UHGV virus genome: UHGV-0187309 | Strand: one strand, 5' to 3' | Source of the DNA: a virus | Length of the DNA stretch: 44,350 nucleotides | Part shown: positions 1 to 44,350 of the stretch, in pieces | Layout of the letters: every line of letters starts with the position of its first letter | Numbering within the stretch: position 1 is the first letter of the stretch | Program-made: the position numbers and the translations under genes | Notes under the pieces: model-generated | Told to the model about the DNA's origin: nothing | Database searches by the model: none | The model's input: the letters and a program-made list of their open reading frames with translations, nothing else

Positions 1-344
1 TTACCTTTCTTAGAGATAACAGTGAGGACTCGACACTGCGATAATGATGCAGTTTTTAATCCTAAACCAAATCTTCCAAGGTCATTTGTAGCTCTTATAT
101 CTAATGGATTTCTGCTTCCATATTGCATAGCTTTATCAATTTCAGGTGCATCCATACCGTTACCATTATCTAGCACAGCTATGTAAGCATCACCGACAGG
201 GAAGAAAAATATATCTATATTCTCAGAGCAGGCAGCAATACTATTATCGATAATATCTGCTATTGCTGCATCTAACGTATAACCGATTGCCCTTGTAGAT
301 TCAATCAATGTGGGTGCATATGGCGGTAGTTCTATAGTGTGCAT
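1..344 (-). CDS. GHKL (Bergerat-fold, HATPase_c_3-like) ATPase, N-terminal fragment; gene continues past the left window edge
   Basis: Own reverse-strand translation from ATG 344..342: MHTIELPPYAPTLIESTRAIGYTLDAAIADIIDNSIAACSENIDIFFFPVGDAYIAVLDNGNGMDAPEIDKAMQYGSRNPLDIRATNDLGRFGLGLKTASLSQCRVLTVISKKG. GHKL N box (IIDNSIAA), G1 box (DNGNGM), G2 box (GRFGLGLK). GGAGGGAG RBS 5 nt upstream. Absent from the ORF track because no stop lies inside the window. Confidence 0.6.
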   Translation of the reverse strand, partial: MHTIELPPYAPTLIESTRAIGYTLDAAIADIIDNSIAACSENIDIFFFPVGDAYIAVLDNGNGMDAPEIDKAMQYGSRNPLDIRATNDLGRFGLGLKTASLSQCRVLTVISKKG

Positions 345-400
345 ATTTTCTCCCTCCAGTATAGATATAATTTGCGAACGGGTAAAATACCCCATAATCT

Positions 401-429
401 ACTATACCACAATCTGCTGATTTTTTCAA
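401..429 (-). promoter_or_regulatory. sigma70-type promoter for the GHKL ATPase gene
   Basis: Reverse strand reads TTGAAA (429..424), 17-nt spacer, TGgTATAGT (extended -10; hexamer 406..401), about 55 nt upstream of ATG 344. Confidence 0.45.
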
Positions 430-524
430 TACACGATCCGCACTTTTTCAGAAAAAAGTAGGTGTTTTGTTTCCTTTCATTTTGTAAAGAGTTACTTTTT
501 TCTCTTGACAAATCATGATAAGAT

Positions 525-574
525 GCGAAAAACTCTGTGCAAGCATCGGACATCAGTGTCCATTTGCACAGAGT
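525..574 (-). terminator. rho-independent terminator after the 608..1705 gene
   Basis: Perfect 11-bp stem ACTCTGTGCAA (532..542) / TTGCACAGAGT (564..574) with an inner GGACA/TGTCC stem, followed on the minus strand by TTTTTCGC. Confidence 0.5.
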
Positions 575-607
575 CTTATTCTATGATTTACTTTCTCTAC
601 GGACTTA

Positions 608-1705
608 TCACTCCGAATACTCTCTCGCCATCTCTTTTATCTTCTCAACCATCATATCGCTGATGCAGCTTCCGATCTTCTCTAAAGTGTCCTCGTCCAT
701 CAACCAGAAACCTTTCTTATTAAGGTGTGCATCAAGTATCTTATACATTTTCCACATATGCGGCTGATAACACTCTGGTATATCGCTGATGCAGGTCGGC
801 TCTATGTTTTCATCGGGATAAACGCCGCCATTGATCTTCAGCTTACCCTCGTTAGCGGCATTTACAAATAATATCGTCAGATCGTCTGTGAGCAATTTTG
901 CGAAGTAGTGGGCAAGCGCATACTCATCAATGGTGTGCGAATAGTAGTAAAGCGTTGCTTCAAGAAAATCCTCTAACTGATTTACTATCCCGCCCCATAC
1001 ATCTGTTGTCCAGTCGAGCATTTCCGGATGATAGCTGTCACCGCCGGAGCGAATCGTATAGCTGACATGGTTTGCGATTACTTCTGCGATAAACTCCTGC
1101 CAGAACCAGTAGCCTTCCTGCTTTCGGCGTTCACTGCTGTATCTGCAGCCGTCGATTGCTGCATCATATAAAGGAGAATCATCTATCAGACCGGGTTCAT
1201 TATAACGGTGCAGATCATCTACCTCTGCATTGATAGTGTAGAAATGCCCAAGTTCATGCCAGAAGAAATGTTCAAAATAAACACGCAGCTCGAAGTCGTC
1301 ATGCACAGGCAAGTCTGCCACAAGCTCCCTGCGAATCAGAATCGCATTGCCTTTCTCACCGTGTATGTATTCCATGATGGAGTCAGGCGGTTCCTCTGTA
1401 TGAGGACAGCCGATGCTTTTGATGATCTTCTTTCTTGTCCGGGAATAACTGCTTGCAGTTGAAGTATACACCGGCGGAAACGGAATGCCGAGATCAGGCA
1501 TGATCTGCTCAAACTGCATCTTTGCCATTTCAGCCCAGTAAAGAATCGTTGCTTCGGGTATCGGGCGCGGCTTTGGCAGTTCAGCAGGATGTGCGGTATC
1601 TTCGCCGTTAGTACGCTCGGCAAATTCAAGCATACTCTTTACAAAATCAAGCGGCAAGCCTTTTTCTTCTGCCAGCTTCTGTGCTTCGACTTCAAGTTCA
1701 TTCAT
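608..1705 (-). CDS. hypothetical protein with HExxH metallopeptidase-like motif
   Basis: 365-aa ORF. AAGGAG RBS 8 nt upstream of the ATG (reverse strand). The only recognisable motif is FFWHELGHFY (HExxH). Has its own promoter and terminator. Confidence 0.7.
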   Translation of the reverse strand: MNELEVEAQKLAEEKGLPLDFVKSMLEFAERTNGEDTAHPAELPKPRPIPEATILYWAEMAKMQFEQIMPDLGIPFPPVYTSTASSYSRTRKKIIKSIGCPHTEEPPDSIMEYIHGEKGNAILIRRELVADLPVHDDFELRVYFEHFFWHELGHFYTINAEVDDLHRYNEPGLIDDSPLYDAAIDGCRYSSERRKQEGYWFWQEFIAEVIANHVSYTIRSGGDSYHPEMLDWTTDVWGGIVNQLEDFLEATLYYYSHTIDEYALAHYFAKLLTDDLTILFVNAANEGKLKINGGVYPDENIEPTCISDIPECYQPHMWKMYKILDAHLNKKGFWLMDEDTLEKIGSCISDMMVEKIKEMAREYSE

Positions 1706-1746
1706 GCGCTTTACTCCTTGTAAAATAGTACAATAATTTATTTTTT

Positions 1747-1775
1747 ATTATAGCACAATTGCCGCCTGTTTTCAA
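1747..1775 (-). promoter_or_regulatory. sigma70-type promoter for the HExxH gene
   Basis: Reverse strand: TTGAAA (1775..1770), 17 nt, gTGcTATAAT (extended -10; hexamer 1752..1747). Confidence 0.5.
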
Positions 1776-1796
1776 GCCTTTAGAGAGCGTTTTCAT

Positions 1797-1843
1797 ATAA
1801 AAACTCAGGCTCTGTGAGAAGACACTATACCTCTCACAGAGCC
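1797..1843 (-). terminator. rho-independent terminator after the SRAP gene
   Basis: Perfect 12-bp stem GGCTCTGTGAGA (1808..1819) / TCTCACAGAGCC (1832..1843), 12-nt loop, followed on the minus strand by TGAGTTTTTA. Begins 9 nt after the stop at 1852. Confidence 0.55.
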
Positions 1844-1851
1844 TCTATTCA

Positions 1852-2487
1852 TTATACAGCCTTTTCCATCACTACCTCAGTCAAAGCCCTCTTGCATATC
1901 TCAGCAGGATTCCCGTTCGGCTTTATCCAGCTTTCAACGTCCTCTCTACTCAGTATCACCGGCATTCGGTCGTGGATGCTTCTCAGTTCCTCGGTTGCGT
2001 CCCGTGTGATTACCGCAAACACCGGGCAATTAACTCCGTTTCTCTCCTCGATCCTATACAACAGCCCAGCAAGCAGCGTAGATTCGGCTCCTTTCGGCTG
2101 TATCAGGTATTTATCGCCAACCTTCTTCTTTTTCCCGTCCGGACTCCTGAAATGCTCCCATTCAAAGTACCAACTGCTCGGAATTACGCATCTACTTCGG
2201 AACCATGAGTCCTTCCACATTTCCTTCTGGTCAGCCGTTTCGAGGCGGCAGTTCACGATTGGAGCATCGGTCGCGTCATGACTGAAACCCCAGAGCATCG
2301 GAAAAACTTCCATTCTTCCGTCCTTATTCGGTGCTAAAACCGCAGCAACATCAGTCGGACGCAGTTCACCGGACATAAACAGCGGTTTGCCGAGTTTTAC
2401 CATGATAGTATTCGCTAGCTCCAGTTTCTGTGCCCGTGTGATCAGCGGAGCGAACTGAGCAGGCTCTACATAGAAGCGTGTACACAT
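1852..2487 (-). CDS. SOS-response-associated peptidase (SRAP / YedK-HMCES family, abasic-site processing)
   Basis: 211 aa starting MCTRFYV (catalytic Cys2). Family landmarks NCRLET, WFRSRCVIPSSWYFEWEH, IHDRMPVIL. Confidence 0.85.
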   Translation of the reverse strand: MCTRFYVEPAQFAPLITRAQKLELANTIMVKLGKPLFMSGELRPTDVAAVLAPNKDGRMEVFPMLWGFSHDATDAPIVNCRLETADQKEMWKDSWFRSRCVIPSSWYFEWEHFRSPDGKKKKVGDKYLIQPKGAESTLLAGLLYRIEERNGVNCPVFAVITRDATEELRSIHDRMPVILSREDVESWIKPNGNPAEICKRALTEVVMEKAV

Positions 2488-2501
2488 AAGACCACGACCT
2501 T

Positions 2502-3059
2502 TCAGCCTTCGATCATTCTCAGCTTATAGTGTTTTCGGCAGAGTGCTGTATAACTCTCATTACCGCCGAGCTGTACCTGTTCTCCCTCTGTGACCATTTC
2601 ACCGTTCAGGAGTCTTGCATTGAAGTGCGCTCTTTTGCCGCACCAGCAGATGGTCTTGATCTGCTCAATATCGTCTGCAAGCTCCATGAGCCGCTGTGCG
2701 CCGGGAAACAGATGACTCTGGAAGTCTGTCCGCAGGCCGTAGCAGATAACTGTGATGCCATGAAAATCCACAAGATCACTGAGCTTGTCTATCATTTCAG
2801 GTGACAGGAACTGCACCTCGTCAACGATGATACAGTCATAATGCTCACCATTATAGTCAGCAAGGAAGTTTTCAGCAAACTCGCAGGGTTCTTCAAGTCC
2901 GATGCGGGATTTTAGGTTCTTCGCACCGTCCCTGTCCTCGCATCTCGGCTTCAGCAGAAGCACTTTTTTGTCTCTCTCATAGTAGTTATATCGAACCATA
3001 AGCGCATTGGCGGTCTTGGAGCTGCCCATTGCGCCGTATCTGAATATCAGTTTTGCCAT
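2502..3059 (-). CDS. tdk: thymidine kinase
   Basis: 185 aa. P-loop GAMGSSKT, DEVQFL, C-terminal zinc/lasso region CWCGKRA...LCRKHY. Confidence 0.92.
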   Translation of the reverse strand: MAKLIFRYGAMGSSKTANALMVRYNYYERDKKVLLLKPRCEDRDGAKNLKSRIGLEEPCEFAENFLADYNGEHYDCIIVDEVQFLSPEMIDKLSDLVDFHGITVICYGLRTDFQSHLFPGAQRLMELADDIEQIKTICWCGKRAHFNARLLNGEMVTEGEQVQLGGNESYTALCRKHYKLRMIEG

Positions 3060-3064
3060 CTGCC

Positions 3065-3937
3065 TTACTCCTCATCGTCCTCGTGCATGACTTCATATCG
3101 CTTGATATCTCTCTTGCTTGCAATGGAAGCGGGTTCAAGGATACCGAGAACGCGCCCGATCAGAGTGACATTGTCATATTCTGTGAATGTCATGGTATCA
3201 TACTTATCATTAAACGATACCAGACCTTCTTCCTCATATATCTTTATGTATGTACTGTTTCCAACCATGAAAGCGCCGACCTCATCGTATTGCAGCTCCG
3301 GACAGCCGGGATACTTCTCCACAAGAACAAGGTCGCCGTCATGATACTCAGGCTCCATACTGTCGCCGTTGACAGGAAACACAAGGTCTGCCTGCCGTAT
3401 TGCTGTGTTCGTATTCGGATACAGATAGATCGGTGTTCCGTTGTCCTCAAACTCCGCCCCGCCGTCAAAGCCTGCTGCAAGCCCCTTGTCGCAGAGTGTC
3501 AGTTTGATGATCTCCGGGAAGCTGCCGACAGTCTCTGCCGCTTCAAGCGAGGATAGCAGACTGTCCATTGCAAGCTGGTGCGGATACGACAGTCCACGGT
3601 ATCTCTCTACCATAGACTTTTCCTTATCAGTATAGGTATCTTGCTTGTTTTCGATGCCATATAGTTCATACAGCGTGATACCAAGTGCGTCACATAGCTT
3701 AGGAACAACGCTGAAATCCGGGCGGGTTCTTCCGTTCTCCCAGTTACTGATAGCATTTGAGGTCACGCCGATTTTTTCTGCAATCACTTTCTGATCTAAT
3801 TTTAGACGCTCCCTGTAGTATTTGATGCGACCGCCAACCGCGTGAGCGTCCTTACGGTGGGCAGGATCAGAGATGTTACTCTTAATATCCTTGCCTCCCT
3901 GTGAGACTGAGATATTCGGTTTCTTACGCTGTTTCAT
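3065..3937 (-). CDS. CI-like phage repressor (XRE HTH + S24/LexA-type autopeptidase)
   Basis: HTH IKYYRERLKLDQKVIAEKIGVTSNAISNWENGRTRPD; S24 motif FPVNGDSMEPEYHDGDLVLVEK. Start placed at the second ATG (3937) because GGAGAG lies 7 nt upstream; the track ORF extends to 3955. Confidence 0.85.
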   Translation of the reverse strand: MKQRKKPNISVSQGGKDIKSNISDPAHRKDAHAVGGRIKYYRERLKLDQKVIAEKIGVTSNAISNWENGRTRPDFSVVPKLCDALGITLYELYGIENKQDTYTDKEKSMVERYRGLSYPHQLAMDSLLSSLEAAETVGSFPEIIKLTLCDKGLAAGFDGGAEFEDNGTPIYLYPNTNTAIRQADLVFPVNGDSMEPEYHDGDLVLVEKYPGCPELQYDEVGAFMVGNSTYIKIYEEEGLVSFNDKYDTMTFTEYDNVTLIGRVLGILEPASIASKRDIKRYEVMHEDDEE

Positions 3938-4097
3938 TACAAAGCTCTCCTTCAAGAATGTATGGGATAGTCAATCCTCAAAACGAACAAATATTCTTAT
4001 TGAAATCTGTGCAACCCTACAAAGTTTATCAAAGACTTTTCAACGCTGAAAACGTTAGAAATGCGAAATTTGGCGTAGGCATTGCATCTTTGATCAC

Positions 4098-4126
4098 ATT
4101 ATAGCACACAATCGGTGTTTTGTCAA
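4098..4126 (-). promoter_or_regulatory. consensus sigma70 promoter for the repressor operon
   Basis: Reverse strand: TTGACA (4126..4121), 17 nt, gTGcTATAAT (hexamer 4103..4098). Confidence 0.55.
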
Positions 4127-4131
4127 TACAA

Positions 4132-4147
4132 AATTGCACTTGCAATT
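4132..4147. promoter_or_regulatory. candidate operator: perfect palindrome AATTGCA-ct-TGCAATT
   Basis: 16-bp dyad overlapping the -35 of the rightward promoter and lying 6 bp from the -35 of the leftward one. A related half-site, ATTGCA, lies at about 4081..4086. Confidence 0.35.
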
Positions 4148-4168
4148 CGTTTGACGGTGTGATATAAT
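4140..4168 (+). promoter_or_regulatory. sigma70 promoter for the rightward (lytic-side) operon
   Basis: TTGCAA (4140..4145), 17 nt, TGaTATAAT (extended -10; hexamer 4163..4168). About 200-nt leader before ATG 4370. Confidence 0.5.
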
Positions 4169-4369
4169 AGCAATGTCGGTATTCCGCCTACAGGAAAATG
4201 AGACCGAAGGCTGGTGCAGTGTGTCCGTCTTAAGGTGTGTGACAGGACAGACTGCCGGTCAGAGTACCGACAACTTCGCCATCAACCCACTTCGCCACGA
4301 TAGATATACAGAACAATAGAATGGAGCTAATGTTGGAAATACCATAAGTTGCGAAACAGGAGGGCGTAA

Positions 4370-6298
4370 ATGACTATATATCTTGATAGAGGACCGTTTC
4401 TCACCATTCCCGACAAGCTGCATTCGGGGCAGTACAGAGTGATCCGCAACCCCGACTGGCACGGAGTACTGCCGGAGATCGTGTCCTTCACCGATTTTCT
4501 CAAATGGAATTACACACTGGAGTATGGTCAGTATATCCGCAAATTGCACTACTACCACCAGCTTCCGCTGCCGTGGGTCGTTCCACAGGATGCCGAGATA
4601 GAAACTGTCATCATCGAGGAAGGCAGATATGACCGCATTGATCACAATTCCTTTGATATGTATGTGATATGCGATGTCGTGTTCGAGATGAACGGCTGCC
4701 GGCAGTGCCAGAAGTATATCGTACACGGCTTTTACTGCTCTTACGGCGGTTCAGACTTTCTGTGCGGTGCGGAGCTCTACAATGGTCAGTTTATCCGGCT
4801 GAACAATCCCTTAGATGAGTTTCTGGTTCCCATCCTTTCAAAGAAAGAATTTGCAAGCATTGCACAAGCAATCATCGACCACTACTATTCATACAAATCG
4901 AATTATCCCTGCCGCATCAATACTGCTTCAATTGCAAAGGCAATGGGTCACGATATAAAGTATGCCAGACTGTCAAAAAACGGAAATGTCAAGTCCAAGC
5001 TGATCCTGGACAAGCGGGATACGACCGTCTATGATAAGGAATACAAAGCTGTCAAAATGCGGATCGACAGTCCTACGATCCTTGTGGACGAGTCATTGGA
5101 GGAGGATGAAGCGCAGAACGCCATTATTCATGAGTGCGTTCACGCTTACCTTCACAACCTCTTCTATGAGCTGCAGAGCTACTATCGGAAAATGGTCGGC
5201 AGGAAGATGCCGGAGTTCAATGACTACTTCTATTCCAAGACGCAGCGTAGCTGCCTGAAATGGATGGAAACACAGGCAAATGCCATCCCACGCTTTATTC
5301 AGATGCCGGAGGAGCAGGCATCCGATGTCATCCTGAACTTCTTCGAGCGACTCCCCGGAGAGCCTGACTGGGACGATTACAGAGAACTGATCGACCTTGT
5401 GAAATGGAAGTTCGGAGTATCCCGCAATGCTGCGAAGAAGCGTATCATTGAGCTTGGCTGGCCGGAGGTGCGCGGTGTGTATGTCTACAACACCACAGGA
5501 TATGTTGAGGACTACGATGTAGAGCTAAGATTCCCGCAGGACTATACCTATACACTGTCATTCCGCCAAATCTCTGATGTGTTTGCATCCTGCGAGACCT
5601 TCGCAGAGCTTGTCCGTTCCAAGAAGTTCATCTATCTGGACGGTCATGTTGTGATCAACAGCGACAGGTATATCCGCAAGGAACACGGCTTAGCTATGGG
5701 CTTGACAGAGTATGCTAGACACCACATGGCAGAGTGCTGTCTGGATTTCAAGCGTATCTACGCAGAATTCGACTACAGCTATACCTATGGCGAGCTACAC
5801 AAGGATGACCTGACCGAGATCACGGCCGAAAACCGTTCGTTCAGCGATGAACAGCGAAAGAAGATCCGCATGGCAATGTATGAGATCACAGAAGAAAACT
5901 ATAAACTGACCGTTCCTTCAGATGTCAACGAATTCGGCAAGGCGGTGCGTTTCCATATGGAGAGATGCGGTCTCACCTCGGATCTGGTTGCAGACCGCAG
6001 CGGCATGGGTGTGAACACTGTCAATAAGATGCGCAGTGGCAAGAGAGTGAAGCTCGAAACAGTGCTAGCTTTTTGTGTCGCTTTGGAGCTTGAAGAGTCG
6101 TTCCGCATTGACCTTATGCAGAAAGCGAAGGTTGATTATGATATGAGCAATCCTGCCCATCGGCTCTATGTCACGATCTTTGAGCTGATGCCGAAGGCAA
6201 ATGTCTTTCAGATCAACGATCTGCTGAAGGCAGAAGGCTTTACGCCGTGGACGAGGGACTGCGAGGAAAAGAAGCGGTATGCTAAGAAAAGTATGTAA
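4370..6298 (+). CDS. ImmA/IrrE (M78)-like HExxH metallopeptidase domain fused to a C-terminal XRE-type HTH
   Basis: 642 aa, AGGAGGG RBS. IIHECVHAYLH in the middle. C-terminal HTH FGKAVRFHMERCGLTSDLVADRSGMGVNTVNKMRSGKRVKLETVLAFCVAL. N-terminal ~230 aa unrecognised. Confidence 0.65.
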   Translation: MTIYLDRGPFLTIPDKLHSGQYRVIRNPDWHGVLPEIVSFTDFLKWNYTLEYGQYIRKLHYYHQLPLPWVVPQDAEIETVIIEEGRYDRIDHNSFDMYVICDVVFEMNGCRQCQKYIVHGFYCSYGGSDFLCGAELYNGQFIRLNNPLDEFLVPILSKKEFASIAQAIIDHYYSYKSNYPCRINTASIAKAMGHDIKYARLSKNGNVKSKLILDKRDTTVYDKEYKAVKMRIDSPTILVDESLEEDEAQNAIIHECVHAYLHNLFYELQSYYRKMVGRKMPEFNDYFYSKTQRSCLKWMETQANAIPRFIQMPEEQASDVILNFFERLPGEPDWDDYRELIDLVKWKFGVSRNAAKKRIIELGWPEVRGVYVYNTTGYVEDYDVELRFPQDYTYTLSFRQISDVFASCETFAELVRSKKFIYLDGHVVINSDRYIRKEHGLAMGLTEYARHHMAECCLDFKRIYAEFDYSYTYGELHKDDLTEITAENRSFSDEQRKKIRMAMYEITEENYKLTVPSDVNEFGKAVRFHMERCGLTSDLVADRSGMGVNTVNKMRSGKRVKLETVLAFCVALELEESFRIDLMQKAKVDYDMSNPAHRLYVTIFELMPKANVFQINDLLKAEGFTPWTRDCEEKKRYAKKSM

Positions 6299-6311
6299 TA
6301 ACGGCATTTTC

Positions 6312-6337
6312 AGGAGGCTTTCGAGCCTCCTTTTTTT
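6312..6337 (+). terminator. rho-independent terminator
   Basis: AGGAGGC tttcga GCCTCCT followed by TTTTTT, 14 nt after the stop at 6298. Confidence 0.7.
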
Positions 6338-6555
6338 ATGCCCTGAAATATTTTCATGAAGCCCCCAGAAAAAATGGGGGCGATTTGCGTTTTTGAAATA
6401 GTTTAGAGACAGAATGTTCATAGAATATCCATTTAATTTAGATGATATGAACAAGTGAAGATGATATATCAAAGTTGAGATAAGCACAGTGCATAAAAAG
6501 CAGCCCCCATTTTTTATGTATGTAAAAGAAGATTCGGATATGTTATGATATAGAC

Positions 6556-6721
6556 ACGGTCAAGGACAGGCACCACCTTCCAAGACTGAAACACCACAAT
6601 GCCGGATGCATACGGCAGAGGATGTTCATATGATATCTGAACAGAATGCCATAGGTATACCCTGTGGTCGGAAGCCGATGTCATATGTCTACTCTGTGCT
6701 ATGCATCCGGCTATTTTTTTT
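6556..6721 (+). ncRNA. candidate small RNA (extended -10 promoter to long-hairpin terminator)
   Basis: TGtTATGAT at 6541..6549. About 110-nt imperfect hairpin closed by GCCGGATGCATA (6601..6612) / TATGCATCCGGC (6700..6711), with inner CAGAG/CTCTG and CATATGA/TCATATG pairs, then TATTTTTTTT. No plausible ORF inside (longest is 13 codons). Confidence 0.3.
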
Positions 6722-6946
6722 GCCGCGGCATTCGGAGCATGGCAATTAGATCATTACATTTGTTAGTCAGGGCGCGCACTGGCGGACAGATGCTCATAGC
6801 GGAAATAACATCACGATTTGGAGTCTGTATAGACTGACAAGGTGTATTTCGTGTGGACATCGTCCCCTGCGTGCCTTTTTCTCTGGGACAGCAGTCGCGT
6901 TATGGGCATCTGCCGCTTGGTGTGTTCCTTGCAGAAAGGAACGATT

Positions 6947-7669
6947 ATGGAAAACGCAAATGTTCAGAATGCTGCCGCTATCACCGATAAGACCACCCTC
7001 GGCGAACTGCTTGCAATGCTTGACCTCGCTGATAAGGCAGGCAAGATGCCGACACCGAGAGAACTGTTTGAGACTGCCGGTTCGCCGATAGCCGATATGA
7101 ATGGCTGCACTCTCTTCAGCAACGGCTTCGCCATCTATCAGAATGTCACTGGGCGCACTGTTGTCTGGCTGCCGTACTGCAAGAGCTTCACCTATTACTT
7201 CGGCAAGCTCCGTGATTCCGAGAAAGACACGCTGACAGAGACCTATGAGCTGCCGGATGGATTTCTGGAAACACAGCCGTGGGTGATCGCAGTAACACTG
7301 ATCGGCGACCATCGTGTGGAGGCAAACAGCATGAACCGCACCGGCAGCCGCAAGGATACCACAGATTATGACAGCGCCGATAACGGCGATAAAGACGGTG
7401 ATGCAGAGGAGGCTTTGGCAGATCCGTATCGCAGGGCATTCAACTGGTATGACGGACGCATGGGCGAGAATCCGCAGGATGCCGTGGAGCGCAGAGAGAC
7501 ACGCGAGGAGATGCTTGCAGACATGACGGACAAGCAGCGTGAAGCCTTTATTATGTACTTCAGGGATGGTATGACGCAGGAAGAGATTGCTTCATATATA
7601 GGGGTAAGCCGTGATTCCATAAATGACAGGCTTGAAGGTGCTTTGAAAAAAGCAAAAAAATATTTTTAG
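6947..7669 (+). CDS. sigma-70 region-4-like HTH protein (possible phage sigma/transcription factor)
   Basis: Start at Met36 of the track ORF (AAAGGAA RBS). C-terminus TDKQREAFIMYFRDGMTQEEIASYIGVSRDSINDRLEGALKKAKK resembles sigma-70 region 4. N-terminal 190 aa unrecognised. Confidence 0.55.
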   Translation: MENANVQNAAAITDKTTLGELLAMLDLADKAGKMPTPRELFETAGSPIADMNGCTLFSNGFAIYQNVTGRTVVWLPYCKSFTYYFGKLRDSEKDTLTETYELPDGFLETQPWVIAVTLIGDHRVEANSMNRTGSRKDTTDYDSADNGDKDGDAEEALADPYRRAFNWYDGRMGENPQDAVERRETREEMLADMTDKQREAFIMYFRDGMTQEEIASYIGVSRDSINDRLEGALKKAKKYF

Positions 7670-7759
7670 GATACCCACAAAAAGACCTCTCCCACGACAG
7701 TATATGAGAGGGCTTGAAAAGAAACCAAACCGCAAGCGGCTGCAAAGCCCTCGCAGCCG
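7669..7759 (+). promoter_or_regulatory. copy 1 of a two-copy structured element (box + conserved-loop hairpin + second hairpin)
   Basis: GGATACCCACAAAA, then CCTCTC-ccacgacagtatat-GAGAGG, then CAAACC..AAGCGG and CGGCTGC/GCAGCCG (7737..7759). The first 44 nt are 40/44 identical to 21496..21539. Confidence 0.6.
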
Positions 7760-7806
7760 AACCATTATTACATCGGTCGAAAGACCTGAACAGAAAGGAA
7801 ATGCTT

Positions 7807-8169
7807 ATGCCTATGGAAAACAGAGTCCCGAAAAACCGCTACAACGGCGGTGCCGCAACCGATGCCGACAAGCAGGACAAGCCCGATGTGCTGAAGATGA
7901 TCGAAACGGCAATGGACAAGCGTGCGGCGGGCATCGCACAGACGGTCACGGATATGTTCCGTTTCATGTCGATGGCATCTGCCATGCTCCCGAATATGGA
8001 GATGGATGTCGGTGTGTTCCGTCTGAAGATCGACGATGACGGCATCTTTTTCGAGATCAACCATCCGTTCCGCAAGCGCAAGCAGCGTGATATCTCCAAT
8101 GACTGCTGTGCCGAGGAGCCGGACAACTATGATGATGACGAGGAGGGACTGATTTATGACGGAGACTGA
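7807..8169 (+). CDS. hypothetical protein (acidic C-terminus)
   Basis: ORF-track frame. ATG 7807 lies 6 nt after AAAGGAA; alternative ATGs at 7801 and 7813. Confidence 0.55.
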   Translation: MPMENRVPKNRYNGGAATDADKQDKPDVLKMIETAMDKRAAGIAQTVTDMFRFMSMASAMLPNMEMDVGVFRLKIDDDGIFFEINHPFRKRKQRDISNDCCAEEPDNYDDDEEGLIYDGD

Positions 8170-8650
8170 AAAGAAATTCCCTGTGCCGGGACCGCTTCCC
8201 GTAGACGCAAAGAAGCTGATCGATGGGCTTGGCACGATCTTCGGCGGCGTGATCCAGCTTCTGGCAGCAATGGAGCCGAACATGGCAAAGGAGCTGGCGG
8301 ACATGGCGATCAACGGTGTGCCAAAGGAGACTGCGCCGGAGGAAATCAATCCGGACGATTTCGAGGAGATCATCACCGCTGACGATCTGCCGTGGGATAC
8401 AGAGCCGGAGCAGCCCGAAGAGCCGAAACCTGCGGAAAAGCCCAAACCGAAGAAGGCGGCAAAGAGGGCGGAGCCTGCATCGGAGCTGACCGCTGATGAC
8501 CTCATCCGCGTGGTGACGCAGAAGATCAAGCAGAACCGTGCCAACAAGGACAAAGTGCTGGCGCTGCTGAAATCCTACGGTGCGGCAAAAGTCAGCGATA
8601 TACCTGCGGACAAGTACGAAGCGTTTCTCACTGACCTGTCGCAGCTCTGA
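8156..8650 (+). CDS. hypothetical protein (Pro/Glu/Lys-rich linker)
   Basis: 164 aa, GAGGAGGG RBS. Overlaps the upstream gene by 14 nt, consistent with translational coupling. Confidence 0.65.
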   Translation: MTETEKKFPVPGPLPVDAKKLIDGLGTIFGGVIQLLAAMEPNMAKELADMAINGVPKETAPEEINPDDFEEIITADDLPWDTEPEQPEEPKPAEKPKPKKAAKRAEPASELTADDLIRVVTQKIKQNRANKDKVLALLKSYGAAKVSDIPADKYEAFLTDLSQL

Positions 8651-8664
8651 TCGGAGGTGGCACG

Positions 8665-9912
8665 ATGCCGGATGTTCATGCACTTCTGAGTGCATCCAGT
8701 TCCAAGCAATGGCTTCACTGTCCGCCGTCCGTCCGCCTGCAGGAGAACTTTCCGAACGAGAGCTCCGTGTATGCCGCCGAGGGAACATTCGCTCATGAGG
8801 TCTGCGAGTACAAGGTCCGCAAGTATCTGAAGGAGCGTGTGAAACGTCCGCAGTCCGAGGAATATGACACCGAGGAAATCGAGCAGATCACAGATGTGTA
8901 TGCGGAGTTCGTGATCTCCATCATTGAGCAGATGAAGGAGAACGGCTGTGAGTCGCTTGCTTTTGTTGAGGAGCGTGTGGACTACAGCCACATTGCCCCT
9001 TCCGGCTTTGGCACGGCAGATATGCTCATCATCGGTAAGGACGAGCAGGGACGCGGAATCCTTCATGTATGCGATTTCAAGACGGGTGCAGGCGTGTTTG
9101 TGGATGCAGACCACAACAGCCAGATGATGCTCTATGCGATCGGAGCTTTAGCCGCCTACGGCTTTTTGTATGATATTGAGATCGTGCGTATGAGCATCAT
9201 TCAGCCTCGTCTGGATAATATCAGCACATTCGAGTGCAGCAGAGCCGAGCTTGAGGAATGGGGCGAGAGCATCAAGCCCATTGCGAAACTTGCCTACGAG
9301 GGCAAGGGCGAACAAAGCCCCGGCGACTGGTGTCGGTTCTGCCGTGCAAAGCCTGTTTGCAAAGCGTGTGCCAATGAAGCACTGGCACTCTGCCGTGAGG
9401 ATTTCCTTGACCTCGATGCCGGAGCATTCGATGATACTGCGGAGGAAAGCGATATGACCGCACCCTACGAAGCGGATATACAGACTGCCGTATTCAAGCA
9501 GCCGGGACTGATTCCTATCAGCGAACTTGCGGAGATCCTGCCGACTCTGAACCGCATCAGCTCTTGGATCGAGGCGGTATTCGCATTCGTATCCTCCGAG
9601 GCGATCAATCACGGTGTACCGATTCCCGGCTATAAGGTGGTCGAAGGGCGCAGCAAGCGTGTATTCACAGATACAAAAGCTGTGGTCGATACCGCTGTTC
9701 AGAACGGGTACACCGACCTTTACAAGCAGACGCTCATCACGCTGACGGAATTTGAAAAGATGATGGGCAAGAAAAAGTTCAACGAGCTGCTCGGTGAGTA
9801 TGTCGCCAAGCCACCCGGAAAGCTGGCACTTGTGCCGGAGAGCGATCCGAGAGAACCCGTTGATCTCACAACACCCGGTCAGGAATTTGAAGTTCTCTCT
9901 GATGATGAGTGA
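8665..9912 (+). CDS. DUF2800-type PD-(D/E)XK nuclease with Cys cluster
   Basis: N-terminus LSASSSKQWLHCPPSVRLQE...AAEGTFAHE. DFK core (HVCDFKTG). CRFCRAKPVCKAC cluster. Canonical position upstream of DUF2815 and the DNA polymerase. Confidence 0.8.
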   Translation: MPDVHALLSASSSKQWLHCPPSVRLQENFPNESSVYAAEGTFAHEVCEYKVRKYLKERVKRPQSEEYDTEEIEQITDVYAEFVISIIEQMKENGCESLAFVEERVDYSHIAPSGFGTADMLIIGKDEQGRGILHVCDFKTGAGVFVDADHNSQMMLYAIGALAAYGFLYDIEIVRMSIIQPRLDNISTFECSRAELEEWGESIKPIAKLAYEGKGEQSPGDWCRFCRAKPVCKACANEALALCREDFLDLDAGAFDDTAEESDMTAPYEADIQTAVFKQPGLIPISELAEILPTLNRISSWIEAVFAFVSSEAINHGVPIPGYKVVEGRSKRVFTDTKAVVDTAVQNGYTDLYKQTLITLTEFEKMMGKKKFNELLGEYVAKPPGKLALVPESDPREPVDLTTPGQEFEVLSDDE

Positions 9913-9985
9913 GGATCATACAATAATGCCGCAATTATTCTGTTTGGTGAATACGCAAAATTGAATGAAATATAGGAGGTATACT

Positions 9986-10561
9986 ATGGCAAACACAACA
10001 CCCGCGACTAAAGTGGTTATTCCCTGTCGCATTTCTTTTGCGAACATCTGGGAGCCAAAATCAATTAATGGCAGCGAAGAGAAGTATTCCGTTTCCCTAC
10101 TGATCCCGAAGGATGACAAGGCAACGCTCGCCAAGATCAAGAAGGCAATTGAGGCGGCAAAGGAAGCGGCGAAGGAGAAGAAGTGGGGCGGCAAGATCCC
10201 GCCGAACCTCAAGCTGCCGATGCATGACGGCGACATCGACCGTCCTGATGACGAGAACTATGCCGGTCACTTCTTCTTCAATGCCACGAGCAAGGATGCA
10301 CCGCAGATCGTTGACCGCCATGTGCAGCCGATTCTCGATCCGATGGAGTGCGGCAGCGGTGACTATTGCAATGTCAGCGTGAACTTCTACGGTTTTGCAG
10401 CATCCGGCAACAAGGGCATCGCAGCAGGACTCCAGAACATCCAGCTTGTCCGCCACGGTGAGCGTCTTGCGGGCAGACCGACCGCAGCATCCGACTTCGT
10501 TGAGGTCGAGGGCGATGACACGGATGATCTCGCAGACGATGATCTGGATTTCCTGAACTGA
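9986..10561 (+). CDS. DUF2815-type phage ssDNA-binding protein
   Basis: AGGAGG RBS. ATKVVIPCRISFANIWEPKS...EKYSVSLLIPKDDKATLAKIKKAIEAAKE. Acidic C-terminal tail DDLADDDLDFLN. Confidence 0.75.
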   Translation: MANTTPATKVVIPCRISFANIWEPKSINGSEEKYSVSLLIPKDDKATLAKIKKAIEAAKEAAKEKKWGGKIPPNLKLPMHDGDIDRPDDENYAGHFFFNATSKDAPQIVDRHVQPILDPMECGSGDYCNVSVNFYGFAASGNKGIAAGLQNIQLVRHGERLAGRPTAASDFVEVEGDDTDDLADDDLDFLN

Positions 10562-10601
10562 CGCATAAGGGAGGCTTGCCTCCCTGTACATACACAAACA
10601 G

Positions 10602-13487
10602 GTGGTGATTTTATTGAGCAGACGTGTACTTTCCATCGACTTAGAGACCTATTCGGATGTAGACCTCCCGAACTGCGGTGTGTACCGCTATGTTGAGGGA
10701 GATTTCCATATCCTGCTGTTCGCATATGCATTTGACGATGAGGAGACAAAATGCGTGGATATGGCCTGCGGGGAGCAGCTCCCGGCAGAGGTCGTGGATG
10801 CGCTGCAGGATGACAGTATTATCAAATCGGCATGGAACGCACAGTTTGAGCGTACCTGCCTTTCAAAATATCTCGGTACGCAGATTTCTCCGGACTCGTG
10901 GCAATGCACGATGGTATGGGCGGCATCGCTTTCACTTCCGCTGAAGCTGGCAACGGCTGCACAGGCACTGAAAACTGCACAGCAGAAGGACGCTGTCGGT
11001 GAGCGTCTTATCCGTTATTTCTCTCTGCCCTGTAAGCCCACCAAAGCAAACGGCGGCAGAACAAGAAATCTGCCGGAACACGCCCCCGAAGACTGGAAGC
11101 TGTTCAAAAGCTACTGCATACAGGACGTGGAAACCGAGCGGGATATCCGCCGCAGGCTTGAAAAGTTCCCCCTGCTCCCGCAGGAATGGGACTACTACCA
11201 CATGGATCAGCGGATCAATGATCGCGGTATCCTGATCGACAAAGAGCTTGTGCAGCAGGCTATTATCTGCAATATGGCAATGTCCGAAGAAATGACAAAA
11301 CGTGCATACGCTCTGACAGGACTTGAAAATCCGAATTCCGTATCACAGCTCAAGGGATGGCTTGAGGAGCGTGGCATTGAGGTGGATTCCCTCGGCAAAA
11401 AGAATGTCGCTTCTCTTATCACAGACCTCGACAGGCACAGCGCAGACGGTGAGGCTCTGGATATGATGAAGCTGCGGTTGCAGATGGCAAAGTCCTCTGT
11501 GAAAAAGTATCAGGCGGCAGAGAGATACATCTGTCAGGACGGCAGGGCGCACGGACTGTTTCAGTTTTCCGGAGCTCAGCGAACACAGCGCTGGTGTCTT
11601 ACCGGCGATCATGAAATACTGACAGATAAAGGCTGGCTCAGGCTTGATAATTGGCAGGGCGGTAAGATTGCTTGTTGGAATCCTAATCAGGAAATGGTCT
11701 CGTTCCAGAAAGCGAACGTATTGTGCTTTGAATATGACGGTCCTATCTACCGCTATGAGGACAAACGGATCGATCAGATCAGCACGCCGGATCACAAAAT
11801 GCGTGTAAAGAAACGGTATAACGGCGAGTGGACGGATGACACTGTTGGCAATATGGAAAAGTATCGTCCTTCTATTCCGTTTACCGGACGCAGACAAACG
11901 ATGCCCGGCTTGGAGCACGCAGAACTGAGGGTACTGGTGATGACGCAGGCTGACGGCAGCTATAAAGAAGATGGAATGCTCTGCTTCCATTTCAAGAAGA
12001 AAAGGAAAATAGAACGGTGCAAACATCTGCTCAGACAGGCGGGCATTTATTTCACAGTGAATGAATGCAGGACAGATGGAACAACGCAGATCAAGATTCC
12101 TTCCCGTGAGCAGCCGATGTATCTAAGAATGTTTCATAACAAGACATTTGGAATGTGGCTTCTCGATGAAAGCCCGGATGTTTTCTTTGATGAGCTTCGG
12201 TATTGGGACGGATCGCAAAGCGCCAAAAACAGTATCCAATATACCACAACGAACAAAGTGAATGCCGATATTGTTCAGGCTTTTGCTCATACAAGTGGTC
12301 GCTGTGCAAAAATGAAAACGGTCATCCGGGATAAAGAACACCCGAATTGGAGCGATGCATACTATCTCGATATATGGCTCACTCCGAAAAACTGTCATGA
12401 AATCAGAGTGAAGCCGACTATCTCGCAATTCAGCGGCAAAATATACTGTGCTGAAACCCCAACCGGATACTTCCTTGTAAGACGTAATGGTAAAGTGTGG
12501 GTAACAGGAAACAGCGGGCGCGGCATTCAATTACAGAACCTGCCGCAGAACCACATCTCTACCCTCGATGAAGCAAGAGAACTTGTCAAAATGGGCTGCT
12601 TTGACATGATCGAAGCACTGTACGGCAATACGCCGGATATCCTGTCACAGCTTATCCGCACGATGCTCATTCCGAAGGACGGCTGTGAATTTATCGTGGC
12701 AGACTTCTCCGCCATTGAAGCGAGAGTACTTGCGTGGCTTGCCGGAGAACAGTGGCGGCTCGATGCCTTCAAGCGTGGCGAGGATATTTACTGTGCATCC
12801 GCATCGCAAATGTTCGGTGTTCCGGTCGTGAAGCACGGCATCAATGGAGAACTGCGGCAGAAAGGCAAGGTCGCTGAGCTTGCCTGTGGTTACGGAGGTG
12901 GCAGCGGTGCGCTGATCTCTATGGGTGCGCTGGATATGGGACTGAAAGAGGATGAACTTCCCGACATCATTTCAAGCTGGCGCGATGCAAACCCGGAGAT
13001 CGTGAAATTCTGGTATGCCGTGGAGAAAGCGGCGATCGAAACAGTCAAGGACCACGCGGAAAGAACGGTCGGCAGGATCGGTTTTCAGTTCTCTGCAAAT
13101 ACACTGTGGATCGTGCTGCCGTCCGGGCGCAGACTTGCCTACATCAAGCCGAGGTTACAGCCGAACCGTTTCGGGCGTATGGCGCTGACCTTTGAAGGAC
13201 TCGGTGCAAACAACAAATGGACGCGCGGTGAGACATACAGCGGCAAGCTGACGGAGAACATCACACAGGCGACCGCCCGTGACCTGCTTGCAGAGGCAAT
13301 GCACCGAATGGAGCTTGCGGGACTTGACATAGTCGGTCATGTGCATGATGAGGTCATTTTGGAAGTGCCGAAAAGACAATATACGGTCGATGATGTGTGC
13401 AATATCATGAATCAAAATCCGAGATGGGCAGACGGTCTGCCCTTATCATCTGCCGGATATACCGGCAATTACTACTTCAAAGACTGA
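10602..13487 (+). CDS. family A DNA polymerase (3'-5' exo + pol) interrupted by an intein
   Basis: Exo motif LSIDLETYS. Pol motif A IVADFSAIEARVLAWLAG, motif B RQKGKVAELACGYGGG, motif C GHVHDEVILEV. The real start may be TTG 10614 (AGGTGGTGA RBS). Confidence 0.9.
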   Translation: MVILLSRRVLSIDLETYSDVDLPNCGVYRYVEGDFHILLFAYAFDDEETKCVDMACGEQLPAEVVDALQDDSIIKSAWNAQFERTCLSKYLGTQISPDSWQCTMVWAASLSLPLKLATAAQALKTAQQKDAVGERLIRYFSLPCKPTKANGGRTRNLPEHAPEDWKLFKSYCIQDVETERDIRRRLEKFPLLPQEWDYYHMDQRINDRGILIDKELVQQAIICNMAMSEEMTKRAYALTGLENPNSVSQLKGWLEERGIEVDSLGKKNVASLITDLDRHSADGEALDMMKLRLQMAKSSVKKYQAAERYICQDGRAHGLFQFSGAQRTQRWCLTGDHEILTDKGWLRLDNWQGGKIACWNPNQEMVSFQKANVLCFEYDGPIYRYEDKRIDQISTPDHKMRVKKRYNGEWTDDTVGNMEKYRPSIPFTGRRQTMPGLEHAELRVLVMTQADGSYKEDGMLCFHFKKKRKIERCKHLLRQAGIYFTVNECRTDGTTQIKIPSREQPMYLRMFHNKTFGMWLLDESPDVFFDELRYWDGSQSAKNSIQYTTTNKVNADIVQAFAHTSGRCAKMKTVIRDKEHPNWSDAYYLDIWLTPKNCHEIRVKPTISQFSGKIYCAETPTGYFLVRRNGKVWVTGNSGRGIQLQNLPQNHISTLDEARELVKMGCFDMIEALYGNTPDILSQLIRTMLIPKDGCEFIVADFSAIEARVLAWLAGEQWRLDAFKRGEDIYCASASQMFGVPVVKHGINGELRQKGKVAELACGYGGGSGALISMGALDMGLKEDELPDIISSWRDANPEIVKFWYAVEKAAIETVKDHAERTVGRIGFQFSANTLWIVLPSGRRLAYIKPRLQPNRFGRMALTFEGLGANNKWTRGETYSGKLTENITQATARDLLAEAMHRMELAGLDIVGHVHDEVILEVPKRQYTVDDVCNIMNQNPRWADGLPLSSAGYTGNYYFKD
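11595..12512 (+). mobile_element. 306-aa intein with LAGLIDADG-like homing endonuclease domain inside the DNA polymerase
   Basis: Extein junctions RTQRW|CLTGDHEILTDKGW ... GKVWVTGN|SGRGIQLQNLPQN. Block B STPDHKM. DOD-like motifs LRVLVMTQADGSY and FFDELRYWDGSQ. Removing it restores the contiguous RW-SGRGIQLQNLP polymerase motif. Confidence 0.8.
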
Positions 13488-13500
13488 GGAGGATATTCTT

Positions 13501-14550
13501 ATGAAACAGGGACGAGCATTACCGGAAGTGCTGACAGAGCTTCAGAGACAGAATGCAGCAAAGCAGGATTATATTGGCACGGCAGAGGCGTTCCGTCTGG
13601 ACGAGGACGGCAGCACCTTCCGGATCGGTGACGATCACAGCTTTGGTACCACACAGCTTTTCCATCGTCAGGTGGCATCGGCACTCGGCATTCCGGCGAA
13701 GTATTACGACATGATGCAGAAACAGAAGCCTGACCTTCTGGCAGACAATGTGAATGCATGGTTCAGTGACAAGGGCAGCAGCTACATGGTGCGTACCCTT
13801 GATTACGGCAGCGGACAGGTTGCGAGAGCCTTTCTGTCTGACCGTTACCGCCGTATCGATAACCTTGAAATTGCCTCGGCTGTTCTCCCGATTTTCGCCG
13901 GACAGGAAGGCATGGAGGTCATGAGCTGCGAGGTCACAGAGAATAAGCTGTATCTGAAGATCGTCAATCACCGTCTGGAAATGGCGTGTGTCGGTGACCG
14001 TGTGCAGGCAGGTGTCATCATCTCCAATTCGGAGGTTGGACTCGGTGCTGTGTCTGTTCAGCCGCTTGTCTATACACTTGCCTGCACCAACGGCATGGTG
14101 GTCAACAGTATGGGCGAACGCCGTACCCATGTCGGCAGGGCGGCGAAAGCACTGGAAGACAGCTTCAATATCTACACAAATGAAACCCTCGAAGCCGAAG
14201 ATAAGGCATTCATGCTGAAGCTCCGTGATACCACAATGGCAGCAATTGAAGAGGCTCGTTTCGCACAGATCATCGGTGTGTTGGAGCAGAGCCACGGCGC
14301 AAAGATCACAGGACGTGTGCAGGATGTCATCGAACTGACCGGCAAGGCGTATGACCTGAATCAGTCGGAACAGGACAGCATTCTGAACTATCTCATCAAG
14401 GGCGGCGATCTTTCCCTCTATGGTCTGAGCAATGCCATCACACGCGCTTCGCAGGATGTAGATTCCTACGACAGAGCCACTGCGTTAGAGGGCATCGGCT
14501 GGCAGGTGGCGACCATGCCTGCAAATCAGTGGAAGGAGATCAACGCATGA
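13501..14550 (+). CDS. DUF932-like phage/plasmid protein
   Basis: 349 aa, GAGGAGG RBS. IISNSEVGLGAVSVQPLVYTLACTNGMVV resembles the NSxxGxxA...CxNGM core of DUF932. Function unknown. Confidence 0.5.
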   Translation: MKQGRALPEVLTELQRQNAAKQDYIGTAEAFRLDEDGSTFRIGDDHSFGTTQLFHRQVASALGIPAKYYDMMQKQKPDLLADNVNAWFSDKGSSYMVRTLDYGSGQVARAFLSDRYRRIDNLEIASAVLPIFAGQEGMEVMSCEVTENKLYLKIVNHRLEMACVGDRVQAGVIISNSEVGLGAVSVQPLVYTLACTNGMVVNSMGERRTHVGRAAKALEDSFNIYTNETLEAEDKAFMLKLRDTTMAAIEEARFAQIIGVLEQSHGAKITGRVQDVIELTGKAYDLNQSEQDSILNYLIKGGDLSLYGLSNAITRASQDVDSYDRATALEGIGWQVATMPANQWKEINA

Positions 14551-14780
14551 GCAGAACCTGGAAAGACAGAAAAGGATATAAAACACGCAGAAAACGACAC
14601 GGATATCCTGTGCCGGAGATCTGCAATTACACACGCGGCAGCTATGAAGATTATGACCACAGCGATGAGGAACTGTATGTCGATGACCAGTGCTGCGAGA
14701 ACTGCCGCTTTTGCGGATGTTGCCGTCATACACCGTTCCCGTCGGGCTGGTGCGAATACTGGAAGGACGGCACACATTGA
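14547..14780 (+). CDS. small Cys-rich hypothetical protein
   Basis: ATG 14547 overlaps the upstream stop (ATGA); GGAAGGAG RBS. CCENCRFCGCCRH cluster. Confidence 0.5.
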   Translation: MSRTWKDRKGYKTRRKRHGYPVPEICNYTRGSYEDYDHSDEELYVDDQCCENCRFCGCCRHTPFPSGWCEYWKDGTH

Positions 14781-15217
14781 GAGAATATGTTGTCGAAAAC
14801 GAGTTTGTCAAGGCGGTAAAAGCGGCAGGCGGTGTGGCATACAAGCTGACATCGCAGACCGCAAACGGACTGCCGGACAGACTCGTTCTGTTCCCGGCGG
14901 CAAAGACGATTTTCGTGGAGCTGAAAGCACCGGGGAAAATGATGCGACCGTTGCAGCGTAAAAGACGGTATCAGCTTATGAAACTCGGCTTTCCGGTGCT
15001 GTGCATTGACAGGATGCCGCAGATCAAGCCGTTCATATCAGCAGCATTGTCATGGACACCCGGTGAGCCGTTCCCGGAAGGCATCGGTGCGAAGATACCC
15101 GATCTGGAAAGGGCAACGCTGCCGACGGATATGGATAACTTCGGGGAAACGCTTGAACCCATCGATCCAGACAATCTGATAGAGTTTTATGAAATAGAGG
15201 ACGGTGATGATGCATGA
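14777..15217 (+). CDS. VRR-NUC domain nuclease
   Basis: EFVKAVKAAGGVAYKLTSQTANGLPDRLVLFPAAKTIFVELKAPGKMMRPLQ. Start uncertain: TTG 14777 overlaps the previous stop, and the track ORF begins at 14690. Confidence 0.75.
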   Translation: MREYVVENEFVKAVKAAGGVAYKLTSQTANGLPDRLVLFPAAKTIFVELKAPGKMMRPLQRKRRYQLMKLGFPVLCIDRMPQIKPFISAALSWTPGEPFPEGIGAKIPDLERATLPTDMDNFGETLEPIDPDNLIEFYEIEDGDDA

Positions 15218-15711
15218 TTAACCCTAAACGCAGAGCTGTGAGAAAAAGCTGCTCATACTGCGGAACTGTCTTTACCTATGTCGGAAGTCATGGTACAAGA
15301 AATAAGCATTTTTTCTGTTCTCATGAATGCTATATTGCCTTTAAGACAAAGAAAGCAGAAGTGAAATGCGATTGGTGCGGCAAATCAATGCTGAAAAAAC
15401 GCTCTGATATATGGAGAACGGATCACAATTTCTGCTGCCCCGAATGCTGTTTACTGTATAGGCAAAAGCAAGGCGAAACTTCATGGAATCATCGTGTGAA
15501 TGGAATAACCGTACACAGGGGCATTTTGGAGAAGAAGCTCGGACGAGAACTGCGTGCGGATGAAGAAGTACACCTTATCGATGGTAACCATTTCAATAAT
15601 GATCCGGACAATCTCATCGCCCTTTCCAAATCGGAACACGCCAAAATTCATTCTTCTTGGAAAGCGAGGGACGAGTATGGAAAATACGTTAAAACGCAGT
15701 CAGATTCATGA
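15214..15711 (+). CDS. free-standing HNH homing-type endonuclease with N-terminal Cys-rich zinc-finger region
   Basis: HLIDGNHFNNDPDNLIALSKSEHAKIH. Multiple CxxC/CxxxC pairs N-terminally. Overlaps both neighbours (ATGA at 15214; 35 nt into the SNF2 gene). Confidence 0.8.
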   Translation: MINPKRRAVRKSCSYCGTVFTYVGSHGTRNKHFFCSHECYIAFKTKKAEVKCDWCGKSMLKKRSDIWRTDHNFCCPECCLLYRQKQGETSWNHRVNGITVHRGILEKKLGRELRADEEVHLIDGNHFNNDPDNLIALSKSEHAKIHSSWKARDEYGKYVKTQSDS

Positions 15712-17059
15712 ATACCAAAAATACTGTGTTGACTTTATTAAGTCTCATCCCGTATCAGCACTCTTTTTGGATTGCGGACTTGGAAAGACGATCATTTCAT
15801 TGACTGCAATATATGATCTAATGTTTGATGAGCTGAAGGTATCTAAAGTTCTTGTAATTGCCCCTCTAAGAGTGACAAATGTCTGGAAAGCGGAGGTTCA
15901 GAAATGGAGTCATCTGCAAGATGTTGATGTTGCGATAGTAGTCGGAACTGTAAAACAGCGGATTGCTGCGATTAACAGTAACGCTCTTGTTTACGCTGTC
16001 AACCGTGAAAATGTGAAGTGGCTCGTAGAGTATTACGAGAAGAACGGTCTTCGCTGGGATTACGATATGATCGTCATTGACGAGCTGAGTTCCTTCAAAA
16101 ACTACCAGTCACAGCGGTTCAAATGGTTGCGTAAGGTTCGGCCTTTCGTGAAGCGCTGGGTAGGATTGACAGGAACGCCGACTTCCAACGGTCTCATGGA
16201 CCTGTGGGCAGAGATCGGTATCCTTGACGGCGGTGAGCGGCTCGGACGGTTTATAGGCAGATTTCGTGAAAGCTATTTCAAGCCTGCGTCCATGAATCCG
16301 TCAACCGGTGTTGTTTTCAGCTACACCCCACGTCCCGTCGCAGAGGAGCAGATCTATAACAAAATCTCCGACATTACGATTTCCATGAAGGCACTGGATT
16401 ATCTGGATATGCCGGAATGTATCTTCGTCAATCATGAGGTCGAGATGAATGCAGCAGAGCGAAAACTATACGATCAGCTGAAACAGGATCTTATCATTCC
16501 GCTTGAGGACGGAGATATCGATGCTGCCAACGCTGCCTCTCTCTCCAACAAGCTGCTCCAGATGGCTAACGGCGCGGTCTATGACGAAAACAAGGAAGCC
16601 CGAATCATTCACAGCCGGAAACTGGAAATGCTGGAAGACCTGATCGAAGCCGCAAACGGACAGCCTGTTCTGGTCGGCTACTGGTTCAAGCATGACCGCA
16701 CTCGCATCATGGAGCATCTAACCGCCTGCGGTTACAGCCCTCGTGATATAAAGGATTCCGCCGACATCACAGACTGGAACGCCGGAAACATCCCGGTCGC
16801 TCTTATACACCCCGCTTCGGCAGGACACGGTCTGAACATTCAGTCCGGTGGCCATATCATGATCTGGTTCGGTCTGACATGGAGCTTAGAGCTTTATCAG
16901 CAGACAAATGCGCGTTTGTGGAGGCAGGGACAGAAGCACACTGTCACGATCCACCACATCGTAACAAAAGACAGTGTCGATGAGGATGTGCTTGCTGCTT
17001 TGGCCAATAAGGATGTAACACAGGAGAAATTGATCGCCGCTGTCAAGGCGAGATTATAG
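15677..17059 (+). CDS. SNF2/DEAD-like superfamily 2 helicase
   Basis: Start at Met42 of the track ORF (GAGGGA RBS). Motif I LDCGLGKT, motif II VIDELSSF, HPASAGHGLNIQ, motif VI QQTNARLWRQGQ. Confidence 0.88.
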   Translation: MENTLKRSQIHEYQKYCVDFIKSHPVSALFLDCGLGKTIISLTAIYDLMFDELKVSKVLVIAPLRVTNVWKAEVQKWSHLQDVDVAIVVGTVKQRIAAINSNALVYAVNRENVKWLVEYYEKNGLRWDYDMIVIDELSSFKNYQSQRFKWLRKVRPFVKRWVGLTGTPTSNGLMDLWAEIGILDGGERLGRFIGRFRESYFKPASMNPSTGVVFSYTPRPVAEEQIYNKISDITISMKALDYLDMPECIFVNHEVEMNAAERKLYDQLKQDLIIPLEDGDIDAANAASLSNKLLQMANGAVYDENKEARIIHSRKLEMLEDLIEAANGQPVLVGYWFKHDRTRIMEHLTACGYSPRDIKDSADITDWNAGNIPVALIHPASAGHGLNIQSGGHIMIWFGLTWSLELYQQTNARLWRQGQKHTVTIHHIVTKDSVDEDVLAALANKDVTQEKLIAAVKARL

Positions 17060-17081
17060 GATCATACTCTCCGTATGATCC
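17059..17081 (+). other. perfect 9-bp stem-loop directly after the SNF2 stop (no U-tract)
   Basis: GGATCATAC tctcc GTATGATCC. Confidence 0.4.
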
Positions 17082-17144
17082 GCACTGAAAAGACGACAAA
17101 GCGGCGACAAAACGGTTACACCGCACTCTATGGAGGTGAAAACT

Positions 17145-17648
17145 ATGGCGCGTAAGAACAAACGCCTGAAAACAGAATACCACAGAGGTCTCGGTTTTGA
17201 TCCGCGAAAGTATATGACTTCCTACTCCCACCAAACTCGCTGTGAATCAATTCCGACTCCCGACCGTGCTCCAAAGCGCGGCGATATCTGGTTTGCGCGG
17301 CTCGGCACACATCCGAATTCCAGTGTGCAGGGCGGCACCCGTCCCGTTATCATCATTTCTAACGACCTCGGCAACGAACACGCTGACACCGTCAATGTTG
17401 TGCCGATGACCAGACACCTGAAAAAGCCGGAGCTGCCTTGTCACACTCCGCTTTCTCCCGGCAGCATTACCGATAGCAGACAGCCGCTTGAACTGTCAAT
17501 GGTGCTGGCGGAGCAGCTCACAACTGTCAGCAAGAACGCACTTCGCTATTATGCAGGTCATATTTCCGATGACGAAGCTATGAACCGCATCGAAACCGCT
17601 GTTATTGCGCAGCTCAGTCTTGAAAGGAGATATTCCAAATGCCTGTGA
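17145..17648 (+). CDS. PemK/MazF-family endoribonuclease-like toxin with ~45-aa N-terminal extension
   Basis: GGAGGTG RBS before ATG 17145. PKRGDIWFARLG...GGTRPVIIISNDLGNEHADTVNVVPMT is the PemK/MazF core. No antitoxin-like ORF upstream. Confidence 0.72.
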   Translation: MARKNKRLKTEYHRGLGFDPRKYMTSYSHQTRCESIPTPDRAPKRGDIWFARLGTHPNSSVQGGTRPVIIISNDLGNEHADTVNVVPMTRHLKKPELPCHTPLSPGSITDSRQPLELSMVLAEQLTTVSKNALRYYAGHISDDEAMNRIETAVIAQLSLERRYSKCL

Positions 17649-20068
17649 ATTTTGTCAATATCCCAGATGTTCTGAAGCAGACCGCTTCTTTCTGTGTCTG
17701 GAAGCTGGAAAAGAGATCCGGCAGACCGACCAAAGTACCGTATAACCCTCGCACCGGTGCAATGGCGAGAACCAACGATCCGTCTACCTTTGCAGACTTC
17801 AATACAGCAATGAAATCCTATGCCATCGGCGGATGGGACGGTATCGGCTATCGTGTCAGCGAAGGCATCGGTGCAATCGACATCGACCACTGCATCCGTG
17901 AGGACGGCAGTCTCAATGATGTTGCAGCATCCATTCTCGGTATCTTCCCCGATGCGTACTTTGAGCGCAGCCCCTCTGGTACCGGCTTGCGCGGCTTTTT
18001 TCGCCTTTCTCCTGATTTCGCCTACGATAAGACTGTGTACTACATCAACAACCGAAAGCACGGTCTGGAGGTCTATCTTCCCGGTGTGACGAACCGCTTT
18101 GTGACTGTTACAGGAGATATGTTCCGCAATGGTGCAGTTACCCGAAATGACGGTTCCCTGCGCACACTACTTGATACCTTCATGAAGCGCAGCACCCGTG
18201 TATCTTCCAAGACTGTCGAGCCTGTGTCCTATCTCGATGATGACGGTGTTATCGCTCACGCATCGGCATCTGAATCCGGCGACAAGTTCAAAGCACTGTA
18301 TGCCGGTAACTGGGAGGAAGGCTACGATTCCCAGTCCGATGCAGATATGGCGCTTGTGTCTATCCTTGCATTCTGGTGCGGTAATGTCGAGGAGCAGATC
18401 GACCGTATCTTCCGAACTTCCGGTCTGATGCGTGATAAGTGGGATCGTATGACCGGAGACAGAACTTACGGACAGATCACGATCCGCAATGCTGTCGCTA
18501 CCAATTCCGCTGTCTATACACCGATTCAGGATTCTACGGCAGAAGATGACTTTGACGATATCGAGGGCGATGCGGAAAATGAGCAGCTTATGTTTGAGCC
18601 TGATCTCACCCATGTTTCCCTGACGCTGGAAGAAATGCAGCCGCACACGAATCCCCGCTATCAGCGTGACGAGATCGGCATCGGATATGCATTTGCGGAT
18701 TATTATAAGCCCATCGCTCGTTTTGACCGTGAGCGCGGCATCTGGTATGTCTTTGACGGGAAGGTGTGGCAGCCGGACGAGAATGCGCTTGCCGTGGCGG
18801 AGCTTGCAAAGCGTCTGGCAGACAGGCTGTATACCTTTGCCCTTCAGATCAAGGATGAGGACACACGCAACCGCTATATCAAGCGAGTGCAGAAGCTGCA
18901 AATGCGGAAGAACCGCCGCACCATGATCGAAGATGCGAAATCCGTGTATCCAGTGCCGCACGCTATCTTTGACCGCAATACCTACCTTTTCAACTGTCAG
19001 AACGGGACACTGAACCTCACCACAGGTGAATTCCGTCCGCACGATCCGGCAGACTTTCTCACCATGATGTCCGGTGTCACTTATGATCCGAACGCCACCT
19101 GTCCACGATGGGAGCAGTTCATTTCCGAAGTTATGTGTAATGATGCTGACCTCGCATTATACTTGCAAAAAGCCCTCGGATATGCGCTTACCGGCGACAC
19201 ATCACTGGAATGCCTGTTCATCCTCTACGGTGCAACATCCAGAAACGGCAAAGGCACCACAATGGAGACCTTTCTCAAAATCATGGGCGACTACGGCAAA
19301 ACCTCCAATCCGGAGATGCTGTCTACGAAATTCGGCAACACCAATGCTTCCGGACCGTCCGAAGAGATCGCCCGGCTTGCGGGTGTCCGTTTTGTCAATA
19401 TCTCCGAGCCGGAGAAGAAGATCACCTTCAATGCGGCACTGGTAAAGCGTATGACGGGTAATGATACACTGAATGCACGTTTCCTGCATGAGAATTCCTT
19501 CGACTTCCGACCGAATTTCAAGATCTTCATCAATACGAATTACAAACCGTCCGTTTCTGATATGACACTGTTTTACTCCAACCGTCTGAAGCTCATTCCG
19601 TTCAAACGCCATTTTGAGGAGCATGAGCAGGACAAAGGTCTGAAAGCATTTTTCAGTACGTATGTCTGCCTCTCTGCCATCTTCAACTGGTGCTATGAAG
19701 GATATAAGCGGTTCCGTTCCGAAGATCTGGAAGATCCGGCTGCTGTATCTCAAGCAACCAAGGAGTATCAGGAGGAGTCTGACCGTATCGGGCAGTTTGT
19801 GGATGCGTGGCTCGAAGAAGGCGAAGCATTTGAAGTCCGTACCTCTGCGGCATATAAGCTGTACGGTGAATGGTGCGATAAATATGGCTACCGCAAGGAA
19901 AACAGCACCAACTTCAATAACGCGATCCAGCGTTTCTTCCCCATCGTGCGTAAGCGCCCGAACGATACTAAGGGTGCGCAGAAAACAACGATGCTTGTGG
20001 GCTGTCGTTTTCTGGAGCATGAAAACGGCGAAGCTGACGAACCAGAGGAGTTTGCAGCTTTGGAGTAA
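17639..20068 (+). CDS. bifunctional prim-pol / D5_N / P4-type primase-helicase
   Basis: N-terminal prim-pol (FCVWKLEKRSGRPTKVPYNP...GAIDIDHC). C-terminal NTPase with Walker A YGATSRNGKGT. Starts 10 nt inside the MazF-like gene. Confidence 0.88.
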   Translation: MPVNFVNIPDVLKQTASFCVWKLEKRSGRPTKVPYNPRTGAMARTNDPSTFADFNTAMKSYAIGGWDGIGYRVSEGIGAIDIDHCIREDGSLNDVAASILGIFPDAYFERSPSGTGLRGFFRLSPDFAYDKTVYYINNRKHGLEVYLPGVTNRFVTVTGDMFRNGAVTRNDGSLRTLLDTFMKRSTRVSSKTVEPVSYLDDDGVIAHASASESGDKFKALYAGNWEEGYDSQSDADMALVSILAFWCGNVEEQIDRIFRTSGLMRDKWDRMTGDRTYGQITIRNAVATNSAVYTPIQDSTAEDDFDDIEGDAENEQLMFEPDLTHVSLTLEEMQPHTNPRYQRDEIGIGYAFADYYKPIARFDRERGIWYVFDGKVWQPDENALAVAELAKRLADRLYTFALQIKDEDTRNRYIKRVQKLQMRKNRRTMIEDAKSVYPVPHAIFDRNTYLFNCQNGTLNLTTGEFRPHDPADFLTMMSGVTYDPNATCPRWEQFISEVMCNDADLALYLQKALGYALTGDTSLECLFILYGATSRNGKGTTMETFLKIMGDYGKTSNPEMLSTKFGNTNASGPSEEIARLAGVRFVNISEPEKKITFNAALVKRMTGNDTLNARFLHENSFDFRPNFKIFINTNYKPSVSDMTLFYSNRLKLIPFKRHFEEHEQDKGLKAFFSTYVCLSAIFNWCYEGYKRFRSEDLEDPAAVSQATKEYQEESDRIGQFVDAWLEEGEAFEVRTSAAYKLYGEWCDKYGYRKENSTNFNNAIQRFFPIVRKRPNDTKGAQKTTMLVGCRFLEHENGEADEPEEFAALE

Positions 20069-20107
20069 AAGTAGACTTTTCTCCGTATTTACGCTGTTTT
20101 CCGCAGT

Positions 20108-20196
20108 TGGGGCAGCGTGGGGCAAGTTTTTTCGGTGGTTATTATTATTACTTCTCTTTATATATATTACTATTTTTACTTGCCCCTACTTGCCCC
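20108..20196. repeat. ori-like element: inverted pairs of TGGGGCA(AG) iterons flanking a 52-bp AT-rich core
   Basis: TGGGGCA 20108..20114 and TGGGGCAAG 20118..20126. CTTGCCCC 20179..20186 and 20189..20196. Core 20127..20178 is ttttttcggtggttattattattacttctctttatatatattactattttta. Confidence 0.35.
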
Positions 20197-20374
20197 AAAT
20201 AAATAAAAACAATAGAAAAGATAAGAAGAATAGAGGATTTTCACTGATTTGAACCATTACCCATTTTGCACTGTTTTGAACCTTGCCCGATGCTGTCACT
20301 GACAAAGAGTGTGTAAGCGACAAAGCGTGGCAAGGTCAAAATCCAATAAACAATCATACAGGAGGAACACGAAT

Positions 20375-21469
20375 ATGAGAATCATTACTTCAGAACAGGT
20401 ATCCGCAGGACATCCCGACAAGATCTGTGACCAAATCGCGGATGCCATCGTGACAGACTGCCTTCAGCATGACCGCAGCAGTCGTGTTGCGATAGAGTGT
20501 CTTTTCAAGAACCGCTGTCTTGTGATCGCCGGTGAGCTGACCAGTACCCATGAGCCGGACTACAAGGCTCTGGTGCAGCAGGTGTTCGACCGTATCAACA
20601 ACGGCGGAGCTGAGAACAGCGATGCGGGACTTGACTACAAGCTGGACTTCACCGCCGATGATCTGGACATTGCGATTCTGGTCGATCACCAGAGCAATGA
20701 CATTGCGCTCGGTGTGAATGTCGGCGGTGCAGGAGATCAGGGTATGATGTACGGCTATGCGACCAACGAAACGCCGGAGATGCTCCCGATCCCCTTCGTG
20801 CTGGCTACCAGATTTCTGGAACTGCTGAAAGCCTACCCCTGCCGTATGCTGAAAGCCGATGCAAAGGCACAGGTCAGCTATGACTATGACAGCGGTCGCA
20901 TTACCACCTTCCTCTGCTCGGTGCAGCATACACACGATGTGGATGTTGAGGACTTCAAGCCCATCATCGAAAAGCTGATGGTGAGAACGGCAACCGAATA
21001 CGGGCTGAATACAGACTTTGCAAAGCTCGTCAACCCGACCGGCAGATTTGTCATAGGCAGTTCCTTTGCGGACTGCGGCGTTACCGGACGCAAGCTCGCC
21101 TGCGATACCTATGGCGGTATCGGGCATATCGGCGGCGGTGCAATGTCCGGCAAAGATCCGTCTAAGGTTGACCGCAGCGGCGCATATGCAGCAAGAAAAA
21201 TCGCAAGGGATATCGTCAGCGCCGGATATTCAGACAAGGCAGAGGTGCAGATCGCATACGCCATCGGTGTGGCAGAGCCCGTATCCGTGTATGTAGAGAC
21301 TTTTGGCACGGAGCATCAGGATACGGAGTTCATCAACCAGTATGTTCGTGAGAATTATGACCTCACGCCGAGGGGAATCATCGAAGGGCTGCATCTGCTC
21401 GATGTGGACTATAACGCCATTTCCGCATACGGACACTTCGGAAAACAGAACCTTCCGTGGGAACTATAA
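20375..21469 (+). CDS. metK: S-adenosylmethionine synthetase
   Basis: Start at Met23 of the track ORF (AGGAGGA RBS). ITSEQVSAGHPDKICDQIADAI, GAGDQGMMYGYA, GGGAMSGKDPSKVDRSGAY. Confidence 0.92.
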   Translation: MRIITSEQVSAGHPDKICDQIADAIVTDCLQHDRSSRVAIECLFKNRCLVIAGELTSTHEPDYKALVQQVFDRINNGGAENSDAGLDYKLDFTADDLDIAILVDHQSNDIALGVNVGGAGDQGMMYGYATNETPEMLPIPFVLATRFLELLKAYPCRMLKADAKAQVSYDYDSGRITTFLCSVQHTHDVDVEDFKPIIEKLMVRTATEYGLNTDFAKLVNPTGRFVIGSSFADCGVTGRKLACDTYGGIGHIGGGAMSGKDPSKVDRSGAYAARKIARDIVSAGYSDKAEVQIAYAIGVAEPVSVYVETFGTEHQDTEFINQYVRENYDLTPRGIIEGLHLLDVDYNAISAYGHFGKQNLPWEL

Positions 21470-21495
21470 TAAATTTTTTGAAATTTTTTTTGATT

Positions 21496-21589
21496 GGATA
21501 CCCACAAAATGCCCTCTCCCACGACAGTATATGAGGGGCGTTGTTCAGACCGACCACAAACACACTACAAACCAAGCGGGACTGACCGC
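21496..21589 (+). promoter_or_regulatory. copy 2 of the two-copy structured element
   Basis: GGATACCCACAAAA, then CCTCTC-ccacgacagtatat-GAGGGG (U-A replaced by U.G), then CAAACC.AAGCGG and GCGG/CCGC (21576..21589). Confidence 0.6.
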
Positions 21590-21632
21590 CCCTATCACTA
21601 TGCAACACCACTGTGGAAAGGAGGCAGAGACA

Positions 21633-21992
21633 ATGCCAAGCAGACCAAAAACACCATGCAGACACCCCGGCTGTGCTGCGCTCGTACCTTATGGCACCAA
21701 GTATTGTGACAAGCACCGTTCTCTCCATCCGGAGGACACACGCTCCGCAGGCAGTCGAGGCTATGGCACCACATGGAACAAGACCCGCAAGCGTTACCTT
21801 GAGACGCATCCGCTGTGCGTGGAGTGCATGAAGCAAGGGCGCTATATCAAGGCGACCGATGTCGATCACATCATGCCGCACCGAGGAGACAATGTTCTCT
21901 TCTGGGATCAGAGCAACTGGCAGAGCCTCTGCCACCGACACCACAGCATCAAGACCCGAAATGAGGATCACACCCCCGAGTACAAGTACTAA
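21633..21992 (+). CDS. HNH endonuclease
   Basis: Start at the internal ATG with AAAGGAGG RBS. CRHPGC...YCDKH zinc motif. DVDHIMPHRGDNVLFWDQSNWQSLCHRHHSIKT. Confidence 0.85.
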   Translation: MPSRPKTPCRHPGCAALVPYGTKYCDKHRSLHPEDTRSAGSRGYGTTWNKTRKRYLETHPLCVECMKQGRYIKATDVDHIMPHRGDNVLFWDQSNWQSLCHRHHSIKTRNEDHTPEYKY

Positions 21993-22450
21993 ACGCAAGC
22001 CACACTCACTATCGTTGCAGTTCAGGCAGTCTCAGGGGTGTACCTATGGGCGGGGCTGGGGGCTGGGGTTGCCCGCCGGGGCGGGTTCACTTCTCTGTGT
22101 GAAAGCGAACACAAGACCGTCGGCCCCTCTCGTGTGAAAAAACGCGAATTTGCAAGGGCCCCGGTCATTTGGGACCCTGACAGAGATATATTAGCTGTAA
22201 ATGAAATACTGTGCAGAAAACAGAAAACGCAGATTTTTCGTGCTTTTCCATATGCTGCCGTAGGAAACTGCGGCGGCAGGATACATACAGAGTTTCGTTA
22301 CAAAATGCACTGTAAAACGGCGAATTTACGTCAAAAAGCGATAGAATTAGCACATTTTTAGCGCCAAACCGCATTTTACAGTTTTATTCTTGGCGGAGCC
22401 CGTGTGGATACCGAAAACCGCATAAAATCAGAAGTTTCGAGGTGAATCAG

Positions 22451-22756
22451 ATGACAGATTCTCAAAAATATCAAGTACGAATTATGCGGATGCAGGGCAT
22501 TGGATATAAGGCAATAGCAAGGTCGCTGGGCTTGAAAACCAATCAGGTGCAGCTCTTTTGCAAGGCTCACGGTCTTGCAGGAGACAATCATCTGGTCGAT
22601 GTCAACTATCAAATCTGGTGTCAGCAAAACAACCGCTGTCCGGTCTGCGGTGCAAAGGTCACCCAGCCGAGGACAGGACGGCGAAAACGCTTCTGTTCCG
22701 GACGGTGCAGAACAAGATATTATCGTGAAAAACTGGAGGAATCAAAATGCTTGTAA
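22451..22756 (+). CDS. small HTH (sigma-70 r4/resolvase-like) + C-terminal zinc-ribbon protein
   Basis: GAGGTG RBS. RIMRMQGIGYKAIARSLGLKTNQVQLFCKAHGL. CPVCGAKV...RFCSGRCRTRYY. Confidence 0.6.
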   Translation: MTDSQKYQVRIMRMQGIGYKAIARSLGLKTNQVQLFCKAHGLAGDNHLVDVNYQIWCQQNNRCPVCGAKVTQPRTGRRKRFCSGRCRTRYYREKLEESKCL

Positions 22757-22932
22757 CCGTTTTGTGCCTTACTTACATGATGATCATCATCCTGATCCAT
22801 GCGATCTGGATATCTTCGATCATCAAGCATGACGGGAAATGCCACTACAACGACTGCGGTCACTGTCCGTATGACGCCTGGTGTCCGATGCAGGAGGAAA
22901 AACATGACACTGACAGAGAACTTCATTCGTGA
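22747..22932 (+). CDS. small predicted membrane protein with Cys-rich tail
   Basis: GGAGGA RBS 6 nt upstream. Hydrophobic N-terminus LVTVLCLTYMMIIILIHAIWISSII, then CHYNDCGHCPYDAWC. Confidence 0.45.
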   Translation: MLVTVLCLTYMMIIILIHAIWISSIIKHDGKCHYNDCGHCPYDAWCPMQEEKHDTDRELHS

Positions 22933-23389
22933 TGCGATACAGCTTGACAGCGGTGCAGAGGTCATGTACGGCAGCGATCAGATCTATGACACCTACCCCT
23001 GCCGCTTTCCGACTGTCGAGTTCCAGCTCATGGCAACGGATGCACTTGCGGAGGTCGCAGACCGCATCCGAATGGAGAAAGGCTATCTCCCGATGCATCC
23101 GAGGGACGGGCGCACGGACGATGTTGACAATGACGGCTGGTACGACTTTTATATCGGGATTAGCAAGCTCCCCAGCGATCATAAGGAATGCAAACTTGAC
23201 AGCAGCATTAGTTTCGTGGTCGTCAATTCAGATTCCGATGACAACGAGGATATGTACAGCATTGACCTGACTGAAACAGAGCAGGCGTATGTGTATGAAA
23301 TACTGAACCGGCAATGCCGGAGATATCACGGGAAGGACTGTGCCACGCTTCTGGCAGAGTCTGAAAAGGAGCTGATGGATACAGCATGA
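22904..23389 (+). CDS. hypothetical protein
   Basis: AGGAGGA RBS before ATG 22904. The stop overlaps the nrdD start (ATGA). Confidence 0.6.
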   Translation: MTLTENFIRDAIQLDSGAEVMYGSDQIYDTYPCRFPTVEFQLMATDALAEVADRIRMEKGYLPMHPRDGRTDDVDNDGWYDFYIGISKLPSDHKECKLDSSISFVVVNSDSDDNEDMYSIDLTETEQAYVYEILNRQCRRYHGKDCATLLAESEKELMDTA

Positions 23390-25527
23390 GGATAATAAAA
23401 CGAAACGGCGCTGAGGTGCCGTATGACTGCGAAAAGATACGAGCCGCAATATCAGCGGCAAATGATGAAGTGCCGGAGAAGATATCAGATACAGTGATCG
23501 GATTCATTGTCGGGAATGTAGAAAAACGCTGTCATGCCCTTGCAAGACCTGTCCATGTCGAAGAAGTCCAGGACATGGTTCTTGATGAACTGGACAAGGC
23601 CGAGGCTTACAAACTTGCACGGCACTACAGTGAGTACCGCCTGTGGCATGAGCAGCAGCGCCGTATGAACACCACCGACGGCAAGATTCTCAGTCTGCTG
23701 GAACGCAACAACGAGGAGGCAAAGCAGGAGAACGCCAACAAGAACCCCATCATCAACAGCACGCTCCGTGACTATATGGCGGGAGAAGTCAGTCGGGATA
23801 TATGTCGGCGCTTCCTGTTTCCGGAGGATGTGATCGCCGCCCATGATGACGGCATCATTCATGTGCATGACCTCGACTACATCGCAGAGCCGATGCACAA
23901 TTGCTGTCTGGTGAATCTGGAGGATATGCTTCAAAACGGCACAGTGGTATCCGGTACTATGATTGAGAAGCCGCACAGCTTTTCGACTGCCTGCAATATC
24001 GCAACGCAGATCATTGCACAGGTGGCATCAAATCAGTACGGCGGACAGACGGTATCTCTGGCACATCTTGCGCCTTTCGTGGATATCAGCCGACAGAAAA
24101 TTCGTGCCGAGGTGTTCGAGGATGTGAACTGCGACTGCGGTGCAAAGCTGTCTGAAAAAGAACTGGACTACATCGTAGAAAAGCGCGTGCGACGGGAAGT
24201 CAAGCGAGGCGTACAAACGATCCAGTATCAGATCAACACGCTCCTGACAACCAACGGTCAGACACCGTTCGTGACGGTATTCATGTATCTGGACGAGGCA
24301 CCGGAGGGACAGACCAGAGATGACCTTGCACTCATTATCGAGGAAACGCTGCTTCAGCGTATCGAGGGCGTGAAAAACGAGAAGGGCGTGTGGATCACAC
24401 CGGCATTCCCGAAGCTGATCTATGTTCTCGATGAGGACAACATTCAGCCCGGTTCCAAGTATTACTACCTCACCGAGCTTGCGGCGAAGTGTACCGCAAA
24501 GCGTATGGTTCCCGACTATATTTCCGCAAAGGTGATGAAACGTCTGAAGGGTGATGTGTATGCCTGCATGGGCTGCCGGTCATTCCTGACACCTTCTGCC
24601 GACCACAAATACTACGGCAGATTCAATCAGGGAGTCGTCACGATCAACCTTGTGGATGTTGCGTGTAGCGCAGGCGGAGACGAAGATAAATTCTGGCAGC
24701 TTCTTGATGAACGCTGCGAACTGTGCCGCAAGGCTCTGATGTGCAGGCATGAACGTCTGAAAGGTACGCCGTCCGATGTTGCACCGATCCTCTGGCAGTA
24801 TGGCGCACTTGCGAGACTGAAGAACGGTGAGGTCATTGACAATTTGCTGTATAACAACTACAGCACGATCTCCCTCGGCTATGCCGGCATCGCGGAAATG
24901 ACCTACCGCATGACAGGCTGTTCGCATACAGAGTCGGAGGGAAAATCCTTCGCCATTTCAGTGATGCATTTTCTGAACGATAAGTGCAGCAAATGGAGAG
25001 CTGAAAGCAATATCTCGTTCTCGCTATACGGCACGCCGATGGAATCTGTGACCTACAAATTTGCAAAGTGTCTGCAAAGGCGGCATGGTATTATTCCGCA
25101 CGTCACGGACAGGAGCTACATTACCAACAGCTATCATGTCCATGTGACAGAGCCGATCGACGCCTTCAGCAAGTTGTCCTTTGAAGCGGAGTTTCAGGAG
25201 CTTTCTCCCGGCGGTGCGATTTCGTATGTAGAAGTGCCGAACCTTCAGAACAACATTCCTGCGGTTCTGGCACTCATGAAACACATTTACGAAACGATTT
25301 TATATGCTGAACTCAACACTAAGTCCGACTACTGTCAGGCTTGTGGCTATGACGGGGAGATGCAGATCGTGGAAGAGGACGGCAAGCTGATCTGGGAATG
25401 CCCGAACTGCGGCAACCGTGACCAGCGGACAATGAATGTCTGCCGCCGCACCTGCGGATATCTCGGAACGCAGTTCTGGAATCAAGGGCGCACACAGGAG
25501 ATCGCAGAAAGGGTGATGCACCTGTGA
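23386..25527 (+). CDS. nrdD: anaerobic ribonucleoside-triphosphate reductase
   Basis: N-terminal ATP-cone (IIKRNGAEVPYDCEKI). C-terminal Zn site CQACGY...CPNCGN. Glycyl-radical tail RRTCGYLG. Confidence 0.93.
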   Translation: MRIIKRNGAEVPYDCEKIRAAISAANDEVPEKISDTVIGFIVGNVEKRCHALARPVHVEEVQDMVLDELDKAEAYKLARHYSEYRLWHEQQRRMNTTDGKILSLLERNNEEAKQENANKNPIINSTLRDYMAGEVSRDICRRFLFPEDVIAAHDDGIIHVHDLDYIAEPMHNCCLVNLEDMLQNGTVVSGTMIEKPHSFSTACNIATQIIAQVASNQYGGQTVSLAHLAPFVDISRQKIRAEVFEDVNCDCGAKLSEKELDYIVEKRVRREVKRGVQTIQYQINTLLTTNGQTPFVTVFMYLDEAPEGQTRDDLALIIEETLLQRIEGVKNEKGVWITPAFPKLIYVLDEDNIQPGSKYYYLTELAAKCTAKRMVPDYISAKVMKRLKGDVYACMGCRSFLTPSADHKYYGRFNQGVVTINLVDVACSAGGDEDKFWQLLDERCELCRKALMCRHERLKGTPSDVAPILWQYGALARLKNGEVIDNLLYNNYSTISLGYAGIAEMTYRMTGCSHTESEGKSFAISVMHFLNDKCSKWRAESNISFSLYGTPMESVTYKFAKCLQRRHGIIPHVTDRSYITNSYHVHVTEPIDAFSKLSFEAEFQELSPGGAISYVEVPNLQNNIPAVLALMKHIYETILYAELNTKSDYCQACGYDGEMQIVEEDGKLIWECPNCGNRDQRTMNVCRRTCGYLGTQFWNQGRTQEIAERVMHL

Positions 25528-25991
25528 ATTACTGCGGTCTGAATAAAAACGATATTGCCAACGGTGAAGGTGTGCGTGTGTCGCTGTTCGTGTCCGGATG
25601 CCGGAATCACTGCATCGGCTGTCACAATCCCGAAGCATGGGATTTCGGCTACGGTCAGCCGTTTACCAAAGAAACCGAAAAAGAGATCATCGAAGCCCTG
25701 CGTCCTTCTTGGATACAGGGCATTTCTATACTCGGCGGTGAACCCTGCGAGGAGGAAAACGAGCGTGTTCTGATACCGTTTCTGAAACGGATAAAACTTG
25801 AGTCTCCGAATTCGGACACTTGGCTGTTCTCCGGATACACCTACGAAATGCTTCAGAATGATGAGATTCTCAAATACATTGATGTGCTTGTGGACGGGCC
25901 GTTCCTGATGGAACAGAAGAACATCTCCCTTGCATTCCGGGGCAGTCGGAATCAACGAATCCTCCGATTAAGAAATGGGGTGCGTGTATGA
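25524..25991 (+). CDS. nrdG: anaerobic RNR activating radical-SAM protein
   Basis: GTG start overlapping the nrdD stop. NDIANGEGVRVSLFVSGCRNHCIGCHN. Confidence 0.9.
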   Translation: MNYCGLNKNDIANGEGVRVSLFVSGCRNHCIGCHNPEAWDFGYGQPFTKETEKEIIEALRPSWIQGISILGGEPCEEENERVLIPFLKRIKLESPNSDTWLFSGYTYEMLQNDEILKYIDVLVDGPFLMEQKNISLAFRGSRNQRILRLRNGVRV

Positions 25992-26305
25992 GAGCCAGAC
26001 TGAAACCGCCGGGAGATGCTGTCCGCTGCGATGCCTGCGGATGTGCCTTTGTGCCGGAGCCGAAAATGCAGCGTGAGGGAGAGATCGAATACAGCTTCCT
26101 CAACTGTGATTACTGTGGCAAAGCGTATATCGTGTCTGTGACCGATGCCGCACTCCGCCGGAGCATCCGCAAGTACCGGACGCTTGCCGAAAAGCTGAAG
26201 GGCAAGCCGTTGAGTGAAGATACGCTCCGTGAGGTCACGGCGCTGAAGGATGCGAACACAAAAAGAGCCGCAGAGCTGCGGCAGATGTATATTCGGGAGG
26301 GATGA
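25988..26305 (+). CDS. hypothetical zinc-ribbon protein
   Basis: CDACGC...17 aa...CDYCGK. ATGA overlap with nrdG. Confidence 0.6.
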   Translation: MRARLKPPGDAVRCDACGCAFVPEPKMQREGEIEYSFLNCDYCGKAYIVSVTDAALRRSIRKYRTLAEKLKGKPLSEDTLREVTALKDANTKRAAELRQMYIREG

Positions 26306-26306
26306 G

Positions 26307-27578
26307 ATGAAAACAGCAGAACTTCGCATGATCCCTGTCTCGGAGCTGAAGCCTGCGGAATACAATCCGCGTAAAAAGCTGAAGCCCGGCGACAAGGAAT
26401 ACGAGAAGATCAAAAACAGCATCGAGGAATTCGGCTTTGCCGACCCGCTTGTTGTCAACGCCGACATGACGATCATCGGCGGACACCAGAGACTGACCGT
26501 AGCAACGGCGCTCGGTTACACGGAAGTTCCGTGTGCGGTGGTGGACATCGACAAAGTCCGTGAGAAGGCACTGAACATTGCGCTGAATAAGATCACGGGT
26601 GCATGGGACGAGAATCTTCTGGCGGAACTTCTCGAAGATATCCAGAGCAGCGATTTCGACCTCGGCAAGACCGGCTTTGATCCGCCGGAGATCGAGCAGC
26701 TTTTCAATGCCGTTCATGACAAGCAGGTCAGTGAGGACAGCTTCGATGTGGAGGAGGAGCTGCAAAAGCCGACATTCTCGCAGCCGGGAGATATCTGGAT
26801 TCTCGGCAGGCACAAAGTCATCTGCGGCGATAGTACAATCGCAGAGACATACACCAAGCTGATGGACGGGCAGAAGGCAAACCTCGTCCTGACCGATCCT
26901 CCGTACAATGTGGATGTTGAGGAAACTGCCGGAAAGATCATGAATGACAACATGAGCGACAGTGATTTCTATAGCTTCCTGCTTTCCGCTTACAAGTGTA
27001 TGTATGACAGTCTTGCCGATGACGGCAGCATTTATGTATGGCACGCCGACACCGAGGGGCTGAACTTCCGCAGAGCGTTCAAGGAGGCAGGCTTCCAGCT
27101 TTCTGGCTGCTGTATCTGGAAGAAGAATTCTCTGGTGCTGGGCAGAAGCCCCTATCAGTGGATTCATGAGCCGTGTCTCTTCGGGTGGAAACAGAAGGGC
27201 AAGCATCAGTGGTATGCCGACCGCAAGCAGACAACTGTATGGGAGTATGACAAGCCCAAGAGCAGCCCCGATCATCCGACCACAAAGCCTATCCCGCTGA
27301 TGGCGTACCCGATCAAGAACAGCACCATGACCAACGGCATCGTTCTCGATCCGTTCCTCGGCAGCGGTTCGACACTGATCGCCTGTTGCGAGACAGACCG
27401 TGTTTGTCGGGGCATCGAGCTTGATCCGAAGTTCGTGGATGTCATTGTCAAGAGGTATCTGGCATGGTGCCAAGAGAAGCAGACCGCCGAGGTCGCATAT
27501 GTCATTCGTGATGGACAGAAGCTCACCTATGAGGAGGCTATCGCAGCGATGCCGCAGGGCGGTGATGCAGTTGAGTGA
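26307..27578 (+). CDS. ParB-like nuclease domain fused to N6-adenine/N4-cytosine DNA methyltransferase
   Basis: ParB-N motifs IPVSELKPAEYNPRK and IIGGHQRL. MTase motif IV LVLTDPPYNV. Motif I VLDPFLGSGSTLIA. Confidence 0.88.
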   Translation: MKTAELRMIPVSELKPAEYNPRKKLKPGDKEYEKIKNSIEEFGFADPLVVNADMTIIGGHQRLTVATALGYTEVPCAVVDIDKVREKALNIALNKITGAWDENLLAELLEDIQSSDFDLGKTGFDPPEIEQLFNAVHDKQVSEDSFDVEEELQKPTFSQPGDIWILGRHKVICGDSTIAETYTKLMDGQKANLVLTDPPYNVDVEETAGKIMNDNMSDSDFYSFLLSAYKCMYDSLADDGSIYVWHADTEGLNFRRAFKEAGFQLSGCCIWKKNSLVLGRSPYQWIHEPCLFGWKQKGKHQWYADRKQTTVWEYDKPKSSPDHPTTKPIPLMAYPIKNSTMTNGIVLDPFLGSGSTLIACCETDRVCRGIELDPKFVDVIVKRYLAWCQEKQTAEVAYVIRDGQKLTYEEAIAAMPQGGDAVE

Positions 27579-28350
27579 TGTGAAGTGTGTATTATATCAC
27601 GACAACTTCCAAAACTTCAAAGGCTACAGCATCCCGAAAGCGCAGCTCGTCATCGCTGACATCCCGTACAACATCGGCGGCGATTTTTACGCAAGCCGCC
27701 CCGACTGGTATGTGGACGGTGACAATCAGAACGGCGAAAGCAGCAAAGCACATAAGGCGGCATTCCATACAGATTACAGCTTTAACATTGCTGAATACTT
27801 CGCCTTCTGCAACCGACTGCTCAAAAAAGAGCCGCCAAAAGGTGAAAAGGATGCGCCGTGCATGATCGTGTTCTGTGCCTTTCAGCAGATACCGGAAGTC
27901 ATCCGGCAGGCGGAGAAATACGGCTTCAAGAAGTATCAGTTTTTGTGTTTTATGAAGAATTACAGTCCGCAGGTGTTGAAGGCGAACATGAGGATCGTGG
28001 GCGCAACGGAATACGCTCTGGTGCTGTACCGGGGCAAGCTGCCGAAATTCCGAAACACGGATGAGAATGGCAAACACCACATGATCTTCGACCATTTTGA
28101 CTGGATGCGGGACGGCAAGGATATCCCGAAGATACATCCTTCGCAGAAGCCGGTAAATCTCCTGAAACGGCTGATCGGGATATTTACCGACGAGGGTGAT
28201 GTGGTCATCGATCCCTGCGCCGGTTCCGGCTCAACGCTGCGTGCGGCGAGGGAGCTTGGCAGACACAGCTACGGCTTTGAAGTCAGCCGGGATTTTTATA
28301 ATAAAGCCTGTGAACTGATGCTTGGGGAGGATACCGATGACGAAGCATGA
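27565..28350 (+). CDS. DNA methyltransferase (beta-class N6A/N4C type)
   Basis: Motif IV variant IADIPYNIG, then motif I VIDPCAGSGSTLRAA. Start uncertain (ATG 27565, TTG 27571 or GTG 27580). Confidence 0.78.
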   Translation: MQLSDVKCVLYHDNFQNFKGYSIPKAQLVIADIPYNIGGDFYASRPDWYVDGDNQNGESSKAHKAAFHTDYSFNIAEYFAFCNRLLKKEPPKGEKDAPCMIVFCAFQQIPEVIRQAEKYGFKKYQFLCFMKNYSPQVLKANMRIVGATEYALVLYRGKLPKFRNTDENGKHHMIFDHFDWMRDGKDIPKIHPSQKPVNLLKRLIGIFTDEGDVVIDPCAGSGSTLRAARELGRHSYGFEVSRDFYNKACELMLGEDTDDEA

Positions 28351-28582
28351 ATGTGCGGTCGTGACCGCTTACACAGAGATTTCTATGCTCAAGGGCGACG
28401 ATCTGAAATATCTGTATGACTATCTTTCCGGCTTTATCGGCAGACCGGTGTATACACACGAGATTTCTGCTGTGGTGATGGCTTACAGAGAGCAGATCAG
28501 GGAGGACTTCCTCGATCTGTGCAGGAACGCAAAGGAGGCGGATGATGGATCAGAAACACTTGACTCTCGGCAGCTTATTTGA
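28337..28582 (+). CDS. hypothetical protein
   Basis: GGGGAGGA RBS. 81 aa. Overlaps both neighbouring MTase genes. Confidence 0.5.
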   Translation: MTKHECAVVTAYTEISMLKGDDLKYLYDYLSGFIGRPVYTHEISAVVMAYREQIREDFLDLCRNAKEADDGSETLDSRQLI

Positions 28583-31145
28583 CGGCTCCGGTGGCTTTCC
28601 GCTTGGCGGCATCCTTGCAGGGATCGAGCCGAAGTGGAGCAGCGAAATTGAACCATTCCCGGTGCTTGTCACGCACAAGCGGCTGCCGCAGGTGAAGCAC
28701 TACGGCGATGTATCCAAACTGAACGGAGCAGAGCTTCCGCCGGTGGATATCATCACCTTCGGCAGCCCGTGTCAGGATCTGTCCATAGCGGGCAAGCGCG
28801 CCGGAATCCATGACGGTGATCGGTCAAACCTGTTCTTTCAGGCGATCCGCATCATCAAAGAAATGAGGGATGCAACAAATGGACGATATCCGCGATACTG
28901 CGTCTGGGAAAATGTCCCCGGCGCTTTCTCATCCAACGGAGGAAACGACTTCAAGGCTGTCCTCGAAGCAGTTATCGGAGTTAAAGAAAAAGGGATCGAG
29001 GTGCCTGCGCCTGAAAATCACAGATGGGCAAAATCAGACGTATATCTGGGAGACGGATGGAGCGTGGCTTACCGAGTTTTCGATGCTCAATACTGGGGTG
29101 TCCCCCAACGCAGAGCAAGAATCTACCTTGTCGCAGATCTTGCTGGTGGAAGTGCCGGAGAAGTATTATTTAAGTCCGAAGGCGTGTCTGGGTATACTCC
29201 GCAGGGCTTCCGTGCGTGGCAAGGAGCTGCCGGAGGTGCTGAAGAAGGCACTGGAGAGACAGGCGGGCGGTCTGACGCTGGAGGTGGAACCCTCTGCCTG
29301 AATACACAGGGCAACAGCGGCGTCGGCATCACCGAGAACAAGGCTCTCGCACTGGTCGCACAGGATCATGGCAATCATCCGGCTGTGCTTCATGCGGTCG
29401 GTATCGACGGCTACAATGCTGCGGTCACCGATGATACGGCAGCAACGCTTGGTGTGAACTGCGGAATGTCCACAGGCAGAAACGGTGTCCTGCAGGCGGC
29501 GGGATTTTCCACAGAACACAGTGCAAAAGCAAGGAGCATCGGCTACGAGGAAGAGGTATCTCCCACACTTCGAGCCGGTGTTGTTCCGGCGGCAATGGAG
29601 TTATATGAAAATCATGGGCAGGACAGCAGATTCAGAGGACCTTTGGATGTAGCACAGCCTGTGACTGCTACCTACGGCATGGGCGGCAACAATCAGCCGC
29701 TTGTGGTAGAGAACAATCCCACGGACGGCAGAGCGAAGATCAATCCCGACGGTGTGTTTCAGACGCTCTGCGGACGAGCCGGAACAGGCGGAAACAACAC
29801 GCCGCTTGTTGCTGAACCGGTCACGCTGAAAATCAGGTCGGGATGTGAGGGCGGTGGCAAGGGTGCTTTATGGCAGACCGACAAGTCTGCTACGCTCGGC
29901 ACAAACAATGACCAGAGTGTATTTGTTCCGTTCGTCAAGGGAACACGTCCGCACTCTGCTGAAGAGGGGCAAACATGGAAACCCGGCGAGGTCGCCAATA
30001 CACTGAATACCTTTGATGTCGGTGAAAGTCGCTGCAATGAACTTGTGGTGGAAGAGCCGCAGATCAGGGCTTTCGGTGTATGCAGCAAGCATTCCAATGC
30101 GATGATGTCCGACAATCCGCACAGCGGATTCTATGAGGCGACCACAAGCAGAACGCTCGACCAAAGTGGTGGAAATTCTGTGACATCGAATCAGGGCGGC
30201 ATCTGCGTGGTAGCACCTGCGCCTGAAACCTTCGATGTGCGTTTCACATCAGACGGTACAAAAAACGCTCGTGGGCATTGCTATCCGACAGACATCTCCC
30301 GATGCCTTGATACGAGCGAGGGATCGCCAGACTCGAATCACGGCGGTGTCGCTGTGGTGGCTCTTGAACCGGGGGCTGCATCACGTGTCGGCGGTCATGT
30401 ATACAGTGACGGCAAAAGCGGTACGCTTCGAGCCAATGCCGGCGATAATCAGCAGGCTGTTGTGGTCGCCGAGCCGGAGACCTATGCTCTGCAAGGCTCG
30501 ATGATCGGTCGTGCCGACAAGAACGGTCCGCAGGGTGATGGCATCAACGAGGATGTGTGCTTTACGCTCAATACATCGGACAGACACGCCATTGCCGCAC
30601 CTGATCCGTCCTTCACAATTTCCCGCGACAACCATTTTGCCGTTTCGGAGGATGTATCCGTTACAGCCGTGGCAAGAGGCCCTGCGGCAGTCGCAGCACC
30701 GGCAGACCACTATTGCACCAGTAAGAATTCGCATCATACGGTCGCCGCCCATGAGCAGGCAAACACGCTGGTCGCTTCCGACTGGAAGGATCCGCCGCTT
30801 GTGAACGACCTTCCGAATGACGAGCCAGTATATATCGTTCGCCGCTTGACTCCGGTTGAGTGCGCCAGATTGCAGGGATTCCCTGACTGGTGGTGTGCCG
30901 ACCTTGCAATTACTGATCCTTCCGATGAGGAGATCGCCTTCTGGACGGAGGTCTGGGAGACATGGCGGCAGGTCACAAATCCCAAGGGCAAGCCGAAAAC
31001 GGAAAAGCAGATCCGCAAATGGCTGGCTGATCCGTACACGGATTCAGCGGAGTACAAGCTGTGGGGCAACGGTGTCTCAGAGCCGGTCGTATACTTCGTG
31101 CTTTCCGGCATCGCATGGGCAGCGCAGAGAGATACACAAAAGTGA
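28542..31145 (+). CDS. dcm: DNA (cytosine-5)-methyltransferase with ~570-aa repetitive variable (TRD) region
   Basis: Motif I LFDGSGGF, IV FGSPCQDLS, VI CVWENVPG, VIII QRRARIYLV, IX RRLTPVECARLQGFP, X LWGNGVSEPV. About 1.7 kb lies between motifs VIII and IX. Confidence 0.9.
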   Translation: MMDQKHLTLGSLFDGSGGFPLGGILAGIEPKWSSEIEPFPVLVTHKRLPQVKHYGDVSKLNGAELPPVDIITFGSPCQDLSIAGKRAGIHDGDRSNLFFQAIRIIKEMRDATNGRYPRYCVWENVPGAFSSNGGNDFKAVLEAVIGVKEKGIEVPAPENHRWAKSDVYLGDGWSVAYRVFDAQYWGVPQRRARIYLVADLAGGSAGEVLFKSEGVSGYTPQGFRAWQGAAGGAEEGTGETGGRSDAGGGTLCLNTQGNSGVGITENKALALVAQDHGNHPAVLHAVGIDGYNAAVTDDTAATLGVNCGMSTGRNGVLQAAGFSTEHSAKARSIGYEEEVSPTLRAGVVPAAMELYENHGQDSRFRGPLDVAQPVTATYGMGGNNQPLVVENNPTDGRAKINPDGVFQTLCGRAGTGGNNTPLVAEPVTLKIRSGCEGGGKGALWQTDKSATLGTNNDQSVFVPFVKGTRPHSAEEGQTWKPGEVANTLNTFDVGESRCNELVVEEPQIRAFGVCSKHSNAMMSDNPHSGFYEATTSRTLDQSGGNSVTSNQGGICVVAPAPETFDVRFTSDGTKNARGHCYPTDISRCLDTSEGSPDSNHGGVAVVALEPGAASRVGGHVYSDGKSGTLRANAGDNQQAVVVAEPETYALQGSMIGRADKNGPQGDGINEDVCFTLNTSDRHAIAAPDPSFTISRDNHFAVSEDVSVTAVARGPAAVAAPADHYCTSKNSHHTVAAHEQANTLVASDWKDPPLVNDLPNDEPVYIVRRLTPVECARLQGFPDWWCADLAITDPSDEEIAFWTEVWETWRQVTNPKGKPKTEKQIRKWLADPYTDSAEYKLWGNGVSEPVVYFVLSGIAWAAQRDTQK

Positions 31146-31222
31146 ACGCATAACGTGCCCGTTTTGAAACGATGAAACGAAAACTCCCGAATCTGCGTTA
31201 CTTTGATTTCGCAAAGATACAC

Positions 31223-31405
31223 TCATTCAGATTTCTTGTCTCCGCCAAGCTCGATCTTTCCGTGCTTTTCCTCATATTTTTCAATGCAGTCACGGATCAG
31301 GATCAGAACCTGACTGTTGGCAGAACGACCTTCGTAATCGGCAACAACGTGAAGTTTATCAAGCATCTCCTGTTCGATACGGATGGATACACTTTTAATA
31401 GCCAT
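31223..31405 (-). CDS. ribbon-helix-helix (CopG/Arc-like) DNA-binding protein
   Basis: 60 aa. MAIKSVSIRIEQEMLDKLHVVADYEGRSANSQVLILIRDCIEKY fits a beta-alpha-alpha RHH. AAAGGAAG RBS. The only minus-strand gene between 4.4 and 44.3 kb. Confidence 0.72.
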   Translation of the reverse strand: MAIKSVSIRIEQEMLDKLHVVADYEGRSANSQVLILIRDCIEKYEEKHGKIELGGDKKSE

Positions 31406-31518
31406 AAAACAACTTCCTTTCAGATATATTATGACTTTATTTTAGACCTGTTTTGTGGTATAATGTTTGAAATGGATATAAAGTGTATCTAAAATATATC
31501 TATAAGAAGTTGTACGAT

Positions 31519-31857
31519 ATGAAAATAGCAATTATTGGCTCACGGGGACTTCATGTGAATGACCTTGAACGGTATCTTCCGGAAGATGTCACAGAAATCG
31601 TCAGCGGAGGAGCAAGGGGCATTGATTCGGATGCGCGGGCATACGCACAGGCACACGGCATTCCGCTGAAGGAGTTTCTGCCGGATTATGAACGCTTCGG
31701 CAGGAGCGCCCCGCTGAAACGGAATCTTGAGATCATCGCTTATGCCGATGTGGTGCTTGCATTCTGGGACGGACAGTCACGCGGCACGAAATATGTGATA
31801 GACCATTGCCGGGAACAGCACGTTCCGGTCAGGGTTTTCGCACCGAGAAAGAAATAG
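31519..31857 (+). CDS. SLOG-superfamily protein (DUF2493 / YpsA-DprA-like Rossmann fold)
   Basis: MKIAIIGSRG...VSGGARGIDSDARAYA...VLAFWDGQSRGTKYVI. Preceded by the extended -10 TGgTATAAT (hexamer 31459..31464). Confidence 0.7.
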   Translation: MKIAIIGSRGLHVNDLERYLPEDVTEIVSGGARGIDSDARAYAQAHGIPLKEFLPDYERFGRSAPLKRNLEIIAYADVVLAFWDGQSRGTKYVIDHCREQHVPVRVFAPRKK

Positions 31858-31863
31858 TAATAA

Positions 31864-31936
31864 AGAAGCCATGCAGCAAATTGTGAACATTCTGATACTA
31901 AATCAGATGTTCTGCCGCAGGGCTTCTTTCTATTCT
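31864..31936 (+). terminator. long near-perfect hairpin + T-rich tail after the SLOG gene
   Basis: AAGAAGCC (31864..31871) / GGCTTCTT (31921..31928) closing inner GAACATTCTGAT/ATCAGATGTTC pairs; followed by TCTATTCT. Confidence 0.4.
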
Positions 31937-31992
31937 GTACTATGCACAATCTAAAGGGCAGACACGCCCCGTACATTCTCCGTTTTACAGTC

Positions 31993-32021
31993 TTGCATTC
32001 CGGGGCAAAAGACGGTAATAT
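31993..32021 (+). promoter_or_regulatory. cassette promoter P1
   Basis: TTGCAT 31993..31998, 17 nt, TAATAT 32016..32021. ATG at 32090. Confidence 0.55.
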
Positions 32022-32089
32022 GTGACTACGAAAACGCCGCAGCCCAACGCACAAGGCTGAGGGGCGGCAGTAAAAACGGAGGTAATCAT

Positions 32090-32998
32090 ATGGAAATCAA
32101 GTTCAATATTGAAAAGAGCCAGCGCAAGGCACTGGCACAGAAAATCGGCGAGCTGACAGGAGCAGAGGTCAAGTACCTCGGTGTACCGGGCTGCAGATAC
32201 CAGATCGACTTCTTCACCCTGGACAAAAACGCAGTCCTCAGTTTCAGCGACCGCATCGACACAGATATCGTGGAGAAGGTACTGAATGGGCTTGCAGAGG
32301 CAGGATATGAAAGCAAAACAGTAGCACCGCCGGAAGAAACGGATGCTTCGGCTGAATCAGAGCCGGATATCCCTGACGAACCGAGCAGCGGATTTCCGCT
32401 GCTCGCAAGCATCAGCTTCCCGATTGCAGAGCACACGGTGCAGAGCCTTACAAACCTTATCTGCATGATCCACTCCCGCGGCGCACTTCTCAGCAAGGCG
32501 ACCGGCGGACAGTTCTTCGCAGACAAGAGCCTCGCCGATGCGATCCTCGATGACAAGACCTTCCGCAGCATCCACGAGCTTATCGCCTACATCAGAGTAT
32601 GGGAGGAAACGAATCCCGAACTGAAGGGCATCCGTTTCGCCGATGACAAGCTGATCTTTGACGGCTTCGGTGCAGCGCAGGATGCCGAAACGGTGCAGAC
32701 CTTCACCAAGCTCGCCACAGCCATGAACAGGATGGCGATCACGCAGAAACGTGTGCAGGCAAAGGATGTCGATGACAGCAACGAAAAGTACGCACTCCGC
32801 ATCTGGCTGATCCGCCTTGGGCTGAACGGCGCAGACTGCAAGGTTGACCGCAAGCGCCTCATGGCTCCGCTTTCCGGACACACCGCATTCCGCAACGATG
32901 CGGAGCGTGTGCGCTGGGAGGCAAAGCAAAAGGCAAAGCGTGATGCTGCCAGAACCGAACTGACCGAGGAGGATGAAAACGATGCAGTTTCCGAATGA
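32090..32998 (+). CDS. hypothetical protein (C-terminal module shared with the amidoligase)
   Basis: 302 aa, GGAGG RBS. Acidic linker. C-terminal EKYALRIWLIRLGLNGADCKVDRKRLMAPLSGHTAFRN. Confidence 0.75.
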   Translation: MEIKFNIEKSQRKALAQKIGELTGAEVKYLGVPGCRYQIDFFTLDKNAVLSFSDRIDTDIVEKVLNGLAEAGYESKTVAPPEETDASAESEPDIPDEPSSGFPLLASISFPIAEHTVQSLTNLICMIHSRGALLSKATGGQFFADKSLADAILDDKTFRSIHELIAYIRVWEETNPELKGIRFADDKLIFDGFGAAQDAETVQTFTKLATAMNRMAITQKRVQAKDVDDSNEKYALRIWLIRLGLNGADCKVDRKRLMAPLSGHTAFRNDAERVRWEAKQKAKRDAARTELTEEDENDAVSE

Positions 32999-33230
32999 AA
33001 GACAGCTCAGAGCCTTGCGGGAGCGTTATCCCGCAGGCACCCGCATCCGACTGAAGCATATGGATGACCCTTATGCACCCGTACCGCCCGGCACGGTCGG
33101 CGAGGTTCAGATGGTTGATGACGGCGGCAACATACACATGGTCTGGGAGAATGGCAGAACGCTCTCCCTTATAGACGGTGTCGATGATTTCCAGGTCATT
33201 TCTGACCGCAATGGGGGCTCCGGAAAATAA
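32982..33230 (+). CDS. DUF4314-like protein
   Basis: YPAGTRIRLKHMDDPYAPVPPGTVGEVQMVDDGGNIHMVWENGRTLSLIDGVDDF. Second ATG chosen (GAGGAGG 9 nt upstream). Confidence 0.68.
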   Translation: MQFPNERQLRALRERYPAGTRIRLKHMDDPYAPVPPGTVGEVQMVDDGGNIHMVWENGRTLSLIDGVDDFQVISDRNGGSGK

Positions 33231-33343
33231 GAGATCCTATTCCATTGTATCCGAGTATACCATAGAATTTCAAGTATATCAAGTGTACACATACACCAGA
33301 TATGAGCAATGTATTTTCCTCGATATTCTGTGGTTTTAGCGGC

Positions 33344-33372
33344 TTGCTATATCCTCCGAAAGACGGTAATAT
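33344..33372 (+). promoter_or_regulatory. cassette promoter P2
   Basis: TTGCTA 33344..33349, 17 nt, TAATAT 33367..33372. Conserved leader to ATG 33428. Confidence 0.55.
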
Positions 33373-33427
33373 GTGACACAACGGAAGGGCAAACGCCCAC
33401 CGAAAAACCGAATCGGAGGATACCAAA

Positions 33428-34372
33428 ATGACTGAGAAAACCGCACAGCAGATCAACAGAATGAAGGAGCAGACCATCGGGGTTGAGATCGAGATGAACA
33501 ACATCACCCGCAAGGCTGCCGCAAAGCTCGCCGCCGACTTCTTCGGCACGAACCGCTACGAGGACACGGCCTGCCGCAACGGCTACGAAACCTACAGTGC
33601 TTGGGACGCACAGGGACGCGAGTGGAAATTCCAGAAGGACGTCAGCATCGCAGGCCCCGACAGCGAAAAGTGCGAACTGGTCACACCGATCCTGCACTAC
33701 GCAGACATCGAAACCCTGCAGGAGCTTGTGAGAAGGCTCAGAAAGGCAGGAGCGCGCAGTGATTACACGCGGGGATGTGGAGTCCACTGCCACATTGGAG
33801 CCCAGGGACACACACCGCAGAGCCTCAGAAACCTCGCAAACCTTATGGCAAGCCACGAAACCCTGATCGCCGAGGCAATCAGAGTAGACCAGAGCAGAAT
33901 GCACCGCTACTGCAGAACAGTTGACCCGAGATTCCTTGAACAGCTCAACCGCAAAAAGCCCACCACGATGGCACAGCTTGCGGACATCTGGTACGGCGCA
34001 CAGGGCTGCGAATACGGCAGAACCCACCACTACAACGACAGCCGCTATCACATGCTCAACCTCCACGCTACCTTCACCAAAGGCACGGTCGAGTTCAGAC
34101 TTTTCCAGTTCGCACCGCCTTCCAACGGCAAGCAGAACGGGCTCCACGCAGGCAAGCTCAAGAGCTACATTCAGCTCTGCCTCGCAATGAGCCAGATGGC
34201 AAAGGACCTGCGGAGCGCCAGCCCCAAGGAACAGCAGAAGGAAAACAAAAAGTTCGCCATGCGGACTTGGCTGATGAGAATGGGATTCATCGGGGATGAA
34301 TTCGCAACGGCGAGAGAGGTCCTCACTGAGAACCTTACGGGCGACAACAGCTTCCGCTTCGGCAGATCTTAA
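33428..34372 (+). CDS. putative amidoligase (Amidoligase_2, glutamine-synthetase-like fold)
   Basis: QTIGVEIEMNNITR...GREWKFQKDVSI...CELVTPIL...GCGVHCHIG...TVEFRLFQ. Pattern recalled from the Amidoligase_2 family. Confidence 0.75.
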   Translation: MTEKTAQQINRMKEQTIGVEIEMNNITRKAAAKLAADFFGTNRYEDTACRNGYETYSAWDAQGREWKFQKDVSIAGPDSEKCELVTPILHYADIETLQELVRRLRKAGARSDYTRGCGVHCHIGAQGHTPQSLRNLANLMASHETLIAEAIRVDQSRMHRYCRTVDPRFLEQLNRKKPTTMAQLADIWYGAQGCEYGRTHHYNDSRYHMLNLHATFTKGTVEFRLFQFAPPSNGKQNGLHAGKLKSYIQLCLAMSQMAKDLRSASPKEQQKENKKFAMRTWLMRMGFIGDEFATAREVLTENLTGDNSFRFGRS

Positions 34373-34637
34373 AGGCCTGCCCTTCGGGGCGGAAGAACAA
34401 GCGGAACGGCACGGCGGCGCACACAGCCGCCACGGTCTCGGCTCTCGCCTCGGTCGGTGCTTCTGCTTCGCAGAGGTTGCCACTGGCAACCCGCACCCCC
34501 GTGTGTGGCGGAAAGGGTATCCTCCGAATCGGTATCCCATCTCAGTCAACCGCGCCACACAGCGCAAATGTAGGCAAGGCATAAAATGCACAACATACGG
34601 CACAGAATCGCCCTCGATGATCTGTTCATTTACCCGC

Positions 34638-34666
34638 TTGATAATGCCGCCGAAATGAGTTAACAT
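34638..34666 (+). promoter_or_regulatory. cassette promoter P3
   Basis: TTGATA 34638..34643, 17 nt, TAACAT 34661..34666. Confidence 0.45.
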
Positions 34667-34705
34667 AGCACTACCGCAAGGAAAAAACGCAAAGGAGAAC
34701 ATAGC

Positions 34706-35173
34706 ATGAACAAGAAAAAATACTACATAGCCTACGGCAGCAACCTCAACATCCGCCAGATGCGATTCCGCTGCTCAGGCGCAAAGCCCATCGGCATTTC
34801 CGCGATTCCTGACTACGAACTGCTCTTCAAGGGCAGCAAGACGGGAGCGTACCTCACCATCGAGCCGAAGGACGGCGGGCTTGTTCCGGTCGCCGTGTGG
34901 GAAGTGACAGCCGACGATGAGAAGCACCTCGACATCTACGAGGGCTACCCGAACTTCTACTACAAGAAGGAAGTCCGCCTGCCAATCAGGCTGGCAAACG
35001 GCAAGACCAAAAAGGTCACGGCATTTGTCTACATCATGCACGAGGAGCGTGAGATTGCGATCCCGTCAATGACCTACATCCGCACCTGCGAGGAAGGCTA
35101 CCGCAACTTCGGCTTCGACACCAAGTTCCTTGATGCCGCCTACGAGATCAGCGCAAAGGAGGTACAGCGATGA
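34706..35173 (+). CDS. gamma-glutamylcyclotransferase (GGCT/AIG2-like)
   Basis: YYIAYGSNLNIRQMRFRC...LVPVAVWEVTADDEKHLDIYEGYPNFYYK. Confidence 0.82.
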   Translation: MNKKKYYIAYGSNLNIRQMRFRCSGAKPIGISAIPDYELLFKGSKTGAYLTIEPKDGGLVPVAVWEVTADDEKHLDIYEGYPNFYYKKEVRLPIRLANGKTKKVTAFVYIMHEEREIAIPSMTYIRTCEEGYRNFGFDTKFLDAAYEISAKEVQR

Positions 35174-35370
35174 AAGACCGCAACAAAGAGCCGCACATCT
35201 GCCCGAAATGCGGGCAGGCGTACACCGCCCGACCAGCTCTTTCCCGCGTGGATAACAGCCCAATCTGCCCCGACTGCGGAACGCGTGAAGCGCTTGAAAG
35301 CATCGGCGTCGGACGCGAGGAACAGGACAAGATTCTCGGCATCATCCACGAGAAGTACGAAGGCGAATAA
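35170..35370 (+). CDS. small zinc-ribbon protein
   Basis: CPKCG...16 aa...CPDCG. ATGA overlap with the GGCT gene. Confidence 0.6.
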   Translation: MKDRNKEPHICPKCGQAYTARPALSRVDNSPICPDCGTREALESIGVGREEQDKILGIIHEKYEGE

Positions 35371-35378
35371 GTCGGCAC

Positions 35379-35400
35379 AAAGGGGCGTTACAGCCCCTTT
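35379..35400 (+). terminator. GC-rich stem-loop without U-tract (terminator or RNA stabiliser)
   Basis: AAAGGGGC gttaca GCCCCTTT. Confidence 0.3.
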
Positions 35401-35527
35401 CCGCATTCTCAGGGATAACTTATCCCCCACTTTCCGGGCGTGACACGGCGCGTTCTGGCGCAAACTATGTACCTGTTCAGCTTGCTGAAAACGGCGATTC
35501 TTCTACGATTTATTTTGCACATAGGCG

Positions 35528-35556
35528 TGGACTTTTCAGGCAAAAGGCGGTAGTAT
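35528..35556 (+). promoter_or_regulatory. cassette promoter P4
   Basis: TGGACT 35528..35533, 17 nt, TAGTAT 35551..35556. Confidence 0.5.
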
Positions 35557-35613
35557 GTGACACAACGGAAGGGCAGACAGCCCACCGGAATTCATAACAT
35601 GGAGGATACGAAC

Positions 35614-36084
35614 ATGAACGACAGCTACTTTGAGGAGATGACCTTCCAGTGCGCCGCCTATGAACGCGCCAAAAAGGAGCGCGCCGAGCGCAAGGCTCAG
35701 ATTGCCGAAGCCCACGGCTACGACAGCCCGGAGGTGGACGCTTGGTACGCTGAGGAGAAGGCGGCAGGTCCTTACCCCTACAGCGGCAATGAGATGAAAG
35801 CCTACTGGGTGTACAAGATGCGCCGCGAGAACGACGGTGACGAGTTCGAGATGAGCGATTACTGCTGGGACAAGGAATTCCACGATTTCATCGAAACGCT
35901 CCGCAAGCTAGGCATCACCGAGTTCACGATCACCAATCAGAGCACGGCGCTGATGGAGAACATCTACGGATTTATTGCAGAAGGCTGCACGATGGTCGGA
36001 ACGCACACCATCACCAAGAAGAGCCTGCGCTGGGGCGAGGAAGAATACGAAACGGCACAGGGCATCCTTTTCAAGGTGAACTGA
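35614..36084 (+). CDS. hypothetical protein
   Basis: Start at the ATG preceded by GGAGGATACGAAC, the same RBS spacing as the other cassettes. 156 aa. Confidence 0.65.
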   Translation: MNDSYFEEMTFQCAAYERAKKERAERKAQIAEAHGYDSPEVDAWYAEEKAAGPYPYSGNEMKAYWVYKMRRENDGDEFEMSDYCWDKEFHDFIETLRKLGITEFTITNQSTALMENIYGFIAEGCTMVGTHTITKKSLRWGEEEYETAQGILFKVN

Positions 36085-36092
36085 TATCGACA

Positions 36093-36116
36093 GGAGCAGG
36101 GCTTCGGCTCTGCTCC
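36093..36116 (+). terminator. 10-bp stem with TTCG loop, no U-tract
   Basis: GGAGCAGGGC ttcg GCTCTGCTCC. The 21-nt core GCAGGGCTTCGGCTCTGCTCC recurs at 38541..38561. Confidence 0.3.
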
Positions 36117-36201
36117 CCTCCCCCTTTTCCTCATGTGTAAATCCTACAATACGAAAGGCTGAGATCGGCGATTCTTCTACGTTTTATTTTGCACATAGGC
36201 G

Positions 36202-36230
36202 TGGACTTATCAGCAGGATCATGGTAATAT
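36202..36230 (+). promoter_or_regulatory. cassette promoter P5
   Basis: TGGACT 36202..36207, 17 nt, TAATAT 36225..36230. Confidence 0.55.
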
Positions 36231-36285
36231 GTGACACAACGGAAGGGCAGAACGCCTACCGAAAAACGAAACGGAGGATAACACC

Positions 36286-36606
36286 ATGAACCCCTACACA
36301 CTGAGAAAGAGCCTGAACCTGATTGATGCCAACACGGCGATCACCCGCGAGGACTTCGAGAGCCTCTTCTGCAAGACTGCAGAGCGTGTCACCTTTACCT
36401 TCAACGGTTGGGACGGCAAGAGCTATGATGGCGAGAGGCGCAGCGGTTACGTTTACCGCACCATCATCGAGGGCTACGAGAATGTGAGATTCGTTAAGGT
36501 CGGCAAGGGACTGCATTACATCGATGAGGACAGCAGCATTACCGAGAAGGCTACGGGCATCGCCCACAAGGAAGCAGAGTGGCTGGTCGATGTGAAGAGA
36601 GCATAA
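36286..36606 (+). CDS. hypothetical protein
   Basis: 106 aa, CGGAGGATA RBS. Confidence 0.65.
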   Translation: MNPYTLRKSLNLIDANTAITREDFESLFCKTAERVTFTFNGWDGKSYDGERRSGYVYRTIIEGYENVRFVKVGKGLHYIDEDSSITEKATGIAHKEAEWLVDVKRA

Positions 36607-36672
36607 GCAAAACAGCGGAGCCCTTCCTGCGGGGAGGGCTTACCGCAGAAAAAAACATGGAGGTTTACGAAC

Positions 36673-37056
36673 ATGAGTACGAATTCAAGAGTCGGAATTC
36701 TGCATCAGGACGGCGTCACGGAGACAATCTACTGCCATTGGGACGGCTACCCCGAACACCAGATGCCCATCCTCACCGAGCATTATAACACCGCCGAGAA
36801 GGTCAAGGCACTGCTTGCCCTTGGAGACATCAGCATCCTCGGCGAGCGCCTTGCTCCCGATGCGGATGAGCCGCACAGCTTTGAAAAGCCTGCCGATGGT
36901 GTGACGGTTGCTTACCACCGCGACCGCAAAGAGCCGATGCAGCCTGCGGTCACCCACAAGAGCGTTGTTTCCCTGATGAGCGATGACTGGGGCATTCCGT
37001 ATTACTACCTTTTCGATGAGGAAAAAGGAGCATGGCTTCCGCCGACCGAGGACTGA
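36673..37056 (+). CDS. hypothetical protein
   Basis: 127 aa, GGAGG RBS 9 nt upstream. Probably co-transcribed with 36286..36606. Confidence 0.65.
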   Translation: MSTNSRVGILHQDGVTETIYCHWDGYPEHQMPILTEHYNTAEKVKALLALGDISILGERLAPDADEPHSFEKPADGVTVAYHRDRKEPMQPAVTHKSVVSLMSDDWGIPYYYLFDEEKGAWLPPTED

Positions 37057-37236
37057 TAGGTTCAGCCCTGCGGGGCTGACTTGCCCCACGTTGTCCTTTG
37101 TGCGGTTTTCCTGCGATAAGCTTGCCCCTGCGGAAAGCCGCCTCACACGGCGCGTTTGTGTGCCTCCTGTGGGCTTGGTGCTATGTATACAACAAATGGC
37201 GCAGATACGCCGATTTTGTTCTGAACATTTAGCCGC

Positions 37237-37265
37237 TTGCTATTCCGGAAAGATCATGGTAATAT
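37237..37265 (+). promoter_or_regulatory. cassette promoter P6
   Basis: TTGCTA 37237..37242, 17 nt, TAATAT 37260..37265. Confidence 0.55.
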
Positions 37266-37321
37266 GCTACACAACGGAAGGGCAAACGCCCACCGAATAC
37301 AAAACACGGAGGTAAACCACC

Positions 37322-37687
37322 ATGACAAAGAAGGAAATGAAAGCCGCAGTTGCCAAGCTGAAGATGCTGCAGAACGGCAAAGCCGCCCTTGAGGGAATGA
37401 CCGAAGCGGACTGCCTTGAGCTTTTCGGGATCAGCAGAGCGCAGGCACTTGCAAACACAAACGCCGCCCTTGCCAAAACCGAGCAGGAGATTTTCAGAGC
37501 CGAGCATCCGCTGACAGGCATCGACAAACAGCTCTTCGAGATCGCAGCAAAGCACCTGATCACGGTGCAGGAGCGCGGAGACCTTGAAGCCCGCCACTGC
37601 GACAGCGAGGACTTCATCGAGGGTTCGGTCTGGGGGCTGGAAGCCGCCCTCAAGGATGCCTACGAGGCAGGACGCAAGAGCAAGTAA
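37322..37687 (+). CDS. hypothetical protein
   Basis: 121 aa, CGGAGGTAA RBS. Confidence 0.65.
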   Translation: MTKKEMKAAVAKLKMLQNGKAALEGMTEADCLELFGISRAQALANTNAALAKTEQEIFRAEHPLTGIDKQLFEIAAKHLITVQERGDLEARHCDSEDFIEGSVWGLEAALKDAYEAGRKSK

Positions 37688-37749
37688 CCAAACGGAACAG
37701 CGCAGCCCTTCCGCAGGGAGGGGCTGCCAATCCCGAAGGAGGAAAGAAC

Positions 37750-37929
37750 ATGGATACATACGCACAGCTTGAAATGCTGACCGCAGTCATCGCAAACCTG
37801 TCGGCCACGGGAACATGGACGGAGCGAGAAGTGATGGAAACGCTGCTGGATGTCTTTGAACCGAAGGAGCTTGAACAGCTCGGCTACGGCGACTGCGTGA
37901 ACGCATACTTGGAAGAGTACGGCGGATAG
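37750..37929 (+). CDS. small hypothetical protein (59 aa; below the ORF-track cutoff)
   Basis: Own translation: MDTYAQLEMLTAVIANLSATGTWTEREVMETLLDVFEPKELEQLGYGDCVNAYLEEYGG. GGAGGA RBS 7 nt upstream. Confidence 0.5.
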   Translation: MDTYAQLEMLTAVIANLSATGTWTEREVMETLLDVFEPKELEQLGYGDCVNAYLEEYGG

Positions 37930-38099
37930 CGACGACACACGCACCACGTTGCCTCGTGTGGGGCGGTGCCGGGGAGATGCGTACAGCTTGCCCCTGCGAA
38001 AAGCCGCCTTACACGGCGCGTTCTGGCGCGTCCTATACGATGTACAATTCCGCCCGACTTCCCGCCTCATGTTTGTCACATTTATTTTGCAGACAGACG

Positions 38100-38128
38100 T
38101 GGACTTTTCTGCGAAAAGACGGTAATAT
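38100..38128 (+). promoter_or_regulatory. cassette promoter P7
   Basis: TGGACT 38100..38105, 17 nt, TAATAT 38123..38128. Confidence 0.55.
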
Positions 38129-38175
38129 GTGACTACCGCAAGAGAAGCGGAATCAATCAAAAGGAGCGAATCTAC

Positions 38176-38529
38176 ATGAAAATTCTGGTATGCGAACCCG
38201 GCAAGCACCCCTACGTCAAGGACATCGAGTCGGGGCTGGAGAACCTTCAGCACGAGGTGGACGGACTGATTCAGGCCCTCTACCCATTTTCCGAAGAGGC
38301 GGCTGTTGTGTGCAACGAAGAAGGGCTGTTCCGCGATGACCTCGAATGGAACAGAACGGTCGATCCCTATGGTCCGATCAAGGGAACATTCTTCATTTGT
38401 GGGCTCGGCTTTGAAGATTTTACAGGACTGACCGATGAACAGATCGAAAAGTACACTAAGCTCTTCTGGCCTCCTGAGCTTTTCATCCCGACACCGAACG
38501 GCATGGTGGTGCTTCACATTGTGGAATGA
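38176..38529 (+). CDS. DUF3846-like protein
   Basis: MKILVCEPGKHPYVKDIESGLENLQHEVDGLIQALYPFSEEAAVVCNEEGLF...GTFFICG. Confidence 0.72.
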   Translation: MKILVCEPGKHPYVKDIESGLENLQHEVDGLIQALYPFSEEAAVVCNEEGLFRDDLEWNRTVDPYGPIKGTFFICGLGFEDFTGLTDEQIEKYTKLFWPPELFIPTPNGMVVLHIVE

Positions 38530-38632
38530 CCGCAACAGGGGCAGGGCTTCGGCTCTGCTCCGCACTATTCCCCGGTCATAATGTACACAACTGAACGCCG
38601 AAAAATGCAGAAATGATCGTGATTACTCACGC

Positions 38633-38661
38633 TTGATAATGTAGGCAAGAAGAGTTATACT
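38633..38661 (+). promoter_or_regulatory. cassette promoter P8
   Basis: TTGATA 38633..38638, 17 nt, TATACT 38656..38661. Confidence 0.5.
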
Positions 38662-38718
38662 GTGTACAACGGAAGGGCGGAAAGCCCAGCCGAAAACGAA
38701 AATGCGGAGGTACACACC

Positions 38719-38898
38719 ATGAAAACGAAGCAGGAACTGATCGAGAAGGCAAAGAAAGAGTGGGGCGAGACTTGGAACGAGGGCATGATCGAGTACGATG
38801 CCGAGTACAACGAGTACATCGTCTGGGTAGGCAAGCCGGACATCTACAAAGCCTTCTTCGATGCCGACACCCTCAGATGCATTGGCACGAAGTGCTGA
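38719..38898 (+). CDS. small hypothetical protein (59 aa)
   Basis: CGGAGGTAC RBS. MKTKQELIEKAKKEWGETWNEG... Confidence 0.55.
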   Translation: MKTKQELIEKAKKEWGETWNEGMIEYDAEYNEYIVWVGKPDIYKAFFDADTLRCIGTKC

Positions 38899-38953
38899 GA
38901 ACAACCGCCGCCCTTCGGGGCGGCACAACACCAATACTAAGGAGGACATTTAC

Positions 38954-39226
38954 ATGAGCGAGAACACAGAAAAGCGCGATGCAGCCGAAGAACTAGAACT
39001 TACCGATGCACAGGCAGACCGCAACGATGACATCTACGAGGCAGCTTTTGAATTCTGCAAGGTGCTGACCGAGAACCCCGACCTCGAATGGGACATGGCG
39101 TTCCTCGGTGAGATCGCCGACCTTGCCGCTGGCATCATGACCGAGCAGGGACACAAGGTGCGGTTCCCCAGTGTGGTCACCGAGCAGGACGGCACGCAGT
39201 ACATTGAAGAATACTACGGCGGCTGA
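38954..39226 (+). CDS. hypothetical acidic protein
   Basis: AAGGAGGA RBS. 90 aa. Confidence 0.6.
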   Translation: MSENTEKRDAAEELELTDAQADRNDDIYEAAFEFCKVLTENPDLEWDMAFLGEIADLAAGIMTEQGHKVRFPSVVTEQDGTQYIEEYYGG

Positions 39227-39427
39227 TCGGCAAAACGGAGCAGTCCTTCTGCGGAGGGGCTGTTCCACGCCACGTTCGCTTGTGTGGGGGGCTTACGGCT
39301 TTCTGCGGATATCTTGCCCCGCGATAAAAGCCGCCCACACGGCGCATTTGTGTGCCTCCTGTGGCAAGGCATAATATGTACAACAACCGACAAAAAATCG
39401 CCTTGCACATTCTGGTAGTTTAGCCGC

Positions 39428-39456
39428 TTGATATATCTGCCGAAAAGAGTTATAGT
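39428..39456 (+). promoter_or_regulatory. cassette promoter P9
   Basis: TTGATA 39428..39433, 17 nt, TATAGT 39451..39456. Confidence 0.5.
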
Positions 39457-39512
39457 GTGTACAACGGAACGGGAAACCGAGCCGAAAACTACGAAAGAAC
39501 GAGGTAAACACT

Positions 39513-39749
39513 ATGTGGCACGAAGGCACGATTCTGGCACCGACCAAGGAAGGCAAGACGGTGGTTCACTACTGGGCAAAGGTCTACGACGAGGGCAGCC
39601 AGTACGGCATCAACGAGGGCAGAATCAGTAAACTGACACTCAAGGAGAATGGCAAGGTCATCTACAACTATGACAGAGGCGAGGATGTACCCGAGCAGAA
39701 CGAGGCTGCGGAGATTGCCCTTGCGATCCTGATGTACGAGTACAAGTAA
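39513..39749 (+). CDS. hypothetical protein
   Basis: 78 aa. RBS-like CGAGGTAA 7 nt upstream. Confidence 0.6.
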   Translation: MWHEGTILAPTKEGKTVVHYWAKVYDEGSQYGINEGRISKLTLKENGKVIYNYDRGEDVPEQNEAAEIALAILMYEYK

Positions 39750-39837
39750 ATAGAACGGTCGGTAGGCGGTAGCATTAAGCCGCCCATCCAAACCAAGACG
39801 GACACACATATAAATTCAAGGTGGATATACATAGGAG

Positions 39838-39866
39838 AGGCTTGCAGCACGCAGGCCTTTTCTTTA
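39838..39866 (+). terminator. rho-independent terminator immediately upstream of terS
   Basis: AGGCTTGC agcac GCAGGCCT (one G.U pair) followed by TTTTCTTT. Confidence 0.5.
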
Positions 39867-39897
39867 TGCAGATTTTTTGAGAAAAGGAGTGATGCGG

Positions 39898-40371
39898 ATG
39901 GCTCAGAGAGGCAGAAAACCGACGCCGACAGCAATCAAGGAACTGGAAGGCAATCCCGGAAAACGACCGCTGAATGATGCAGAGCCGAAGCCGGAACGCA
40001 AGGCACCGCCCTGTCCGAAGTGGCTGGAGCCCGAAGCAAAAAAGGAATGGCGCAGGCTGTCAAAGCAACTGGAGCAGATTGGTGTGCTGACCGAGGTCGA
40101 TCAGGCGGCATTCGCATCCTACTGTCAGGCATACGCACGATGGAAAGAAGCCGAGGAATTCATGACCCAGCACGGCACGATCGTAAAAACAAAATCAGGT
40201 TACTGGCAGCAGGTTCCGCAGGTATCCATTGCGCAAACTTATCTGAAGATCATGAACAAGATCGCAGAGCAGTTTGGCCTGACCCCGGCGGCAAGAAGCC
40301 GTATCACTGCCGGCGCAGATATGAAAAACGCTGCCGTTGACGATATGGATGAACTTCTCGGAGGTGGCTGA
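39898..40371 (+). CDS. terS: terminase small subunit (P27 family)
   Basis: MAQRGRKPTPTAIKELEGNPGKRPLN...PKWLEPEAKKEWRRL...FGLTPAARSRI. AAGGAGTG RBS. Confidence 0.85.
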   Translation: MAQRGRKPTPTAIKELEGNPGKRPLNDAEPKPERKAPPCPKWLEPEAKKEWRRLSKQLEQIGVLTEVDQAAFASYCQAYARWKEAEEFMTQHGTIVKTKSGYWQQVPQVSIAQTYLKIMNKIAEQFGLTPAARSRITAGADMKNAAVDDMDELLGGG

Positions 40372-43037
40372 TGGCGAGAACGGCAAAGGCAAGAGAAAGA
40401 CCTGCCAACTATCCGAAACTGAAGGATTATAAACCGACACGCTTTATGCTGCCGGAATCGCACTACGATGCGGCAAAGGCTGACCGAGCTGTGCGGTTCA
40501 TCGAGAATCTCTGCCATACCAAAGGACGCTGGGCAGGCAAACCGTTCTGGCTGCTTCCGTGGCAGGAACAGATCATCCGGGATATTTTCGGCATCGTCAA
40601 AGAGGACGATATGCGGCAATTTCGTACCGCCTATGTCGAAATTCCAAAGAAAAATGGGAAGCAGCTTGCACTGGATACACCGATCCCGACTCCGCAGGGA
40701 TTCACCAATATGGGAGATCTGAAGGTCGGAGATACAGTATTCGATGAAAACGGCATTCCGTGCCATGTGGTTGCGAAAAGTCCTGTGGATGATACAGAGC
40801 AAGCCTACAAGCTGACCTTCAAGGACGGCACCTCGATCATTGCCGGGGAAAGGCATCTGTGGAACTGTCAGTATATTTACGGCAAACGCAAGGATGTTCT
40901 CTGGACGACCGGCGAGATCTATCGCAGGACAACGGAATACAGACAGCGTTTTTCCGACAGACCACAGACAAAGCGGGATTCCCTTATCCGAATTCCGGTG
41001 TGCGGTGTCCTTCAGACAGAAGCGGCAGTTTTACCGATTGATCCGTATCTGTACGGCTACTGGCTCGGAAACGGTAATGTGACCATGCCGGAGATCACTG
41101 TTCGGACGGAGGATGTCGAGGATATCATCTCGAATATTCCGTATAAGGTACACAACCGTTATCCGCAGAAATGCGGCGGCAGTGAGATCATAAAGTACAA
41201 TGAACTGAAAGCAGTACTACTTGACAGCTTCCGTGAAAAGAAGATCCGACCAGAATATCTGAGGGCATCCGCAGAGCAGAGATGGGCATTACTGCAAGGG
41301 CTTATGGATTCGGACGGCTGTATCGGCGAACGCAAAGGGCAAAGTGTGTATGTCACAACGCTGCGAGAGCTGGCGCTTTCCGTCAGAGAACTGCTGTGGT
41401 CACTCGGCATCAAAAATGCAGTGAAATGTGAGCCTTCTACACGGCATGGGTGGCCGACCGGCGAGATTTTGTATATCGTCCGTTTTACAACCTTTGATGG
41501 CCAACCGACATCAAGGCTTAAACGCAAAAATACACGCACACAGGCGCGGTTAAAGGAAACTCGCTCCTGTTTTCATTATCTGCTGGATATTCAACCTGTA
41601 AATCATCCTGTAAAAATGCAGTGCATTCAGGTGGACAGTCCGAGTCACCAATATCTCGCAGGACCGTCATTTGTGCCTACGCACAACAGTGAGCTTGCAG
41701 CGGCAATTGCACTGTATCTGCTCTACGCCGACAACGAGCCGTCTGCTGAGGTCTACGGCGCTGCTGCTGATCGTGGGCAGGCATCCATTGTATTCGATGT
41801 CGCCAAAAGAATGGTTGAGATGACACCGGCACTTCTGAAACGCTCAAAAATCATGGCGGCGACAAAGCGTCTGGTGAATTACAGTAATGTTGGCTTTTAT
41901 CAGGTGCTTTCAGCGGAAGTCGGTACAAAGCACGGATTGAATGTATCCGGTCTGGTTTTGGATGAACTTCATGCCCAACCGAACCGCAGCCTTGTGGATG
42001 TTCTCACAAAGGGTTCCGGTGATGCCCGTACTCAGCCGCTGTACTTCCTGATCACAACCGCCGGAACGGATCGCAACAGCATCTGCTACGAGTATCACAC
42101 GAAAGCAAAAGATATTCTGGACGGCAGGCGCATTGATCCGTCCTTCTATCCTGTGATCTACGGCTTGAACGATGATGACGACTGGAACGCAGAGGAGTCA
42201 TGGTATAAGGCAAATCCCTCGCTCGGATACACTATCGCCATCGACCGAGTCCGCGATGCTCACCGGGAAGCCCTTACAAATCCCGCTGAAGAAAATGTAT
42301 TCCGTCAGCTGAGGCTTGACCAGTGGGTAGGCAGTGCGGTGGCATGGATTCCGGAGCATATCTACGACAGGGGCAATCTTCCGATCGACCTCGAAAAGCT
42401 CCGGGGACGGGAGTGCTACGCAGGTCTTGACCTATCCAGCACATCGGATATCACGGCATTTGTGCTGGTGTTCCCTCCGCTGCATGACGGCGAGAAATAC
42501 ATCGTTGTCCCGCACTTCTGGCTGCCGAGAGAAACGCTCGATTTGCGAGTACGGCGAGACCATGTTCCCTACGATGTATGGGAGCGCATGGGATTATTTC
42601 ATATCACCGAGGGCAATGTGGTCGATTACAATTTCGTGCGGAAAACGATCAACGAGCTGCACACGATGTACAACATCAAGGAAATTGCTGCCGACCGCTG
42701 GAATGCCACACAGCTTATCACAGACCTTGAGGGAGACGGATTTACCGTTGTTCCGATGGGTATGGGCTTCAAGGATATGTCCCCGCCGATGAAGGAACTG
42801 TACAAGCTCATACTCGAGGGGCAGTTTATCCACGGCGGCAACCCTGTACTCCGCTGGATGGCAGGAAATGTGGTCGCTGAAATTGATGCAGCGGAGAACA
42901 TCAAACCAAGTAAAAAGAAAAGTACAGAAAAGATTGACGGTATCGTGGCATGGATCATGGCACTTGACCGCTGCATCCGCCACGAAATGCAGGGCAGTGT
43001 CTATGACGAACCCGGCCACGATCTTGTGGTCATCTGA
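40371..43037 (+). CDS. terL: terminase large subunit (Terminase_1 type) interrupted by an intein in the Walker A loop
   Basis: Exteins join as EIPKKNGK|SELAAAIALYLLYADNEPSAEVYGAAADRGQA. Downstream LVLDELHA (Walker B) and a nuclease domain. 546 aa without the insert. Confidence 0.92.
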   Translation: MARTAKARERPANYPKLKDYKPTRFMLPESHYDAAKADRAVRFIENLCHTKGRWAGKPFWLLPWQEQIIRDIFGIVKEDDMRQFRTAYVEIPKKNGKQLALDTPIPTPQGFTNMGDLKVGDTVFDENGIPCHVVAKSPVDDTEQAYKLTFKDGTSIIAGERHLWNCQYIYGKRKDVLWTTGEIYRRTTEYRQRFSDRPQTKRDSLIRIPVCGVLQTEAAVLPIDPYLYGYWLGNGNVTMPEITVRTEDVEDIISNIPYKVHNRYPQKCGGSEIIKYNELKAVLLDSFREKKIRPEYLRASAEQRWALLQGLMDSDGCIGERKGQSVYVTTLRELALSVRELLWSLGIKNAVKCEPSTRHGWPTGEILYIVRFTTFDGQPTSRLKRKNTRTQARLKETRSCFHYLLDIQPVNHPVKMQCIQVDSPSHQYLAGPSFVPTHNSELAAAIALYLLYADNEPSAEVYGAAADRGQASIVFDVAKRMVEMTPALLKRSKIMAATKRLVNYSNVGFYQVLSAEVGTKHGLNVSGLVLDELHAQPNRSLVDVLTKGSGDARTQPLYFLITTAGTDRNSICYEYHTKAKDILDGRRIDPSFYPVIYGLNDDDDWNAEESWYKANPSLGYTIAIDRVRDAHREALTNPAEENVFRQLRLDQWVGSAVAWIPEHIYDRGNLPIDLEKLRGRECYAGLDLSSTSDITAFVLVFPPLHDGEKYIVVPHFWLPRETLDLRVRRDHVPYDVWERMGLFHITEGNVVDYNFVRKTINELHTMYNIKEIAADRWNATQLITDLEGDGFTVVPMGMGFKDMSPPMKELYKLILEGQFIHGGNPVLRWMAGNVVAEIDAAENIKPSKKKSTEKIDGIVAWIMALDRCIRHEMQGSVYDEPGHDLVVI
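40662..41687 (+). mobile_element. 342-aa intein (apparent class 3, Gln at position 1) with LAGLIDADG endonuclease domain
   Basis: QLALDTPIPTPQGF... block A. GERHLW (Trp two residues after the block B His). LYGYWLGNGN and LLQGLMDSDGCIG (LAGLIDADG pair). MQCIQVDSPSHQYLAG (block F Cys). VPTHN|S at the C-terminal junction. Confidence 0.78.
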
Positions 43038-43052
43038 CAGGAGGTAATGTTT

Positions 43053-44350
43053 ATGAGCTTTTTAAGCTGGCTCGGCATCAGCAAGCCGAGAGATGCGCCG
43101 ATGCTGCCTGATATTCAGGACAATGTCCGTGATTCTGGAAATCTGTTCGTATTCGGCATGACGCACAGCGGTGAACGTGTCGATGAGCGCACGGCGATGC
43201 AGATCGTGACTGTTTACGCCTGTGTTCGACTGCTCTCCAACACCATCGCAGGACTGCCGCTGCACCTATACAGATACACCGGCAAAGGCGATGATAAGGA
43301 ATTAGCCATTGACCATCCGCTGTACAAAATACTCTATCGGCAGCCGAATCCCGAAATGAGTTCATTCTCGTTCTGGGAAGCACTGATGTGCCACCTTTTA
43401 CTATGGGGCAACGCCTATGCACAGATTGTCCGGGACGGCAAAAACGGCATCCTCGGTCTCTATCCCCTGCTTCCCGAAAATGTCGAGATCGACCGTGATC
43501 CGAAATCCGGCGACCTGATCTACACTTACCACGCCTACACCGACGAAAAGCCCGGTGAGCATGACAAGGATATTATCTTCCGCAGGGATGAAATCTTACA
43601 CATCCCCGGTCTGGGATTCAATGGACTGGTCGGTTTCTCACCGATAGCGATGATGAAAAATGCACTCGGTGCGGTCATGGCAGTAGAGCGATACGGCAGC
43701 GCCTTCTTCAAAAACGGAGCGCAGCCTGCCGGAGTTCTCGAACATCCGGGCGTGCTGAAGGATCCGCAGAAGATCCGCGACAACTGGACAAAGGCATACG
43801 GCGGCGCACGGAACGCACACCGCATCGCAGTCCTCGAAGAAGGTATGCAGTATAAGCCAATCTCCCTGCCGCCGGAGGATTCGCAGTTTCTGTCCACAAG
43901 AGAATTCGATGTGGAGGAAATCTGCCGGATGTTTCAGGTTCCGCCGCATCTGGTACAAGACCTCAAACGCAGTACCTTCAATAACATCGAGCATCAGGGT
44001 ATTGCATTTGTGCAGTATTCTCTTATGCCGTGGATCATTCGCATCGAAAAGGGCATCATGAAAGACCTTCTTCTGGAGGAAGAACAGAATGTATATTTCC
44101 CGAAATTCAATGTGGACGGTCTGATGCGCGGCGACTACCAGAGCCGAATGAACGCCTACGCTATCGGTGTCGGCAACGGCTTTATGTCGCCCAATGATGT
44201 GCGCCGTCTTGAAAATATGGACTTGATCCCTGACGATCAGGGCGGCAACGACTACTACCTGAACGGCTCGTATAACAAGCTGGAGGATGCAGGTGCGGCA
44301 TATGCTCTGAATCAGCCGCAGGAACAGCCGGATACCGAGGAACAGGATGA
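43053..44350 (+). CDS. portal protein (HK97 family), C-terminally truncated by the window edge
   Basis: Own translation from ATG 43053 (AGGAGGTAA RBS): MSFLSWLGISKPRDAP...TAMQIVTVYACVRLLSNTIAGLPLHLY...LLLWGNAYAQIVRDGKNGILGLYPL...FFKNGAQPAGVLEHPG... Open to the last base. Confidence 0.9.
   Translation, partial: MSFLSWLGISKPRDAPMLPDIQDNVRDSGNLFVFGMTHSGERVDERTAMQIVTVYACVRLLSNTIAGLPLHLYRYTGKGDDKELAIDHPLYKILYRQPNPEMSSFSFWEALMCHLLLWGNAYAQIVRDGKNGILGLYPLLPENVEIDRDPKSGDLIYTYHAYTDEKPGEHDKDIIFRRDEILHIPGLGFNGLVGFSPIAMMKNALGAVMAVERYGSAFFKNGAQPAGVLEHPGVLKDPQKIRDNWTKAYGGARNAHRIAVLEEGMQYKPISLPPEDSQFLSTREFDVEEICRMFQVPPHLVQDLKRSTFNNIEHQGIAFVQYSLMPWIIRIEKGIMKDLLLEEEQNVYFPKFNVDGLMRGDYQSRMNAYAIGVGNGFMSPNDVRRLENMDLIPDDQGGNDYYLNGSYNKLEDAGAAYALNQPQEQPDTEEQD

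Follow-up and report, generated by a model that had tools for sequence, protein, structure and literature searches.

A gut-phage C5-cytosine methyltransferase with a likely array of around 13 target-recognition cassettes

Main finding

The C5-cytosine methyltransferase (C5-MTase) encoded at positions 28542..31145 of the window (the whole stretch of 44,350 nucleotides that was analysed; all features mentioned below lie on the plus strand) is, judged from its sequence, likely to be an orphan phage enzyme of the multispecific SPR/phi3T type, in which the variable region has grown to around 13 cassettes. The enzyme consists of a catalytic core and a modular insert, seven units of which are homologous to known target-recognition domains (TRDs). 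In related enzymes the units of the insert are gained, lost and shuffled as cassettes, they are under purifying selection, and the gene lies in a phage genome. Given the presence of around 13 recognition cassettes on one core, the enzyme probably marks many different DNA sites and would thereby evade many restriction enzymes. We infer that most of the cassettes are active, that they have different specificities and dock one at a time, and that their role is in anti-restriction.

The open reading frame and its catalytic core

The complete open reading frame encodes a protein of 867 amino acids and was identified as a C5-MTase on the basis of Pfam, TIGRFAM and phmmer. The PF00145 profile search returned an E-value of 3e-37 (129.1 bits versus a curated cut-off of 22) and the TIGR00675 (dcm) search an E-value of 9e-35 (120.9 bits versus a curated cut-off of 100.65). 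An identical protein (P0001) was recovered from 3 metagenome contigs. The alignment with M.HhaI obtained with phmmer comprised the motifs I-VI (aa 10-141), VIII (aa 175-198) and IX (aa 766-784), and a Foldseek search with the core matched M.HhaI and M.HaeIII with a probability of 1.0. The N-terminal part of the core (28542..29132; phmmer, AF2 pLDDT 70-95 and Foldseek) harbors the motifs I to VIII, including motif I (LFDGSGGF, aa 12-19), motif IV (GSPCQDLS, aa 74-81) with the catalytic Cys77, motif VI (WENVPG, aa 122-127) and motif VIII (QRRARIYLV, aa 189-197). The C-terminal part (30837..31145; phmmer and AF2) contains motif IX (RRLTPVECARLQGFP, aa 767-781) and motif X, with a helical insert of ~55 aa between them. 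The motif order in the window enzyme is the canonical one from I to X, with RRLTPVE at aa 767-773 (IX) followed by LWGNGVS at aa 840-846 (X), and no circular permutation (IX-X before I, or I-II after X) was found in it. A permuted motif order was observed only in the relatives P0305, P0318, P0332, P0353 and P0359.

Size and modular composition of the region between motifs VIII and IX

An earlier note on this DNA had singled out the interval 29135-30835, which corresponds to aa 199-765 and thus exactly to the stretch between motifs VIII and IX. The separation of these motifs, given there as ~570 aa, measured 569 aa. This is 2-3 times the span in the classical multispecific enzymes, as the gap comprises 185-278 aa in phi3T, SPR, rho11s and H2, and 99 aa in the monospecific phi3T_149. 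All 21 peptides quoted in the note were present in the protein. The 11 Thr-Leu dipeptides it had counted in the insert were recovered as well, against 2.2 expected by composition, and none of 20,000 shuffles reached that number.

The insert could be divided into 13 modules (33-56 aa each) that directly adjoin one another, and in a MAFFT alignment the T-L of 11 of the 13 modules fell in a single column. Non-canonical dipeptides are found in M4 (V-T-A), M9 (C-L) and M12 (T-I). As a count of modules, the 11 dipeptides held in part: ten of them mark modules, the one within PVTLKIR (aa 428) is incidental, since it lacks conservation among relatives and stands at the beginning of M6, a module with a TL of its own at aa 451, and three more modules carry the variants, which brings the number to 13. 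The cassettes share a layout in which a variable lead-in precedes the T-[L/I] core, followed by a loop rich in Gly and Asn and by a short strand of hydrophobic residues. Overall the insert is Gly/Asn-rich and low in hydrophobicity, and the composition of the array is that of the proven SPR array.

The self dot-plot that had been proposed as a check placed the pairs M4/M5 and M8/M9 above the null and no other pair. Repetition is weak within the single sequence and emerges clearly only when the modules are scored one by one and compared across relatives. Repeats in the DNA of the gene are at most 34 nt long, 61-86% identical and located at the module-end strands; they showed no sign of recent duplication, and recombination between them does not explain the indel of M4. 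Pfam found no domain in the insert and a phmmer search with the insert as query gave no match among all PDB sequences at E-values up to 10, so that in the PDB search no module could be tied by sequence to a solved TRD.

Relation of the modules to the TRDs of Bacillus phages

The modules were aligned with the TRDs of SPR, rho11s, H2 and phi3T, a comparison that had been named beforehand, using z above 3 as the criterion for homology and approximate boundaries for the classical TRDs. In this way, 7 of the 13 modules (M4, M5, M7, M10, M11, M12 and M13) were connected to experimentally defined TRDs, with a maximum z of 8.0; M1, M2, M3, M6, M8 and M9 were linked only to other modules of the window enzyme, or weakly. 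In a BLAST comparison aa 582-695, representing three consecutive modules, aligned colinearly with three consecutive TRDs of H2. A profile built from the window modules alone matched the classical TRDs at their T[LV] cores and found nothing in shuffled sequences. A profile built from 8 classical TRDs gave only 2 positive matches in the insert, which is above the level of shuffles and weak when taken alone. The SPR/phi3T-type reading advanced in the note is thus corroborated by the module scores, the colinearity with H2 and the matches of the window-module profile, and its expectation that the enzyme exceeds the classical examples agrees with ~13 modules versus 2-4 TRDs and with the longer region. 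The classical TRDs are indicated below by the labels H, E and F, which we take, from the segments common among the four classical enzymes, to stand for GGCC, CCWGG and GCNGC, respectively.

Motif VIII is followed by a Gly-rich spacer (aa 198-239; 29133..29258) with a dN/dS of ~1.7, a value based on only 8 synonymous differences. M1 (aa 240-284; 29259..29393; TL250) recurs in 103 of the 391 relatives over which recurrence was counted, has a dN/dS of 0.23 and is assigned least securely, its highest z being 2.7 (with the H TRD of SPR). M2 (aa 285-318; 29394..29495; TL302; dN/dS 0.03) is a cassette of 34 aa that is either present or absent in close homologs. M3 (aa 319-351; 29496..29594; SPTL342), which occurs in 294/391 relatives and has a dN/dS of 0.005, is among the most conserved and most widespread modules; the similarity of both M1 and M3 to other modules is weak (z below 3). 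M4 (aa 352-390; 29595..29711; dN/dS 0.25) has no canonical TL (PVTATYGMGGNNQPLVVE) and represents a presence/absence cassette of 35 aa; it is a paralog of M5 (z 9.2) and relates to the phi3T F TRD with a z of 3.8. M5 itself (aa 391-425; 29712..29816; TL408) resembles the phi3T/H2 F TRD (z 6.0). M6 (aa 426-461; 29817..29924), with TL451 as the functional dipeptide, is missing as a block in the relatives P0119 and P0120.

M7 (aa 462-504; 29925..30053; TL487; dN/dS 0.045), a presence/absence cassette of 43 aa, resembles the SPR H TRD (z 5.4). M8 (aa 505-560; 30054..30221; RTL538) is a paralog of M9 (z 7.9) and, with a presence in 333/391 relatives, the most widespread module of the family. M9 (aa 561-608; 30222..30365), in which C-L replaces T-L, aligns with the F-type TRD of H2 in the colinear BLAST match. 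M10 (aa 609-645; 30366..30476; TL628; dN/dS 0.057) is a presence/absence cassette of 37 aa that resembles the SPR E TRD (z 4.3). M11 (aa 646-688; 30477..30605; FTLNTSDRHAIAA) is a clear homolog (z 8.0) of the H TRD (FTVNTIDRHGVA) that is common to SPR, phi3T, rho11s and H2. M12 (aa 689-721; 30606..30704; T-I692; dN/dS 0.048), a presence/absence cassette of 33 aa, is a relative of M11 (z 4.2) and reaches a z of 3.1 with SPR H. M13 (aa 722-765; 30705..30836; NTLVASDWKD) relates to an SPR-specific TRD (SHTLSASDWRG; z 4.7) and leads into motif IX.

Variation and selection among relatives

Within the homologs that are 85-97% identical we found six indels of precisely one module (33-43 aa) and one extra module, all indel boundaries being module boundaries. 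In distant relatives the same module types recur in shuffled order, and here too the boundaries of the matches equal those of the modules; in very distant relatives whole modules are preserved in new positions with an identity of 50-90%. The dN/dS ratio was 0.104 for the array versus 0.125 for the catalytic core. Purifying selection acts on each of the 13 modules, with dN/dS values of 0.005-0.25 that are highest in M1 and M4 (0.23-0.25), and it is maintained in all of the variants. Considering the one-module indels, the shuffled order and the selection acting on every module, natural variation shows the modules to be autonomous and, as far as such variation can tell, functional cassettes, which may work independently of each other.

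The family comprises at least 590 IMG/VR loci, and the insert alone as query retrieved 3,178 clusters at 50% identity. The window enzyme is no record-holder, as larger members exist with up to ~790 aa between motifs VIII and IX. The family-wide repertoire contains roughly 25-30 module types, the order of which is extensively shuffled. In the literature searched, no report on gut phages with large TRD arrays was found.

Structure prediction

For the full protein, AF2 (using an alignment of 48 sequences) modeled the core with confidence and gave aa 214-769 a pLDDT of ~20-25. The method is uninformative on the insert, since module shuffling disrupts the alignment and proven TRD arrays have an equal composition. 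A mini-enzyme in which aa 1-239 were joined to aa 722-867 reached a mean pLDDT of 34 in a single-sequence prediction. These outcomes therefore provide no structural support for the array, which may be intrinsically disordered.

Phage context and avoidance of restriction sites

The genes in the window include those for TerL, PolA, a D5 primase, NrdD, MetK, a CI-like repressor and two further MTases. The annotation of relatives places them among the 'Ca. Heliusvirales' phages of a gut Clostridial host lineage (Oscillospiraceae/Ruminococcus), and the source is a temperate Heliusvirales-like gut phage. The C5-MTase gene is surrounded by the MTases, DUF7736, an Arc-like ORF and YAcAr, and no restriction enzyme or nuclease was found among the neighboring genes. 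The first gene of this syntenic methylation cluster encodes a fusion of ParB_N and an N6/N4 DNA methyltransferase (26250..27578), followed by a second N6/N4 DNA methyltransferase (27400..28350) whose true start is probably downstream of 27400. Around 7 kb upstream of the C5-MTase gene lies metK (20309..21469), encoding a phage S-adenosylmethionine synthetase that likely supplies the methyl donor. 'Ca. Heliusvirales' has been described as an ancient and widespread lineage of intestinal phages, in which 58.9% of the genomes encode MetK and 67% a C5-MTase (PMC11283538).

The phage DNA displays an extreme avoidance of many palindromes/restriction sites, which points to pressure from restriction. 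Since the avoidance is this strong, methylation is not the sole protection of the phage. The motifs GGCC and CCWGG, which the H-like and E-like modules would be expected to recognize, are almost absent (O/E 0.13); either the specificities are not transferable or little is left to be protected by those modules. Carrying the H, E and F specificities over to the modules is a lead only. Among 47 related loci, the association between module presence and motif O/E gave p-values below the permutation threshold, mostly in the negative direction, and single modules were associated with many motifs at once. We rejected these associations as evidence on specificity, given the confounding by clade or host.

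Proposed mechanism and alternative explanations

In the proposed mechanism a single catalytic core (motifs I-VIII plus IX-X) would serve all cassettes. One cassette at a time would dock with the core on the DNA, the others looping out, and the docked cassette would read one short target and place its cytosine for flipping and for methyl transfer from SAM. During lytic growth the phage DNA could in this way become methylated at many different short motifs, and together with the two neighboring N6/N4 MTases and MetK the enzyme would protect the progeny from many Type II systems of the host. Recombination among related phages, by which cassettes are gained, lost and reshuffled, would re-tune the protection repertoire. 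An extended version, which we regard as a real possibility without leaning towards it, holds that the family constitutes a combinatorial anti-restriction system with a pool of 25-30 or more cassettes and 6 to ~18 per enzyme, most of them active and yielding at least 10 unrelated motifs for each enzyme; the core would then dynamically sample largely unfolded modules, and permuted and intein-bearing variants would share the same pool.

Conservation is no proof of activity, because the classical enzymes reportedly contain conserved yet inactive 'pseudo' TRDs, also those of the rho11s/H2 type. It is therefore conceivable, but in our view unlikely, that most cassettes are such pseudo-TRDs or spacers, with at most three motifs being methylated and the remainder constituting a reservoir for recombination. 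The E-type segment would fit this explanation, as it is common to SPR, rho11s and H2 and CCWGG methylation has been reported for SPR only, and so would the missing canonical T-L in M4, M9 and M12 and the relatively high dN/dS of M1 and M4. Unused cassettes would, however, be expected to decay or vanish, cassette deletion being easy, whereas purifying selection on each of the 13 modules is comparable to or stronger than that on the core and modules are found intact at new positions in very distant relatives.

Two further explanations were considered. The array might act collectively as a flexible DNA binder of low specificity, which would make the enzyme a near non-specific methylase, the cytosine analogue of M.EcoGII. 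The Gly/Asn-rich composition with its low hydrophobicity, the AF2 result and the lack of a PDB sequence match for the insert are in line with this, but the SPR array has an equal composition and gives discrete specificities, the modules are individually homologous to specific TRDs, and cassette-wise indels and shuffling fit discrete functions. Moreover, near-total methylation of C would make the avoidance of particular C-containing palindromes unnecessary, and we consider this explanation very improbable. That the insert is merely a non-functional disordered linker or an unrelated insertion in a monospecific enzyme, with the TL dipeptides as a compositional accident, is hardly conceivable: against the pLDDT of ~20 throughout the insert and the absence of a Pfam domain there stand the shuffling statistics on TL, an insert dN/dS of 0.10, the thousands of clusters matched by the insert alone and its homology to the classical TRDs.

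Implications

Multispecific C5-MTases, a curiosity of the textbooks since the 1980s, are known from a handful of Bacillus phages and comprise 2-5 specificities. In the reading that we prefer, an enlarged SPR/phi3T-type enzyme, this principle has been scaled up three- to four-fold and is extremely common in 'Ca. Heliusvirales'. If the cassettes are active, this would explain how these temperate phages withstand the many restriction-modification systems that are densely represented in the gut Firmicutes. It would also amount to a natural collection of dozens of compact (~40 aa) and portable DNA-recognition modules, which could be used to engineer methylation specificity or to pre-methylate DNA for the transformation of recalcitrant gut bacteria. 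Active cassettes would furthermore sharpen the structural question of how a single catalytic domain can work with many alternative TRDs, and they would imply that m5C motifs called in gut metagenomes could reflect single phage enzymes rather than a multitude of host MTases. The combinatorial reading, if true, would imply a structural mode so far unseen.

Comparison with known systems

The closest counterparts are M.SPRI, M.phi3TI, M.rho11sI and M.H2I of the SPbeta group, which, like the window enzyme, are phage orphan C5-MTases with one core and a region between motifs VIII and IX that consists of contiguous TRDs (~40-55 aa, each with a T-[L/I/V] core). They differ from it in having 2-4 TRDs versus 13 modules, in a core that is only ~30% identical, in the charged helical spacer of ~84 aa that precedes the first TRD in SPR and is lacking in the window enzyme, and in their origin from temperate Bacillus phages as compared to gut Clostridia phages of 'Ca. 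Heliusvirales'; the ~25-30 module types and the extensively shuffled order also set the window family apart. M.(phi)BssHII is likewise a multispecific C5-MTase, borne by a prophage, and reportedly has five specificities, more than the SPR group. Going by the title of the paper on it (Sethmann et al. 1999, EMBO J; cited in PMC8936443), its TRDs occur at two separated locations, as opposed to the single continuous array between motifs VIII and IX in the window enzyme. For the SPR-group enzymes, as for the window enzyme, a role in self-protection against several restriction systems is presumed, and in a 2025 review the Bacillus-phage enzymes were still the only examples of multispecific C5-MTases (both PMC12707154).

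M.HhaI and M.HaeIII have the same catalytic fold and motifs and also carry a T-L core between motifs VIII and IX, in a single TRD of ~80-100 aa that forms a small folded domain, in contrast to the 13 much shorter units of the window enzyme, for which no stable fold is predicted. By analogy only, Type I HsdS also diversifies specificity by recombining recognition modules on constant machinery (PMC12707154), although its fold and chemistry are unrelated (adenine N6, separate subunit). HsdS employs two TRDs together on a bipartite site, whereas the window enzyme is proposed to employ many alternatives, one at a time.

Catalytic core and modular insert

An uninterrupted ORF of 867 aa (28542-31145, + strand) encodes, judging by profile matches, a C5-cytosine DNA methyltransferase. 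The same protein, minus the first Met, occurs on three metagenome contigs (P0001). Its matches to Pfam PF00145 (E=3e-37) and TIGR00675 (E=9e-35) both pass the curated cut-offs, and the motif order is canonical: I (LFDGSGGF), IV (GSPCQDLS), VI (WENVPG), VIII (QRRARIYLV), IX (RRLTPVECARLQGFP) and X (LWGNGVS). In a phmmer comparison with M.HhaI, residues 10-141 cover motifs I-VI, residues 175-198 motif VIII and residues 766-784 motif IX; an AlphaFold2 model of the core matched M.HhaI, M.HaeIII and DNMT1 with probability 1.0 each. Motifs VIII and IX, which the earlier note had placed about 570 aa apart, are separated by 569 aa, and the insert at 29135-30835 is exactly the stretch between them.

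All 21 peptides quoted in that note were found in the protein. The insert contains 11 Thr-Leu dipeptides where its composition predicts 2.2, a count not reached in any of 20,000 shuffles. With T-L positions, hydrophobic strands and the ends of indels in homologs as landmarks, we parsed residues 240-765 into 13 contiguous modules (M1-M13) of 33-56 aa each. The 11 Thr-Leu dipeptides counted earlier are all present, but one of them (PVTLKIR) is incidental and three modules with a variant core had to be added: M4 (V-T-A), M9 (C-L) and M12 (T-I), the other ten being canonical. In a MAFFT alignment the T-L positions of 11 of the 13 modules share one column. When all pairs were scored against each other (Smith-Waterman z, 300 shuffles each), similarity was seen for M4-M5 (9.2), M8-M9 (7.9), M11-M12 (4.2), M6-M9 (3.7), M6-M10 (3.3), M4-M12 (3.2) and M2-M6 (3.0); the mean over the 78 pairs was 0.73, as compared to -0.16 for catalytic-core pieces of equal size, none of which exceeded 3. 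A self-dot-plot recovered the proposed repetition in part, with two segment pairs above the shuffled maximum or its 95th percentile and no other pair. This weak signal, together with DNA repeats within the gene that are short and share 61-86% identity, marks the units as old and highly diverged.

Similarity to the TRDs of Bacillus phage enzymes

The modules were compared with the multispecific enzymes of phages SPR (K02124), rho11s (X05242), H2 (M72412) and phi3T (KY030782). BLASTP aligned residues 582-695 colinearly with residues 330-443 of H2, three consecutive modules against three consecutive target-recognizing domains (TRDs), including FTLNTSDRHAIAA in the window enzyme versus FTVNTIDRHGVAI in H2; a second alignment paired residues 379-492 with H2 297-427. 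Using TRD boundaries of our own segmentation, M11 (z 8.0), M7 (5.4) and M12 (3.1) resembled the H TRD, M5 (6.0) and M4 (3.8) the F TRD, M10 (4.3) the E TRD and M13 (4.7) the SPR-specific TRD. On basis of the Trautner-laboratory papers and the pattern of segment sharing, we take the letters H, E, F and M to denote GGCC, CCWGG, GCNGC and CCGG, and use them as leads only. The divergence among classical TRDs of different specificity is as large as that among the window modules; for the SPR-specific TRD, no comparison with another TRD reaches a z of 0.5. Conversely, a profile made from the 13 modules alone matched T[LV] cores in SPR (2), rho11s (3), H2 (3) and phi3T (2), with essentially no match in shuffled sequences and the monospecific neighbour enzyme of phi3T. 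The proposed kinship with SPR/phi3T-type TRDs is supported by the colinear H2 match, the module scores and the reciprocal profile.

Cassette indels and shuffling within the family

Sixteen homologs (85-97% identity) are distinguished from the window protein by the clean presence or absence of blocks. Residues 285-318 (34 aa, core TL302) are missing from five homologs, 352-386 (35 aa) from nine, 426-461 (36 aa, TL451) from two, 462-504 (43 aa, TL487) from nine, 607-643 (37 aa, TL628) from three and 689-721 (33 aa, TI692) from five, while homolog P0096 has one additional block of 43 aa, which contains an SNTL core of its own. The blocks always start and end just past a hydrophobic strand. Distant relatives contain the same modules at 50-90% identity, with match boundaries at the module boundaries and a changed order, like M4-M9-M8-M11-M13-M13-M2 (P0266), M10-M6-M11-M8-M7-M5 (P0289) and M8-M2-M10-M9-M6-M1-M4-M11 (P0377). 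As far as protein sequences can tell, these natural indels and reorderings show that the modules are autonomous cassettes. Clustering of T[LIV]-anchored windows in 391 relatives yielded 40 types present in at least ten proteins each, some being off-register duplicates of one module; the number of genuine module types in the family is estimated at roughly 25-30, and many of these are not found in the window enzyme.

The insert alone matched 3,178 clusters at 50% identity (1,261 at E<=1e-10), typically in 2-9 separate stretches, and IMG/VR contains at least 590 loci of the family. The VIII-IX span of 39 complete diverse representatives has a median of 378 aa and a maximum of 792 aa, and is at least 565 aa in six; both motifs could be located in 149 of the 240 closest relatives, and compared with these the span in the window is the longest. 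The enzyme is thus among the larger members of a very abundant family and is not unique.

Five large relatives (P0305, P0318, P0332, P0353 and P0359) show an apparent circular permutation, in which IV (PCQ), VI (ENV), VIII, the TRD array, IX and X are followed by a C-terminal I (MASLFDGIGGFP) and II (SEIEEFPIAV), sometimes with additional TRD-like modules after motif II. Many family members, though not the window enzyme, carry intein-like insertions (Hint/homing-endonuclease) in motif VI (VWENVC...HNCGAFSS) or motif IV (SPCF...HNCQDLS), among them P0037 (PF13403 and PF05204), P0249, P0266, P0272, P0305, P0318, P0322 and P0345.

Selection on the array and its possible functions

The dN/dS ratio (Nei-Gojobori, mean over ten pairs, using DNA of four close homologs) was 0.125 for the catalytic core and 0.104 for the array, with single modules ranging from 0.005 (M3) to 0.25 (M4), which argues that the array is functional and not decaying. 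An array made up mostly of pseudo-TRDs is accordingly an unlikely reading, and an enzyme of relaxed or non-specific recognition is more improbable still. Mean synonymous divergence was 0.83 in the array and 0.51 in the core, a difference that fits a mosaic history and is consistent with the acquisition of cassettes, through recombination, from less closely related phages. The Gly-rich stretch separating motif VIII from M1 (29142-29258, residues 201-239) stands apart from the remainder of the gene, with a dN/dS of ~1.7 and hardly any synonymous change, although the counts are small (8 synonymous versus 41 non-synonymous differences, pairs summed).

AlphaFold2 with a 48-sequence alignment gave a pLDDT of 70-95 for the core and about 20-25 for residues 214-769; a single-sequence mini-enzyme gave no usable model and the insert had no match among PDB sequences. 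The low pLDDT was not taken as the sign of a junk linker because module shuffling scrambles the alignment, purifying selection is strong and the composition is SPR-like (hydrophobic 0.23 and G/S/T/N/A 0.45, versus 0.24 and 0.42 in the experimentally proven SPR array). A junk linker is hardly credible. The cassettes may be flexible until they dock on core and DNA, with which the low pLDDT is compatible. A multispecific enzyme with multiple TRDs is, from sequence, the probable reading.

Phage context and motif avoidance

The window is part of a temperate phage and encodes TerL, a family-A DNA polymerase, a D5-type primase-helicase, NrdD (anaerobic ribonucleotide reductase; 23386-25527, +), a CI-like repressor and a SAM synthetase (MetK; 20309-21469, +). 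The repressor (HTH_3 and Peptidase_S24; 3065-3955, -) adjoins an IrrE/M78-peptidase and HTH protein (4370-6298, +), a pair that points to a temperate phage with an SOS-type switch. Immediately upstream of the C5-methyltransferase lie a ParB_N-N6/N4 methyltransferase fusion, a second N6/N4 methyltransferase and a DUF7736 gene (26250-28582, +), and no restriction endonuclease was seen among the adjacent genes. The presence of MetK beside three DNA methyltransferases suggests that the phage raises the supply of methyl donor while it replicates. Synteny of the methylation cluster is kept in relatives, often with an inserted PAPS-reductase-like gene and a 211-aa gene, both absent from the window. 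Downstream are Amidoligase_2 (33428-34372, +) and gamma-glutamyl cyclotransferase (GGACT/AIG2; 34706-35173, +); Heliusvirales genomes have this pair annotated in the corresponding place. TerL (888 aa; 40371-43037, +) has a LAGLIDADG_3 domain at residues 303-369, ahead of an ATPase match starting at residue 442 (profile position 37), which is suggestive of an intein or homing-endonuclease insertion.

Several short palindromes are extremely depleted in the window (1-44350): GGCC (O/E 0.13; 23 observed, 172 expected), CCWGG (0.13), CTAG (0.17), GGWCC (0.20), ACGT (0.31) and CGCG (0.40). CCATGG, GGCGCC, GTGCAC, GCATGC, GTCGAC and TTCGAA, with 6-11 expected, were not found at all; GCNGC, CCSGG, AGCT, TCGA and GATC were not depleted in the window. 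GGCC and CCWGG, on a naive expectation the targets of the H-like and E-like modules, are almost missing from the phage DNA. Across related loci (L013-L092) the depletion of GGCC, GGWCC, ACGT, CGCG and CTAG is lineage-wide, and CCWGG, GATC and CATG vary at least 20-fold between related phages. The avoidance fits heavy restriction pressure, compatible with an anti-restriction enzyme, and suggests that methylation is not the sole defence; its cause may be restriction avoidance, a host signature or m5C deamination decay. Target assignment by relating module presence to motif O/E in 47 loci gave p values below the permutation threshold, yet was clade-confounded, and was discarded because one module was tied to many motifs and the associations were mostly negative.

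Comparison with known multispecific methyltransferases

About twenty complete 'Ca. Heliusvirales' genomes of human faecal origin encode full-length relatives (40-50% identity), annotated as 'hypothetical protein' or 'DNA methyltransferase'. In the description of this order a C5-methyltransferase is reported in 67% and a SAM synthetase in 58.9% of genomes, with nothing further noted on the enzyme (PMC11283538). A 2025 review of restriction-modification cites Bacillus phages alone for arrayed TRDs (PMC12707154), and no description of large arrays of this kind was found in the literature searched. Arrayed TRDs as such are long known; what appears to be undescribed is their scale, abundance and cassette dynamics here.

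In its sequence-level features the window enzyme would belong in every respect to the SPR/phi3T class, which is defined biochemically by several unrelated targets, one per TRD. The earlier proposal of such an enzyme with about a dozen TRDs, above the classical count, is supported for architecture and evolution, with 13 modules where SPR/phi3T-type enzymes have 2-4. The window enzyme further differs in its host lineage and in lacking the long charged spacer ahead of the first TRD and, unlike the classical enzymes, it is a member of a huge family with visible cassette reassortment.

Follow-up and report, generated by a model that had tools for sequence, protein, structure and literature searches.

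The 44,350-nt stretch of viral DNA analysed here (the window) carries at 31.9-39.8 kb a row of accessory genes just ahead of terS and the packaging genes, which raises the question of how genes in this position are expressed and exchanged. We consider it probable that the phage is a temperate siphophage of rumen/gut Oscillospiraceae from a Heliusvirales-like lineage, and that this block is its hyperplastic region of accessory genes, which are carried by portable expression cassettes. The temperate lifestyle is indicated by a CI/LexA-like repressor encoded at 3065-3955. A SLOG gene flanks the array on its upstream side, and its neighbours include three DNA methylases and a SAM synthetase.

The first-pass annotation had placed in this region nine sites with a -35-like hexamer, a spacer of exactly 17 nt and a -10-like hexamer. 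All nine were present at the positions given, and the genes that each is predicted to drive are given with them:

31993..32021 (+) P1, TTGCAT-17-TAATAT, then GTGACTAC; 302-aa amidoligase-related ORF 32090-32998 and DUF4314 32973-33230
33344..33372 (+) P2, TTGCTA-17-TAATAT; Amidoligase_2 33428-34372
34638..34666 (+) P3, TTGATA-17-TAACAT; GGACT 34706-35173 and zinc-ribbon ORF 35170-35370
35528..35556 (+) P4, TGGACT-17-TAGTAT, GGCGTGGACTT type; DUF7698 35614-36084
36202..36230 (+) P5, TGGACT-17-TAATAT, with TG at the extended -10; 106-aa ORF 36286-36606 and 127-aa ORF 36673-37056
37237..37265 (+) P6, TTGCTA-17-TAATAT; DUF6900 37322-37687 and 59-aa ORF 37750-37929
38100..38128 (+) P7, TGGACT-17-TAATAT, then GTGACTAC; DUF3846 38176-38529
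38633..38661 (+) P8, TTGATA-17-TATACT; 59-aa ORF 38719-38898 and 90-aa ORF 38954-39226
39428..39456 (+) P9, TTGATA-17-TATAGT; DUF7678 39513-39749

Each site is followed 39-68 nt downstream by a Shine-Dalgarno site and an ATG. A generic sigma-70 scan of positions 30000-44350 returned 10 sites versus 9.9 expected, and the only ones of P1-P9 to pass it were P3, P8 and P9; of the 12 positions of the sigma-70 consensus, most of the nine sites match only 8. Because this count equals expectation, the hexamers alone are not significant, and the significance of the promoters rests on homology among the copies and on conservation elsewhere. The homology described upstream of the promoters was confirmed, as the stretches in question correspond to repeat families D3, D4, D5 and D9. 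The two proposed -35 families are also real, namely (G/C)C(C/G)GCTTG(A/C)TA in P2, P3, P6, P8 and P9, and G(G/A)CGTGGACTT in P4, P5 and P7, but P1 belongs to neither. The cassette promoter is sigma-A-like, with a conserved GGTAATATGTGAC -10 region. Allowing up to three mismatches, GGTAATATGTGACAC was matched 7 times versus 0.72 expected (six of the seven in the array), and ACAACGGAAGGGC, with up to two mismatches, 6 times versus 0.87 expected (all six in the array). Within the 44-kb window the extended cassette motifs are restricted to the array.

The 5' leaders contain a two-tier hairpin, which starts 9-10 nt past the -10 hexamer and is followed by a strong Shine-Dalgarno site. The P3 leader has no conserved hairpin, and those of P2 and P4-P9 are as follows:

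33375..33409 (+) P2 leader hairpin, CGG-AA-GGGC-AAAC-GCCC-A-CCG
35559..35594 (+) P4 leader hairpin, whose 3' arm is the left junction of a gene replacement in L010
36233..36268 (+) P5 leader hairpin
37266..37302 (+) P6 leader hairpin
downstream of P7 at 38100..38128 (+) P7 leader hairpin, CCGC-AAGAGAA-GCGG
38662..38699 (+) P8 leader hairpin, GGGC-GGAAA-GCCC
39457..39491 (+) P9 leader hairpin, with the variant inner stem CGG-GAAA-CCG

The mean MFE of 76 distinct leaders was -10.3 kcal/mol, versus -3.3 kcal/mol in shuffles. In the distinct leaders across loci the stems are 98-99% paired, and the loops, of 3-8 nt, are 86% purine. The alternative inner stems CGG/CCG, GGC/GCC and GGCGG/CCGCC occur at one shared position, and the 5' arm, ACAACGGAAGGG, is nearly invariant. 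Compensatory covariation is almost absent from the main leader class (0 pairs changed on both sides among 65 distinct sequences); it is the invariance of the stems, as opposed to the variable loops, together with the alternative stem classes, that points to selection on the leader RNA structure.

Other hairpins follow the ORFs. All nine stem-loops listed earlier exist, one of them (34376) weaker than the rest, and a U-tract is indeed absent from every one. The eight strong hairpins have energies of -15 to -25 kcal/mol and z of -3.5 to -5.5 versus shuffles, with a UUCG loop in four of them:

35373..35403 (+) after the zinc-ribbon ORF, without U-tract, -16.1 kcal/mol, z -3.5
36093..36116 (+) after DUF7698, UUCG loop, -18.7 kcal/mol, z -5.5
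36615..36646 (+) intercistronic, no promoter downstream of it, -23.3 kcal/mol, z -4.8
37057..37083 (+) after the 127-aa ORF, -15.4 kcal/mol, z -4.1
37694..37733 (+) intercistronic, -24.7 kcal/mol, z -4.8
38538..38561 (+) after DUF3846, UUCG loop, -17.8 kcal/mol, z -4.8; a near-copy of the one at 36093 (repeat D13)
38907..38924 (+) intercistronic, UUCG loop, -15.4 kcal/mol, z -4.7
39229..39271 (+) after the 90-aa ORF, -25.4 kcal/mol, z -4.8

Contrary to the description of a stem-loop closing each unit, three of the hairpins sit between the cistrons of two-gene units. No strong hairpin was found after DUF4314. Such hairpins, lacking a U-tract, are unlikely to be efficient terminators.

Units often contain in addition an S module of about 120 nt, which holds a 62-nt imperfect hairpin:

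37083..37199 (+) S copy 1, with the long hairpin, a small hairpin B and a relic -10/ATGTATACAAC box
37941..38062 (+) S copy 2, crossover partner of copy 3
39267..39390 (+) S copy 3

The S core folds into a single long hairpin in 54 of 54 distinct copies (mean z -3.3), and one base pair of its stem covaries (C-G, U-G, U-A). The hairpin measures 60-64 nt, its base being conserved and its centre variable, and folds with equal stability from either strand, so that its role may be in RNA or in DNA.

The borders of the array are marked by hairpins of a different kind, next to one of which lies a relic unit:

31909..31933 (+) left boundary, terminator-like hairpin with a T-rich tail after the SLOG gene, GTTCTGCCGCAGGGC and TTCTTTCTAT
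31935..31975 (+) relic cassette in IG1, read directly from the sequence: -10-like TACTAT, GCACAATC and a leader-like hairpin GGGC-AGACAC-GCCC
39839..39865 (+) right boundary, canonical hairpin with a U-tract, GGCTTGCAGCACGCAGGCC TTTTCTTT

The right terminator lies about 35 nt before the Shine-Dalgarno site of terS and is conserved in relatives with compensatory changes in its stem. Canonical U-tract terminators are used elsewhere in the phage, for example at 6313-6340, and here they insulate the array on one side from the replication genes and on the other from the terS/late operon. The array therefore does not drive terS and the terminase genes, from which the conserved U-tract terminator separates it.

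A cassette profile search found 276 copies, counting those of the window and of 49 viral loci; each locus has 1-11. Nearly all lie on the strand of the genes (a single opposite-strand match in each of two of the 50 loci). A 20-mer that runs from the -10 flank into the 5' arm of the leader was present in 49 IMG/VR stretches and in 7 stretches of rumen/gut Clostridia MAGs, and cassettes also occur in rumen/gut Oscillospiraceae MAGs. The order across loci is always methylase/SLOG genes, array, terS. No cassette was found downstream of terS in any locus, nor upstream of the methylase/SLOG genes among the loci that include them. The flanks are collinear across relatives, and the number of cassettes per array ranges from about 4 to over 10. 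In the complete genome of the distantly related phage NatCom_991, whose TerL is 63-68% identical, TGGATA-17-TAATATGTGACTAC occurs only twice in 36.8 kb, both times in the syntenic accessory region. Cassette DNA is not uniformly more conserved than coding DNA. About 37 cargo families recur across arrays, versus 10-17 genes per array, and the families f11, u106, u127, DUF7678 and u90 are each found behind two or three promoter subtypes; DUF7678 is the last array gene in most relatives.

The exchange of genes was followed in five distinct indels between relatives at least 93% identical. In four of the five the crossovers lie within promoter modules (overlap of 31 or 78 nt) or S modules (41-42 nt), and the fifth is illegitimate, with a 3-nt microhomology and a truncated ORF left behind. 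A crossover between S copies 2 and 3 accounts for an indel of 1.25-1.33 kb relative to L009, L018, L023, L025 and L036; in L009 the product is an IG7/IG9 hybrid with the crossover in ACACGGCGC of S. In L010, a gene has been replaced between one junction in the 3' arm of the leader hairpin and another in S. As judged from these alignments, the promoter-hairpin units are where related phages acquired, lost or exchanged genes, as the first-pass annotation had anticipated, and the array is not a fixed block.

Taken in order, a unit consists of a GC-rich hairpin without a U-tract immediately 3' of the preceding ORF; in many cases the S module, in which the hairpin is joined by a hairpin-less promoter/leader relic; an AT-rich stretch and then a promoter of sigma-A type (TTGMTA or TGGACT, 17 nt, (G)GTAATATGTGAC); a 5' UTR whose predicted 5' end is at most about 4 nt away from the two-tier hairpin with which it opens (outer stem CGG/CCG, inner stem of GGGC/GCCC type, purine-rich loop); an A-rich spacer with a GGAGG Shine-Dalgarno site; and one or two cargo ORFs. 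Host RNA polymerase would initiate at each promoter, so that cargo genes could be expressed autonomously, whatever their neighbours. The 5' and post-ORF hairpins would act on RNA, in protection of the 5' and 3' ends or in transcript attenuation or processing, rather than as efficient terminators. Since the non-coding modules recur as direct repeats, homologous recombination can act on them; the relatives show that it deletes, inserts and replaces cargo at cassette borders and re-pairs genes with promoters.

The cargo itself consists mostly of short ORFs, as had been proposed, but two encode 302 and 314 aa. Four cargo proteins searched against PDB gave no match, and no protein of the array cargo matched a named NCBIfam family. 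It is possible, though doubtful, that the cassettes are morons, transcribed autonomously from the repressed prophage to the benefit of the lysogen (defence, fitness), and not early lytic or anti-defence genes. The temperate lifestyle, the sigma-A-like promoters of the units, the insulation of the region on both sides, the presence or absence of units between otherwise collinear relatives, and the slightly higher GC content of the array (54.6% versus 51.4% in the rest of the window) are consistent with this possibility. However, all units share the orientation of the lytic genes, and PADLOC gave no match among the array cargo, its only match being a weak one of the flanking SLOG gene to PsyrA (E 9e-6). 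Moreover, a 590-aa ORF annotated as ArdA contains a DUF3846 homologue; this ORF has a SLOG gene as neighbour and belongs to a conjugative-type region of Oscillospiraceae that also carries a relaxase and MobC; this context and the methylases and SAM synthetase adjoining the array point to counter-defence rather than defence, and hint weakly at an anti-defence role of the cargo.

Alternatively, the conserved sequences could primarily be binding sites of a dedicated regulator, making the whole array one switchable regulon, which we regard as unlikely. The strongly conserved non-consensus -10 region TAATATGTGAC, found in one genome region only, suggests recognition more specific than that by the housekeeping sigma alone; GGTAATATGTGAC(A/T)AC is conserved between phages whose TerL proteins are only 63% identical, yet is confined to the accessory region. 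A phage protein could bind the hairpin of the leader RNA in the manner of lambda N at boxB, and either let transcription pass the downstream hairpins and the terminator near terS (antitermination) or control translation. The nearly invariant leader 5' arm, the short purine-rich loops (AGACA, GAAA, GGAAA) resembling those of boxB type, the hairpins after every unit as possible conditional terminators and the conserved terminator ahead of terS would fit such a protein, but no boxA-like element was seen, and antitermination is not needed for cargo expression because each operon has its own promoter. A DNA repressor could instead bind around -10/+1 (TGTGACACA, TGTACA), like those acting at mycobacteriophage stoperators or at Aca operators of anti-CRISPR promoters; the loop of 3-8 nt and the variable internal loop are unfavourable for a dimeric dsDNA operator spanning the inverted repeat. 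For either version, no RNA-binding or HTH protein was identified among the array proteins.

It is quite improbable that the promoters form a phage-specific temporal class read by a phage sigma-like factor and not by host sigma-A. The window does encode a sigma-70/ECF-superfamily protein (ORF 6842-7669), in which only region 4 was detected and which weakly matches 'positive control sigma-like factor' models, and the cassette promoters differ from a consensus early promoter at about 4130-4165. However, both their hexamers and their 17-nt spacing fit the housekeeping type of promoter and not the ECF type. In prophages, the late operon is the usual target of sigma-like positive-control factors, but the region upstream of terS has its own conserved sequence, ATACATAG, and hairpin, unlike those of the cassettes, and no structural gene is preceded by a cassette. 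Finally, the S hairpins, and perhaps the leader hairpins, are most improbable as structure-specific recombination sites of an integron-like system with a dedicated recombinase: S does fold equally on both strands and lies at the borders where crossovers occur, but crossover positions vary (S base, S middle, promoter, leader) and each falls in a shared tract of 31-78 nt, as homologous recombination predicts, no recombinase gene is present in or adjoining the array, and integron cassettes lack the promoters carried here.

The reading as portable expression cassettes can be compared with the PeSLs of T4-type phages, to which the units had been likened. The likeness holds for the architecture and the shuffling role, that is, as an analogue, but the units have no sequence relationship to T4-type PeSLs and are not members of that family. 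T4-type PeSLs lack the 5' leader hairpin and the S module, both of which are parts of the cassettes here, and the carrier here, unlike the phages with T4-type PeSLs, is a temperate phage of Firmicutes. What the two systems share are portable promoter and hairpin units where genes shuffle, and this PeSL-like reading is supported by the hyperplastic array between collinear flanks in relatives, by the indel crossovers within promoter/leader and S modules and by the occurrence of the same genes behind different promoter subtypes.

The array (31.9–39.8 kb) is part of a temperate phage or prophage, the main features of which are the following.

3065–3955, minus strand: CI/LexA-type repressor
6842–7669: sigma-70/ECF-superfamily protein, in which region 4 alone was detected
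Replication module: DUF2800 nuclease, Enc34-type SSB, family-A polymerase, DUF932, SNF2 helicase, MazF-like gene, D5-type primase
Nucleotide metabolism and modification: SAM synthetase, NrdD/NrdG
26250–31145: three DNA methylases
31483–31857: SLOG protein, followed by the array
39830–39897: terS-upstream element with an invariant ATACATAG, at the same position in the relative loci L001–L049
39898–40371: terS
40371–43037: terL with a LAGLIDADG insertion

The sigma-like protein at 6842–7669 weakly matched "positive control sigma-like factor" models, and it is a candidate late-gene activator. The genes for an SRAP (SOS-response-associated peptidase) and a thymidine kinase (1852–3059, minus strand) adjoin the CI/LexA-like repressor on the lysogeny side, the PemK/MazF-like toxin gene (17130–17648) within the replication module overlaps the start of the D5-type primase gene, and the ParB_N-N6/N4 methylase ORF (26250–27578) and the next methylase ORF (27400–28350) overlap as called by ~180 nt. 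Outside its insertion, the TerL protein is 63–68% identical to TerL of the Acutalibacteraceae phage NatCom_991, which has been placed in Ca. Heliusvirales. The window TerL has 888 aa, including a ~355-aa insertion (residues ~98–452) with a LAGLIDADG_3 domain, which is probably an intein or a homing-endonuclease insertion, while the 521-aa TerL of NatCom_991 is without it. Heliusvirales, the markers of which are TerL, portal, capsid, protease, PolA, helicase, and nuclease, include phages that are among the most widespread in the human and animal gut (PMC11283538); this paper makes no mention of promoters or of the array region.

Direct reading of the sequence placed all nine promoter-like sites (P1 to P9), each with a −35 and a −10 hexamer separated by 17 nt, exactly where the first-pass annotation had located them, and it also confirmed the two families of −35 contexts and the quoted homologies further upstream. 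The sites match the consensus in 8–10 of 12 positions, with the 17-nt spacing throughout; AT-rich stretches, such as ATTTATTTTGCA and ACATTTAG, are located upstream, and a Shine–Dalgarno site and ATG follow each of them after 39–68 nt. A generic sigma-70 scan was not enriched, with 10 sites found versus 9.9 expected, and it picked up three of the nine, hence the hexamers alone prove nothing. The sequence GGTAATATGTGACAC had seven matches versus 0.72 expected, and ACAACGGAAGGGC had six versus 0.87 expected, all in the array except one. It is this shared extended sequence, and not the hexamers, which is the evidence for the predicted promoters. The conservation of this promoter module (P) extends from about −60, via TTCTGTACATTTAGCCGCTTG(A/C)TA or ATTTATTTTGCACATAGGCGTGGACTT, to the −10 region GGTAATATG, which is strongly conserved though non-consensus. 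The predicted promoters P1–P9 would be expected to be active with the host sigma-A.

The leader (L) that follows P2, P4, P5, P6, P8, and P9 reads ACAA-CGG-AA-GGGC-loop-GCCC-N-CCG-AAAA...GGAGG, while P1 and P7 have in common a different leader (GTGACTAC...), which also has a hairpin at its start. The alignment of 59 leaders by MAFFT followed by RNAalifold recovered no structure, because the variable loops misaligned the stems, and therefore per-sequence folding and a covariance model were used in its place. The data showed that 76 distinct leaders fold into the same two-tier hairpin, with a mean MFE of −10.3 kcal/mol as compared to −3.3 kcal/mol for shuffled sequences, and that 98–99% of the stem cells were paired in the covariance-model alignments. 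Both-sided changes of stem pairs were absent from 65 distinct sequences, and the three found in a looser search could come from weak matches; since the stems are almost invariant, no compensatory covariation is claimed for this hairpin. Because the pairs hardly vary, a structural role is supported instead by the combination of invariant stems with freely varying loops (3–8 nt, 86% purine), by the variable internal loop, and by alternative inner stems that occupy the same position. The variation of loop length disfavors the alternative that the inverted repeat is an operator bound across its two halves by a dimer on double-stranded DNA. The hairpin begins 9–10 nt after the −10 hexamer, which places it at most ~4 nt from the likely 5′ end. 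The 5′ stabilizers of Firmicute mRNAs have the same geometry, with a hairpin close to the 5′ end.

The post-ORF module (T) is a GC-rich hairpin located 5–15 nt past the stop codon. The nine stem-loops listed in the first-pass annotation are real and none has a U-tract; eight of them are strong (−15 to −25 kcal/mol, z −3.5 to −5.5), while the ninth is weaker. On the other hand, the proposal that such a stem-loop ends each unit did not hold, as three of the hairpins are intercistronic, inside two-gene units. The significance is limited to the delimited hairpins, and whole intergenic regions folded with unimpressive z values of −0.7 to −1.7. Four T hairpins have C(UUCG)G loops, a stable motif specific to RNA, and it appears likely that both the leader and the T hairpins act at the RNA level. 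The fact that the phage uses canonical U-tract terminators elsewhere, e.g., at 6313–6340, suggests that the T hairpins are a different kind of signal. This fact, together with the absence of U-tracts and the location of three hairpins inside two-gene units, argues for a putative role in attenuation or RNA stability rather than in efficient termination. The search of Rfam gave no matches in the window at the gathering threshold, and two chance-level matches, with nothing meaningful, in the array at E up to 5.

A fourth module (S), of ~120 nt, is present in the intergenic regions preceding P6 (IG6), P7 (IG7), and P9 (IG9), while IG3 and IG4 have partial or variant forms of it. Its parts are GCGCCACGTTCGCC, a 60–64-nt hairpin with the base YYGTGT/ACACRG, another hairpin, which is small, and a −10-like box with ATGTACAAC after it. 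All 54 distinct copies of its core fold into one long hairpin (mean z −3.3), in which the 5′ arms differ and the same 3′ arm pairs with them in two registers. This explains why the upper helix is not expressible as one consensus; RNAalifold on 40 copies recovered the 6-bp base stem and nothing more. The stem at the base is 95% paired; one of its pairs covaries, and U–G pairs on the plus strand are numerous. The stability of the hairpin is the same on either strand, and S could function as RNA or as DNA. The interpretation of S as a single-stranded DNA promoter of the Frpo type was rejected, because its stem is without −35 and −10 boxes and the phage delivers double-stranded DNA.

Most of the long intergenic regions also contain a second −10-like box, ~80–90 nt upstream of the main −10, which was located by a regular expression at the following positions.

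31942, 34586, 37183, 38040, 38581, 39376: −10-like + ATG(T/C)ACAA boxes, in six intergenic regions

Degenerate forms were found by eye in the remaining three regions. The upstream box of IG1 is followed by a leader-like hairpin, while that of S is followed by ACAACAACCGACAAAA, which resembles a leader without its hairpin. These boxes could be relics of promoter/leader cassettes that lost their genes, or alternatively they look like tandem promoters.

The left edge of the array is formed by a terminator-like site after the SLOG gene. At the right edge, the described position directly upstream of the terminase genes is correct, but a canonical terminator intervenes before terS. In 17 of 18 distinct terS-upstream sequences of relatives, ATACATAG is followed by a hairpin and a U-tract ~35 nt before the terS Shine–Dalgarno site, with compensatory stem changes among the relatives, and the exception, L011, has a different hairpin with a U-tract. 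Judged from these sequences, the element, located where the late operon begins, has the appearance of a terminator or attenuator that is conserved, or of a part of a late-promoter/antitermination device or of the pac/cos region. This conserved terminator keeps the transcription of the array separate from that of the late operon, unless it is overridden. The idea that the array is at the end injected first would be reasonable for a cos phage packaging rightward from terS.

The 20-mer ATGTGACACAACGGAAGGGC was found in 49 IMG/VR stretches, often in several copies each, and a profile search with the promoter and leader modules recovered 276 copies in 50 loci (1–11 per locus), which follow the gene strand almost throughout, with one opposite-strand match in each of two loci. 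The same cassette motif occurs in metagenome-assembled genomes of rumen and gut Oscillospiraceae, Ruminococcus, and other Clostridia. The conservation of the cassettes across 56 independent loci excludes their origin by chance or artefact. Gene maps showed that the array is invariably located between the methylase/SLOG genes and terS, with both flanks collinear; no cassettes were found downstream of terS in any locus, nor upstream of the methylase/SLOG genes in the loci including those genes. The arrays span 5–11 kb, with ~4 to >10 detected cassettes, and their cargo comes from a pool of ~37 recurrent families. The order of cassettes is mainly collinear but not fixed, with one family (f19) found at three positions and DUF7698 at several. 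In NatCom_991 (PV036413.1, 36.8 kb) the motif TGGATA-17-TAATATGTGACTAC occurs just twice, at positions 25777 and 26772 of the record, and both copies are located in front of operons, in the syntenic region with amidoligase and GGACT that precedes terL. The promoter class is therefore specific to this region and predates the expansion of the array, and the pair looks like a minimal, perhaps ancestral, form of it. No match to cassette DNA was found in plasmids. The comparison of conservation between the cassettes and the genes that they flank gave a mixed result, and is not used as an argument.

The array is not a fixed, non-mosaic block in the relatives, as its content varies between collinear flanks. 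Five loci (L009, L018, L023, L025, and L036) differ from the window by a 1.25–1.33-kb indel with DUF3846, two small ORFs, and two promoters; in L009 the sequence left of the junction is identical to IG7 and that to the right to IG9, and the switch occurs within ACACGGCGC of S, which is common to both. In three other loci (L010, L040, and L045) an unrelated 164-aa gene replaces the segment from DUF7698 to the 90-aa ORF, the left junction of which falls within the leader hairpin of P4, in its 3′ arm, and the right one inside S. When all loci with flanks of at least 93% identity were compared with one another, five distinct indels were found, two of which cross over in the promoter/leader modules (31 and 78 nt shared) and two in S (41–42 nt), while one is illegitimate. 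This last event, a deletion at a 3-nt microhomology (TGC) in L005 (3596–3921) and L029, fuses the IG6 copy of the S module with the interior of a 59-aa ORF, which is left truncated; the indel events are not all cassette-mediated. Five cargo families (f11, DUF7678, and the 106-, 127-, and 90-aa ORF families) are found behind two or three different promoter subtypes. The expected swapping of ORFs at cassette borders is thus seen in the relatives, both as crossovers inside modules in four of the five events and as re-assortment of promoters and genes. Such patterns of indels and replacements have been described for the promoter/stem-loop (PeSL) cassettes of T4-type phages (PMC2839356, PMC4122927).

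The array had been described as driving short ORFs, which is true for most of them, while two have ~300 aa. The Pfam families of the cargo are DUF4314, Amidoligase_2, GGACT, zinc ribbon, DUF7698, DUF6900, DUF3846, and DUF7678, and five array ORFs were without a Pfam family match. The two amidoligase-related genes are located in tandem units (32090–32998, 302 aa, and 33428–34372, 314 aa); the 302-aa ORF is a paralogue identified by a PHROGs match and not by Pfam Amidoligase_2, and it has in common with the 314-aa enzyme a C-terminal WL(I/M)R(L/M)G. GGACT is duplicated in relatives. The other PHROGs matches of the cargo were to families of unknown function, and the relatives add DUF4313 and DUF6809, and nothing more. 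No PDB sequence relatives were found for the four cargo proteins searched, and no array cargo matched PADLOC or named NCBIfam families, the sole match there being a weak one of the flanking SLOG gene to SLOG-PsyrA. The acidity of the cargo, used as a test for DNA mimics, was not discriminating (median pI 5.1 versus 5.4 for other phage proteins). On a megaplasmid of Vescimonas fastidiosa (NZ_AP023416.1, 627426–629198), a DUF3846 homologue is located inside a 590-aa ORF annotated as ArdA, in a conjugative-type region with a relaxase, MobC, topoisomerase III, a transposon-transfer-assisting protein, and a SLOG gene nearby. This locus is the only pointer to a possible counter-defense role of the cargo. 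The array adjoins three methylases and a SAM synthetase, which fits this idea but proves nothing.

The best-supported interpretation is that the array consists of portable expression cassettes which double as recombination substrates, and which are PeSL-like, but arose independently in a temperate phage lineage of Gram-positive gut bacteria. The repeated modules are conserved and restricted to one hyperplastic region, crossovers occur inside them, and promoters re-assort with genes; what is inferred is that host sigma-A uses the promoters and that the hairpins work at the RNA level, as well as the timing of expression and the function of the cargo. The main rival explanation is that the array is controlled by a dedicated regulator through a boxB-like RNA site or an operator, for which the conserved non-consensus −10 region and the near-invariant 5′ arm of the leader leave room. 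The leader hairpin resembles boxB of the lambda nut sites in its short GC stem and purine-rich 4–5-nt loop, and in its location after a promoter and before hairpin signals. It differs in that there is no boxA, that no N-like protein was identified, and that there is one site per promoter, with at least six per genome, while lambda has two. No operators shared with the lysis–lysogeny switch region were seen by eye in 3940–4380 or 6290–6860. It seems to us rather unlikely that the cassettes form a dedicated switchable regulon, in which the leader hairpin (ACAACGG-AA-GGGC/purine loop/GCCC-CCG) at every promoter would bind a putative phage or host protein. Such a protein could act as N does on boxB, or the hairpin could serve as a translational operator, and the protein would coordinate all accessory genes and possibly the read-through of the conserved terminator into terS and the late operon. 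If true, phages of Gram-positive gut bacteria would possess a nut-like system in multiple copies, carried on recombining cassettes.

The interpretation of the array as portable, recombining expression cassettes is of interest since the gene regulation and accessory genes of Heliusvirales-type phages are essentially undescribed. The array pinpoints the site where variable cargo, i.e., ~37 small families almost all of unknown function, is kept and exchanged, and the 20-mer and the profile, which recover >270 cassettes, provide a handle on such cargo in metagenomes. If the cargo were counter-defense or host-takeover genes, the array would be a natural library for their discovery. The predicted promoter and 5′-UTR modules could also be ready-made portable parts for the genetically intractable Oscillospiraceae.

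Several known systems share individual properties with the array. Like the attC sites of integrons, ~60-nt imperfect hairpins are located at gene-cassette borders, but the identity of the array with integron gene cassettes was rejected, because it has no integrase or other recombinase, its cassettes carry promoters, and its crossovers are dispersed within homologous tracts rather than at a fixed point. With regard to the anti-defense islands in the leading regions of conjugative elements, the DUF3846 homologue in the relaxase/MobC region of Vescimonas is located in the ArdA-annotated ORF, with the SLOG gene nearby; cassette DNA is absent from plasmids, and nothing in the array resembles a single-stranded DNA promoter. 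The 5′-terminal stem–loops of Firmicute mRNAs, such as the ermC, aprE, and SP82 leaders, protect from RNase J1/Y. The leader hairpin of the array is similarly located a few nucleotides from the predicted 5′ end and followed by a strong Shine–Dalgarno site, and by analogy it may stabilize the mRNA, but its near-invariant 5′-arm sequence suggests more than a generic structural role. The array also resembles the morons of lambdoid and other temperate phages, reportedly described by Juhala and colleagues in 2000, in being made of putatively autonomous promoter–gene units located between conserved genes and variably present among relatives. Promoter-like sites and presence/absence polymorphism were both seen here, while the individual units are without canonical terminators. 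A moron is usually a single insertion, unrelated to others and with a terminator of its own, whereas one array has at least nine units with homologous regulatory DNA.

SPO1's host-takeover module consists of 26 small early genes in a 12.4-kb terminal region (PMC6873191, citing Stewart et al. 1998). It is similar to the array in belonging to a Gram-positive phage and in its dense small genes, arranged in several short operons with strong promoters and ribosome-binding sites. On the other hand, SPO1 is virulent, its module is located in the terminal redundancy, and its early timing and host shut-off have been demonstrated; its promoters are not described as homologous recombining cassettes, which those of the array are.

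The closest likeness proposed for the array, that to the PeSL elements (Arbiol et al. 2010, PMC2839356; Comeau et al. 2014, PMC4122927), is upheld with regard to architecture and not with regard to sequence relationship or a T4-type host. In both, composite intergenic elements that combine a GC-rich stem–loop with an AT-rich stretch and a promoter of the housekeeping-sigma type are repeated and concentrated where small, mainly orphan genes form a hyperplastic region, and in both the crossovers of indels and replacements between close relatives are located inside the elements. However, there is no sequence homology, and the motifs of the array are unrelated to T4 early promoters. The array belongs to a temperate Heliusvirales-like siphophage of Gram-positive anaerobes, while the PeSL hosts are virulent T4-like myoviruses; each genome has a single array, at a fixed site before terS, and its cassettes add a conserved 5′ leader hairpin and often the 120-nt S module. 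The stem–loops of the array are without U-tracts, and some are intercistronic, whereas PeSLs have demonstrated terminator activity. For PeSLs, the formation of encapsidated mini-circles by recombination between neighboring elements has also been demonstrated (PMC2839356, PMC4122927). The array carries the idea of regulatory DNA doubling as a recombination substrate beyond the virulent T4-like myoviruses, to phages of Gram-positive anaerobes that are temperate, which suggests that the building of hyperplastic regions by such cassettes is a general way reached by convergent evolution.

Follow-up and report, generated by a model that had tools for sequence, protein, structure and literature searches.

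A two-tier 5' hairpin in a portable promoter-leader module of phage accessory-gene cassettes

The accessory-gene array of the virus genome UHGV-0187309 raises the question of what a small hairpin, repeated in the leaders of six cassettes, represents and what it might do. The analyzed stretch, hereafter the window, comprises 44,350 nucleotides; it represents a Ca. Heliusvirales-like prophage from Clostridia of the gut or rumen. Its array lies between DNA methylase genes and terS and consists of nine tandem units with repeated junction elements. An initial annotation, made from the sequence without database searches, had described the shared hairpin and proposed that selection acts on its RNA structure.

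Results

All six hairpins described by the initial annotation are present (Table 1), and the proposed two-tier fold was both the minimum free energy and the centroid structure in each of the six leaders, with energies of -9.1 to -14.7 kcal/mol and z-scores of -1.9 to -3.9 against dinucleotide shuffles (RNAfold). The leaders open with ACAACGGAA, which occurs exactly eight times in the window, six of them in these leaders, against ~0.3 exact matches expected from an estimate by length alone. The suggested covariance-model search, using a model trained on related sequences, recovered exactly these six copies in the window, with scores of 39.5-55.6 bits (E 6e-9 to 7e-6) and a next-best match at 16 bits. 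Some details required correction. The flank CCGAA(A/U)A follows the hairpin in general, but P4 has CCGGAAUU; similarly, the (C)GGAGG ribosome binding site (RBS) is general, but P9 has CGAGG. The inner stem of P9, described as differing in sequence only, is indeed paired, but as a helix of 3 bp whose register is shifted and which carries a 3' bulge of 2 nt; the change is not compensatory column for column.

Table 1. Promoter-leader units of the array. Energies and z-scores are from RNAfold, bits from the covariance model.
Unit	Position	Strand	-35	-10	Leader	Hairpin	SD	ATG (gene)	kcal/mol (z)	Bits
P1	32016..32092	+		TAATAT 32016-32021	UACGAAAAC (start)	longer, GCCGC 32036-32040 / GCGGC 32064-32068		32090		
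P2	33344..33430	+	TTGCTA 33344-33349	TAATAT 33367-33372	ACAACGGAA 33378-33386	33382-33402, CGG/CCG + GGGC aaac GCCC	CGGAGG 33414-33419	33428 (amidoligase_2)	-11.6	52.2
P3	34638..34708	+	TTGATA 34638-34643	TAACAT 34661-34666	ACUACCGCAAGGAAAAAACGCAAAGGAG (short)	none		34706 (GGACT)	-1.1	
P4	35528..35616	+	TGGACT 35528-35533	TAGTAT 35551-35556	ACAACGGAA 35562-35570	35566-35587, GGGC agaca GCCC		35614 (DUF7698)	-13.0 (-3.6)	45.7
P5	36202..36288	+	TGGACT 36202-36207	TAATAT 36225-36230	ACAACGGAA 36236-36244	36240-36261, GGGC agaac GCCU, one G.U pair		36286	-9.1	49.7
P6	37237..37324	+	TTGCTA 37237-37242	TAATAT 37260-37265	ACAACGGAA 37271-37279	37275-37295, GGGC aaac GCCC		37322 (DUF6900)	-12.9	55.6
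P7	38123..38178	+		TAATAT 38123-38128	UACCGCAAGAGAAGCGGAAUC	single stem, CCGC 38136-38139 / GCGG 38147-38150		38176 (DUF3846)	-6.2	
P8	38633..38721	+	TTGATA 38633-38638	TATACT 38656-38661	ACAACGGAA 38666-38674	38670-38692, GGGC ggaaa GCCC, 2-nt 3' bulge AG		38719	-14.7	39.5
P9	39428..39515	+	TTGATA 39428-39433	TATAGT 39451-39456	ACAACGGAA 39461-39469	39465-39484, inner CGG gaaa CCG, 2-nt bulge AG		39513 (DUF7678)	-10.6 (-3.9)	41.8

Each small accessory-gene cassette of the array is headed by a module of fixed order, namely an intrinsic terminator, a sigma-A-type promoter, a 5' UTR of ~52 nt and a strong RBS. Every -35 is directly preceded by a U-tract terminator, and downstream of the genes stand G+C hairpins. 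The promoters of the six leaders are near-consensus, with -35 (TTGCTA, TTGATA or TGGACT) and -10 (TAATAT, TAGTAT, TATACT or TATAGT) hexamers 17 nt apart; the leaders start 4-5 nt past the promoter, and the hairpin stands ~30 nt ahead of the RBS.

A portable expression module underlies the six leaders, all of which are copies of its “type A” version, with an ACAACGG start. Among type A leaders, 89 have 4 nt and 67 have 5 nt between the -10 and ACAAC, and because this gap is constant at 4-5 nt, promoter geometry predicts a hairpin 2-4 nt from the 5' end, in keeping with the annotation's placement of it near that end. The UTR is 46-59 nt long, with 44% A and 5.5% U; past the hairpin it is A-rich and nearly devoid of U up to YGGAGG, which is followed by 8 nt and the ATG. 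This spacing between the Shine-Dalgarno (SD) sequence and the ATG is found in 122 of the 156 type A leaders. YGGAGG is strongly favored over AGGAGG, and CGGAGG serves as the SD in 113/156.

The remaining units, P1, P3 and P7, have promoters of the same class and leaders of a sister family that starts with UAC(C)G. Folding agreed with the annotation, which had assigned other hairpins to P1 and P7 and none to P3. Hairpin-less leaders of the P3 type recur at a minimum of nine loci.

Sampling that was blind to the hairpin and anchored on the promoter yielded 485 distinct promoter-leader units. Among the distinct type A leaders (n=156), 98% fold at -5 kcal/mol or better, with a mean of -9.8 kcal/mol and a mean z of -3.2 against shuffles. 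The inner stem is GGGC/GCCC in 73, CGG/CCG in 26, GGC/GCC in nine and GGGCG/CGCCC in five, and further variants include AGGC/GCCU, AGG/CCU, GCG/CGC, GCGG/CCGC, CGGC/GCCG and GGCA/UGCC, along with one fully zipped copy (CGGAAGGGC/GCCCUUCCG). The outer stem varies as well, both in type A (CGG/CCG, CGC/GCG, CGGC/GCCG) and in the sister family (CCG/CGG, CCGC/GCGG, CCGG/CCGG). The type A loop, of 3-8 nt, drifts freely in sequence and length, and so does the 3' bulge (A, G, AG, GA, CA, UG and others). While the stem changes, the flanks ACAACGG, A9, CCG and GAAWAC (CCGRAAWAC) are near-invariant, and of the two arms the 5' is G-rich in every case.

To quantify covariation, we aligned 132 distinct sequences with MAFFT, blind to structure, and generated 500 shuffles. 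Paired cells amounted to 84.4%, compared with 78.9% in the shuffles, and the covariation score was 0.107 compared with 0.047; neither value was reached in any shuffle. When the 3' partners were slid by 1-3 columns, only 24-48% of cells were paired. The inner stem comprised 528 Watson-Crick pairs, 14 G.U, two A.C and 11 others; many of the sequences are closely related, and such cell counts therefore overstate the number of independent events. Non-compensatory substitutions, which the annotation had named as evidence against its proposal, do occur in a few leaders (GCCA, AGGC/GCCC, CAGG/CCG, outer CCU or CCA), alongside many compensatory variants in both stems. The proposal itself, selection on RNA structure rather than on sequence, is upheld by the compensatory variants in both tiers, the 3-8 nt loops and the excess of G.U over A.C. 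Overall, comparison of the leaders shows a two-tier G+C hairpin in the first ~25 bases predicted to be transcribed, with sense-strand changes, both compensatory and wobble, maintaining its pairing.

The promoter-leader-RBS module is widespread in metagenomic phage contigs. Type A leaders occur in more than 118 IMG/VR stretches, often 2-5 per contig, and in MAGs of Oscillospiraceae, Ruminococcus and other Clostridia they are found in prophages; they precede at least 29 unrelated small-protein families. One gene family can carry different leader types, and one promoter drives differing leader starts (UACCG, ACAAUGG, type G). Phage morons (Juhala/Hendrix) are promoter-gene-terminator insertions. 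The units described here are likewise autonomous, with their own promoter and terminator, carry accessory genes and lie between core modules of a temperate phage; they differ in forming nine tandem units with a standardized promoter-UTR module and repeated junction elements.

The leader resembles Rfam cis-regulatory leaders in being a conserved 5' UTR structure with covariation, but it has no match in Rfam 15, where no family reached the gathering score in the whole window or E <=5 on the sense strand of 31000-40400. No match to the leader sequence was found in the literature searched by sequence. A riboswitch was rejected, the structure being too small at 7 bp.

Discussion

We propose that the hairpin is a 5'-terminal element that protects and insulates the message within a portable expression module. 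This reading, drawn from position, composition and analogy, has in our judgment about an even chance of being right. With transcription starting at an A of ACAA, the hairpin would lie 2-4 nt from the triphosphate end and could occlude it from 5'-end-dependent decay by an RppH-type pyrophosphohydrolase and an RNase J1-type 5' exonuclease. [quoted passage not shown] By locking up the G and C residues of the leader, it would also keep the A-rich RBS region open whatever gene is attached, and the outcome would be uniformly high, context-independent cassette expression.

Over all module types, a 5'-proximal hairpin is found in 243 of 313 distinct leaders and an SD-like 5' tract in 36 more. The hairpin-less relatives keep such a polypurine tract, GAAAGG, at the hairpin position, and SD-like polypurine tracts are the other known class of Gram-positive 5' stabiliser. 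Several observations fit the protective reading poorly. Some cassettes use the module with no hairpin, which counts against it: 70 of the 313 leaders fall below the hairpin threshold, and P3 in the window has none. The type B hairpin starts ~5 nt further in (median first paired base index 9, versus 4 in type A) and fits 5'-end occlusion less well, and a generic protective hairpin leaves the near-invariant flanks and the always-G-rich 5' arm unexplained. [quoted passage not shown]

Stabilising 5'-terminal stem-loops are represented by the B. subtilis aprE leader (Hambraeus et al. 2002) and the E. coli ompA/papA hairpins (Emory, Bouvet & Belasco 1992), both as cited in PMC3997798. The phage leader shares with them a short stable hairpin, here predicted to lie a few nucleotides from the 5' end, a strong RBS, the importance of pairing over loop sequence and an expectation of high expression. 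Unlike them, it is two-tier, with near-invariant single-stranded flanks, a purine internal loop and a 5' end that is predicted; it belongs to a mobile module present in up to six copies per phage on many gene families, and it has no sequence similarity to them.

Alternatively, the hairpin and its invariant flanks might be an RNA operator by which a phage- or host-encoded protein co-regulates all cassettes, for example a lambda N/nut-like antiterminator site, the target of a translational repressor or activator, or that of a CsrA-like GGA binder; we regard this as possible but unlikely. As an operator would predict, conservation is much stronger in ACAACGG, the AA internal loop, CCG and GAAWAC than in the stem or loop. 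Each leader carries AACGGA(A/G)G at its 5' end and again at the SD, and the preference for YGGAGG points the same way. Terminators bound every cassette, and a modified RNA polymerase could read through them; however, a terminator stands directly before each promoter, which would make read-through regulation needless. The freely varying loop and 3' bulge are unlike boxB, MS2 or PP7 operators, GGA lies within the stem and internal loop whereas CsrA prefers a hairpin loop, and sister leaders with other flanks serve the same gene families. Searches against Pfam and PHROGs, covering most larger ORFs and all genes in or beside the array, found no N-, Q-, LoaP- or CsrA-like gene, which also counts against an operator. 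The MazF-like RNase suggested by the annotation has a candidate in a MazF/PemK-like gene at 17130-17648, but nothing was found linking it to the leader. Lambda nut (boxA plus N-bound boxB) offers a partial parallel, with a conserved single-stranded sequence beside a small G+C hairpin with a purine-rich, often GNRA-like loop, close to the beginning of terminator-ended phage transcripts. The phage leader differs in its unconserved loop (AAA, AAAC, GAAA, AGACA, GGAAA and others), in having no boxA consensus and no N-like protein detected in the scanned ORFs, and in that its units are driven by promoters of their own and insulated by a terminator upstream.

It is improbable, in our view, that the functional unit is instead the 5' SD-like polypurine tract (GGAAGGG/GAAAGGG), acting as a STAB-SD-type stabiliser or standby site that binds the 3' end of 16S rRNA, with the hairpin only modulating its exposure. 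Consistent with this, the predicted energy of anti-SD pairing by the first 18 nt is -7 to -8 kcal/mol in all leader types, compared with -4.3 to -6.0 for shuffled sequences and -9.4 to -9.9 for the true SD as a yardstick, although the anti-SD used was the generic Firmicutes one and may differ from that of the host. Conservation of CG(A/G)AAGG extends from Oscillospirales phages to a Terrisporobacter phage and holds where the hairpin is absent, and the always-G-rich 5' arm agrees with such a tract. In type A, however, a hairpin of -9 to -15 kcal/mol, under selection in its own right, sequesters the tract, and 5' arms such as CGG, GCG and GCGG are not SD-like, yet the fold is kept. The STAB-SD of cryIIIA (Agaisse & Lereclus 1996) and the polypurine stabiliser of SP82 (Hue, Cohen & Bechhofer 1995), both as cited in PMC3997798, likewise place a purine-rich SD-like tract at the 5' end of the UTR, far upstream of the RBS, and the SP82 element is also a phage leader; here, in contrast, the tract is base-paired in the six leaders, and its predicted anti-SD complementarity is partial, with wobbles.

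Quite improbable is a role of the conserved element as DNA, either as a repressor operator over +1 to +25 or as an initially transcribed sequence affecting start choice and escape, with the repeat incidental. Conservation does begin exactly at the predicted start, exceeding that of the 4-5 nt between the -10 and ACAAC, the element always travels with the promoter, and genes for a CI-like repressor and other HTH proteins lie in the window. Nevertheless, the compensatory stems, the free loops and the G.U:A.C ratio of 14:2, which places pairing on the sense strand only, argue for RNA structure rather than a DNA operator. Moreover, a dimeric operator could not accommodate the 5-nt variation in arm spacing, the same promoter is found with UACCG, ACAAUGG and type G starts, and the leader has no similarity to the CI/Cro intergenic region (3956-4369). 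That the hairpin is functionless, the leader being kept by recent duplication, gene conversion or use as a homology patch for cassette shuffling, is very unlikely: the same family occurs with different leader types and the same leader on many families, arrays are mosaic (96%-identical phages differ by whole cassettes) and decayed module copies lie upstream of several promoters, but stems stay paired through double changes while loops and the A-rich spacer diverged freely, folding is stronger than in shuffles, and mapped cassette indel breakpoints lie in another repeat (D3), outside the leader.

What the initial annotation overlooked is the scale of the phenomenon. The module is homologous across many phages and joined to many unrelated genes, and the leader found six times in the window is one type of a portable promoter-UTR-RBS module.

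A two-tier hairpin shared by six cassette leaders

The hairpins that the initial annotation assigned to the leaders of six of the nine cassette promoter-leader modules in the window (P2, P4, P5, P6, P8, and P9 of P1–P9) were found exactly at the positions listed in the table below. The claimed two-tier fold, an outer CGG/CCG stem plus an inner GGGC/GCCC or CGG/CCG stem, was both the minimum free energy (MFE) and the centroid structure in RNAfold for all six, with energies of −9.1 to −14.7 kcal/mol and z-scores of −1.9 to −3.9. A covariance model built from related sequences and then run on the window matched exactly these six copies (39.5–55.6 bits), and the next match, an apparently decayed copy at 38581-38609, scored about 16 bits. 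The motif ACAACGGAA occurs eight times in the window, six of them inside the six leaders. Each leader starts 4–5 nt after a −10 hexamer (TAATAT, TAGTAT, TATACT, or TATAGT), which is preceded, 17 nt upstream, by a −35 element reading TTGCTA, TTGATA, or TGGACT.

Two parts of the earlier description required minor correction. The flanks proposed to be common to all copies are mostly shared, the departures being P4, which reads CCGGAAUU after the hairpin, and P9, which has CGAGG. The P9 inner stem does pair, as a register-shifted 3-bp helix that carries a 2-nt bulge, and the change is not compensatory column by column. P1 and P7 do carry different hairpins and P3 has none; these three leaders belong to a sister family, designated C. 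Leaders such as that of P3 show that the module can do without a hairpin. Upstream of P3, P6, P8, and P9, at a distance of about 80 nt, we also observed a second −10-like box with ACAAC (for example, cataatatgtACAACAACCGACAAAAAATCGCC); these boxes resemble degenerate copies of the module from which the hairpin core is missing, or are possibly weak tandem promoters.

Positions of the leader hairpins and of other features of the window
Feature	Position	Strand	Detail
CI-like S24 repressor	3065-3955	minus	
Sigma-like factor	6842-7669		in rightward block
PemK/MazF-like ORF	17130-17648		inside replication module
P2 hairpin	33382-33402		
Break-point junction	34434-34497		
Structured G+C-rich element	34440-34510	minus	
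Upstream −10-like box	34583-34600		
D3 repeat, partial copy	35438-35468		
U-tract terminator	35482-35497		
P4 hairpin	35566-35587		
P5 hairpin	36240-36261		
Intercistronic spacer	36607-36672		
D3 repeat	37108-37172		
Upstream −10-like box	37183-37196		9.6 bits, covariance model
U-tract terminator	37197-37212		
P6 hairpin	37275-37295		
Intercistronic spacer	37688-37749		
D3 repeat	37974-38038		
Segment absent from relatives	38022-39270		
Upstream −10-like box	38581-38609		16.3 bits, covariance model
PhotoRC-I match	38669-38692	minus	
P8 hairpin	38670-38692		
Intercistronic spacer	38899-38953		
D3 repeat	39300-39364		
Upstream −10-like box	39373-39400		
P9 hairpin	39465-39484		
U-tract terminator before terS	~39840-39870		
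terS	39898-40371		after methylases
terL	40371-43037		after terS

Evidence for selection on RNA structure

Across 156 distinct leaders of the same type (type A), 98% folded at −5 kcal/mol or better, with a mean of −9.8 kcal/mol and a mean z-score of −3.2 against dinucleotide shuffles. The inner stems obtained from independent MFE folds were diverse: GGGC/GCCC in 73 leaders, CGG/CCG in 26, GGC/GCC in 9, and GGGCG/CGCCC in 5, in addition to AGGC/GCCU, AGG/CCU, CGGC/GCCG, GCG/CGC, GCGG/CCGC, and GGCA/UGCC, and a single fully zipped copy (CGGAAGGGC/GCCCUUCCG). For the outer stem, CGG/CCG is the usual sequence; type A2 has CGC/GCG (the Heliusvirales phage PV036433 is one case), and the sister family has CCG/CGG, CCGC/GCGG, or CCGG/CCGG. 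Loops span 3–8 nt and take many sequences (AAA 24, GAAA 16, GGAAA 15, AGACA 13, AAAC 8, and others). What is kept is pairing rather than loop or stem sequence, with compensatory variants in both tiers and varied loops, and uncompensated mismatches are rare (GCCA, AGGC/GCCC, CAGG/CCG, and outer CCU or CCA).

To quantify pairing, we aligned 132 distinct sequences with MAFFT without regard to structure; many of them are close relatives, so that the counts do not represent independent events. With these relatives included, 84.4% of the cells were paired versus 78.9% in shuffles, and the covariation score was 0.107 versus 0.047, values reached in none of 500 shuffles in either case. Sliding the 3′ partners by 1–3 columns in the same alignment lowered the paired fraction to 24–48%. 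The inner-stem pairs comprised 528 Watson-Crick, 14 G.U, 2 A.C, and 11 other combinations, and the excess of G.U over A.C points to pairing on the sense strand, i.e., in the transcript. Overall, the hairpin is very probably an RNA structure under selection, forming part of a portable expression module.

Distribution and modularity

An exact-pattern scan of IMG/VR recovered at least 118 stretches with a type A leader, many of them with two to five copies. The conserved block in these stretches reads tctgtacatttagccgcTTGCTAT, 17 nt, TAATAT, 4–5 nt, and ACAACGGAA up to the hairpin, and (A/G)CCGRAAWAC, an A-rich tract, YGGAGG, 8 nt, and ATG after the hairpin. A scan of species genomes anchored on the DUF7678 protein yielded 10 loci, enough for host assignment and too few for statistics, and located the module in prophages within gut-derived MAGs (human, sheep, horse, and rabbit) of Oscillospiraceae, Ruminococcus, and other Clostridia. 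Type A is essentially limited to metagenomic contigs and MAGs. With the 113-nt P6 module as query, BLAST found nothing among GenBank phages or PLSDB plasmids, the element being too short and divergent for this method. The suggestion of a plasmid/ICE single-stranded DNA leading-region promoter is unsupported, as there is no PLSDB plasmid match and the element resides in a dsDNA tailed prophage (terS, terL).

We also sampled without reference to the hairpin, scanning by the promoter −35 region alone and then extracting all promoter-plus-leader units from all loci. The resulting 850 instances collapsed to 485 distinct units, which we divided by leader start into family A (ACA(A/G)CGG, 156 distinct leaders), A2 (ACAACGC, 5), B (ACAACRA, 33), C (UACCG, 119), F (ACAAUGG, 6), and 166 others with various starts, false promoter matches included. 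A covariance-model search of 100 promoter-anchored loci added only 12 further type A copies; the shared promoter there mostly drives other families. The ORFs behind the leaders formed 29 protein clusters, most of which carry more than one leader type, indicating that promoter-leader and gene have recombined repeatedly. In the low-GC Terrisporobacter phage TPDSL_ph1 (PP197246; locus L234; host family Peptostreptococcaceae), the module lies at 3830-3941 and 4900-5013 as TTGCTAT, 17 nt, ATATAT, gtac, and then UACCGAAAGG or UACCAAAAGCCAAucaaguUUGGCUU, each copy preceding an amidoligase gene. It follows that the type A leader is far younger and narrower in distribution than the module itself.

Candidate functions of the hairpin

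The gap between the −10 hexamer and ACAAC is steady at 4–5 nt in type A leaders, and the predicted start site is accordingly one of the A residues of ACAA, which would leave 2–4 nt between the triphosphate end and the stem. [quoted passage not shown] Stable expression independent of context would fit the rest of the design as well: a terminator stands just 5′ of each promoter, G+C hairpins lie 3′ of the genes, the spacer is A-rich and so poor in U that it can hardly find a pairing partner, and a strong YGGAGG is placed at a fixed 8 nt from the ATG.

Among 313 distinct leaders of all types, 243 have a 5′-proximal hairpin and 36 more have an SD-like polypurine tract at the same place. A 5′ hairpin and a 5′ SD-like polypurine tract are the two known kinds of Gram-positive 5′ stabilizer. 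Based on these hairpins, tracts, and the module design, we favor a 5′-terminal protective and insulating hairpin, a mechanism to which we give an even chance.

A passive cap leaves three features unexplained, namely the near-invariant flanks (ACAACGG, the AA internal loop, CCG, and GAAWAC), the 5′ arm always being the G-rich one, and the preference for YGGAGG over AGGAGG. These same features keep three rivals alive. The strongest, a binding site for a regulator, is in our estimate rather unlikely. A fuller version is more doubtful: the hairpin and its flanks (ACAACGG...CCGRAAWAC), with AACGGARG repeated at the 5′ end and at the SD, would be the operator of a dedicated RNA-binding regulator jointly switching the accessory, probably anti-defense, cassettes, and the inter-cassette D3 repeats would be exchange sites. 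If true, this would amount to an RNA-level regulon governing an array of standardized, exchangeable cassettes, in a gut phage lineage that ranks among the most widespread. The second rival, an SD-like ribosome-binding tract at the 5′ end, draws on the first 18 nt of every leader type having more complementarity than shuffles to a generic anti-SD, which may not match that of the host; for type A, the value against this generic anti-SD is −8.1 kcal/mol, compared with −6.0 for shuffled sequence and −9.8 for the true SD, and the tract lies inside the hairpin. We regard it as quite improbable, and the third rival, in which the initially transcribed sequence acts at the DNA level, as slightly more so. 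Pure hitch-hiking through duplication and gene conversion is the least probable, as compensatory stem changes occur alongside free drift of loops and spacer.

Known element classes were rejected. Rfam 15 gave no match at gathering score over the whole window; at E ≤5 over 31000-40400, the sole leader match was PhotoRC-I, which hit the P8 hairpin on the minus strand at 17.5 bits against a gathering score of 45 and was taken as chance. A terminator or attenuator is contradicted by the absence of a U-tract after the hairpin, where (G)AAWAC and the A-rich tract stand instead; U makes up 5.5% of the leaders, and these sites were not flagged in the terminator scan. The hairpin has only 7 bp, which argues against a riboswitch. 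Covarying arms, spacing that varies by up to 5 nt, and the 14:2 ratio of G.U to A.C do not fit a palindromic or dimeric DNA operator, and the loop is not conserved, unlike the GNRA-like loop that an arginine-rich peptide recognizes in a lambda-type boxB. No N/Q/LoaP-like gene was matched in Pfam or PHROGs among most larger ORFs and every gene in or next to the array, which is weak evidence because N-like proteins are small and divergent. Pairing of the 3′ arm (GCCCACCG) with the SD (CGGAGG) reaches 5 of 6 pairs in GGGC-type copies and fails in CGG/CCG-type copies. As a CsrA-type site (ACA-GGA), the leader would have its GGA in the stem rather than the loop, and no csrA gene was found in the ORFs scanned; this idea survives only as part of the regulator rival. 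Nothing connects the leaders to the MazF-like RNase that had been proposed as a possible binder: ACA appears only at the extreme 5′ end, and there is no UACAU. Finally, as a potential contact between 5′ and 3′ UTRs, CGUUGU of D3 can pair with ACAACG in two cassettes and not in others, which we judged to be chance.

The cassette array and its junction repeats

The window derives from a temperate tailed dsDNA phage (terS and terL present), integrated in or assembled from a Clostridia genome. Its rightward replication and nucleotide-metabolism block encodes the sigma-like factor, a DUF2800 nuclease, SSB, DNA polymerase A, an SNF2 helicase, a PemK/MazF-like protein, D5 primase, SAM synthetase, NrdD/NrdG, a ParB-methylase, and more methylases. 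The toxin domain of the PemK/MazF-like protein covers aa 49-160 of a 172-aa ORF, for which no separate antitoxin ORF was identified. The terL product is unusually long (888 aa), and its ATPase and nuclease domains are preceded by a LAGLIDADG_3 domain (aa 303-369), which suggests an intein or a homing-endonuclease insertion.

Nine short transcription units occupy ~31.9-39.8 kb, between the methylases and terS. Their organization is of the moron type, with nine sigma-A-like promoters and accessory units that have their own terminators and lie between core modules. U-tract terminators stand just 5′ of the next −35, and G+C hairpins follow the cassette genes. The products are small: two amidoligase-like proteins, GGACT, DUF4314, DUF7698, DUF6900, DUF3846, DUF7678, and several without a family. 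The closest deposited genomes, 'NatCom' gut phages classified as Ca. Heliusvirales, reach only 67–73% identity in the amidoligase region. Few phages of gut Clostridia, in humans or animals, are as prevalent as Ca. Heliusvirales-like prophages, and the function of almost all their accessory genes is unknown.

In the bicistronic cassettes, three intercistronic spacers each contain a G+C hairpin that no U-tract accompanies (for example, GAGCCCUUCCugcgGGGAGGGCUU); other phages instead provide the downstream gene with its own type A module. A strong U-tract terminator, aggcttgcagcacgcaggccttttcttt, directly precedes terS, and by eye no obvious sigma-A promoter separates the two (39800-39898). Late transcription may rely on read-through or on the phage sigma-like factor.

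The D3 junction repeat is 65 nt long, its copies are 74–75% identical, and its fold is a long, imperfectly paired hairpin (GUGUGGGGCGG...CCGCCUUACAC). The segment holding the P7 and P8 cassettes is absent from four 96%-identical relatives (L072, L047, L077, and L089), and both breakpoints fall inside D3 copies; these cassettes were therefore gained or lost by recombination between D3 repeats. This architecture, in which standardized modules are combined with junction repeats for cassette gain and loss, may be the more interesting lead. A structured G+C-rich element, GGGGGUGCGGGUUGCCAGUGGCAACCUCUGCGAAGCAGAAGCACCGACCGAGGCGA, occupies the antisense strand between the amidoligase gene and P3; it has no Rfam match, and other phages carry it in sense orientation immediately after the module promoter, in the position of a long leader or ncRNA. 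Many relatives show a break point at the junction here (34434-34497).

Novelty and significance

The leader is an undescribed, widespread cis-element, judging by Rfam, a full-text literature search in which its sequence was not found, and the Heliusvirales paper, which mentions no promoters, hairpins, or intergenic elements. As a kind, hairpins in the 5′ UTRs of accessory (moron-like) phage cassettes are already familiar. The combination of sigma-A promoter, 5′ hairpin, A-rich and U-poor spacer, YGGAGG, 8 nt, and ATG provides a sequence handle for accessory cassettes in metagenomes, and the covariation data make the leader a candidate for a new Rfam cis-regulatory family. The module also represents a compact natural expression part for hard-to-engineer Clostridia. 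For the phages themselves, it predicts strong, independent expression of the cassette genes; should the hairpin turn out to be recognized by a regulator and not to be a passive cap, the phage cassette array would be under coordinated control.

Follow-up and report, generated by a model that had tools for sequence, protein, structure and literature searches.

Ligase, cyclotransferase and zinc-ribbon genes of a temperate gut phage as a candidate gamma-glutamyl cassette

Attention was first drawn to the Amidoligase_2 proteins of phages and mobile elements in 2009, and our search of the literature found neither a substrate assignment nor biochemical data for any member of the family. The window analyzed here, the whole 44,350-nucleotide sequence of virus genome UHGV-0187309, carries a gene of this family followed by genes for a gamma-glutamyl cyclotransferase (GGCT) and a small zinc-ribbon protein, which raises the question of whether the three genes work together and, if so, what reaction their products carry out. 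The window represents a temperate phage similar to Ca. Heliusvirales, and the phage order concerned is reported to be ubiquitous in the human gut (PMC11283538). The ligase, GGCT and zinc-ribbon genes lie within an accessory block that has DNA methylases on one side and the terminase on the other, and each cassette of the block has its own promoter-like site. The three open reading frames of the initial annotation were recovered on the forward strand and are listed with the neighboring features in Table 1. That annotation overlooked an amidoligase paralog, apparently dead, and a DUF4314 gene directly upstream of the ligase gene.

Table 1. Features of the ligase, cyclotransferase and zinc-ribbon locus and of the genes directly upstream
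Feature	Position	Strand	Basis
Amidoligase paralog, predicted to be catalytically dead, 302 aa, 'virulence-related protein' family	32090..32998	+	phrog_2443, hhalign
DUF4314 small protein, 85 aa	32973..33230	+	Pfam PF14192
Promoter-like site for ligase (TTGCTA, 17 nt spacer, TAATAT)	33344..33372	+	read from sequence
Conserved leader motif ACAACGGAAGGGC	33378..33390	+	six copies in window
Amidoligase_2 enzyme, 314 aa	33428..34372	+	Pfam PF12224, phrog_2443
GC-rich UUCG hairpin (CTGCCC-TTCG-GGGCGG), without T-tract, 3' of ligase stop	34377..34392	+	read from sequence
Promoter-like site for GGCT/zinc-ribbon unit (TTGATA, 17 nt spacer, TAACAT)	34638..34666	+	consensus scan
Gamma-glutamyl cyclotransferase, C7orf24/GGCT type, 155 aa	34706..35173	+	Pfam, PHROG, PDB profile
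Small zinc-ribbon protein, 66 aa	35170..35370	+	CxxC pairs, phrog_2945
Terminator-like hairpin 3' of zinc-ribbon gene (AAGGGGC-GTTACA-GCCCCTT, then T-rich stretch)	35380..35399	+	read from sequence

Proteins of the locus and their transcription signals

The family that had been proposed for the ligase from the letters alone is upheld by profile searches. Its product matches Pfam Amidoligase_2 (PF12224) with an E-value of 1.1e-55 and 189.7 bits (cut-off 22) over residues 13-254, which spans profile positions 1-244 of 245, and it also matches phrog_2443 'amidoligase enzyme' at 4e-113. A glutamine-synthetase (GS) or glutamate-cysteine-ligase fold was found and, since PafA is also among the fold matches, the fold cannot separate free from protein-bound glutamate as the substrate. 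None of the residues E20, E22, E83, H120, H122, E222 and R224 varies among 65 homologs, and each keeps at least 90% conservation in a set reaching down to 37% identity; they fall on predicted core strands, and we take these acidic, histidine and arginine residues to be the equivalents of the GS metal and ATP ligands. The protein is thus predicted to be an ATP-dependent carboxylate-amine ligase with a gamma-glutamyl carboxylate as its most likely substrate. When longer homologs were searched for fusion domains, only Amidoligase_2 was seen, plus DUF6262 in one case.

The cyclotransferase, likewise placed correctly at the outset, matches Pfam GGACT (PF06094) at 6.3e-13 with 49.8 bits (cut-off 22.8), AIG2_2 (PF13772) at 9.6e-7 with 29.6 bits (cut-off 27), and phrog_2520 'gamma-glutamyl cyclotransferase' at 1e-53. 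A profile of 13 homologs compared with the PDB gave human GGCT at 1.1e-17, GGACT at 2e-5 and YkqA at 0.04. Residues Y10-G11-S12-N13-L14 and E79 do not vary among the homologs; the first five make up the YGSNL motif for substrate binding, and E79, the catalytic glutamate, is aligned with the position that was mutated in the 3cry E98Q entry. The catalytic residues of ligase and GGCT are therefore both intact.

The zinc ribbon has two CxxC pairs, a conserved core of the form CPxCG...PALSRxDN..ICPDCGTREAL and a match to phrog_2945 at 4e-23; against Pfam it gives zinc-ribbon matches under the threshold only. Its AF2 model has a pLDDT of 85, and a comparison of the fold with the PDB returned no significant match (best E about 1). 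The protein ends in YEGE in the window, but the C-terminus varies across the family: of 120 family clusters 19 end in Glu, as do 37 of 95 locus variants; neither a conserved C-terminal Glu/Gln nor a conserved Lys was found when they were sought across the family. The idea that the zinc ribbon is a carrier like LysW or Pup, with a glutamate at its C-terminus, was accordingly rejected, because the C-terminus is not conserved. The stop codon of the GGCT gene (TGA, 35171-35173) overlaps the start codon of the zinc-ribbon gene (ATG, 35170-35172) and AAGGAGG stands at 35156-35162, an arrangement that indicates translational coupling of the two genes, as had been described.

Ligase and GGCT genes are separated by 333 nt that contain both the UUCG hairpin and a separate promoter-like site, so that the two genes look like two transcription units rather than a single operon. 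Nine promoter/leader units can be aligned in the block; that of the ligase is among them, and its promoter-like site scores under the threshold of the consensus scan. The leader motif ACAACGGAAGGGC that comes after it is followed by a GGGC-N4-GCCC mini-hairpin and then by the ribosome-binding site GGAGG at 33415-33419; all copies of the motif in the window are on the forward strand, between 33.3 and 39.5 kb, and their number was reached in 0 of 100 shuffles. Comparison of the repeated leaders with Rfam, in search of a structured RNA, matched no family. A related copy of the UUCG hairpin is present at 38910-38930, and the promoter-like site of the GGCT/zinc-ribbon unit is homologous to sites at 38633 and 39428. 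At the terminator-like hairpin the consensus scan made no call.

Co-occurrence across phages and prophages

The co-occurrence of the genes was counted in 108 related loci, namely those with at least 2.6 kb on both sides. GGCT is found with the ligase in all 108. The zinc ribbon is there in 106 and is thereby an almost constant third member, a constancy that had escaped the initial annotation. Among 50,697 phage records searched, 41 of the 47 with a full-length ligase also contain GGCT, and 42 of the 45 with GGCT contain the ligase. The pairing holds down to about 38% ligase identity and is also seen in other prophage types, between integrase/HTH genes and the lysin. The expectation that the two genes travel together is borne out far beyond chance by these loci, phage records and other genome contexts, although a single phage order supplies most of the co-occurrence, which is in part shared descent.

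Exceptions are found on both sides. The ligase occurs without GGCT in FP_Taranis-type phages and in PV036454, whereas GGCT occurs without the ligase in Bacillus phage G and in a Leptolyngbya phage; in Arthrobacter phages the ligase is paired with a class-II amidotransferase and not with GGCT. A zinc-ribbon homolog lies near the ligase in FP_Taranis, where GGCT is absent (HMM 8.9e-11), and the zinc-ribbon family is present without the ligase in FP_Mushu. These distant ligase contexts were drawn from annotated phage records and the FP_Taranis scan.

Close relatives differ in which of the DUF7698, orf106, orf127, DUF6900 and DUF3846 cassettes their accessory block contains, but all of them keep GGCT. 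Twelve loci have GGCT upstream of the ligase, and there it is a different allele with at most 64% identity to the full-length GGCTs of the downstream type, although the ligases are about 92% identical; the GGCT gene has thus been replaced or moved and is still retained. Mean pairwise identity across loci is 78.7% for the ligase, compared with 63.5% for GGCT and 62.2% for the zinc ribbon, and the ligase is under stronger conservation than its partner proteins. Ligase identity is 72-98% across hosts from several Firmicutes orders, close relatives are present in at least 80 GTDB species representatives, and the family as a whole comprises more than 8,000 clusters at 90% identity, or 3,959 at 50%. 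In the protein searches and the contig scan, the best matches listed all belong to the dominant clade, of 63-97% identity. The ligase representative P0206 was not found among the viral contigs. An intron or intein splitting the ligase, for which tblastn reported '2 pieces' in five records, was rejected as an artefact for PV036426, the one of the five that was inspected, in which the C-terminal domain of the paralog is joined to an intact ligase.

A proposed two-step reaction and its alternatives

We lean, by a modest degree of confidence, toward the reading that ligase, GGCT and usually the zinc ribbon belong to a single functional cassette conserved in temperate phages of gut Firmicutes, and that this cassette carries out a two-step gamma-glutamyl reaction. 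Gene families, intact active-site residues, fold and co-occurrence are direct observations on the cassette; what chemistry is involved, which step comes first, which acceptor is used and what the zinc ribbon does are inferences. In the first step, to which the fold and the conserved residues point, the amidoligase would use ATP to phosphorylate the gamma-carboxylate of a glutamate, most likely free L-glutamate, and the activated glutamate would be joined to an amine acceptor X to give gamma-Glu-X. In the second step, suggested by the subfamily and the catalytic motif, GGCT would cyclize the gamma-glutamyl moiety to yield 5-oxoproline and X-NH2. Together these steps would make the cassette a transient, ATP-driven gamma-glutamyl 'attach and release' step, which could serve as a protecting group or a mark; if freely running, it would be a short-circuited gamma-glutamyl cycle that converts glutamate to 5-oxoproline. 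Since the cyclotransferase is closer to GGCT proper than to GGACT, we consider the alpha-amino group of an amino acid or peptide a likelier acceptor than a polyamine or the side chain of a lysine. For the zinc ribbon, the role of a stoichiometric partner that serves as regulator or adaptor is probable.

The same ligate-then-cyclize logic operates in butirosin biosynthesis, where BtrJ adds a protecting gamma-glutamyl group in an ATP-dependent reaction and the GGCT-fold protein BtrG later removes it as 5-oxoproline. BtrJ is, however, an ATP-grasp enzyme and not GS-like, and the butirosin pathway also involves a carrier protein and additional tailoring enzymes, which are absent here. The exceptions listed above, the shared descent behind part of the co-occurrence and the inability of the fold to tell free from protein-bound glutamate weigh against the cassette reading. 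So do the separate promoter-like sites of ligase and GGCT, and the point that a writer and an eraser expressed together would amount to a futile cycle unless separated in time or space.

Bolder forms of the proposal are quite unlikely. One is that the locus provides a self-contained phage 'gamma-glutamyl cycle' that, expressed from its own promoters in lysogens or early infection, would drain host glutamate and ATP into 5-oxoproline as a metabolic takeover or an abortive-infection-type exclusion; the other is that it attaches gamma-glutamyl groups reversibly to the N-terminus or a side chain of a conserved host protein, a new kind of modification, with the zinc ribbon choosing the target. Either a phage gamma-glutamyl cycle or reversible protein gamma-glutamylation, if true, would be the first assigned function for Amidoligase_2, which is very abundant in human-gut phages, and, were the target a conserved protein or a metabolite pool of the host, phages of the gut microbiome would be seen to manipulate their hosts in a new way. 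Otherwise, the locus is a well-annotated accessory cassette. The ligase, the cyclotransferase and the 66-residue zinc ribbon are the smallest version of the system and very widespread, and as small, soluble-looking proteins with predictable chemistry and easily detected products (ADP and 5-oxoproline) they offer a practical entry point to enzyme function.

In a reversible protein gamma-glutamylation, the main reading of the initial annotation, the ligase would put a glutamate or tag on a lysine or the N-terminus of a host or phage protein and GGCT would take it off; the zinc ribbon or the DUF4314 protein would then be adaptor or target. This is unlikely, as the cyclotransferase fits GGCT, an enzyme for gamma-Glu-alpha-amino acids, far better than GGACT, whose substrates are gamma-Glu-epsilon-Lys and amines (1e-17 versus 2e-5); moreover, the zinc ribbon lacks a conserved C-terminal Glu/Gln and a conserved Lys, its family is also found without the ligase, and the upstream paralog, its catalytic residues lost in the alignment described below, cannot be a Dop-like eraser. 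A modification of cell-wall precursors, in which gamma-glutamyl-type linkages would be added to or trimmed from peptidoglycan stem peptides so that the altered surface of the lysogen or infected cell excludes other phages, would agree with the location of the pair at the lysin/integrase junction in several prophages, a typical spot for lysogenic-conversion genes, and with a proteobacterial cassette containing both families, to which peptidoglycan modification is attributed on comparative grounds only (PMC5498523, PMC11945000). We consider it improbable, given that it rests on comparative prediction even for the proteobacterial cassette, that the ATP-grasp, COOH-NH2 ligase and Gn_AT_II of that cassette are missing from the window, that neither the ligase nor GGCT has a signal-peptide-like hydrophobic start, and that the hosts differ in stem-peptide chemistry, yet their ligases are 72-92% identical.

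There is a similarly slim chance that ligase, GGCT and zinc ribbon have no functional link and are independent accessory genes, adjacent through a co-inherited block. The separate promoter-like sites, with each gene of the block an autonomous cassette, would fit this, as would the presence of each family without the others and the origin of most sampled loci in one phage order, but other cassettes of the block come and go among close relatives while GGCT is kept, even when swapped for another allele at a new position, and the pair is met again in other genome contexts as well as in unrelated podoviruses. A role in DNA hypermodification, with the ligase extending an amine- or carboxyl-bearing modified base, is highly improbable despite the three DNA methylases and the SAM synthetase that lie a short way upstream of the ligase, the position of the cassette after the methylase cluster in Heliusvirales-like genomes, and the amidoligase/amidotransferase genes that lie beside thymidine-hypermodification genes in viral contigs (PMC8989533). 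The pair is also found where no DNA-modification gene is near, and no 5-hmU DNA kinase, aGPT-Pplase, dUMP hydroxymethylase or TET/JBP was found among the Pfam-scanned ORFs of the window; a cluster for thymidine or other DNA hypermodification was rejected, since the required genes, by the features given in PMC8989533, are absent from the window.

Known relatives and the upstream gene pair

The pairing of ligase and GGCT has already been predicted by comparative genomics, and the present locus is another member. Iyer, Abhiman, Burroughs and Aravind (Mol Biosyst 2009) reportedly predicted the neighborhoods of the GS-like Amidoligase_2 proteins of phages and plasmids, this pairing included. The same gene set is annotated as phrog_2443 and phrog_2520 in the prophages of C. 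clostridioforme LM41, of which phi13-alpha and phi13-epsilon have two 'amidoligase' ORFs with one gene between them and then GGCT (PMC11318856); the arrangement is that of the window, and nothing essential differs. What is added here to the known gene set is that the first 'amidoligase' appears to be dead, that the zinc ribbon is near-constant, that GGCT is of the C7orf24 type, and that the set is rearranged yet retained.

Podoviruses of the phiEco32, LUZ24, PaP3 and RIO-1 types carry a 'peptidoglycan-modification' or peptide-synthesis cassette whose function is predicted only (PMC3890496, PMC5498523, PMC11945000), and in LUZ24-like podoviruses a five-enzyme cassette unites both families (PMC3890496, PMC5498523). 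Like the window, the phiEco32/LUZ24-type cassette has Amidoligase_2 and an AIG2/GGCT-like protein together, theirs in one early-gene cluster, but it belongs to lytic phages of Proteobacteria, and the zinc ribbon, the paralog and DUF4314 are not reported there. A comparison of 60 ORFs of the window with Pfam found no ATP-grasp, COOH-NH2 ligase (PF14395) or class-II glutamine amidotransferase.

The gamma-glutamyl cycle of GCL and GGCT (C7orf24) differs in that the phage setting has no glutathione synthetase or transpeptidase beside the pair; the ligase has 9-13% sequence identity to GCL and no sequence-level PDB match. In contrast to the Pup ligase PafA and the depupylase Dop, the paralog here is without catalytic residues, so that there would be no competent deamidase or eraser paralog, and no small protein with a conserved C-terminal Glu/Gln is present; the eraser candidate is instead a cyclotransferase, an enzyme for which the alpha-amino group of the glutamyl moiety must be free. 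Unlike a LysW-type carrier system, the zinc ribbon has no invariant acidic C-terminal motif and the window has no ATP-grasp gene among its Pfam-scanned ORFs. A known anti-phage defense system was rejected, as PADLOC-DB gave no match for the ligase, GGCT, zinc ribbon, paralog or DUF4314 protein, and NCBIfam has no model for any of these five.

The paralog gave no match in the Pfam scan, but it matches phrog_2443 at 1.3e-43 and aligns with the ligase family by hhalign at 99.6% (E 2.9e-24, 202 columns). In the hhalign alignment, S and F stand at the positions of H120 and H122, I and D at those of E222 and R224, and the E83 strand is deleted, by which the paralog is predicted to be catalytically dead. 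The DUF4314 gene overlaps its 3' end by 26 nt and encodes a protein that matches PF14192 with an E-value of 7e-29. Paralog and DUF4314 are each found in 100 of the 108 loci. Streptococcus phage Javan630 and a C. butyricum prophage have the paralog but no ligase. DUF4314 is present in 159 phage records, 97 of them Streptococcus phages. In the Streptococcus records checked it adjoins the paralog, and none of those records is among the GGCT matches or the full-length ligase matches. Paralog and DUF4314 are a neighboring, separable pair that stands alone in Streptococcus phages.

Gene content of the cassette

The initial annotation described an Amidoligase_2-type ligase and an AIG2/GGCT-like cyclotransferase (GGCT), the latter translationally coupled to a small zinc-ribbon protein, and all three open reading frames were found exactly where it placed them. 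The ligase matches Pfam Amidoligase_2 over the entire domain (E 1.1e-55) and phrog_2443 (4e-113), GGCT scores above the thresholds of the GGACT/AIG2-like Pfam families and matches phrog_2520, 'gamma-glutamyl cyclotransferase' (1e-53), and the zinc ribbon, with its two CxxC knuckles, falls into phrog_2945 (4e-23). The coupling is likewise evident, as the stop codon of GGCT and the zinc-ribbon ATG share bases (ATGA) and AAGGAGG lies 8 nt 5' of the ATG. Since the 333-nt gap between ligase and GGCT holds a hairpin and a promoter-like site, the cassette can be read as two transcription units: the ligase alone, and GGCT with the zinc ribbon.

Both upstream neighbours, an amidoligase paralog and DUF4314, had been overlooked. 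The paralog has no Pfam match and is homologous to the ligase by BLASTP (4e-10, C-terminal 70 residues) and hhalign (99.6%, E 2.9e-24, 202 columns). Its alignment lacks H120/H122, E222/R224 and the E83-bearing strand of the ligase, it evolves fast (about 30-37% identity where the ligase holds 76-86%), and it is a predicted pseudo-enzyme. DUF4314 occurs in 159 phage records, 97 of them from Streptococcus phages; in the Streptococcus records checked, it sits at the same genome position beside the paralog, which is labelled 'virulence-related protein' there, and neither GGCT nor a full-length ligase was matched in any of them. The paralog and DUF4314 are treated as a separable sub-module, with common ancestry and a C-terminal helical domain shared with the ligase.

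The zinc-ribbon family comprises at least 6,812 clusters, every one a stand-alone protein of about 64-90 aa; two helices come after the conserved core, CPxCG-x6-PALSRxDN-x3-ICPDCGTREAL. Comparison of the model (pLDDT 85) with the PDB gave no significant structural neighbour. A Pup- or LysW-like carboxyl donor was considered for this protein, which ends in YEGE, and was rejected because the last residue is not conserved in the family; partner, regulator or adaptor are candidate roles.

Coordinates of the cassette and of other features in the window
Feature	Coordinates	Strand	Remarks
Sigma-70 region 4 protein	6842-7669	+	275 aa
PemK/MazF-like protein	17130-17648	+	E 9e-22
C5 cytosine methylase	28542-31145	+	867 aa
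Arc-like protein	31223-31405	-	60 aa; Pfam Arc, 1.5e-5
SLOG/YAcAr (DprA-like) protein	31483-31857	+	124 aa
Promoter/leader units	span 31960-39515	+	e.g. 33344-33419, 34638-34699, 35484-35600, 36158-36280, 37219-37315, 38630-38700, 39425-39500
Paralog	32090-32998
DUF4314	32973-33230	+	overlaps paralog 3' end
Ligase	33428-34372		314 aa
GC-rich UUCG hairpin	34377-34392	+	ligase-GGCT gap
Promoter-like site TTGATA-17 nt-TAACAT	34638-34666	+	ligase-GGCT gap, before GGCT
GGCT	34706-35173		155 aa
Zinc ribbon	35170-35370		66 aa
Large terminase	40371-43037	+	888 aa

Linkage of the ligase and cyclotransferase genes

Neighbourhoods of close ligase homologs were sampled, among the matches listed, from 80 IMG/VR loci and 80 loci of GTDB species representatives, and scanned with family HMMs built from the IMG/VR set; presence was counted only where at least 2.6 kb lay on each side (n = 108 among the loci listed). 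Co-occurrence of ligase and GGCT beyond chance is borne out, as GGCT is present in all 108 of these, the zinc ribbon in 106, and the paralog and DUF4314 in 100 each. The order paralog, DUF4314, ligase, GGCT, zinc ribbon is the most frequent (113/162 listed loci). In 12 loci a distinct GGCT allele, at most 64% identical to any full-length downstream-type GGCT, is found upstream of ligases that are about 92% identical; GGCT was replaced or moved there, yet not lost. The block's remaining cassettes (DUF7698, orf106, orf127, DUF6900, DUF3846), unlike GGCT, vary in presence even between close relatives. In a collection of 50,697 phage records, 41 of the 47 with a full-length ligase have GGCT and 42 of the 45 with GGCT have the ligase, and the pairing holds down to about 38% ligase and 35% GGCT identity.

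The sampled loci come mostly from one phage order, so raw co-occurrence counts overstate independence. Mere co-inheritance of genes without any functional link is nonetheless improbable in our judgement, and three observations go beyond shared descent: the allele replacement and reordering, a set that in divergent members is scrambled across both strands yet kept together, and the occurrence of the pair in different prophage types. In the phage record PV036419, ligase and GGCT lie on one strand and the paralog and a zinc-ribbon-domain protein on the other, and PV036415 and PV036459 show still other orders. In loci L223, L225 and also L221, which belong to different prophage types, the pair lies between integrase/HTH genes and the endolysin, the usual site of lysogenic-conversion genes. 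A passage in PMC3890496 places Amidoligase_2 and an AIG2/GGCT-like gene within one cluster of LUZ24-like podoviruses of Proteobacteria.

GGCT is missing from FP_Taranis, Pioen and relatives, where the ligase is accompanied by a homolog of the zinc ribbon (HMM 8.9e-11), and from PV036454, which combines ligase and paralog with a weak zinc-ribbon-like ORF; in Arthrobacter phages the partner of a distant ligase is a glutamine amidotransferase. Bacillus phage G and a Leptolyngbya phage carry GGCT but no ligase, and FP_Mushu (E 5.5e-19) and Bacillus phage Flasso have a member of the zinc-ribbon family but likewise no ligase. Therefore, no link between the genes is absolute; the finding is well supported as a real, linked enzyme pair.

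Predicted chemistry and alternative readings

Seven ligase residues (E20, E22, E83, H120, H122, E222, R224) are invariant in 65 close homologs, at least 90% conserved in a homolog set reaching down to 37% identity, and placed on core strands in an AlphaFold model (pLDDT 86, pTM 0.87). The ligase matches no PDB chain by sequence. Since the characterised enzymes among its fold matches act at the gamma-carbonyl of glutamate (or glutamine), gamma-glutamyl chemistry may reasonably be assigned to it by analogy, these matches being compatible with both free and protein-bound glutamate. GGCT aligns with human GGCT and keeps YGSNL and the catalytic glutamate, its E79 aligning with the residue altered in the E98Q entry 3cry. 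A 13-homolog profile scores human GGCT at 1.1e-17, GGACT at 2e-5 and YkqA at 0.04, and since this favours human GGCT over GGACT, the protein is assigned on sequence to the C7orf24 type, not the GGACT type. The former acts on gamma-glutamyl-alpha-amino acids, the latter on gamma-glutamyl amines and epsilon-lysine. An alpha-amino acceptor is favoured purely because of this subfamily resemblance.

In the best-supported model, a coupled two-step reaction, the ligase would spend ATP to form gamma-Glu-X, which GGCT would convert to 5-oxoproline and X. We incline slightly towards functional coupling through this chemistry, leaning to the alpha-amine of a small molecule or peptide as acceptor. Glutamate-cysteine ligase and GGCT follow the same two-step logic within the gamma-glutamyl cycle, as does the BtrJ/BtrG protect-and-deprotect pair. 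Reversible protein gamma-glutamylation is rather unlikely, the subfamily resemblance of GGCT pointing to an alpha-amine. DNA hypermodification is highly improbable, as the genes required for it (PMC8989533) were not found among the window ORFs scanned against Pfam. The pair as a coupled system, as the initial annotation read it, is plausible and unproven.

Iyer and colleagues are said to have also described, in 2009, an association of amidoligases with cyclotransferases. Passages in citing papers credit Iyer et al. 2009 with predicted phage amidoligase roles, mainly cell-wall modification alongside amidotransferases; modification of peptidoglycan precursors would be in keeping with these and is doubtful for the present pair. 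PHROGs gives names to both the ligase and GGCT families, prophages of C. clostridioforme share the order 'amidoligase, amidoligase, GGCT' according to a passage of a 2024 paper (PMC11318856), and functions still 'remain to be explored' in a passage of a 2023 paper. The locus therefore joins an already known group; none of the defence-system or NCBIfam models covers these cassette proteins. New here are the apparent loss of catalysis in the paralog, the almost constant presence of the zinc ribbon, the assignment of GGCT to the C7orf24 type, the retention of the set despite rearrangement and the cassette-style promoters. The cassette is unsurprising to a specialist, yet as a way into a question standing since 2009 it is unusually abundant and tractable.

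In some ligase homologs the N-terminus is extended by 120-240 aa that have no Pfam match (L227 3335-4891, in PV036419; L234 6001-7338, P0271; P0121, P0145, P0156, P0210, P0212 and P0268 are listed with them), P0197 has DUF6262 at its C-terminus, and P0248 is 956 aa long. At 72-78% identity, ligases turn up under the genome labels Alistipes, Bacteroidales, Succinivibrionaceae and Aeriscardovia and in many Firmicutes (record titles of L040-L162); those outside the Firmicutes come from short MAG contigs and may reflect binning errors rather than true host range.

Genome setting and the accessory block

The genome is that of a temperate tailed phage, encoding an S24/HTH repressor, PolA-type polymerase, D5-type primase, SNF2 helicase, SAM synthetase, NrdD, NrdG, three DNA methylases and small and large terminase subunits; among annotated genomes, human faecal phages of Ca. 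Heliusvirales come closest to it. The cassette is part of an accessory block at about 31.2-39.8 kb, with methylases on one side and the terminase on the other. Within this block, a copy of one promoter/leader unit precedes each of nine genes or gene pairs; the unit consists of a -35-like hexamer, 17 nt, a TAATAT-/TATACT-like hexamer, GTGAC(A)CAACGGAAGGGC, a mini-hairpin and GGAGG. The leader motif ACAACGGAAGGGC has six copies, a number reached in 0/100 shuffles, and several units have GC-rich UUCG hairpins downstream. The repeats match no Rfam family and resemble the promoter-stem-loop repeats of T4-type phages; they could drive co-regulation and also cassette shuffling between relatives. An Arc-like ribbon-helix-helix protein, whose gene lies at the beginning of the block in reverse orientation, is a candidate repressor of these promoters, and a protein with sigma-70 region 4 domains only, perhaps a phage sigma or anti-sigma-like factor, could recognise them.

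The first cassette of the block encodes a SLOG/YAcAr protein, found in some relatives only, with weak PADLOC matches to PsyrA (9e-6) and ShosA. A very large insert rich in Gly/Ala/Thr divides the Pfam match of the C5 methylase in two, and homologs of this enzyme (40-88% identity) lie upstream of the cassette in most related loci. In the large terminase, LAGLIDADG_3 (residues 303-369) is N-terminal to the ATPase and nuclease domains and looks like an intein or homing-endonuclease insertion. A PemK/MazF-like toxin domain protein is encoded within the replication module, between the SNF2 helicase and D5-type primase genes.

Follow-up and report, generated by a model that had tools for sequence, protein, structure and literature searches.

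In the window, by which we mean the whole 44,350-nucleotide stretch of virus genome UHGV-0187309 that was analysed, an intact terS-terL-portal module, identified by PHROG matches, surrounds a terL gene that carries an in-frame insert (Table 1). The full 888-aa terL protein is identical to NCBI nr DAZ37244.1, a public record which names only a 'Terminase large subunit [Caudoviricetes sp.]' and leaves the intein unmentioned. The exact precursor protein is found on 11 contigs, the longest of 102 kb, and its 90% cluster has 217 members. Megablast of positions 38000..44350 against 50,697 phage records retrieved no near-identical DNA in cultured phages. Furthermore, the other long genes of the window, which encode PolA (961 aa), a C5 methylase (867 aa), a primase and a 642-aa protein, showed no intein or endonuclease domain in Pfam searches with E up to 0.05.

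Table 1. Features of the terL locus; a slash in motifs marks the point of insertion.
Feature	Position	Strand	Description
Terminase small subunit gene (context)	39877..40371	+	Directly 5' of terL; PHROG 83, E=4e-59
terL precursor ORF	40371..43037	+	888 aa, stop codon included in the coordinates; N-extein, intein and C-extein in one frame (ORF list; Pfam TerL_ATPase, TerL_nuclease)
N-extein	40371..40661	+	aa 1-97; C-terminal Walker A residues PKKNGK; Lys97 is residue -1
Class 3 intein (by homology)	40662..41687	+	342 aa, Gln1 to Asn342, precursor residues 98-439; boundaries from 55 insert-free alleles
N-terminal splicing region	40662..40976	+	Intein aa 1-105; block A QLALDTPIPTP, block B GERHLW (residues 62-67)
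Codon 1	40662..40664	+	CAG, Gln1; non-nucleophilic intein N-terminus
Block B catalytic position His65 (B:10)	40854..40856	+	
Block B catalytic position Trp67 (B:12)	40860..40862	+	
Nested LAGLIDADG homing endonuclease domain	40977..41561	+	Approximately aa 106-300; Pfam LAGLIDADG_3, fold matches
LAGLIDADG motif 1 LYGYWLGNGN	41049..41078	+	Residues 130-139; Asn137 at acid position
LAGLIDADG motif 2 LLQGLMDSDG	41289..41318	+	Residues 210-219; Asp218
C-terminal splicing region	41562..41687	+	aa 301-342; block F VKMQCIQVD, block G VPTHN
Cys321 (block F:4, within KMQCIQVD)	41622..41624	+	
Thr340-His341-Asn342 (PTHN end, block G)	41679..41687	+	
C-extein	41688..43037	+	Ser+1 to stop codon; remainder of ATPase domain and nuclease domain
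Ser+1 codon	41688..41690	+	AGT, directly after Asn342
Portal protein gene (context)	43050..44350	+	Extends past window end; PHROG 12, E=7e-139

Boundaries and anatomy of the insert

An earlier reading of the sequence alone (hereafter the sequence-only reading) had placed an insert in Walker A, split as PKKNGK/SELAAA, with a CAG first codon opening QLALDTPIPT and a THN/S end. All of these features are present in the sequence, where the flanks read ...YVEIPKKNGK and SELAAAIALY..., and the boundaries are fixed by alleles which lack the insert: PKKNGK/SELAAA is uninterrupted in 55 of the 120 closest TerL proteins. At the DNA level insert-free alleles are represented by L060-L063, the empty site of L060 reading ...AAGAAAAATGGAAAG/TCTGAGCTTGCGGCAGCG... 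Moreover, the junctions are unambiguous: with K unlike N and Q unlike S, neither can be shifted.

With the insert excised in silico, TerL_ATPase is matched without a break (profile positions 1-177 of 178, 90.0 bits, vs positions 37-177 and 71.1 bits with the insert in place) and the spliced sequence also matches TerL_nuclease with 163.2 bits. The host protein is thus a terminase of the Terminase_1 type (PF03354 and PF20441), in which an N-terminal ATPase carrying Walker A is followed by a nuclease domain at the C-terminus. Given that the insert is in frame, that its removal restores the host motif and that insert-free alleles exist, it is an intein. Its G+C content of ~ 0.50, against ~ 0.52 in the flanks, gives no compositional signal of recent invasion, and NCBIfam gave nothing beyond weak matches, under threshold, to intein-containing exception models.

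Alleles, selection and the endonuclease domain

The intein family is carried by Bacillota phages and prophages from human and animal guts, with Oscillospiraceae, Lachnospiraceae and Negativicutes as hosts. Besides the 55 insert-free alleles, the 120 closest TerL proteins (82-98% identity) comprise 36 with a 157-aa mini-intein and 29 with an intein of 338-342 aa, at the same bond throughout. Near-identical terminases thus exist with no insert, with a mini-intein or with an endonuclease-bearing intein, a natural set well suited to studies of the intein homing cycle and to the search for small class 3 mini-inteins (147-169 aa). Compared with the three closest genomes, the intein shows a dN/dS of 0.04-0.07 overall, with low values in the N-splicing, endonuclease and C-splicing parts alike (0.05-0.09 in the endonuclease domain), and is hence under strong purifying selection. 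This selection and the coexisting alleles agree with the argument of the sequence-only reading that an intein in terL would have to splice.

It could nevertheless be supposed that the intein is inactive or decaying, like the Arthrobacter FB24 Arth_1007 pseudogene, and sits on a defective prophage with no need to splice. Indeed, a non-splicing class-3-like intein has been documented (PMC3196547), and membership of the family alone is no guarantee of activity because decayed copies (L053, L054 and P0091) exist in some bacterial genomes, Selenomonas ruminantium ATCC 12561 and S. artemidis being among the carriers. At the present locus, however, the 888-aa frame is unbroken, the catalytic residues are all present, the dN/dS is that of a constrained sequence, the neighbouring terS and portal genes are intact, and the protein recurs on its 11 contigs and in a cluster of 217 members, all of which makes an inactive intein very unlikely. 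Two copies within the family looked like new insertion sites, P0091 with a shifted junction GKS/ELALDT and L053 with Ser-Glu missing, but were rejected as such because both are decayed, with frameshifts and stop codons.

The pair LYGYWLGNGN and LLQGLMDSDG had been taken as the mark of a nested homing endonuclease, which is supported by Pfam LAGLIDADG_3 (31.6 bits vs a cut-off of 22.5, E=2e-7) and by the predicted fold. The AlphaFold2 model of the intein has a pLDDT of 92.3 and is matched by Foldseek to PI-SceI (TMq 0.72), to class 3 DnaB inteins (TMt 0.83-0.86), to I-DmoI and to PI-PfuI; together with Pfam, the matches to PI-SceI, PI-PfuI and I-DmoI place the two motifs on a double alpha-beta-beta-alpha-beta-beta-alpha fold. 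An acidic residue closes motif 2 (Asp218) but not motif 1, where Asn137 is found (WLGNG vs WLGDG in relatives). This substitution characterises the family, the position being Asn in 84 of 96 members vs Asp in 148 of 173 in a wider sample. Full double-strand cleavage is uncertain, since in motif 1 the place of the catalytic Asp is taken by Asn, and the putative enzyme may be one that only nicks. The conserved Asn in the first active site could even mean a natural LAGLIDADG nickase which homes through a nick, a reading that we regard as unlikely. In either case, terL alleles that lack the insert are the predicted targets which the excised intein would cut or nick and into which it would then be copied.

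Class 3 signature and the role of residue 1

[quoted passage not shown] 2010). The sequence-only reading had recognised the triplet in the Trp of GERHLW, the Cys of KMQCIQVD and the Thr of PTHN, and its comparison with class 3 inteins is borne out by alignment. On phmmer against PDB sequences the best match is the class 3 DnaB-1 intein of Mycobacterium smegmatis (Msm), 6BS8 (E=1.3e-21), while MchDnaB1 6RIX and 6RIY are found at ~ 1e-18, a sequence similarity far beyond chance. The alignment to 6BS8 is gap-free over both splicing parts (query 2-71 on chain 2-71 and query 317-342 on chain 114-139) and sets His65, Trp67, Cys321 and Asn342 on the Msm DnaB-1 catalytic residues His65, Trp67, Cys118 and Asn139 (residue numbers from PMC5222942); Thr340 and His341 likewise coincide with catalytic residues of that intein. 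Residue 1 is neither Cys, Ser nor Thr, Trp occupies B:12, Cys F:4 and Thr G:5, and Ser stands at +1.

Within the family this signature is near-invariant, as His B:10 and Trp B:12 are each present in 101 of 101 sequences, Cys F:4 in 65 of 69, Thr G:5 in 65 of 68 and the terminal His and Asn each in 62 of 66. On the extein side, Lys is found at -1 in 92 of 94 and, at +1, Ser in 55 and Thr in 3. Class-3-type inteins make up all the best PDB sequence matches and the 647 phage tblastn matches, and in a wide search H-x-W plus C...T-x-N were both present in 179 of 211 detected intein starts, each of these groupings being one of similarity search.

Taking the homologous inteins of Bethlehem DnaB and Msm DnaB-1 as models, we infer the following course of splicing. 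The Cys321 thiol would attack the Lys97-Gln98 bond, aided by His65 and Trp67, resulting in a thioester-branched intermediate on Cys321. The Ser+1 hydroxyl would then receive the N-extein, after which cyclisation of Asn342, aided by His341, would release the intein. An O-to-N acyl shift would finally restore Walker A PKKNGKS and yield an active TerL of 546 aa.

Splicing might alternatively proceed without the block F thioester, either with Ser+1 attacking the Lys97-Gln98 bond directly, in the manner of class 2, or with a direct chemical part for Gln1. Gln or Glu at residue 1 in 82 of 93 family members hints at some role for this position; cyclisation of a Gln side chain, however, would on general chemical grounds cut after Gln1 and not at the splice junction, which counts against a chemistry of Gln1 itself. 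Class 2 (KlbA) inteins show that direct +1 attack is feasible where residue 1 is no nucleophile (PMC4031507), but they combine Cys+1 with Asp at F:4 and have no WCT, whereas here the triplet is near-invariant and +1 is Ser. Moreover, Cys F:4 is absolutely required in the class 3 prototype (PMC2807308). We thus hold a route without the block F thioester to be highly improbable, and splicing through Cys321 remains the preferred reading.

As for Gln1, the sequence-only reading had implied that such a start is rare, and this was overstated. A non-nucleophilic residue 1 belongs to the class 3 definition itself, and the prototype, which has Pro1, still splices as P1A, P1S and P1C mutants (PMC2807308). 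Across 179 sampled class-3-type inteins residue 1 is Ala, Pro, Leu, Met, Gly, Gln, Ser, Asp, Glu and others, so that at least 16 residue types occur at this position, Gln among them, three non-TerL hosts included; this distribution was taken directly from the sampled sequences. Gln1 is not a nucleophile and occupies a position which many non-nucleophilic residues can fill in class 3. It lies within the published class definition and within the variation of public data, and leaves knowledge of splicing chemistry unchanged. In the papers searched by full text, no experiment was found on the present terL intein or on other class 3 inteins that start with Gln.

In 93 relatives residue 1 is Q in 71, E in 11, A in 8, L in 2 and M in 1, and in 50 related genomes codon 1 is CAG in 32, CAA in 12, GAG in 4 and GAA in 2, i.e. 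Gln or Glu in every genome, with both synonymous Gln codons in use and synonymous sites saturated. Since variation at residue 1 is largely confined to Gln and Glu within this terminase family, the side chain there may have a selected role beyond what class 3 needs, such as a hydrogen bond at the scissile Lys-Gln bond or a pyroglutamate block of the excised intein's N-terminus, but we give this little credence. That codon 1 is instead a sequencing or assembly error hiding a class 1 intein with Cys1 or Ser1, a refutation which the sequence-only reading had provided for, has a negligible probability: CAG to TGY takes three substitutions, the 50 genomes are independent assemblies, the 93 relatives never have Cys, Ser or Thr, assembly of 11 contigs gave the identical protein, and no point was found in favour of an error.

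Taken together, the insert is very probably a class 3 intein that is mobile and encodes a LAGLIDADG homing endonuclease in frame, located at the 'classic' P-loop site GK/S in the TerL of a phage or prophage from gut Bacillota. Inteins of this kind have been known since 2010, and the present one is an ordinary example, with splicing chemistry predicted from that of its homologues.

Comparison with known inteins

The absence of an N-terminal nucleophile is shared with class 2 (KlbA) inteins. These are archaeal, however, with Ala1, Cys+1, Asp at F:4, no WCT and a three-step mechanism (PMC4031507), and the terL intein is not a member of class 2.

The closest relatives of solved structure are the DnaB1 inteins of Msm (DnaBi1, 6BS8) and M. 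chimaera (6RIX, 6RIY), class 3 inteins whose splicing has been tested. Blocks A, B, F and G align with theirs without gaps, and His65, Trp67, Cys F:4, the Thr-His-Asn end, the GK/ insertion after the P-loop Lys and a hydroxyl residue at +1 are all shared. In contrast, the DnaB1 inteins have Ala1 instead of Gln1, are mini-inteins of 139-145 aa without endonuclease where the terL intein has 342 aa with an endonuclease domain, and reside in a bacterial replicative helicase and not in a phage terminase. Furthermore, Cys48 of Msm DnaBi1, which forms a regulatory disulfide, is Ala48 in the terL intein.

In size and architecture the terL intein resembles the class 3 prototype, the DnaB intein of Mycobacteriophage Bethlehem (MP-Be DnaB, PMC2807308), which has 341 aa, a nested LAGLIDADG endonuclease and WCT, ends in His-Asn before a hydroxyl residue at +1, and whose residue 1 is likewise non-nucleophilic and tolerant of substitution. 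It differs by its Pro1, its Thr+1 and its position in a helicase gene, where it is inserted after ...VSQDQ and not after the P-loop Lys.

Among TerL inteins of cultured phages, those of Mycobacterium phage Gaia (gp2), Gordonia phage Zipp, Vibrio phage 489E54-1 and Rhodobacter phage RcKickapoo are related at 33-36% identity. The P-loop site of TerL inteins was named 'TerL1-a' by Kelley et al. 2016 (PMC5050341), who showed that five representative TerL inteins, Gaia gp2 included, splice and that two, BAKA and Bethlehem, cut insert-free terL DNA. The inteins of Zipp, 489E54-1 and RcKickapoo share the GK/x...THN/S or THN/T junction and Cys F:4 with the present one but have Leu, Ala or Arg at residue 1 instead of Gln. 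Most cultured-phage TerL inteins keep Asp in LAGLIDADG motif 1, where Asn is found here, and their hosts are Actinomycetota or Pseudomonadota, whereas the present family belongs to phages of gut Bacillota. It thereby offers a clean and well-populated example of class 3 outside the actinobacterial world, in which this class has mostly been studied.

Class 3 architecture of the terL insert

Because terL residues 98-439 are foreign, the Pfam TerL_ATPase match of the full ORF is limited to profile positions 37-177 (71.1 bits), whereas the 546-aa protein obtained by joining the exteins is matched without a break from position 1 to 177 of 178 (90.0 bits). On translation the insert starts with QLALDTPIPT, its first codon being CAG, contains GERHLW (His65 and Trp67), LYGYWLGNGN (intein residues 130-139), LLQGLMDSDG (210-219) and KMQCIQVD, which supplies Cys321, and finishes with PTHN followed by SELAAA. 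Hence all statements of the sequence-only reading on coordinates, first codon, motifs and the THN/S end (slash, extein junction) were confirmed. An antisense ORF lying within the endonuclease-coding part of the intein shows no sign of a gene and is most likely spurious.

Coordinates of the features described in the text
Feature	Position	Strand	Remarks
terL ORF	40371..43037	+	888 aa; one long ORF; Pfam TerL_ATPase and TerL_nuclease at its ends
Intein insert	40662..41687	+	342 aa, terL residues 98-439; from translation and coordinate arithmetic
LAGLIDADG motif 1	41049..41078		reads WLGNG
Asn137 codon	41070..41072		where the catalytic Asp is usual
Ser+1 codon	41688..41690		AGT
Antisense ORF	41159..41539	-	126 aa
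Family A DNA polymerase	10602..13487	+	961 aa
S-adenosylmethionine synthetase	20309..21469	+	
NrdD with ATP-cone	23386..25527	+	
ParB-N6/N4 DNA methylase fusion	26250..27578	+	
C-5 cytosine methylase	28542..31145	+	867 aa

The same reading had proposed a class 3 intein and had called for its alignment to known members of the class. In a PDB sequence search the top match was the class 3 M. smegmatis DnaB-1 intein (6BS8, E=1.3e-21), followed by the class 3 M. chimaera DnaB1 intein (6RIX and 6RIY, about 1e-18), with alignments free of gaps over residues 2-71 and the last 26 residues. Given this gap-free alignment, His65, Trp67, Cys321 and Asn342 fall on His65, Trp67, Cys118 and Asn139 of 6BS8, which are positions B:10, B:12, F:4 and G:7 in experimental work on the M. 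smegmatis intein (PMC5222942). Moreover, when the intein was aligned with 120 relatives, the class 3 signature was near-invariant: His B:10 and Trp B:12 are each present in 101/101, Cys F:4 in 65/69, Thr G:5 in 65/68 and the terminal His-Asn in 62/66. Lys occupies position -1 in 92 of 94, and the +1 residue is Ser in 55 and Thr in 3. The class 3 assignment is thus borne out by the catalytic residues shared with 6BS8 and by the conserved signature.

A confident AlphaFold2 model of the intein (36 sequences; pLDDT 92.3, pTM 0.90) predicts a whole fold resembling PI-SceI (TMq 0.72), with a splicing domain similar to class 3 DnaB inteins (TMt 0.83-0.86) and a middle domain similar to I-DmoI. Together with a Pfam LAGLIDADG_3 match above its cut-off, this middle domain upholds the proposed nested homing endonuclease. 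By homology, Cys321 would attack the Lys97-Gln98 bond (TerL numbering) to give the block F branched thioester, the N-extein would pass to Ser+1, Asn342 would cyclise and an O-to-N shift would rebuild GKS.

Residue 1 in the family and in the wider class

[quoted passage not shown] A sequencing error at the CAG codon, which the sequence-only reading had held out as a threat to its own interpretation, is ruled out by these observations.

Direct inspection of five cultured-phage relatives showed residue 1 to be Arg, Ala, Cys, Ala and Leu. For a wider sample, the N-terminal splicing region was scanned against 1.84 billion representative proteins, giving 7,730 matches at E<=1e-3; the best 150 of these contain 179 inteins with H-x-W plus C...T-x-N-[STC]. 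Residue 1 of these 179 class-3-type inteins is A in 101, P in 19, L in 12, M in 8, G in 7, Q and S in 6 each, D and E in 5 each, N in 3, R in 2 and five others once each. Outside TerL, three large proteins (P0333, P0352 and P0367) have Gln1 as well. In the Bethlehem DnaB prototype residue 1 is Pro, and P1A, P1S and P1C mutants still splice (PMC2807308). Gln1 is therefore not exceptional among class 3 inteins, and the only mild surprise is that Gln/Glu is kept in this lineage while the class overall tolerates almost anything.

Among the proteins from this wide scan (P0260-P0401), many large ones of 1,100-1,900 aa contain two or even three class-3-type inteins (e.g. P0260, P0270 and P0261); in these, one intein often follows a GK P-loop and a second follows an acidic residue.

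Alleles, endonuclease and selection

When the protein collection was queried with the joined exteins, the 120 nearest TerL proteins, at 82-98% identity, displayed three allele states at the same bond: 55 are insert-free and read PKKNGK/SELAAA (slash, insertion bond), 36 carry 157 aa and 29 carry 338-342 aa. All inserts begin with Gln, except one with Glu, and end in THN/S, and in the protein sequence neither intein boundary can be shifted. Nearest to the window terL in DNA are loci L064 and L065 (terL at 301..2412), whose exteins are 96-99.6% identical in nucleotides and which contain a 157-aa mini-intein. Its first 204 nt (68 residues) and last 120 nt (40 residues) are 98.5% and 92.5% identical to the window intein, but its middle is unrelated, so that deletion of the endonuclease cannot by itself account for it. 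Another mini-intein, of 169 aa in protein P0079, corresponds to the intein with residues 127-298 cleanly removed. This presence/absence and endonuclease-loss polymorphism is what is expected for a homing element, and the predicted endonuclease would target empty terL alleles.

Empty alleles were also found as DNA (L060-L063). The Ser+1 codon of the window is shared by the mini-intein alleles, whereas these four have TCT or AGC. Their proteins are 94-97% identical but their DNA just 78-87%, which places the sampled empty sites in phages less closely related to this one, so the target of the endonuclease may not be the same there.

In comparisons with the three nearest genomes, at 90-94% aa identity, dN/dS of the intein is 0.04-0.07 overall, 0.01-0.04 for the N-terminal splicing part, 0.05-0.09 for the endonuclease and 0.03-0.15 for the C-terminal part; with genomes further away, synonymous sites are saturated. 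The motif 1 acid position, Asn137 in the window, is Asn in 84/96 of the family and Asp in 8; in the wider class 3 sample Asp (148) predominates over Asn (19), which is also found in Acidovorax phage ACF1. As the endonuclease is still under purifying selection, it may act as a natural nickase instead of being a dead enzyme.

Decayed copies of the terL-intein, marked by frameshifts, stop codons and loss of an internal part of the C-extein, were seen at L053 (Selenomonas ruminantium ATCC 12561), at L054 (S. artemidis DSM 19719) and in protein P0091; they resemble relics within the defective prophages of cultured strains. Because such copies exist, activity of the window intein is predicted as very likely but not certain. 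Class 3 homology, purifying selection and an intact terL-intein reading frame support the sequence-only interpretation overall.

Genome context and relation to known TerL inteins

A small-terminase gene adjoins terL on one side and a portal gene on the other. The rest of the window encodes a repressor, PolA, SNF2 helicase, D5-type primase, MetK, NrdD and two methylases, and has the appearance of a phage module for replication and modification. The S-adenosylmethionine synthetase, the anaerobic ribonucleotide reductase (NrdD) and the methylase fusion are auxiliary genes of the type that phages of gut anaerobes typically carry. The best Pfam match of the C-5 cytosine methylase covers its first 143 residues (profile positions 3-129 of 324; three stretches in total), and that of the polymerase covers residues 683-814. 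Large regions of both are unexplained, and Pfam detected no intein or endonuclease domain in either.

Family hosts, from MAGs and isolates, include Oscillospiraceae, Lachnospiraceae, Acidaminococcus, Megasphaera, Selenomonas, Faecalicatena contorta, Fonticella and others, and further members come from human-gut Caudoviricetes contigs. Among the cultured phages of the collection, tblastn identity to the window intein does not exceed 36%. The public entry for the exact protein is named 'MAG TPA: Terminase large subunit [Caudoviricetes sp.]', which omits the intein. The lineage is thus undescribed yet public, and of a well-described kind.

Splicing has been demonstrated for homologous mycobacteriophage TerL inteins, two of which cut insert-free terL (PMC5050341); Gaia gp2, among those tested for splicing (PMC5050341), matches the window intein in tblastn with 33% identity (E=2e-41). 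The M. smegmatis and M. chimaera DnaB1 inteins have Ala1, in contrast to Gln1 here. Class 3 TerL inteins were already known.
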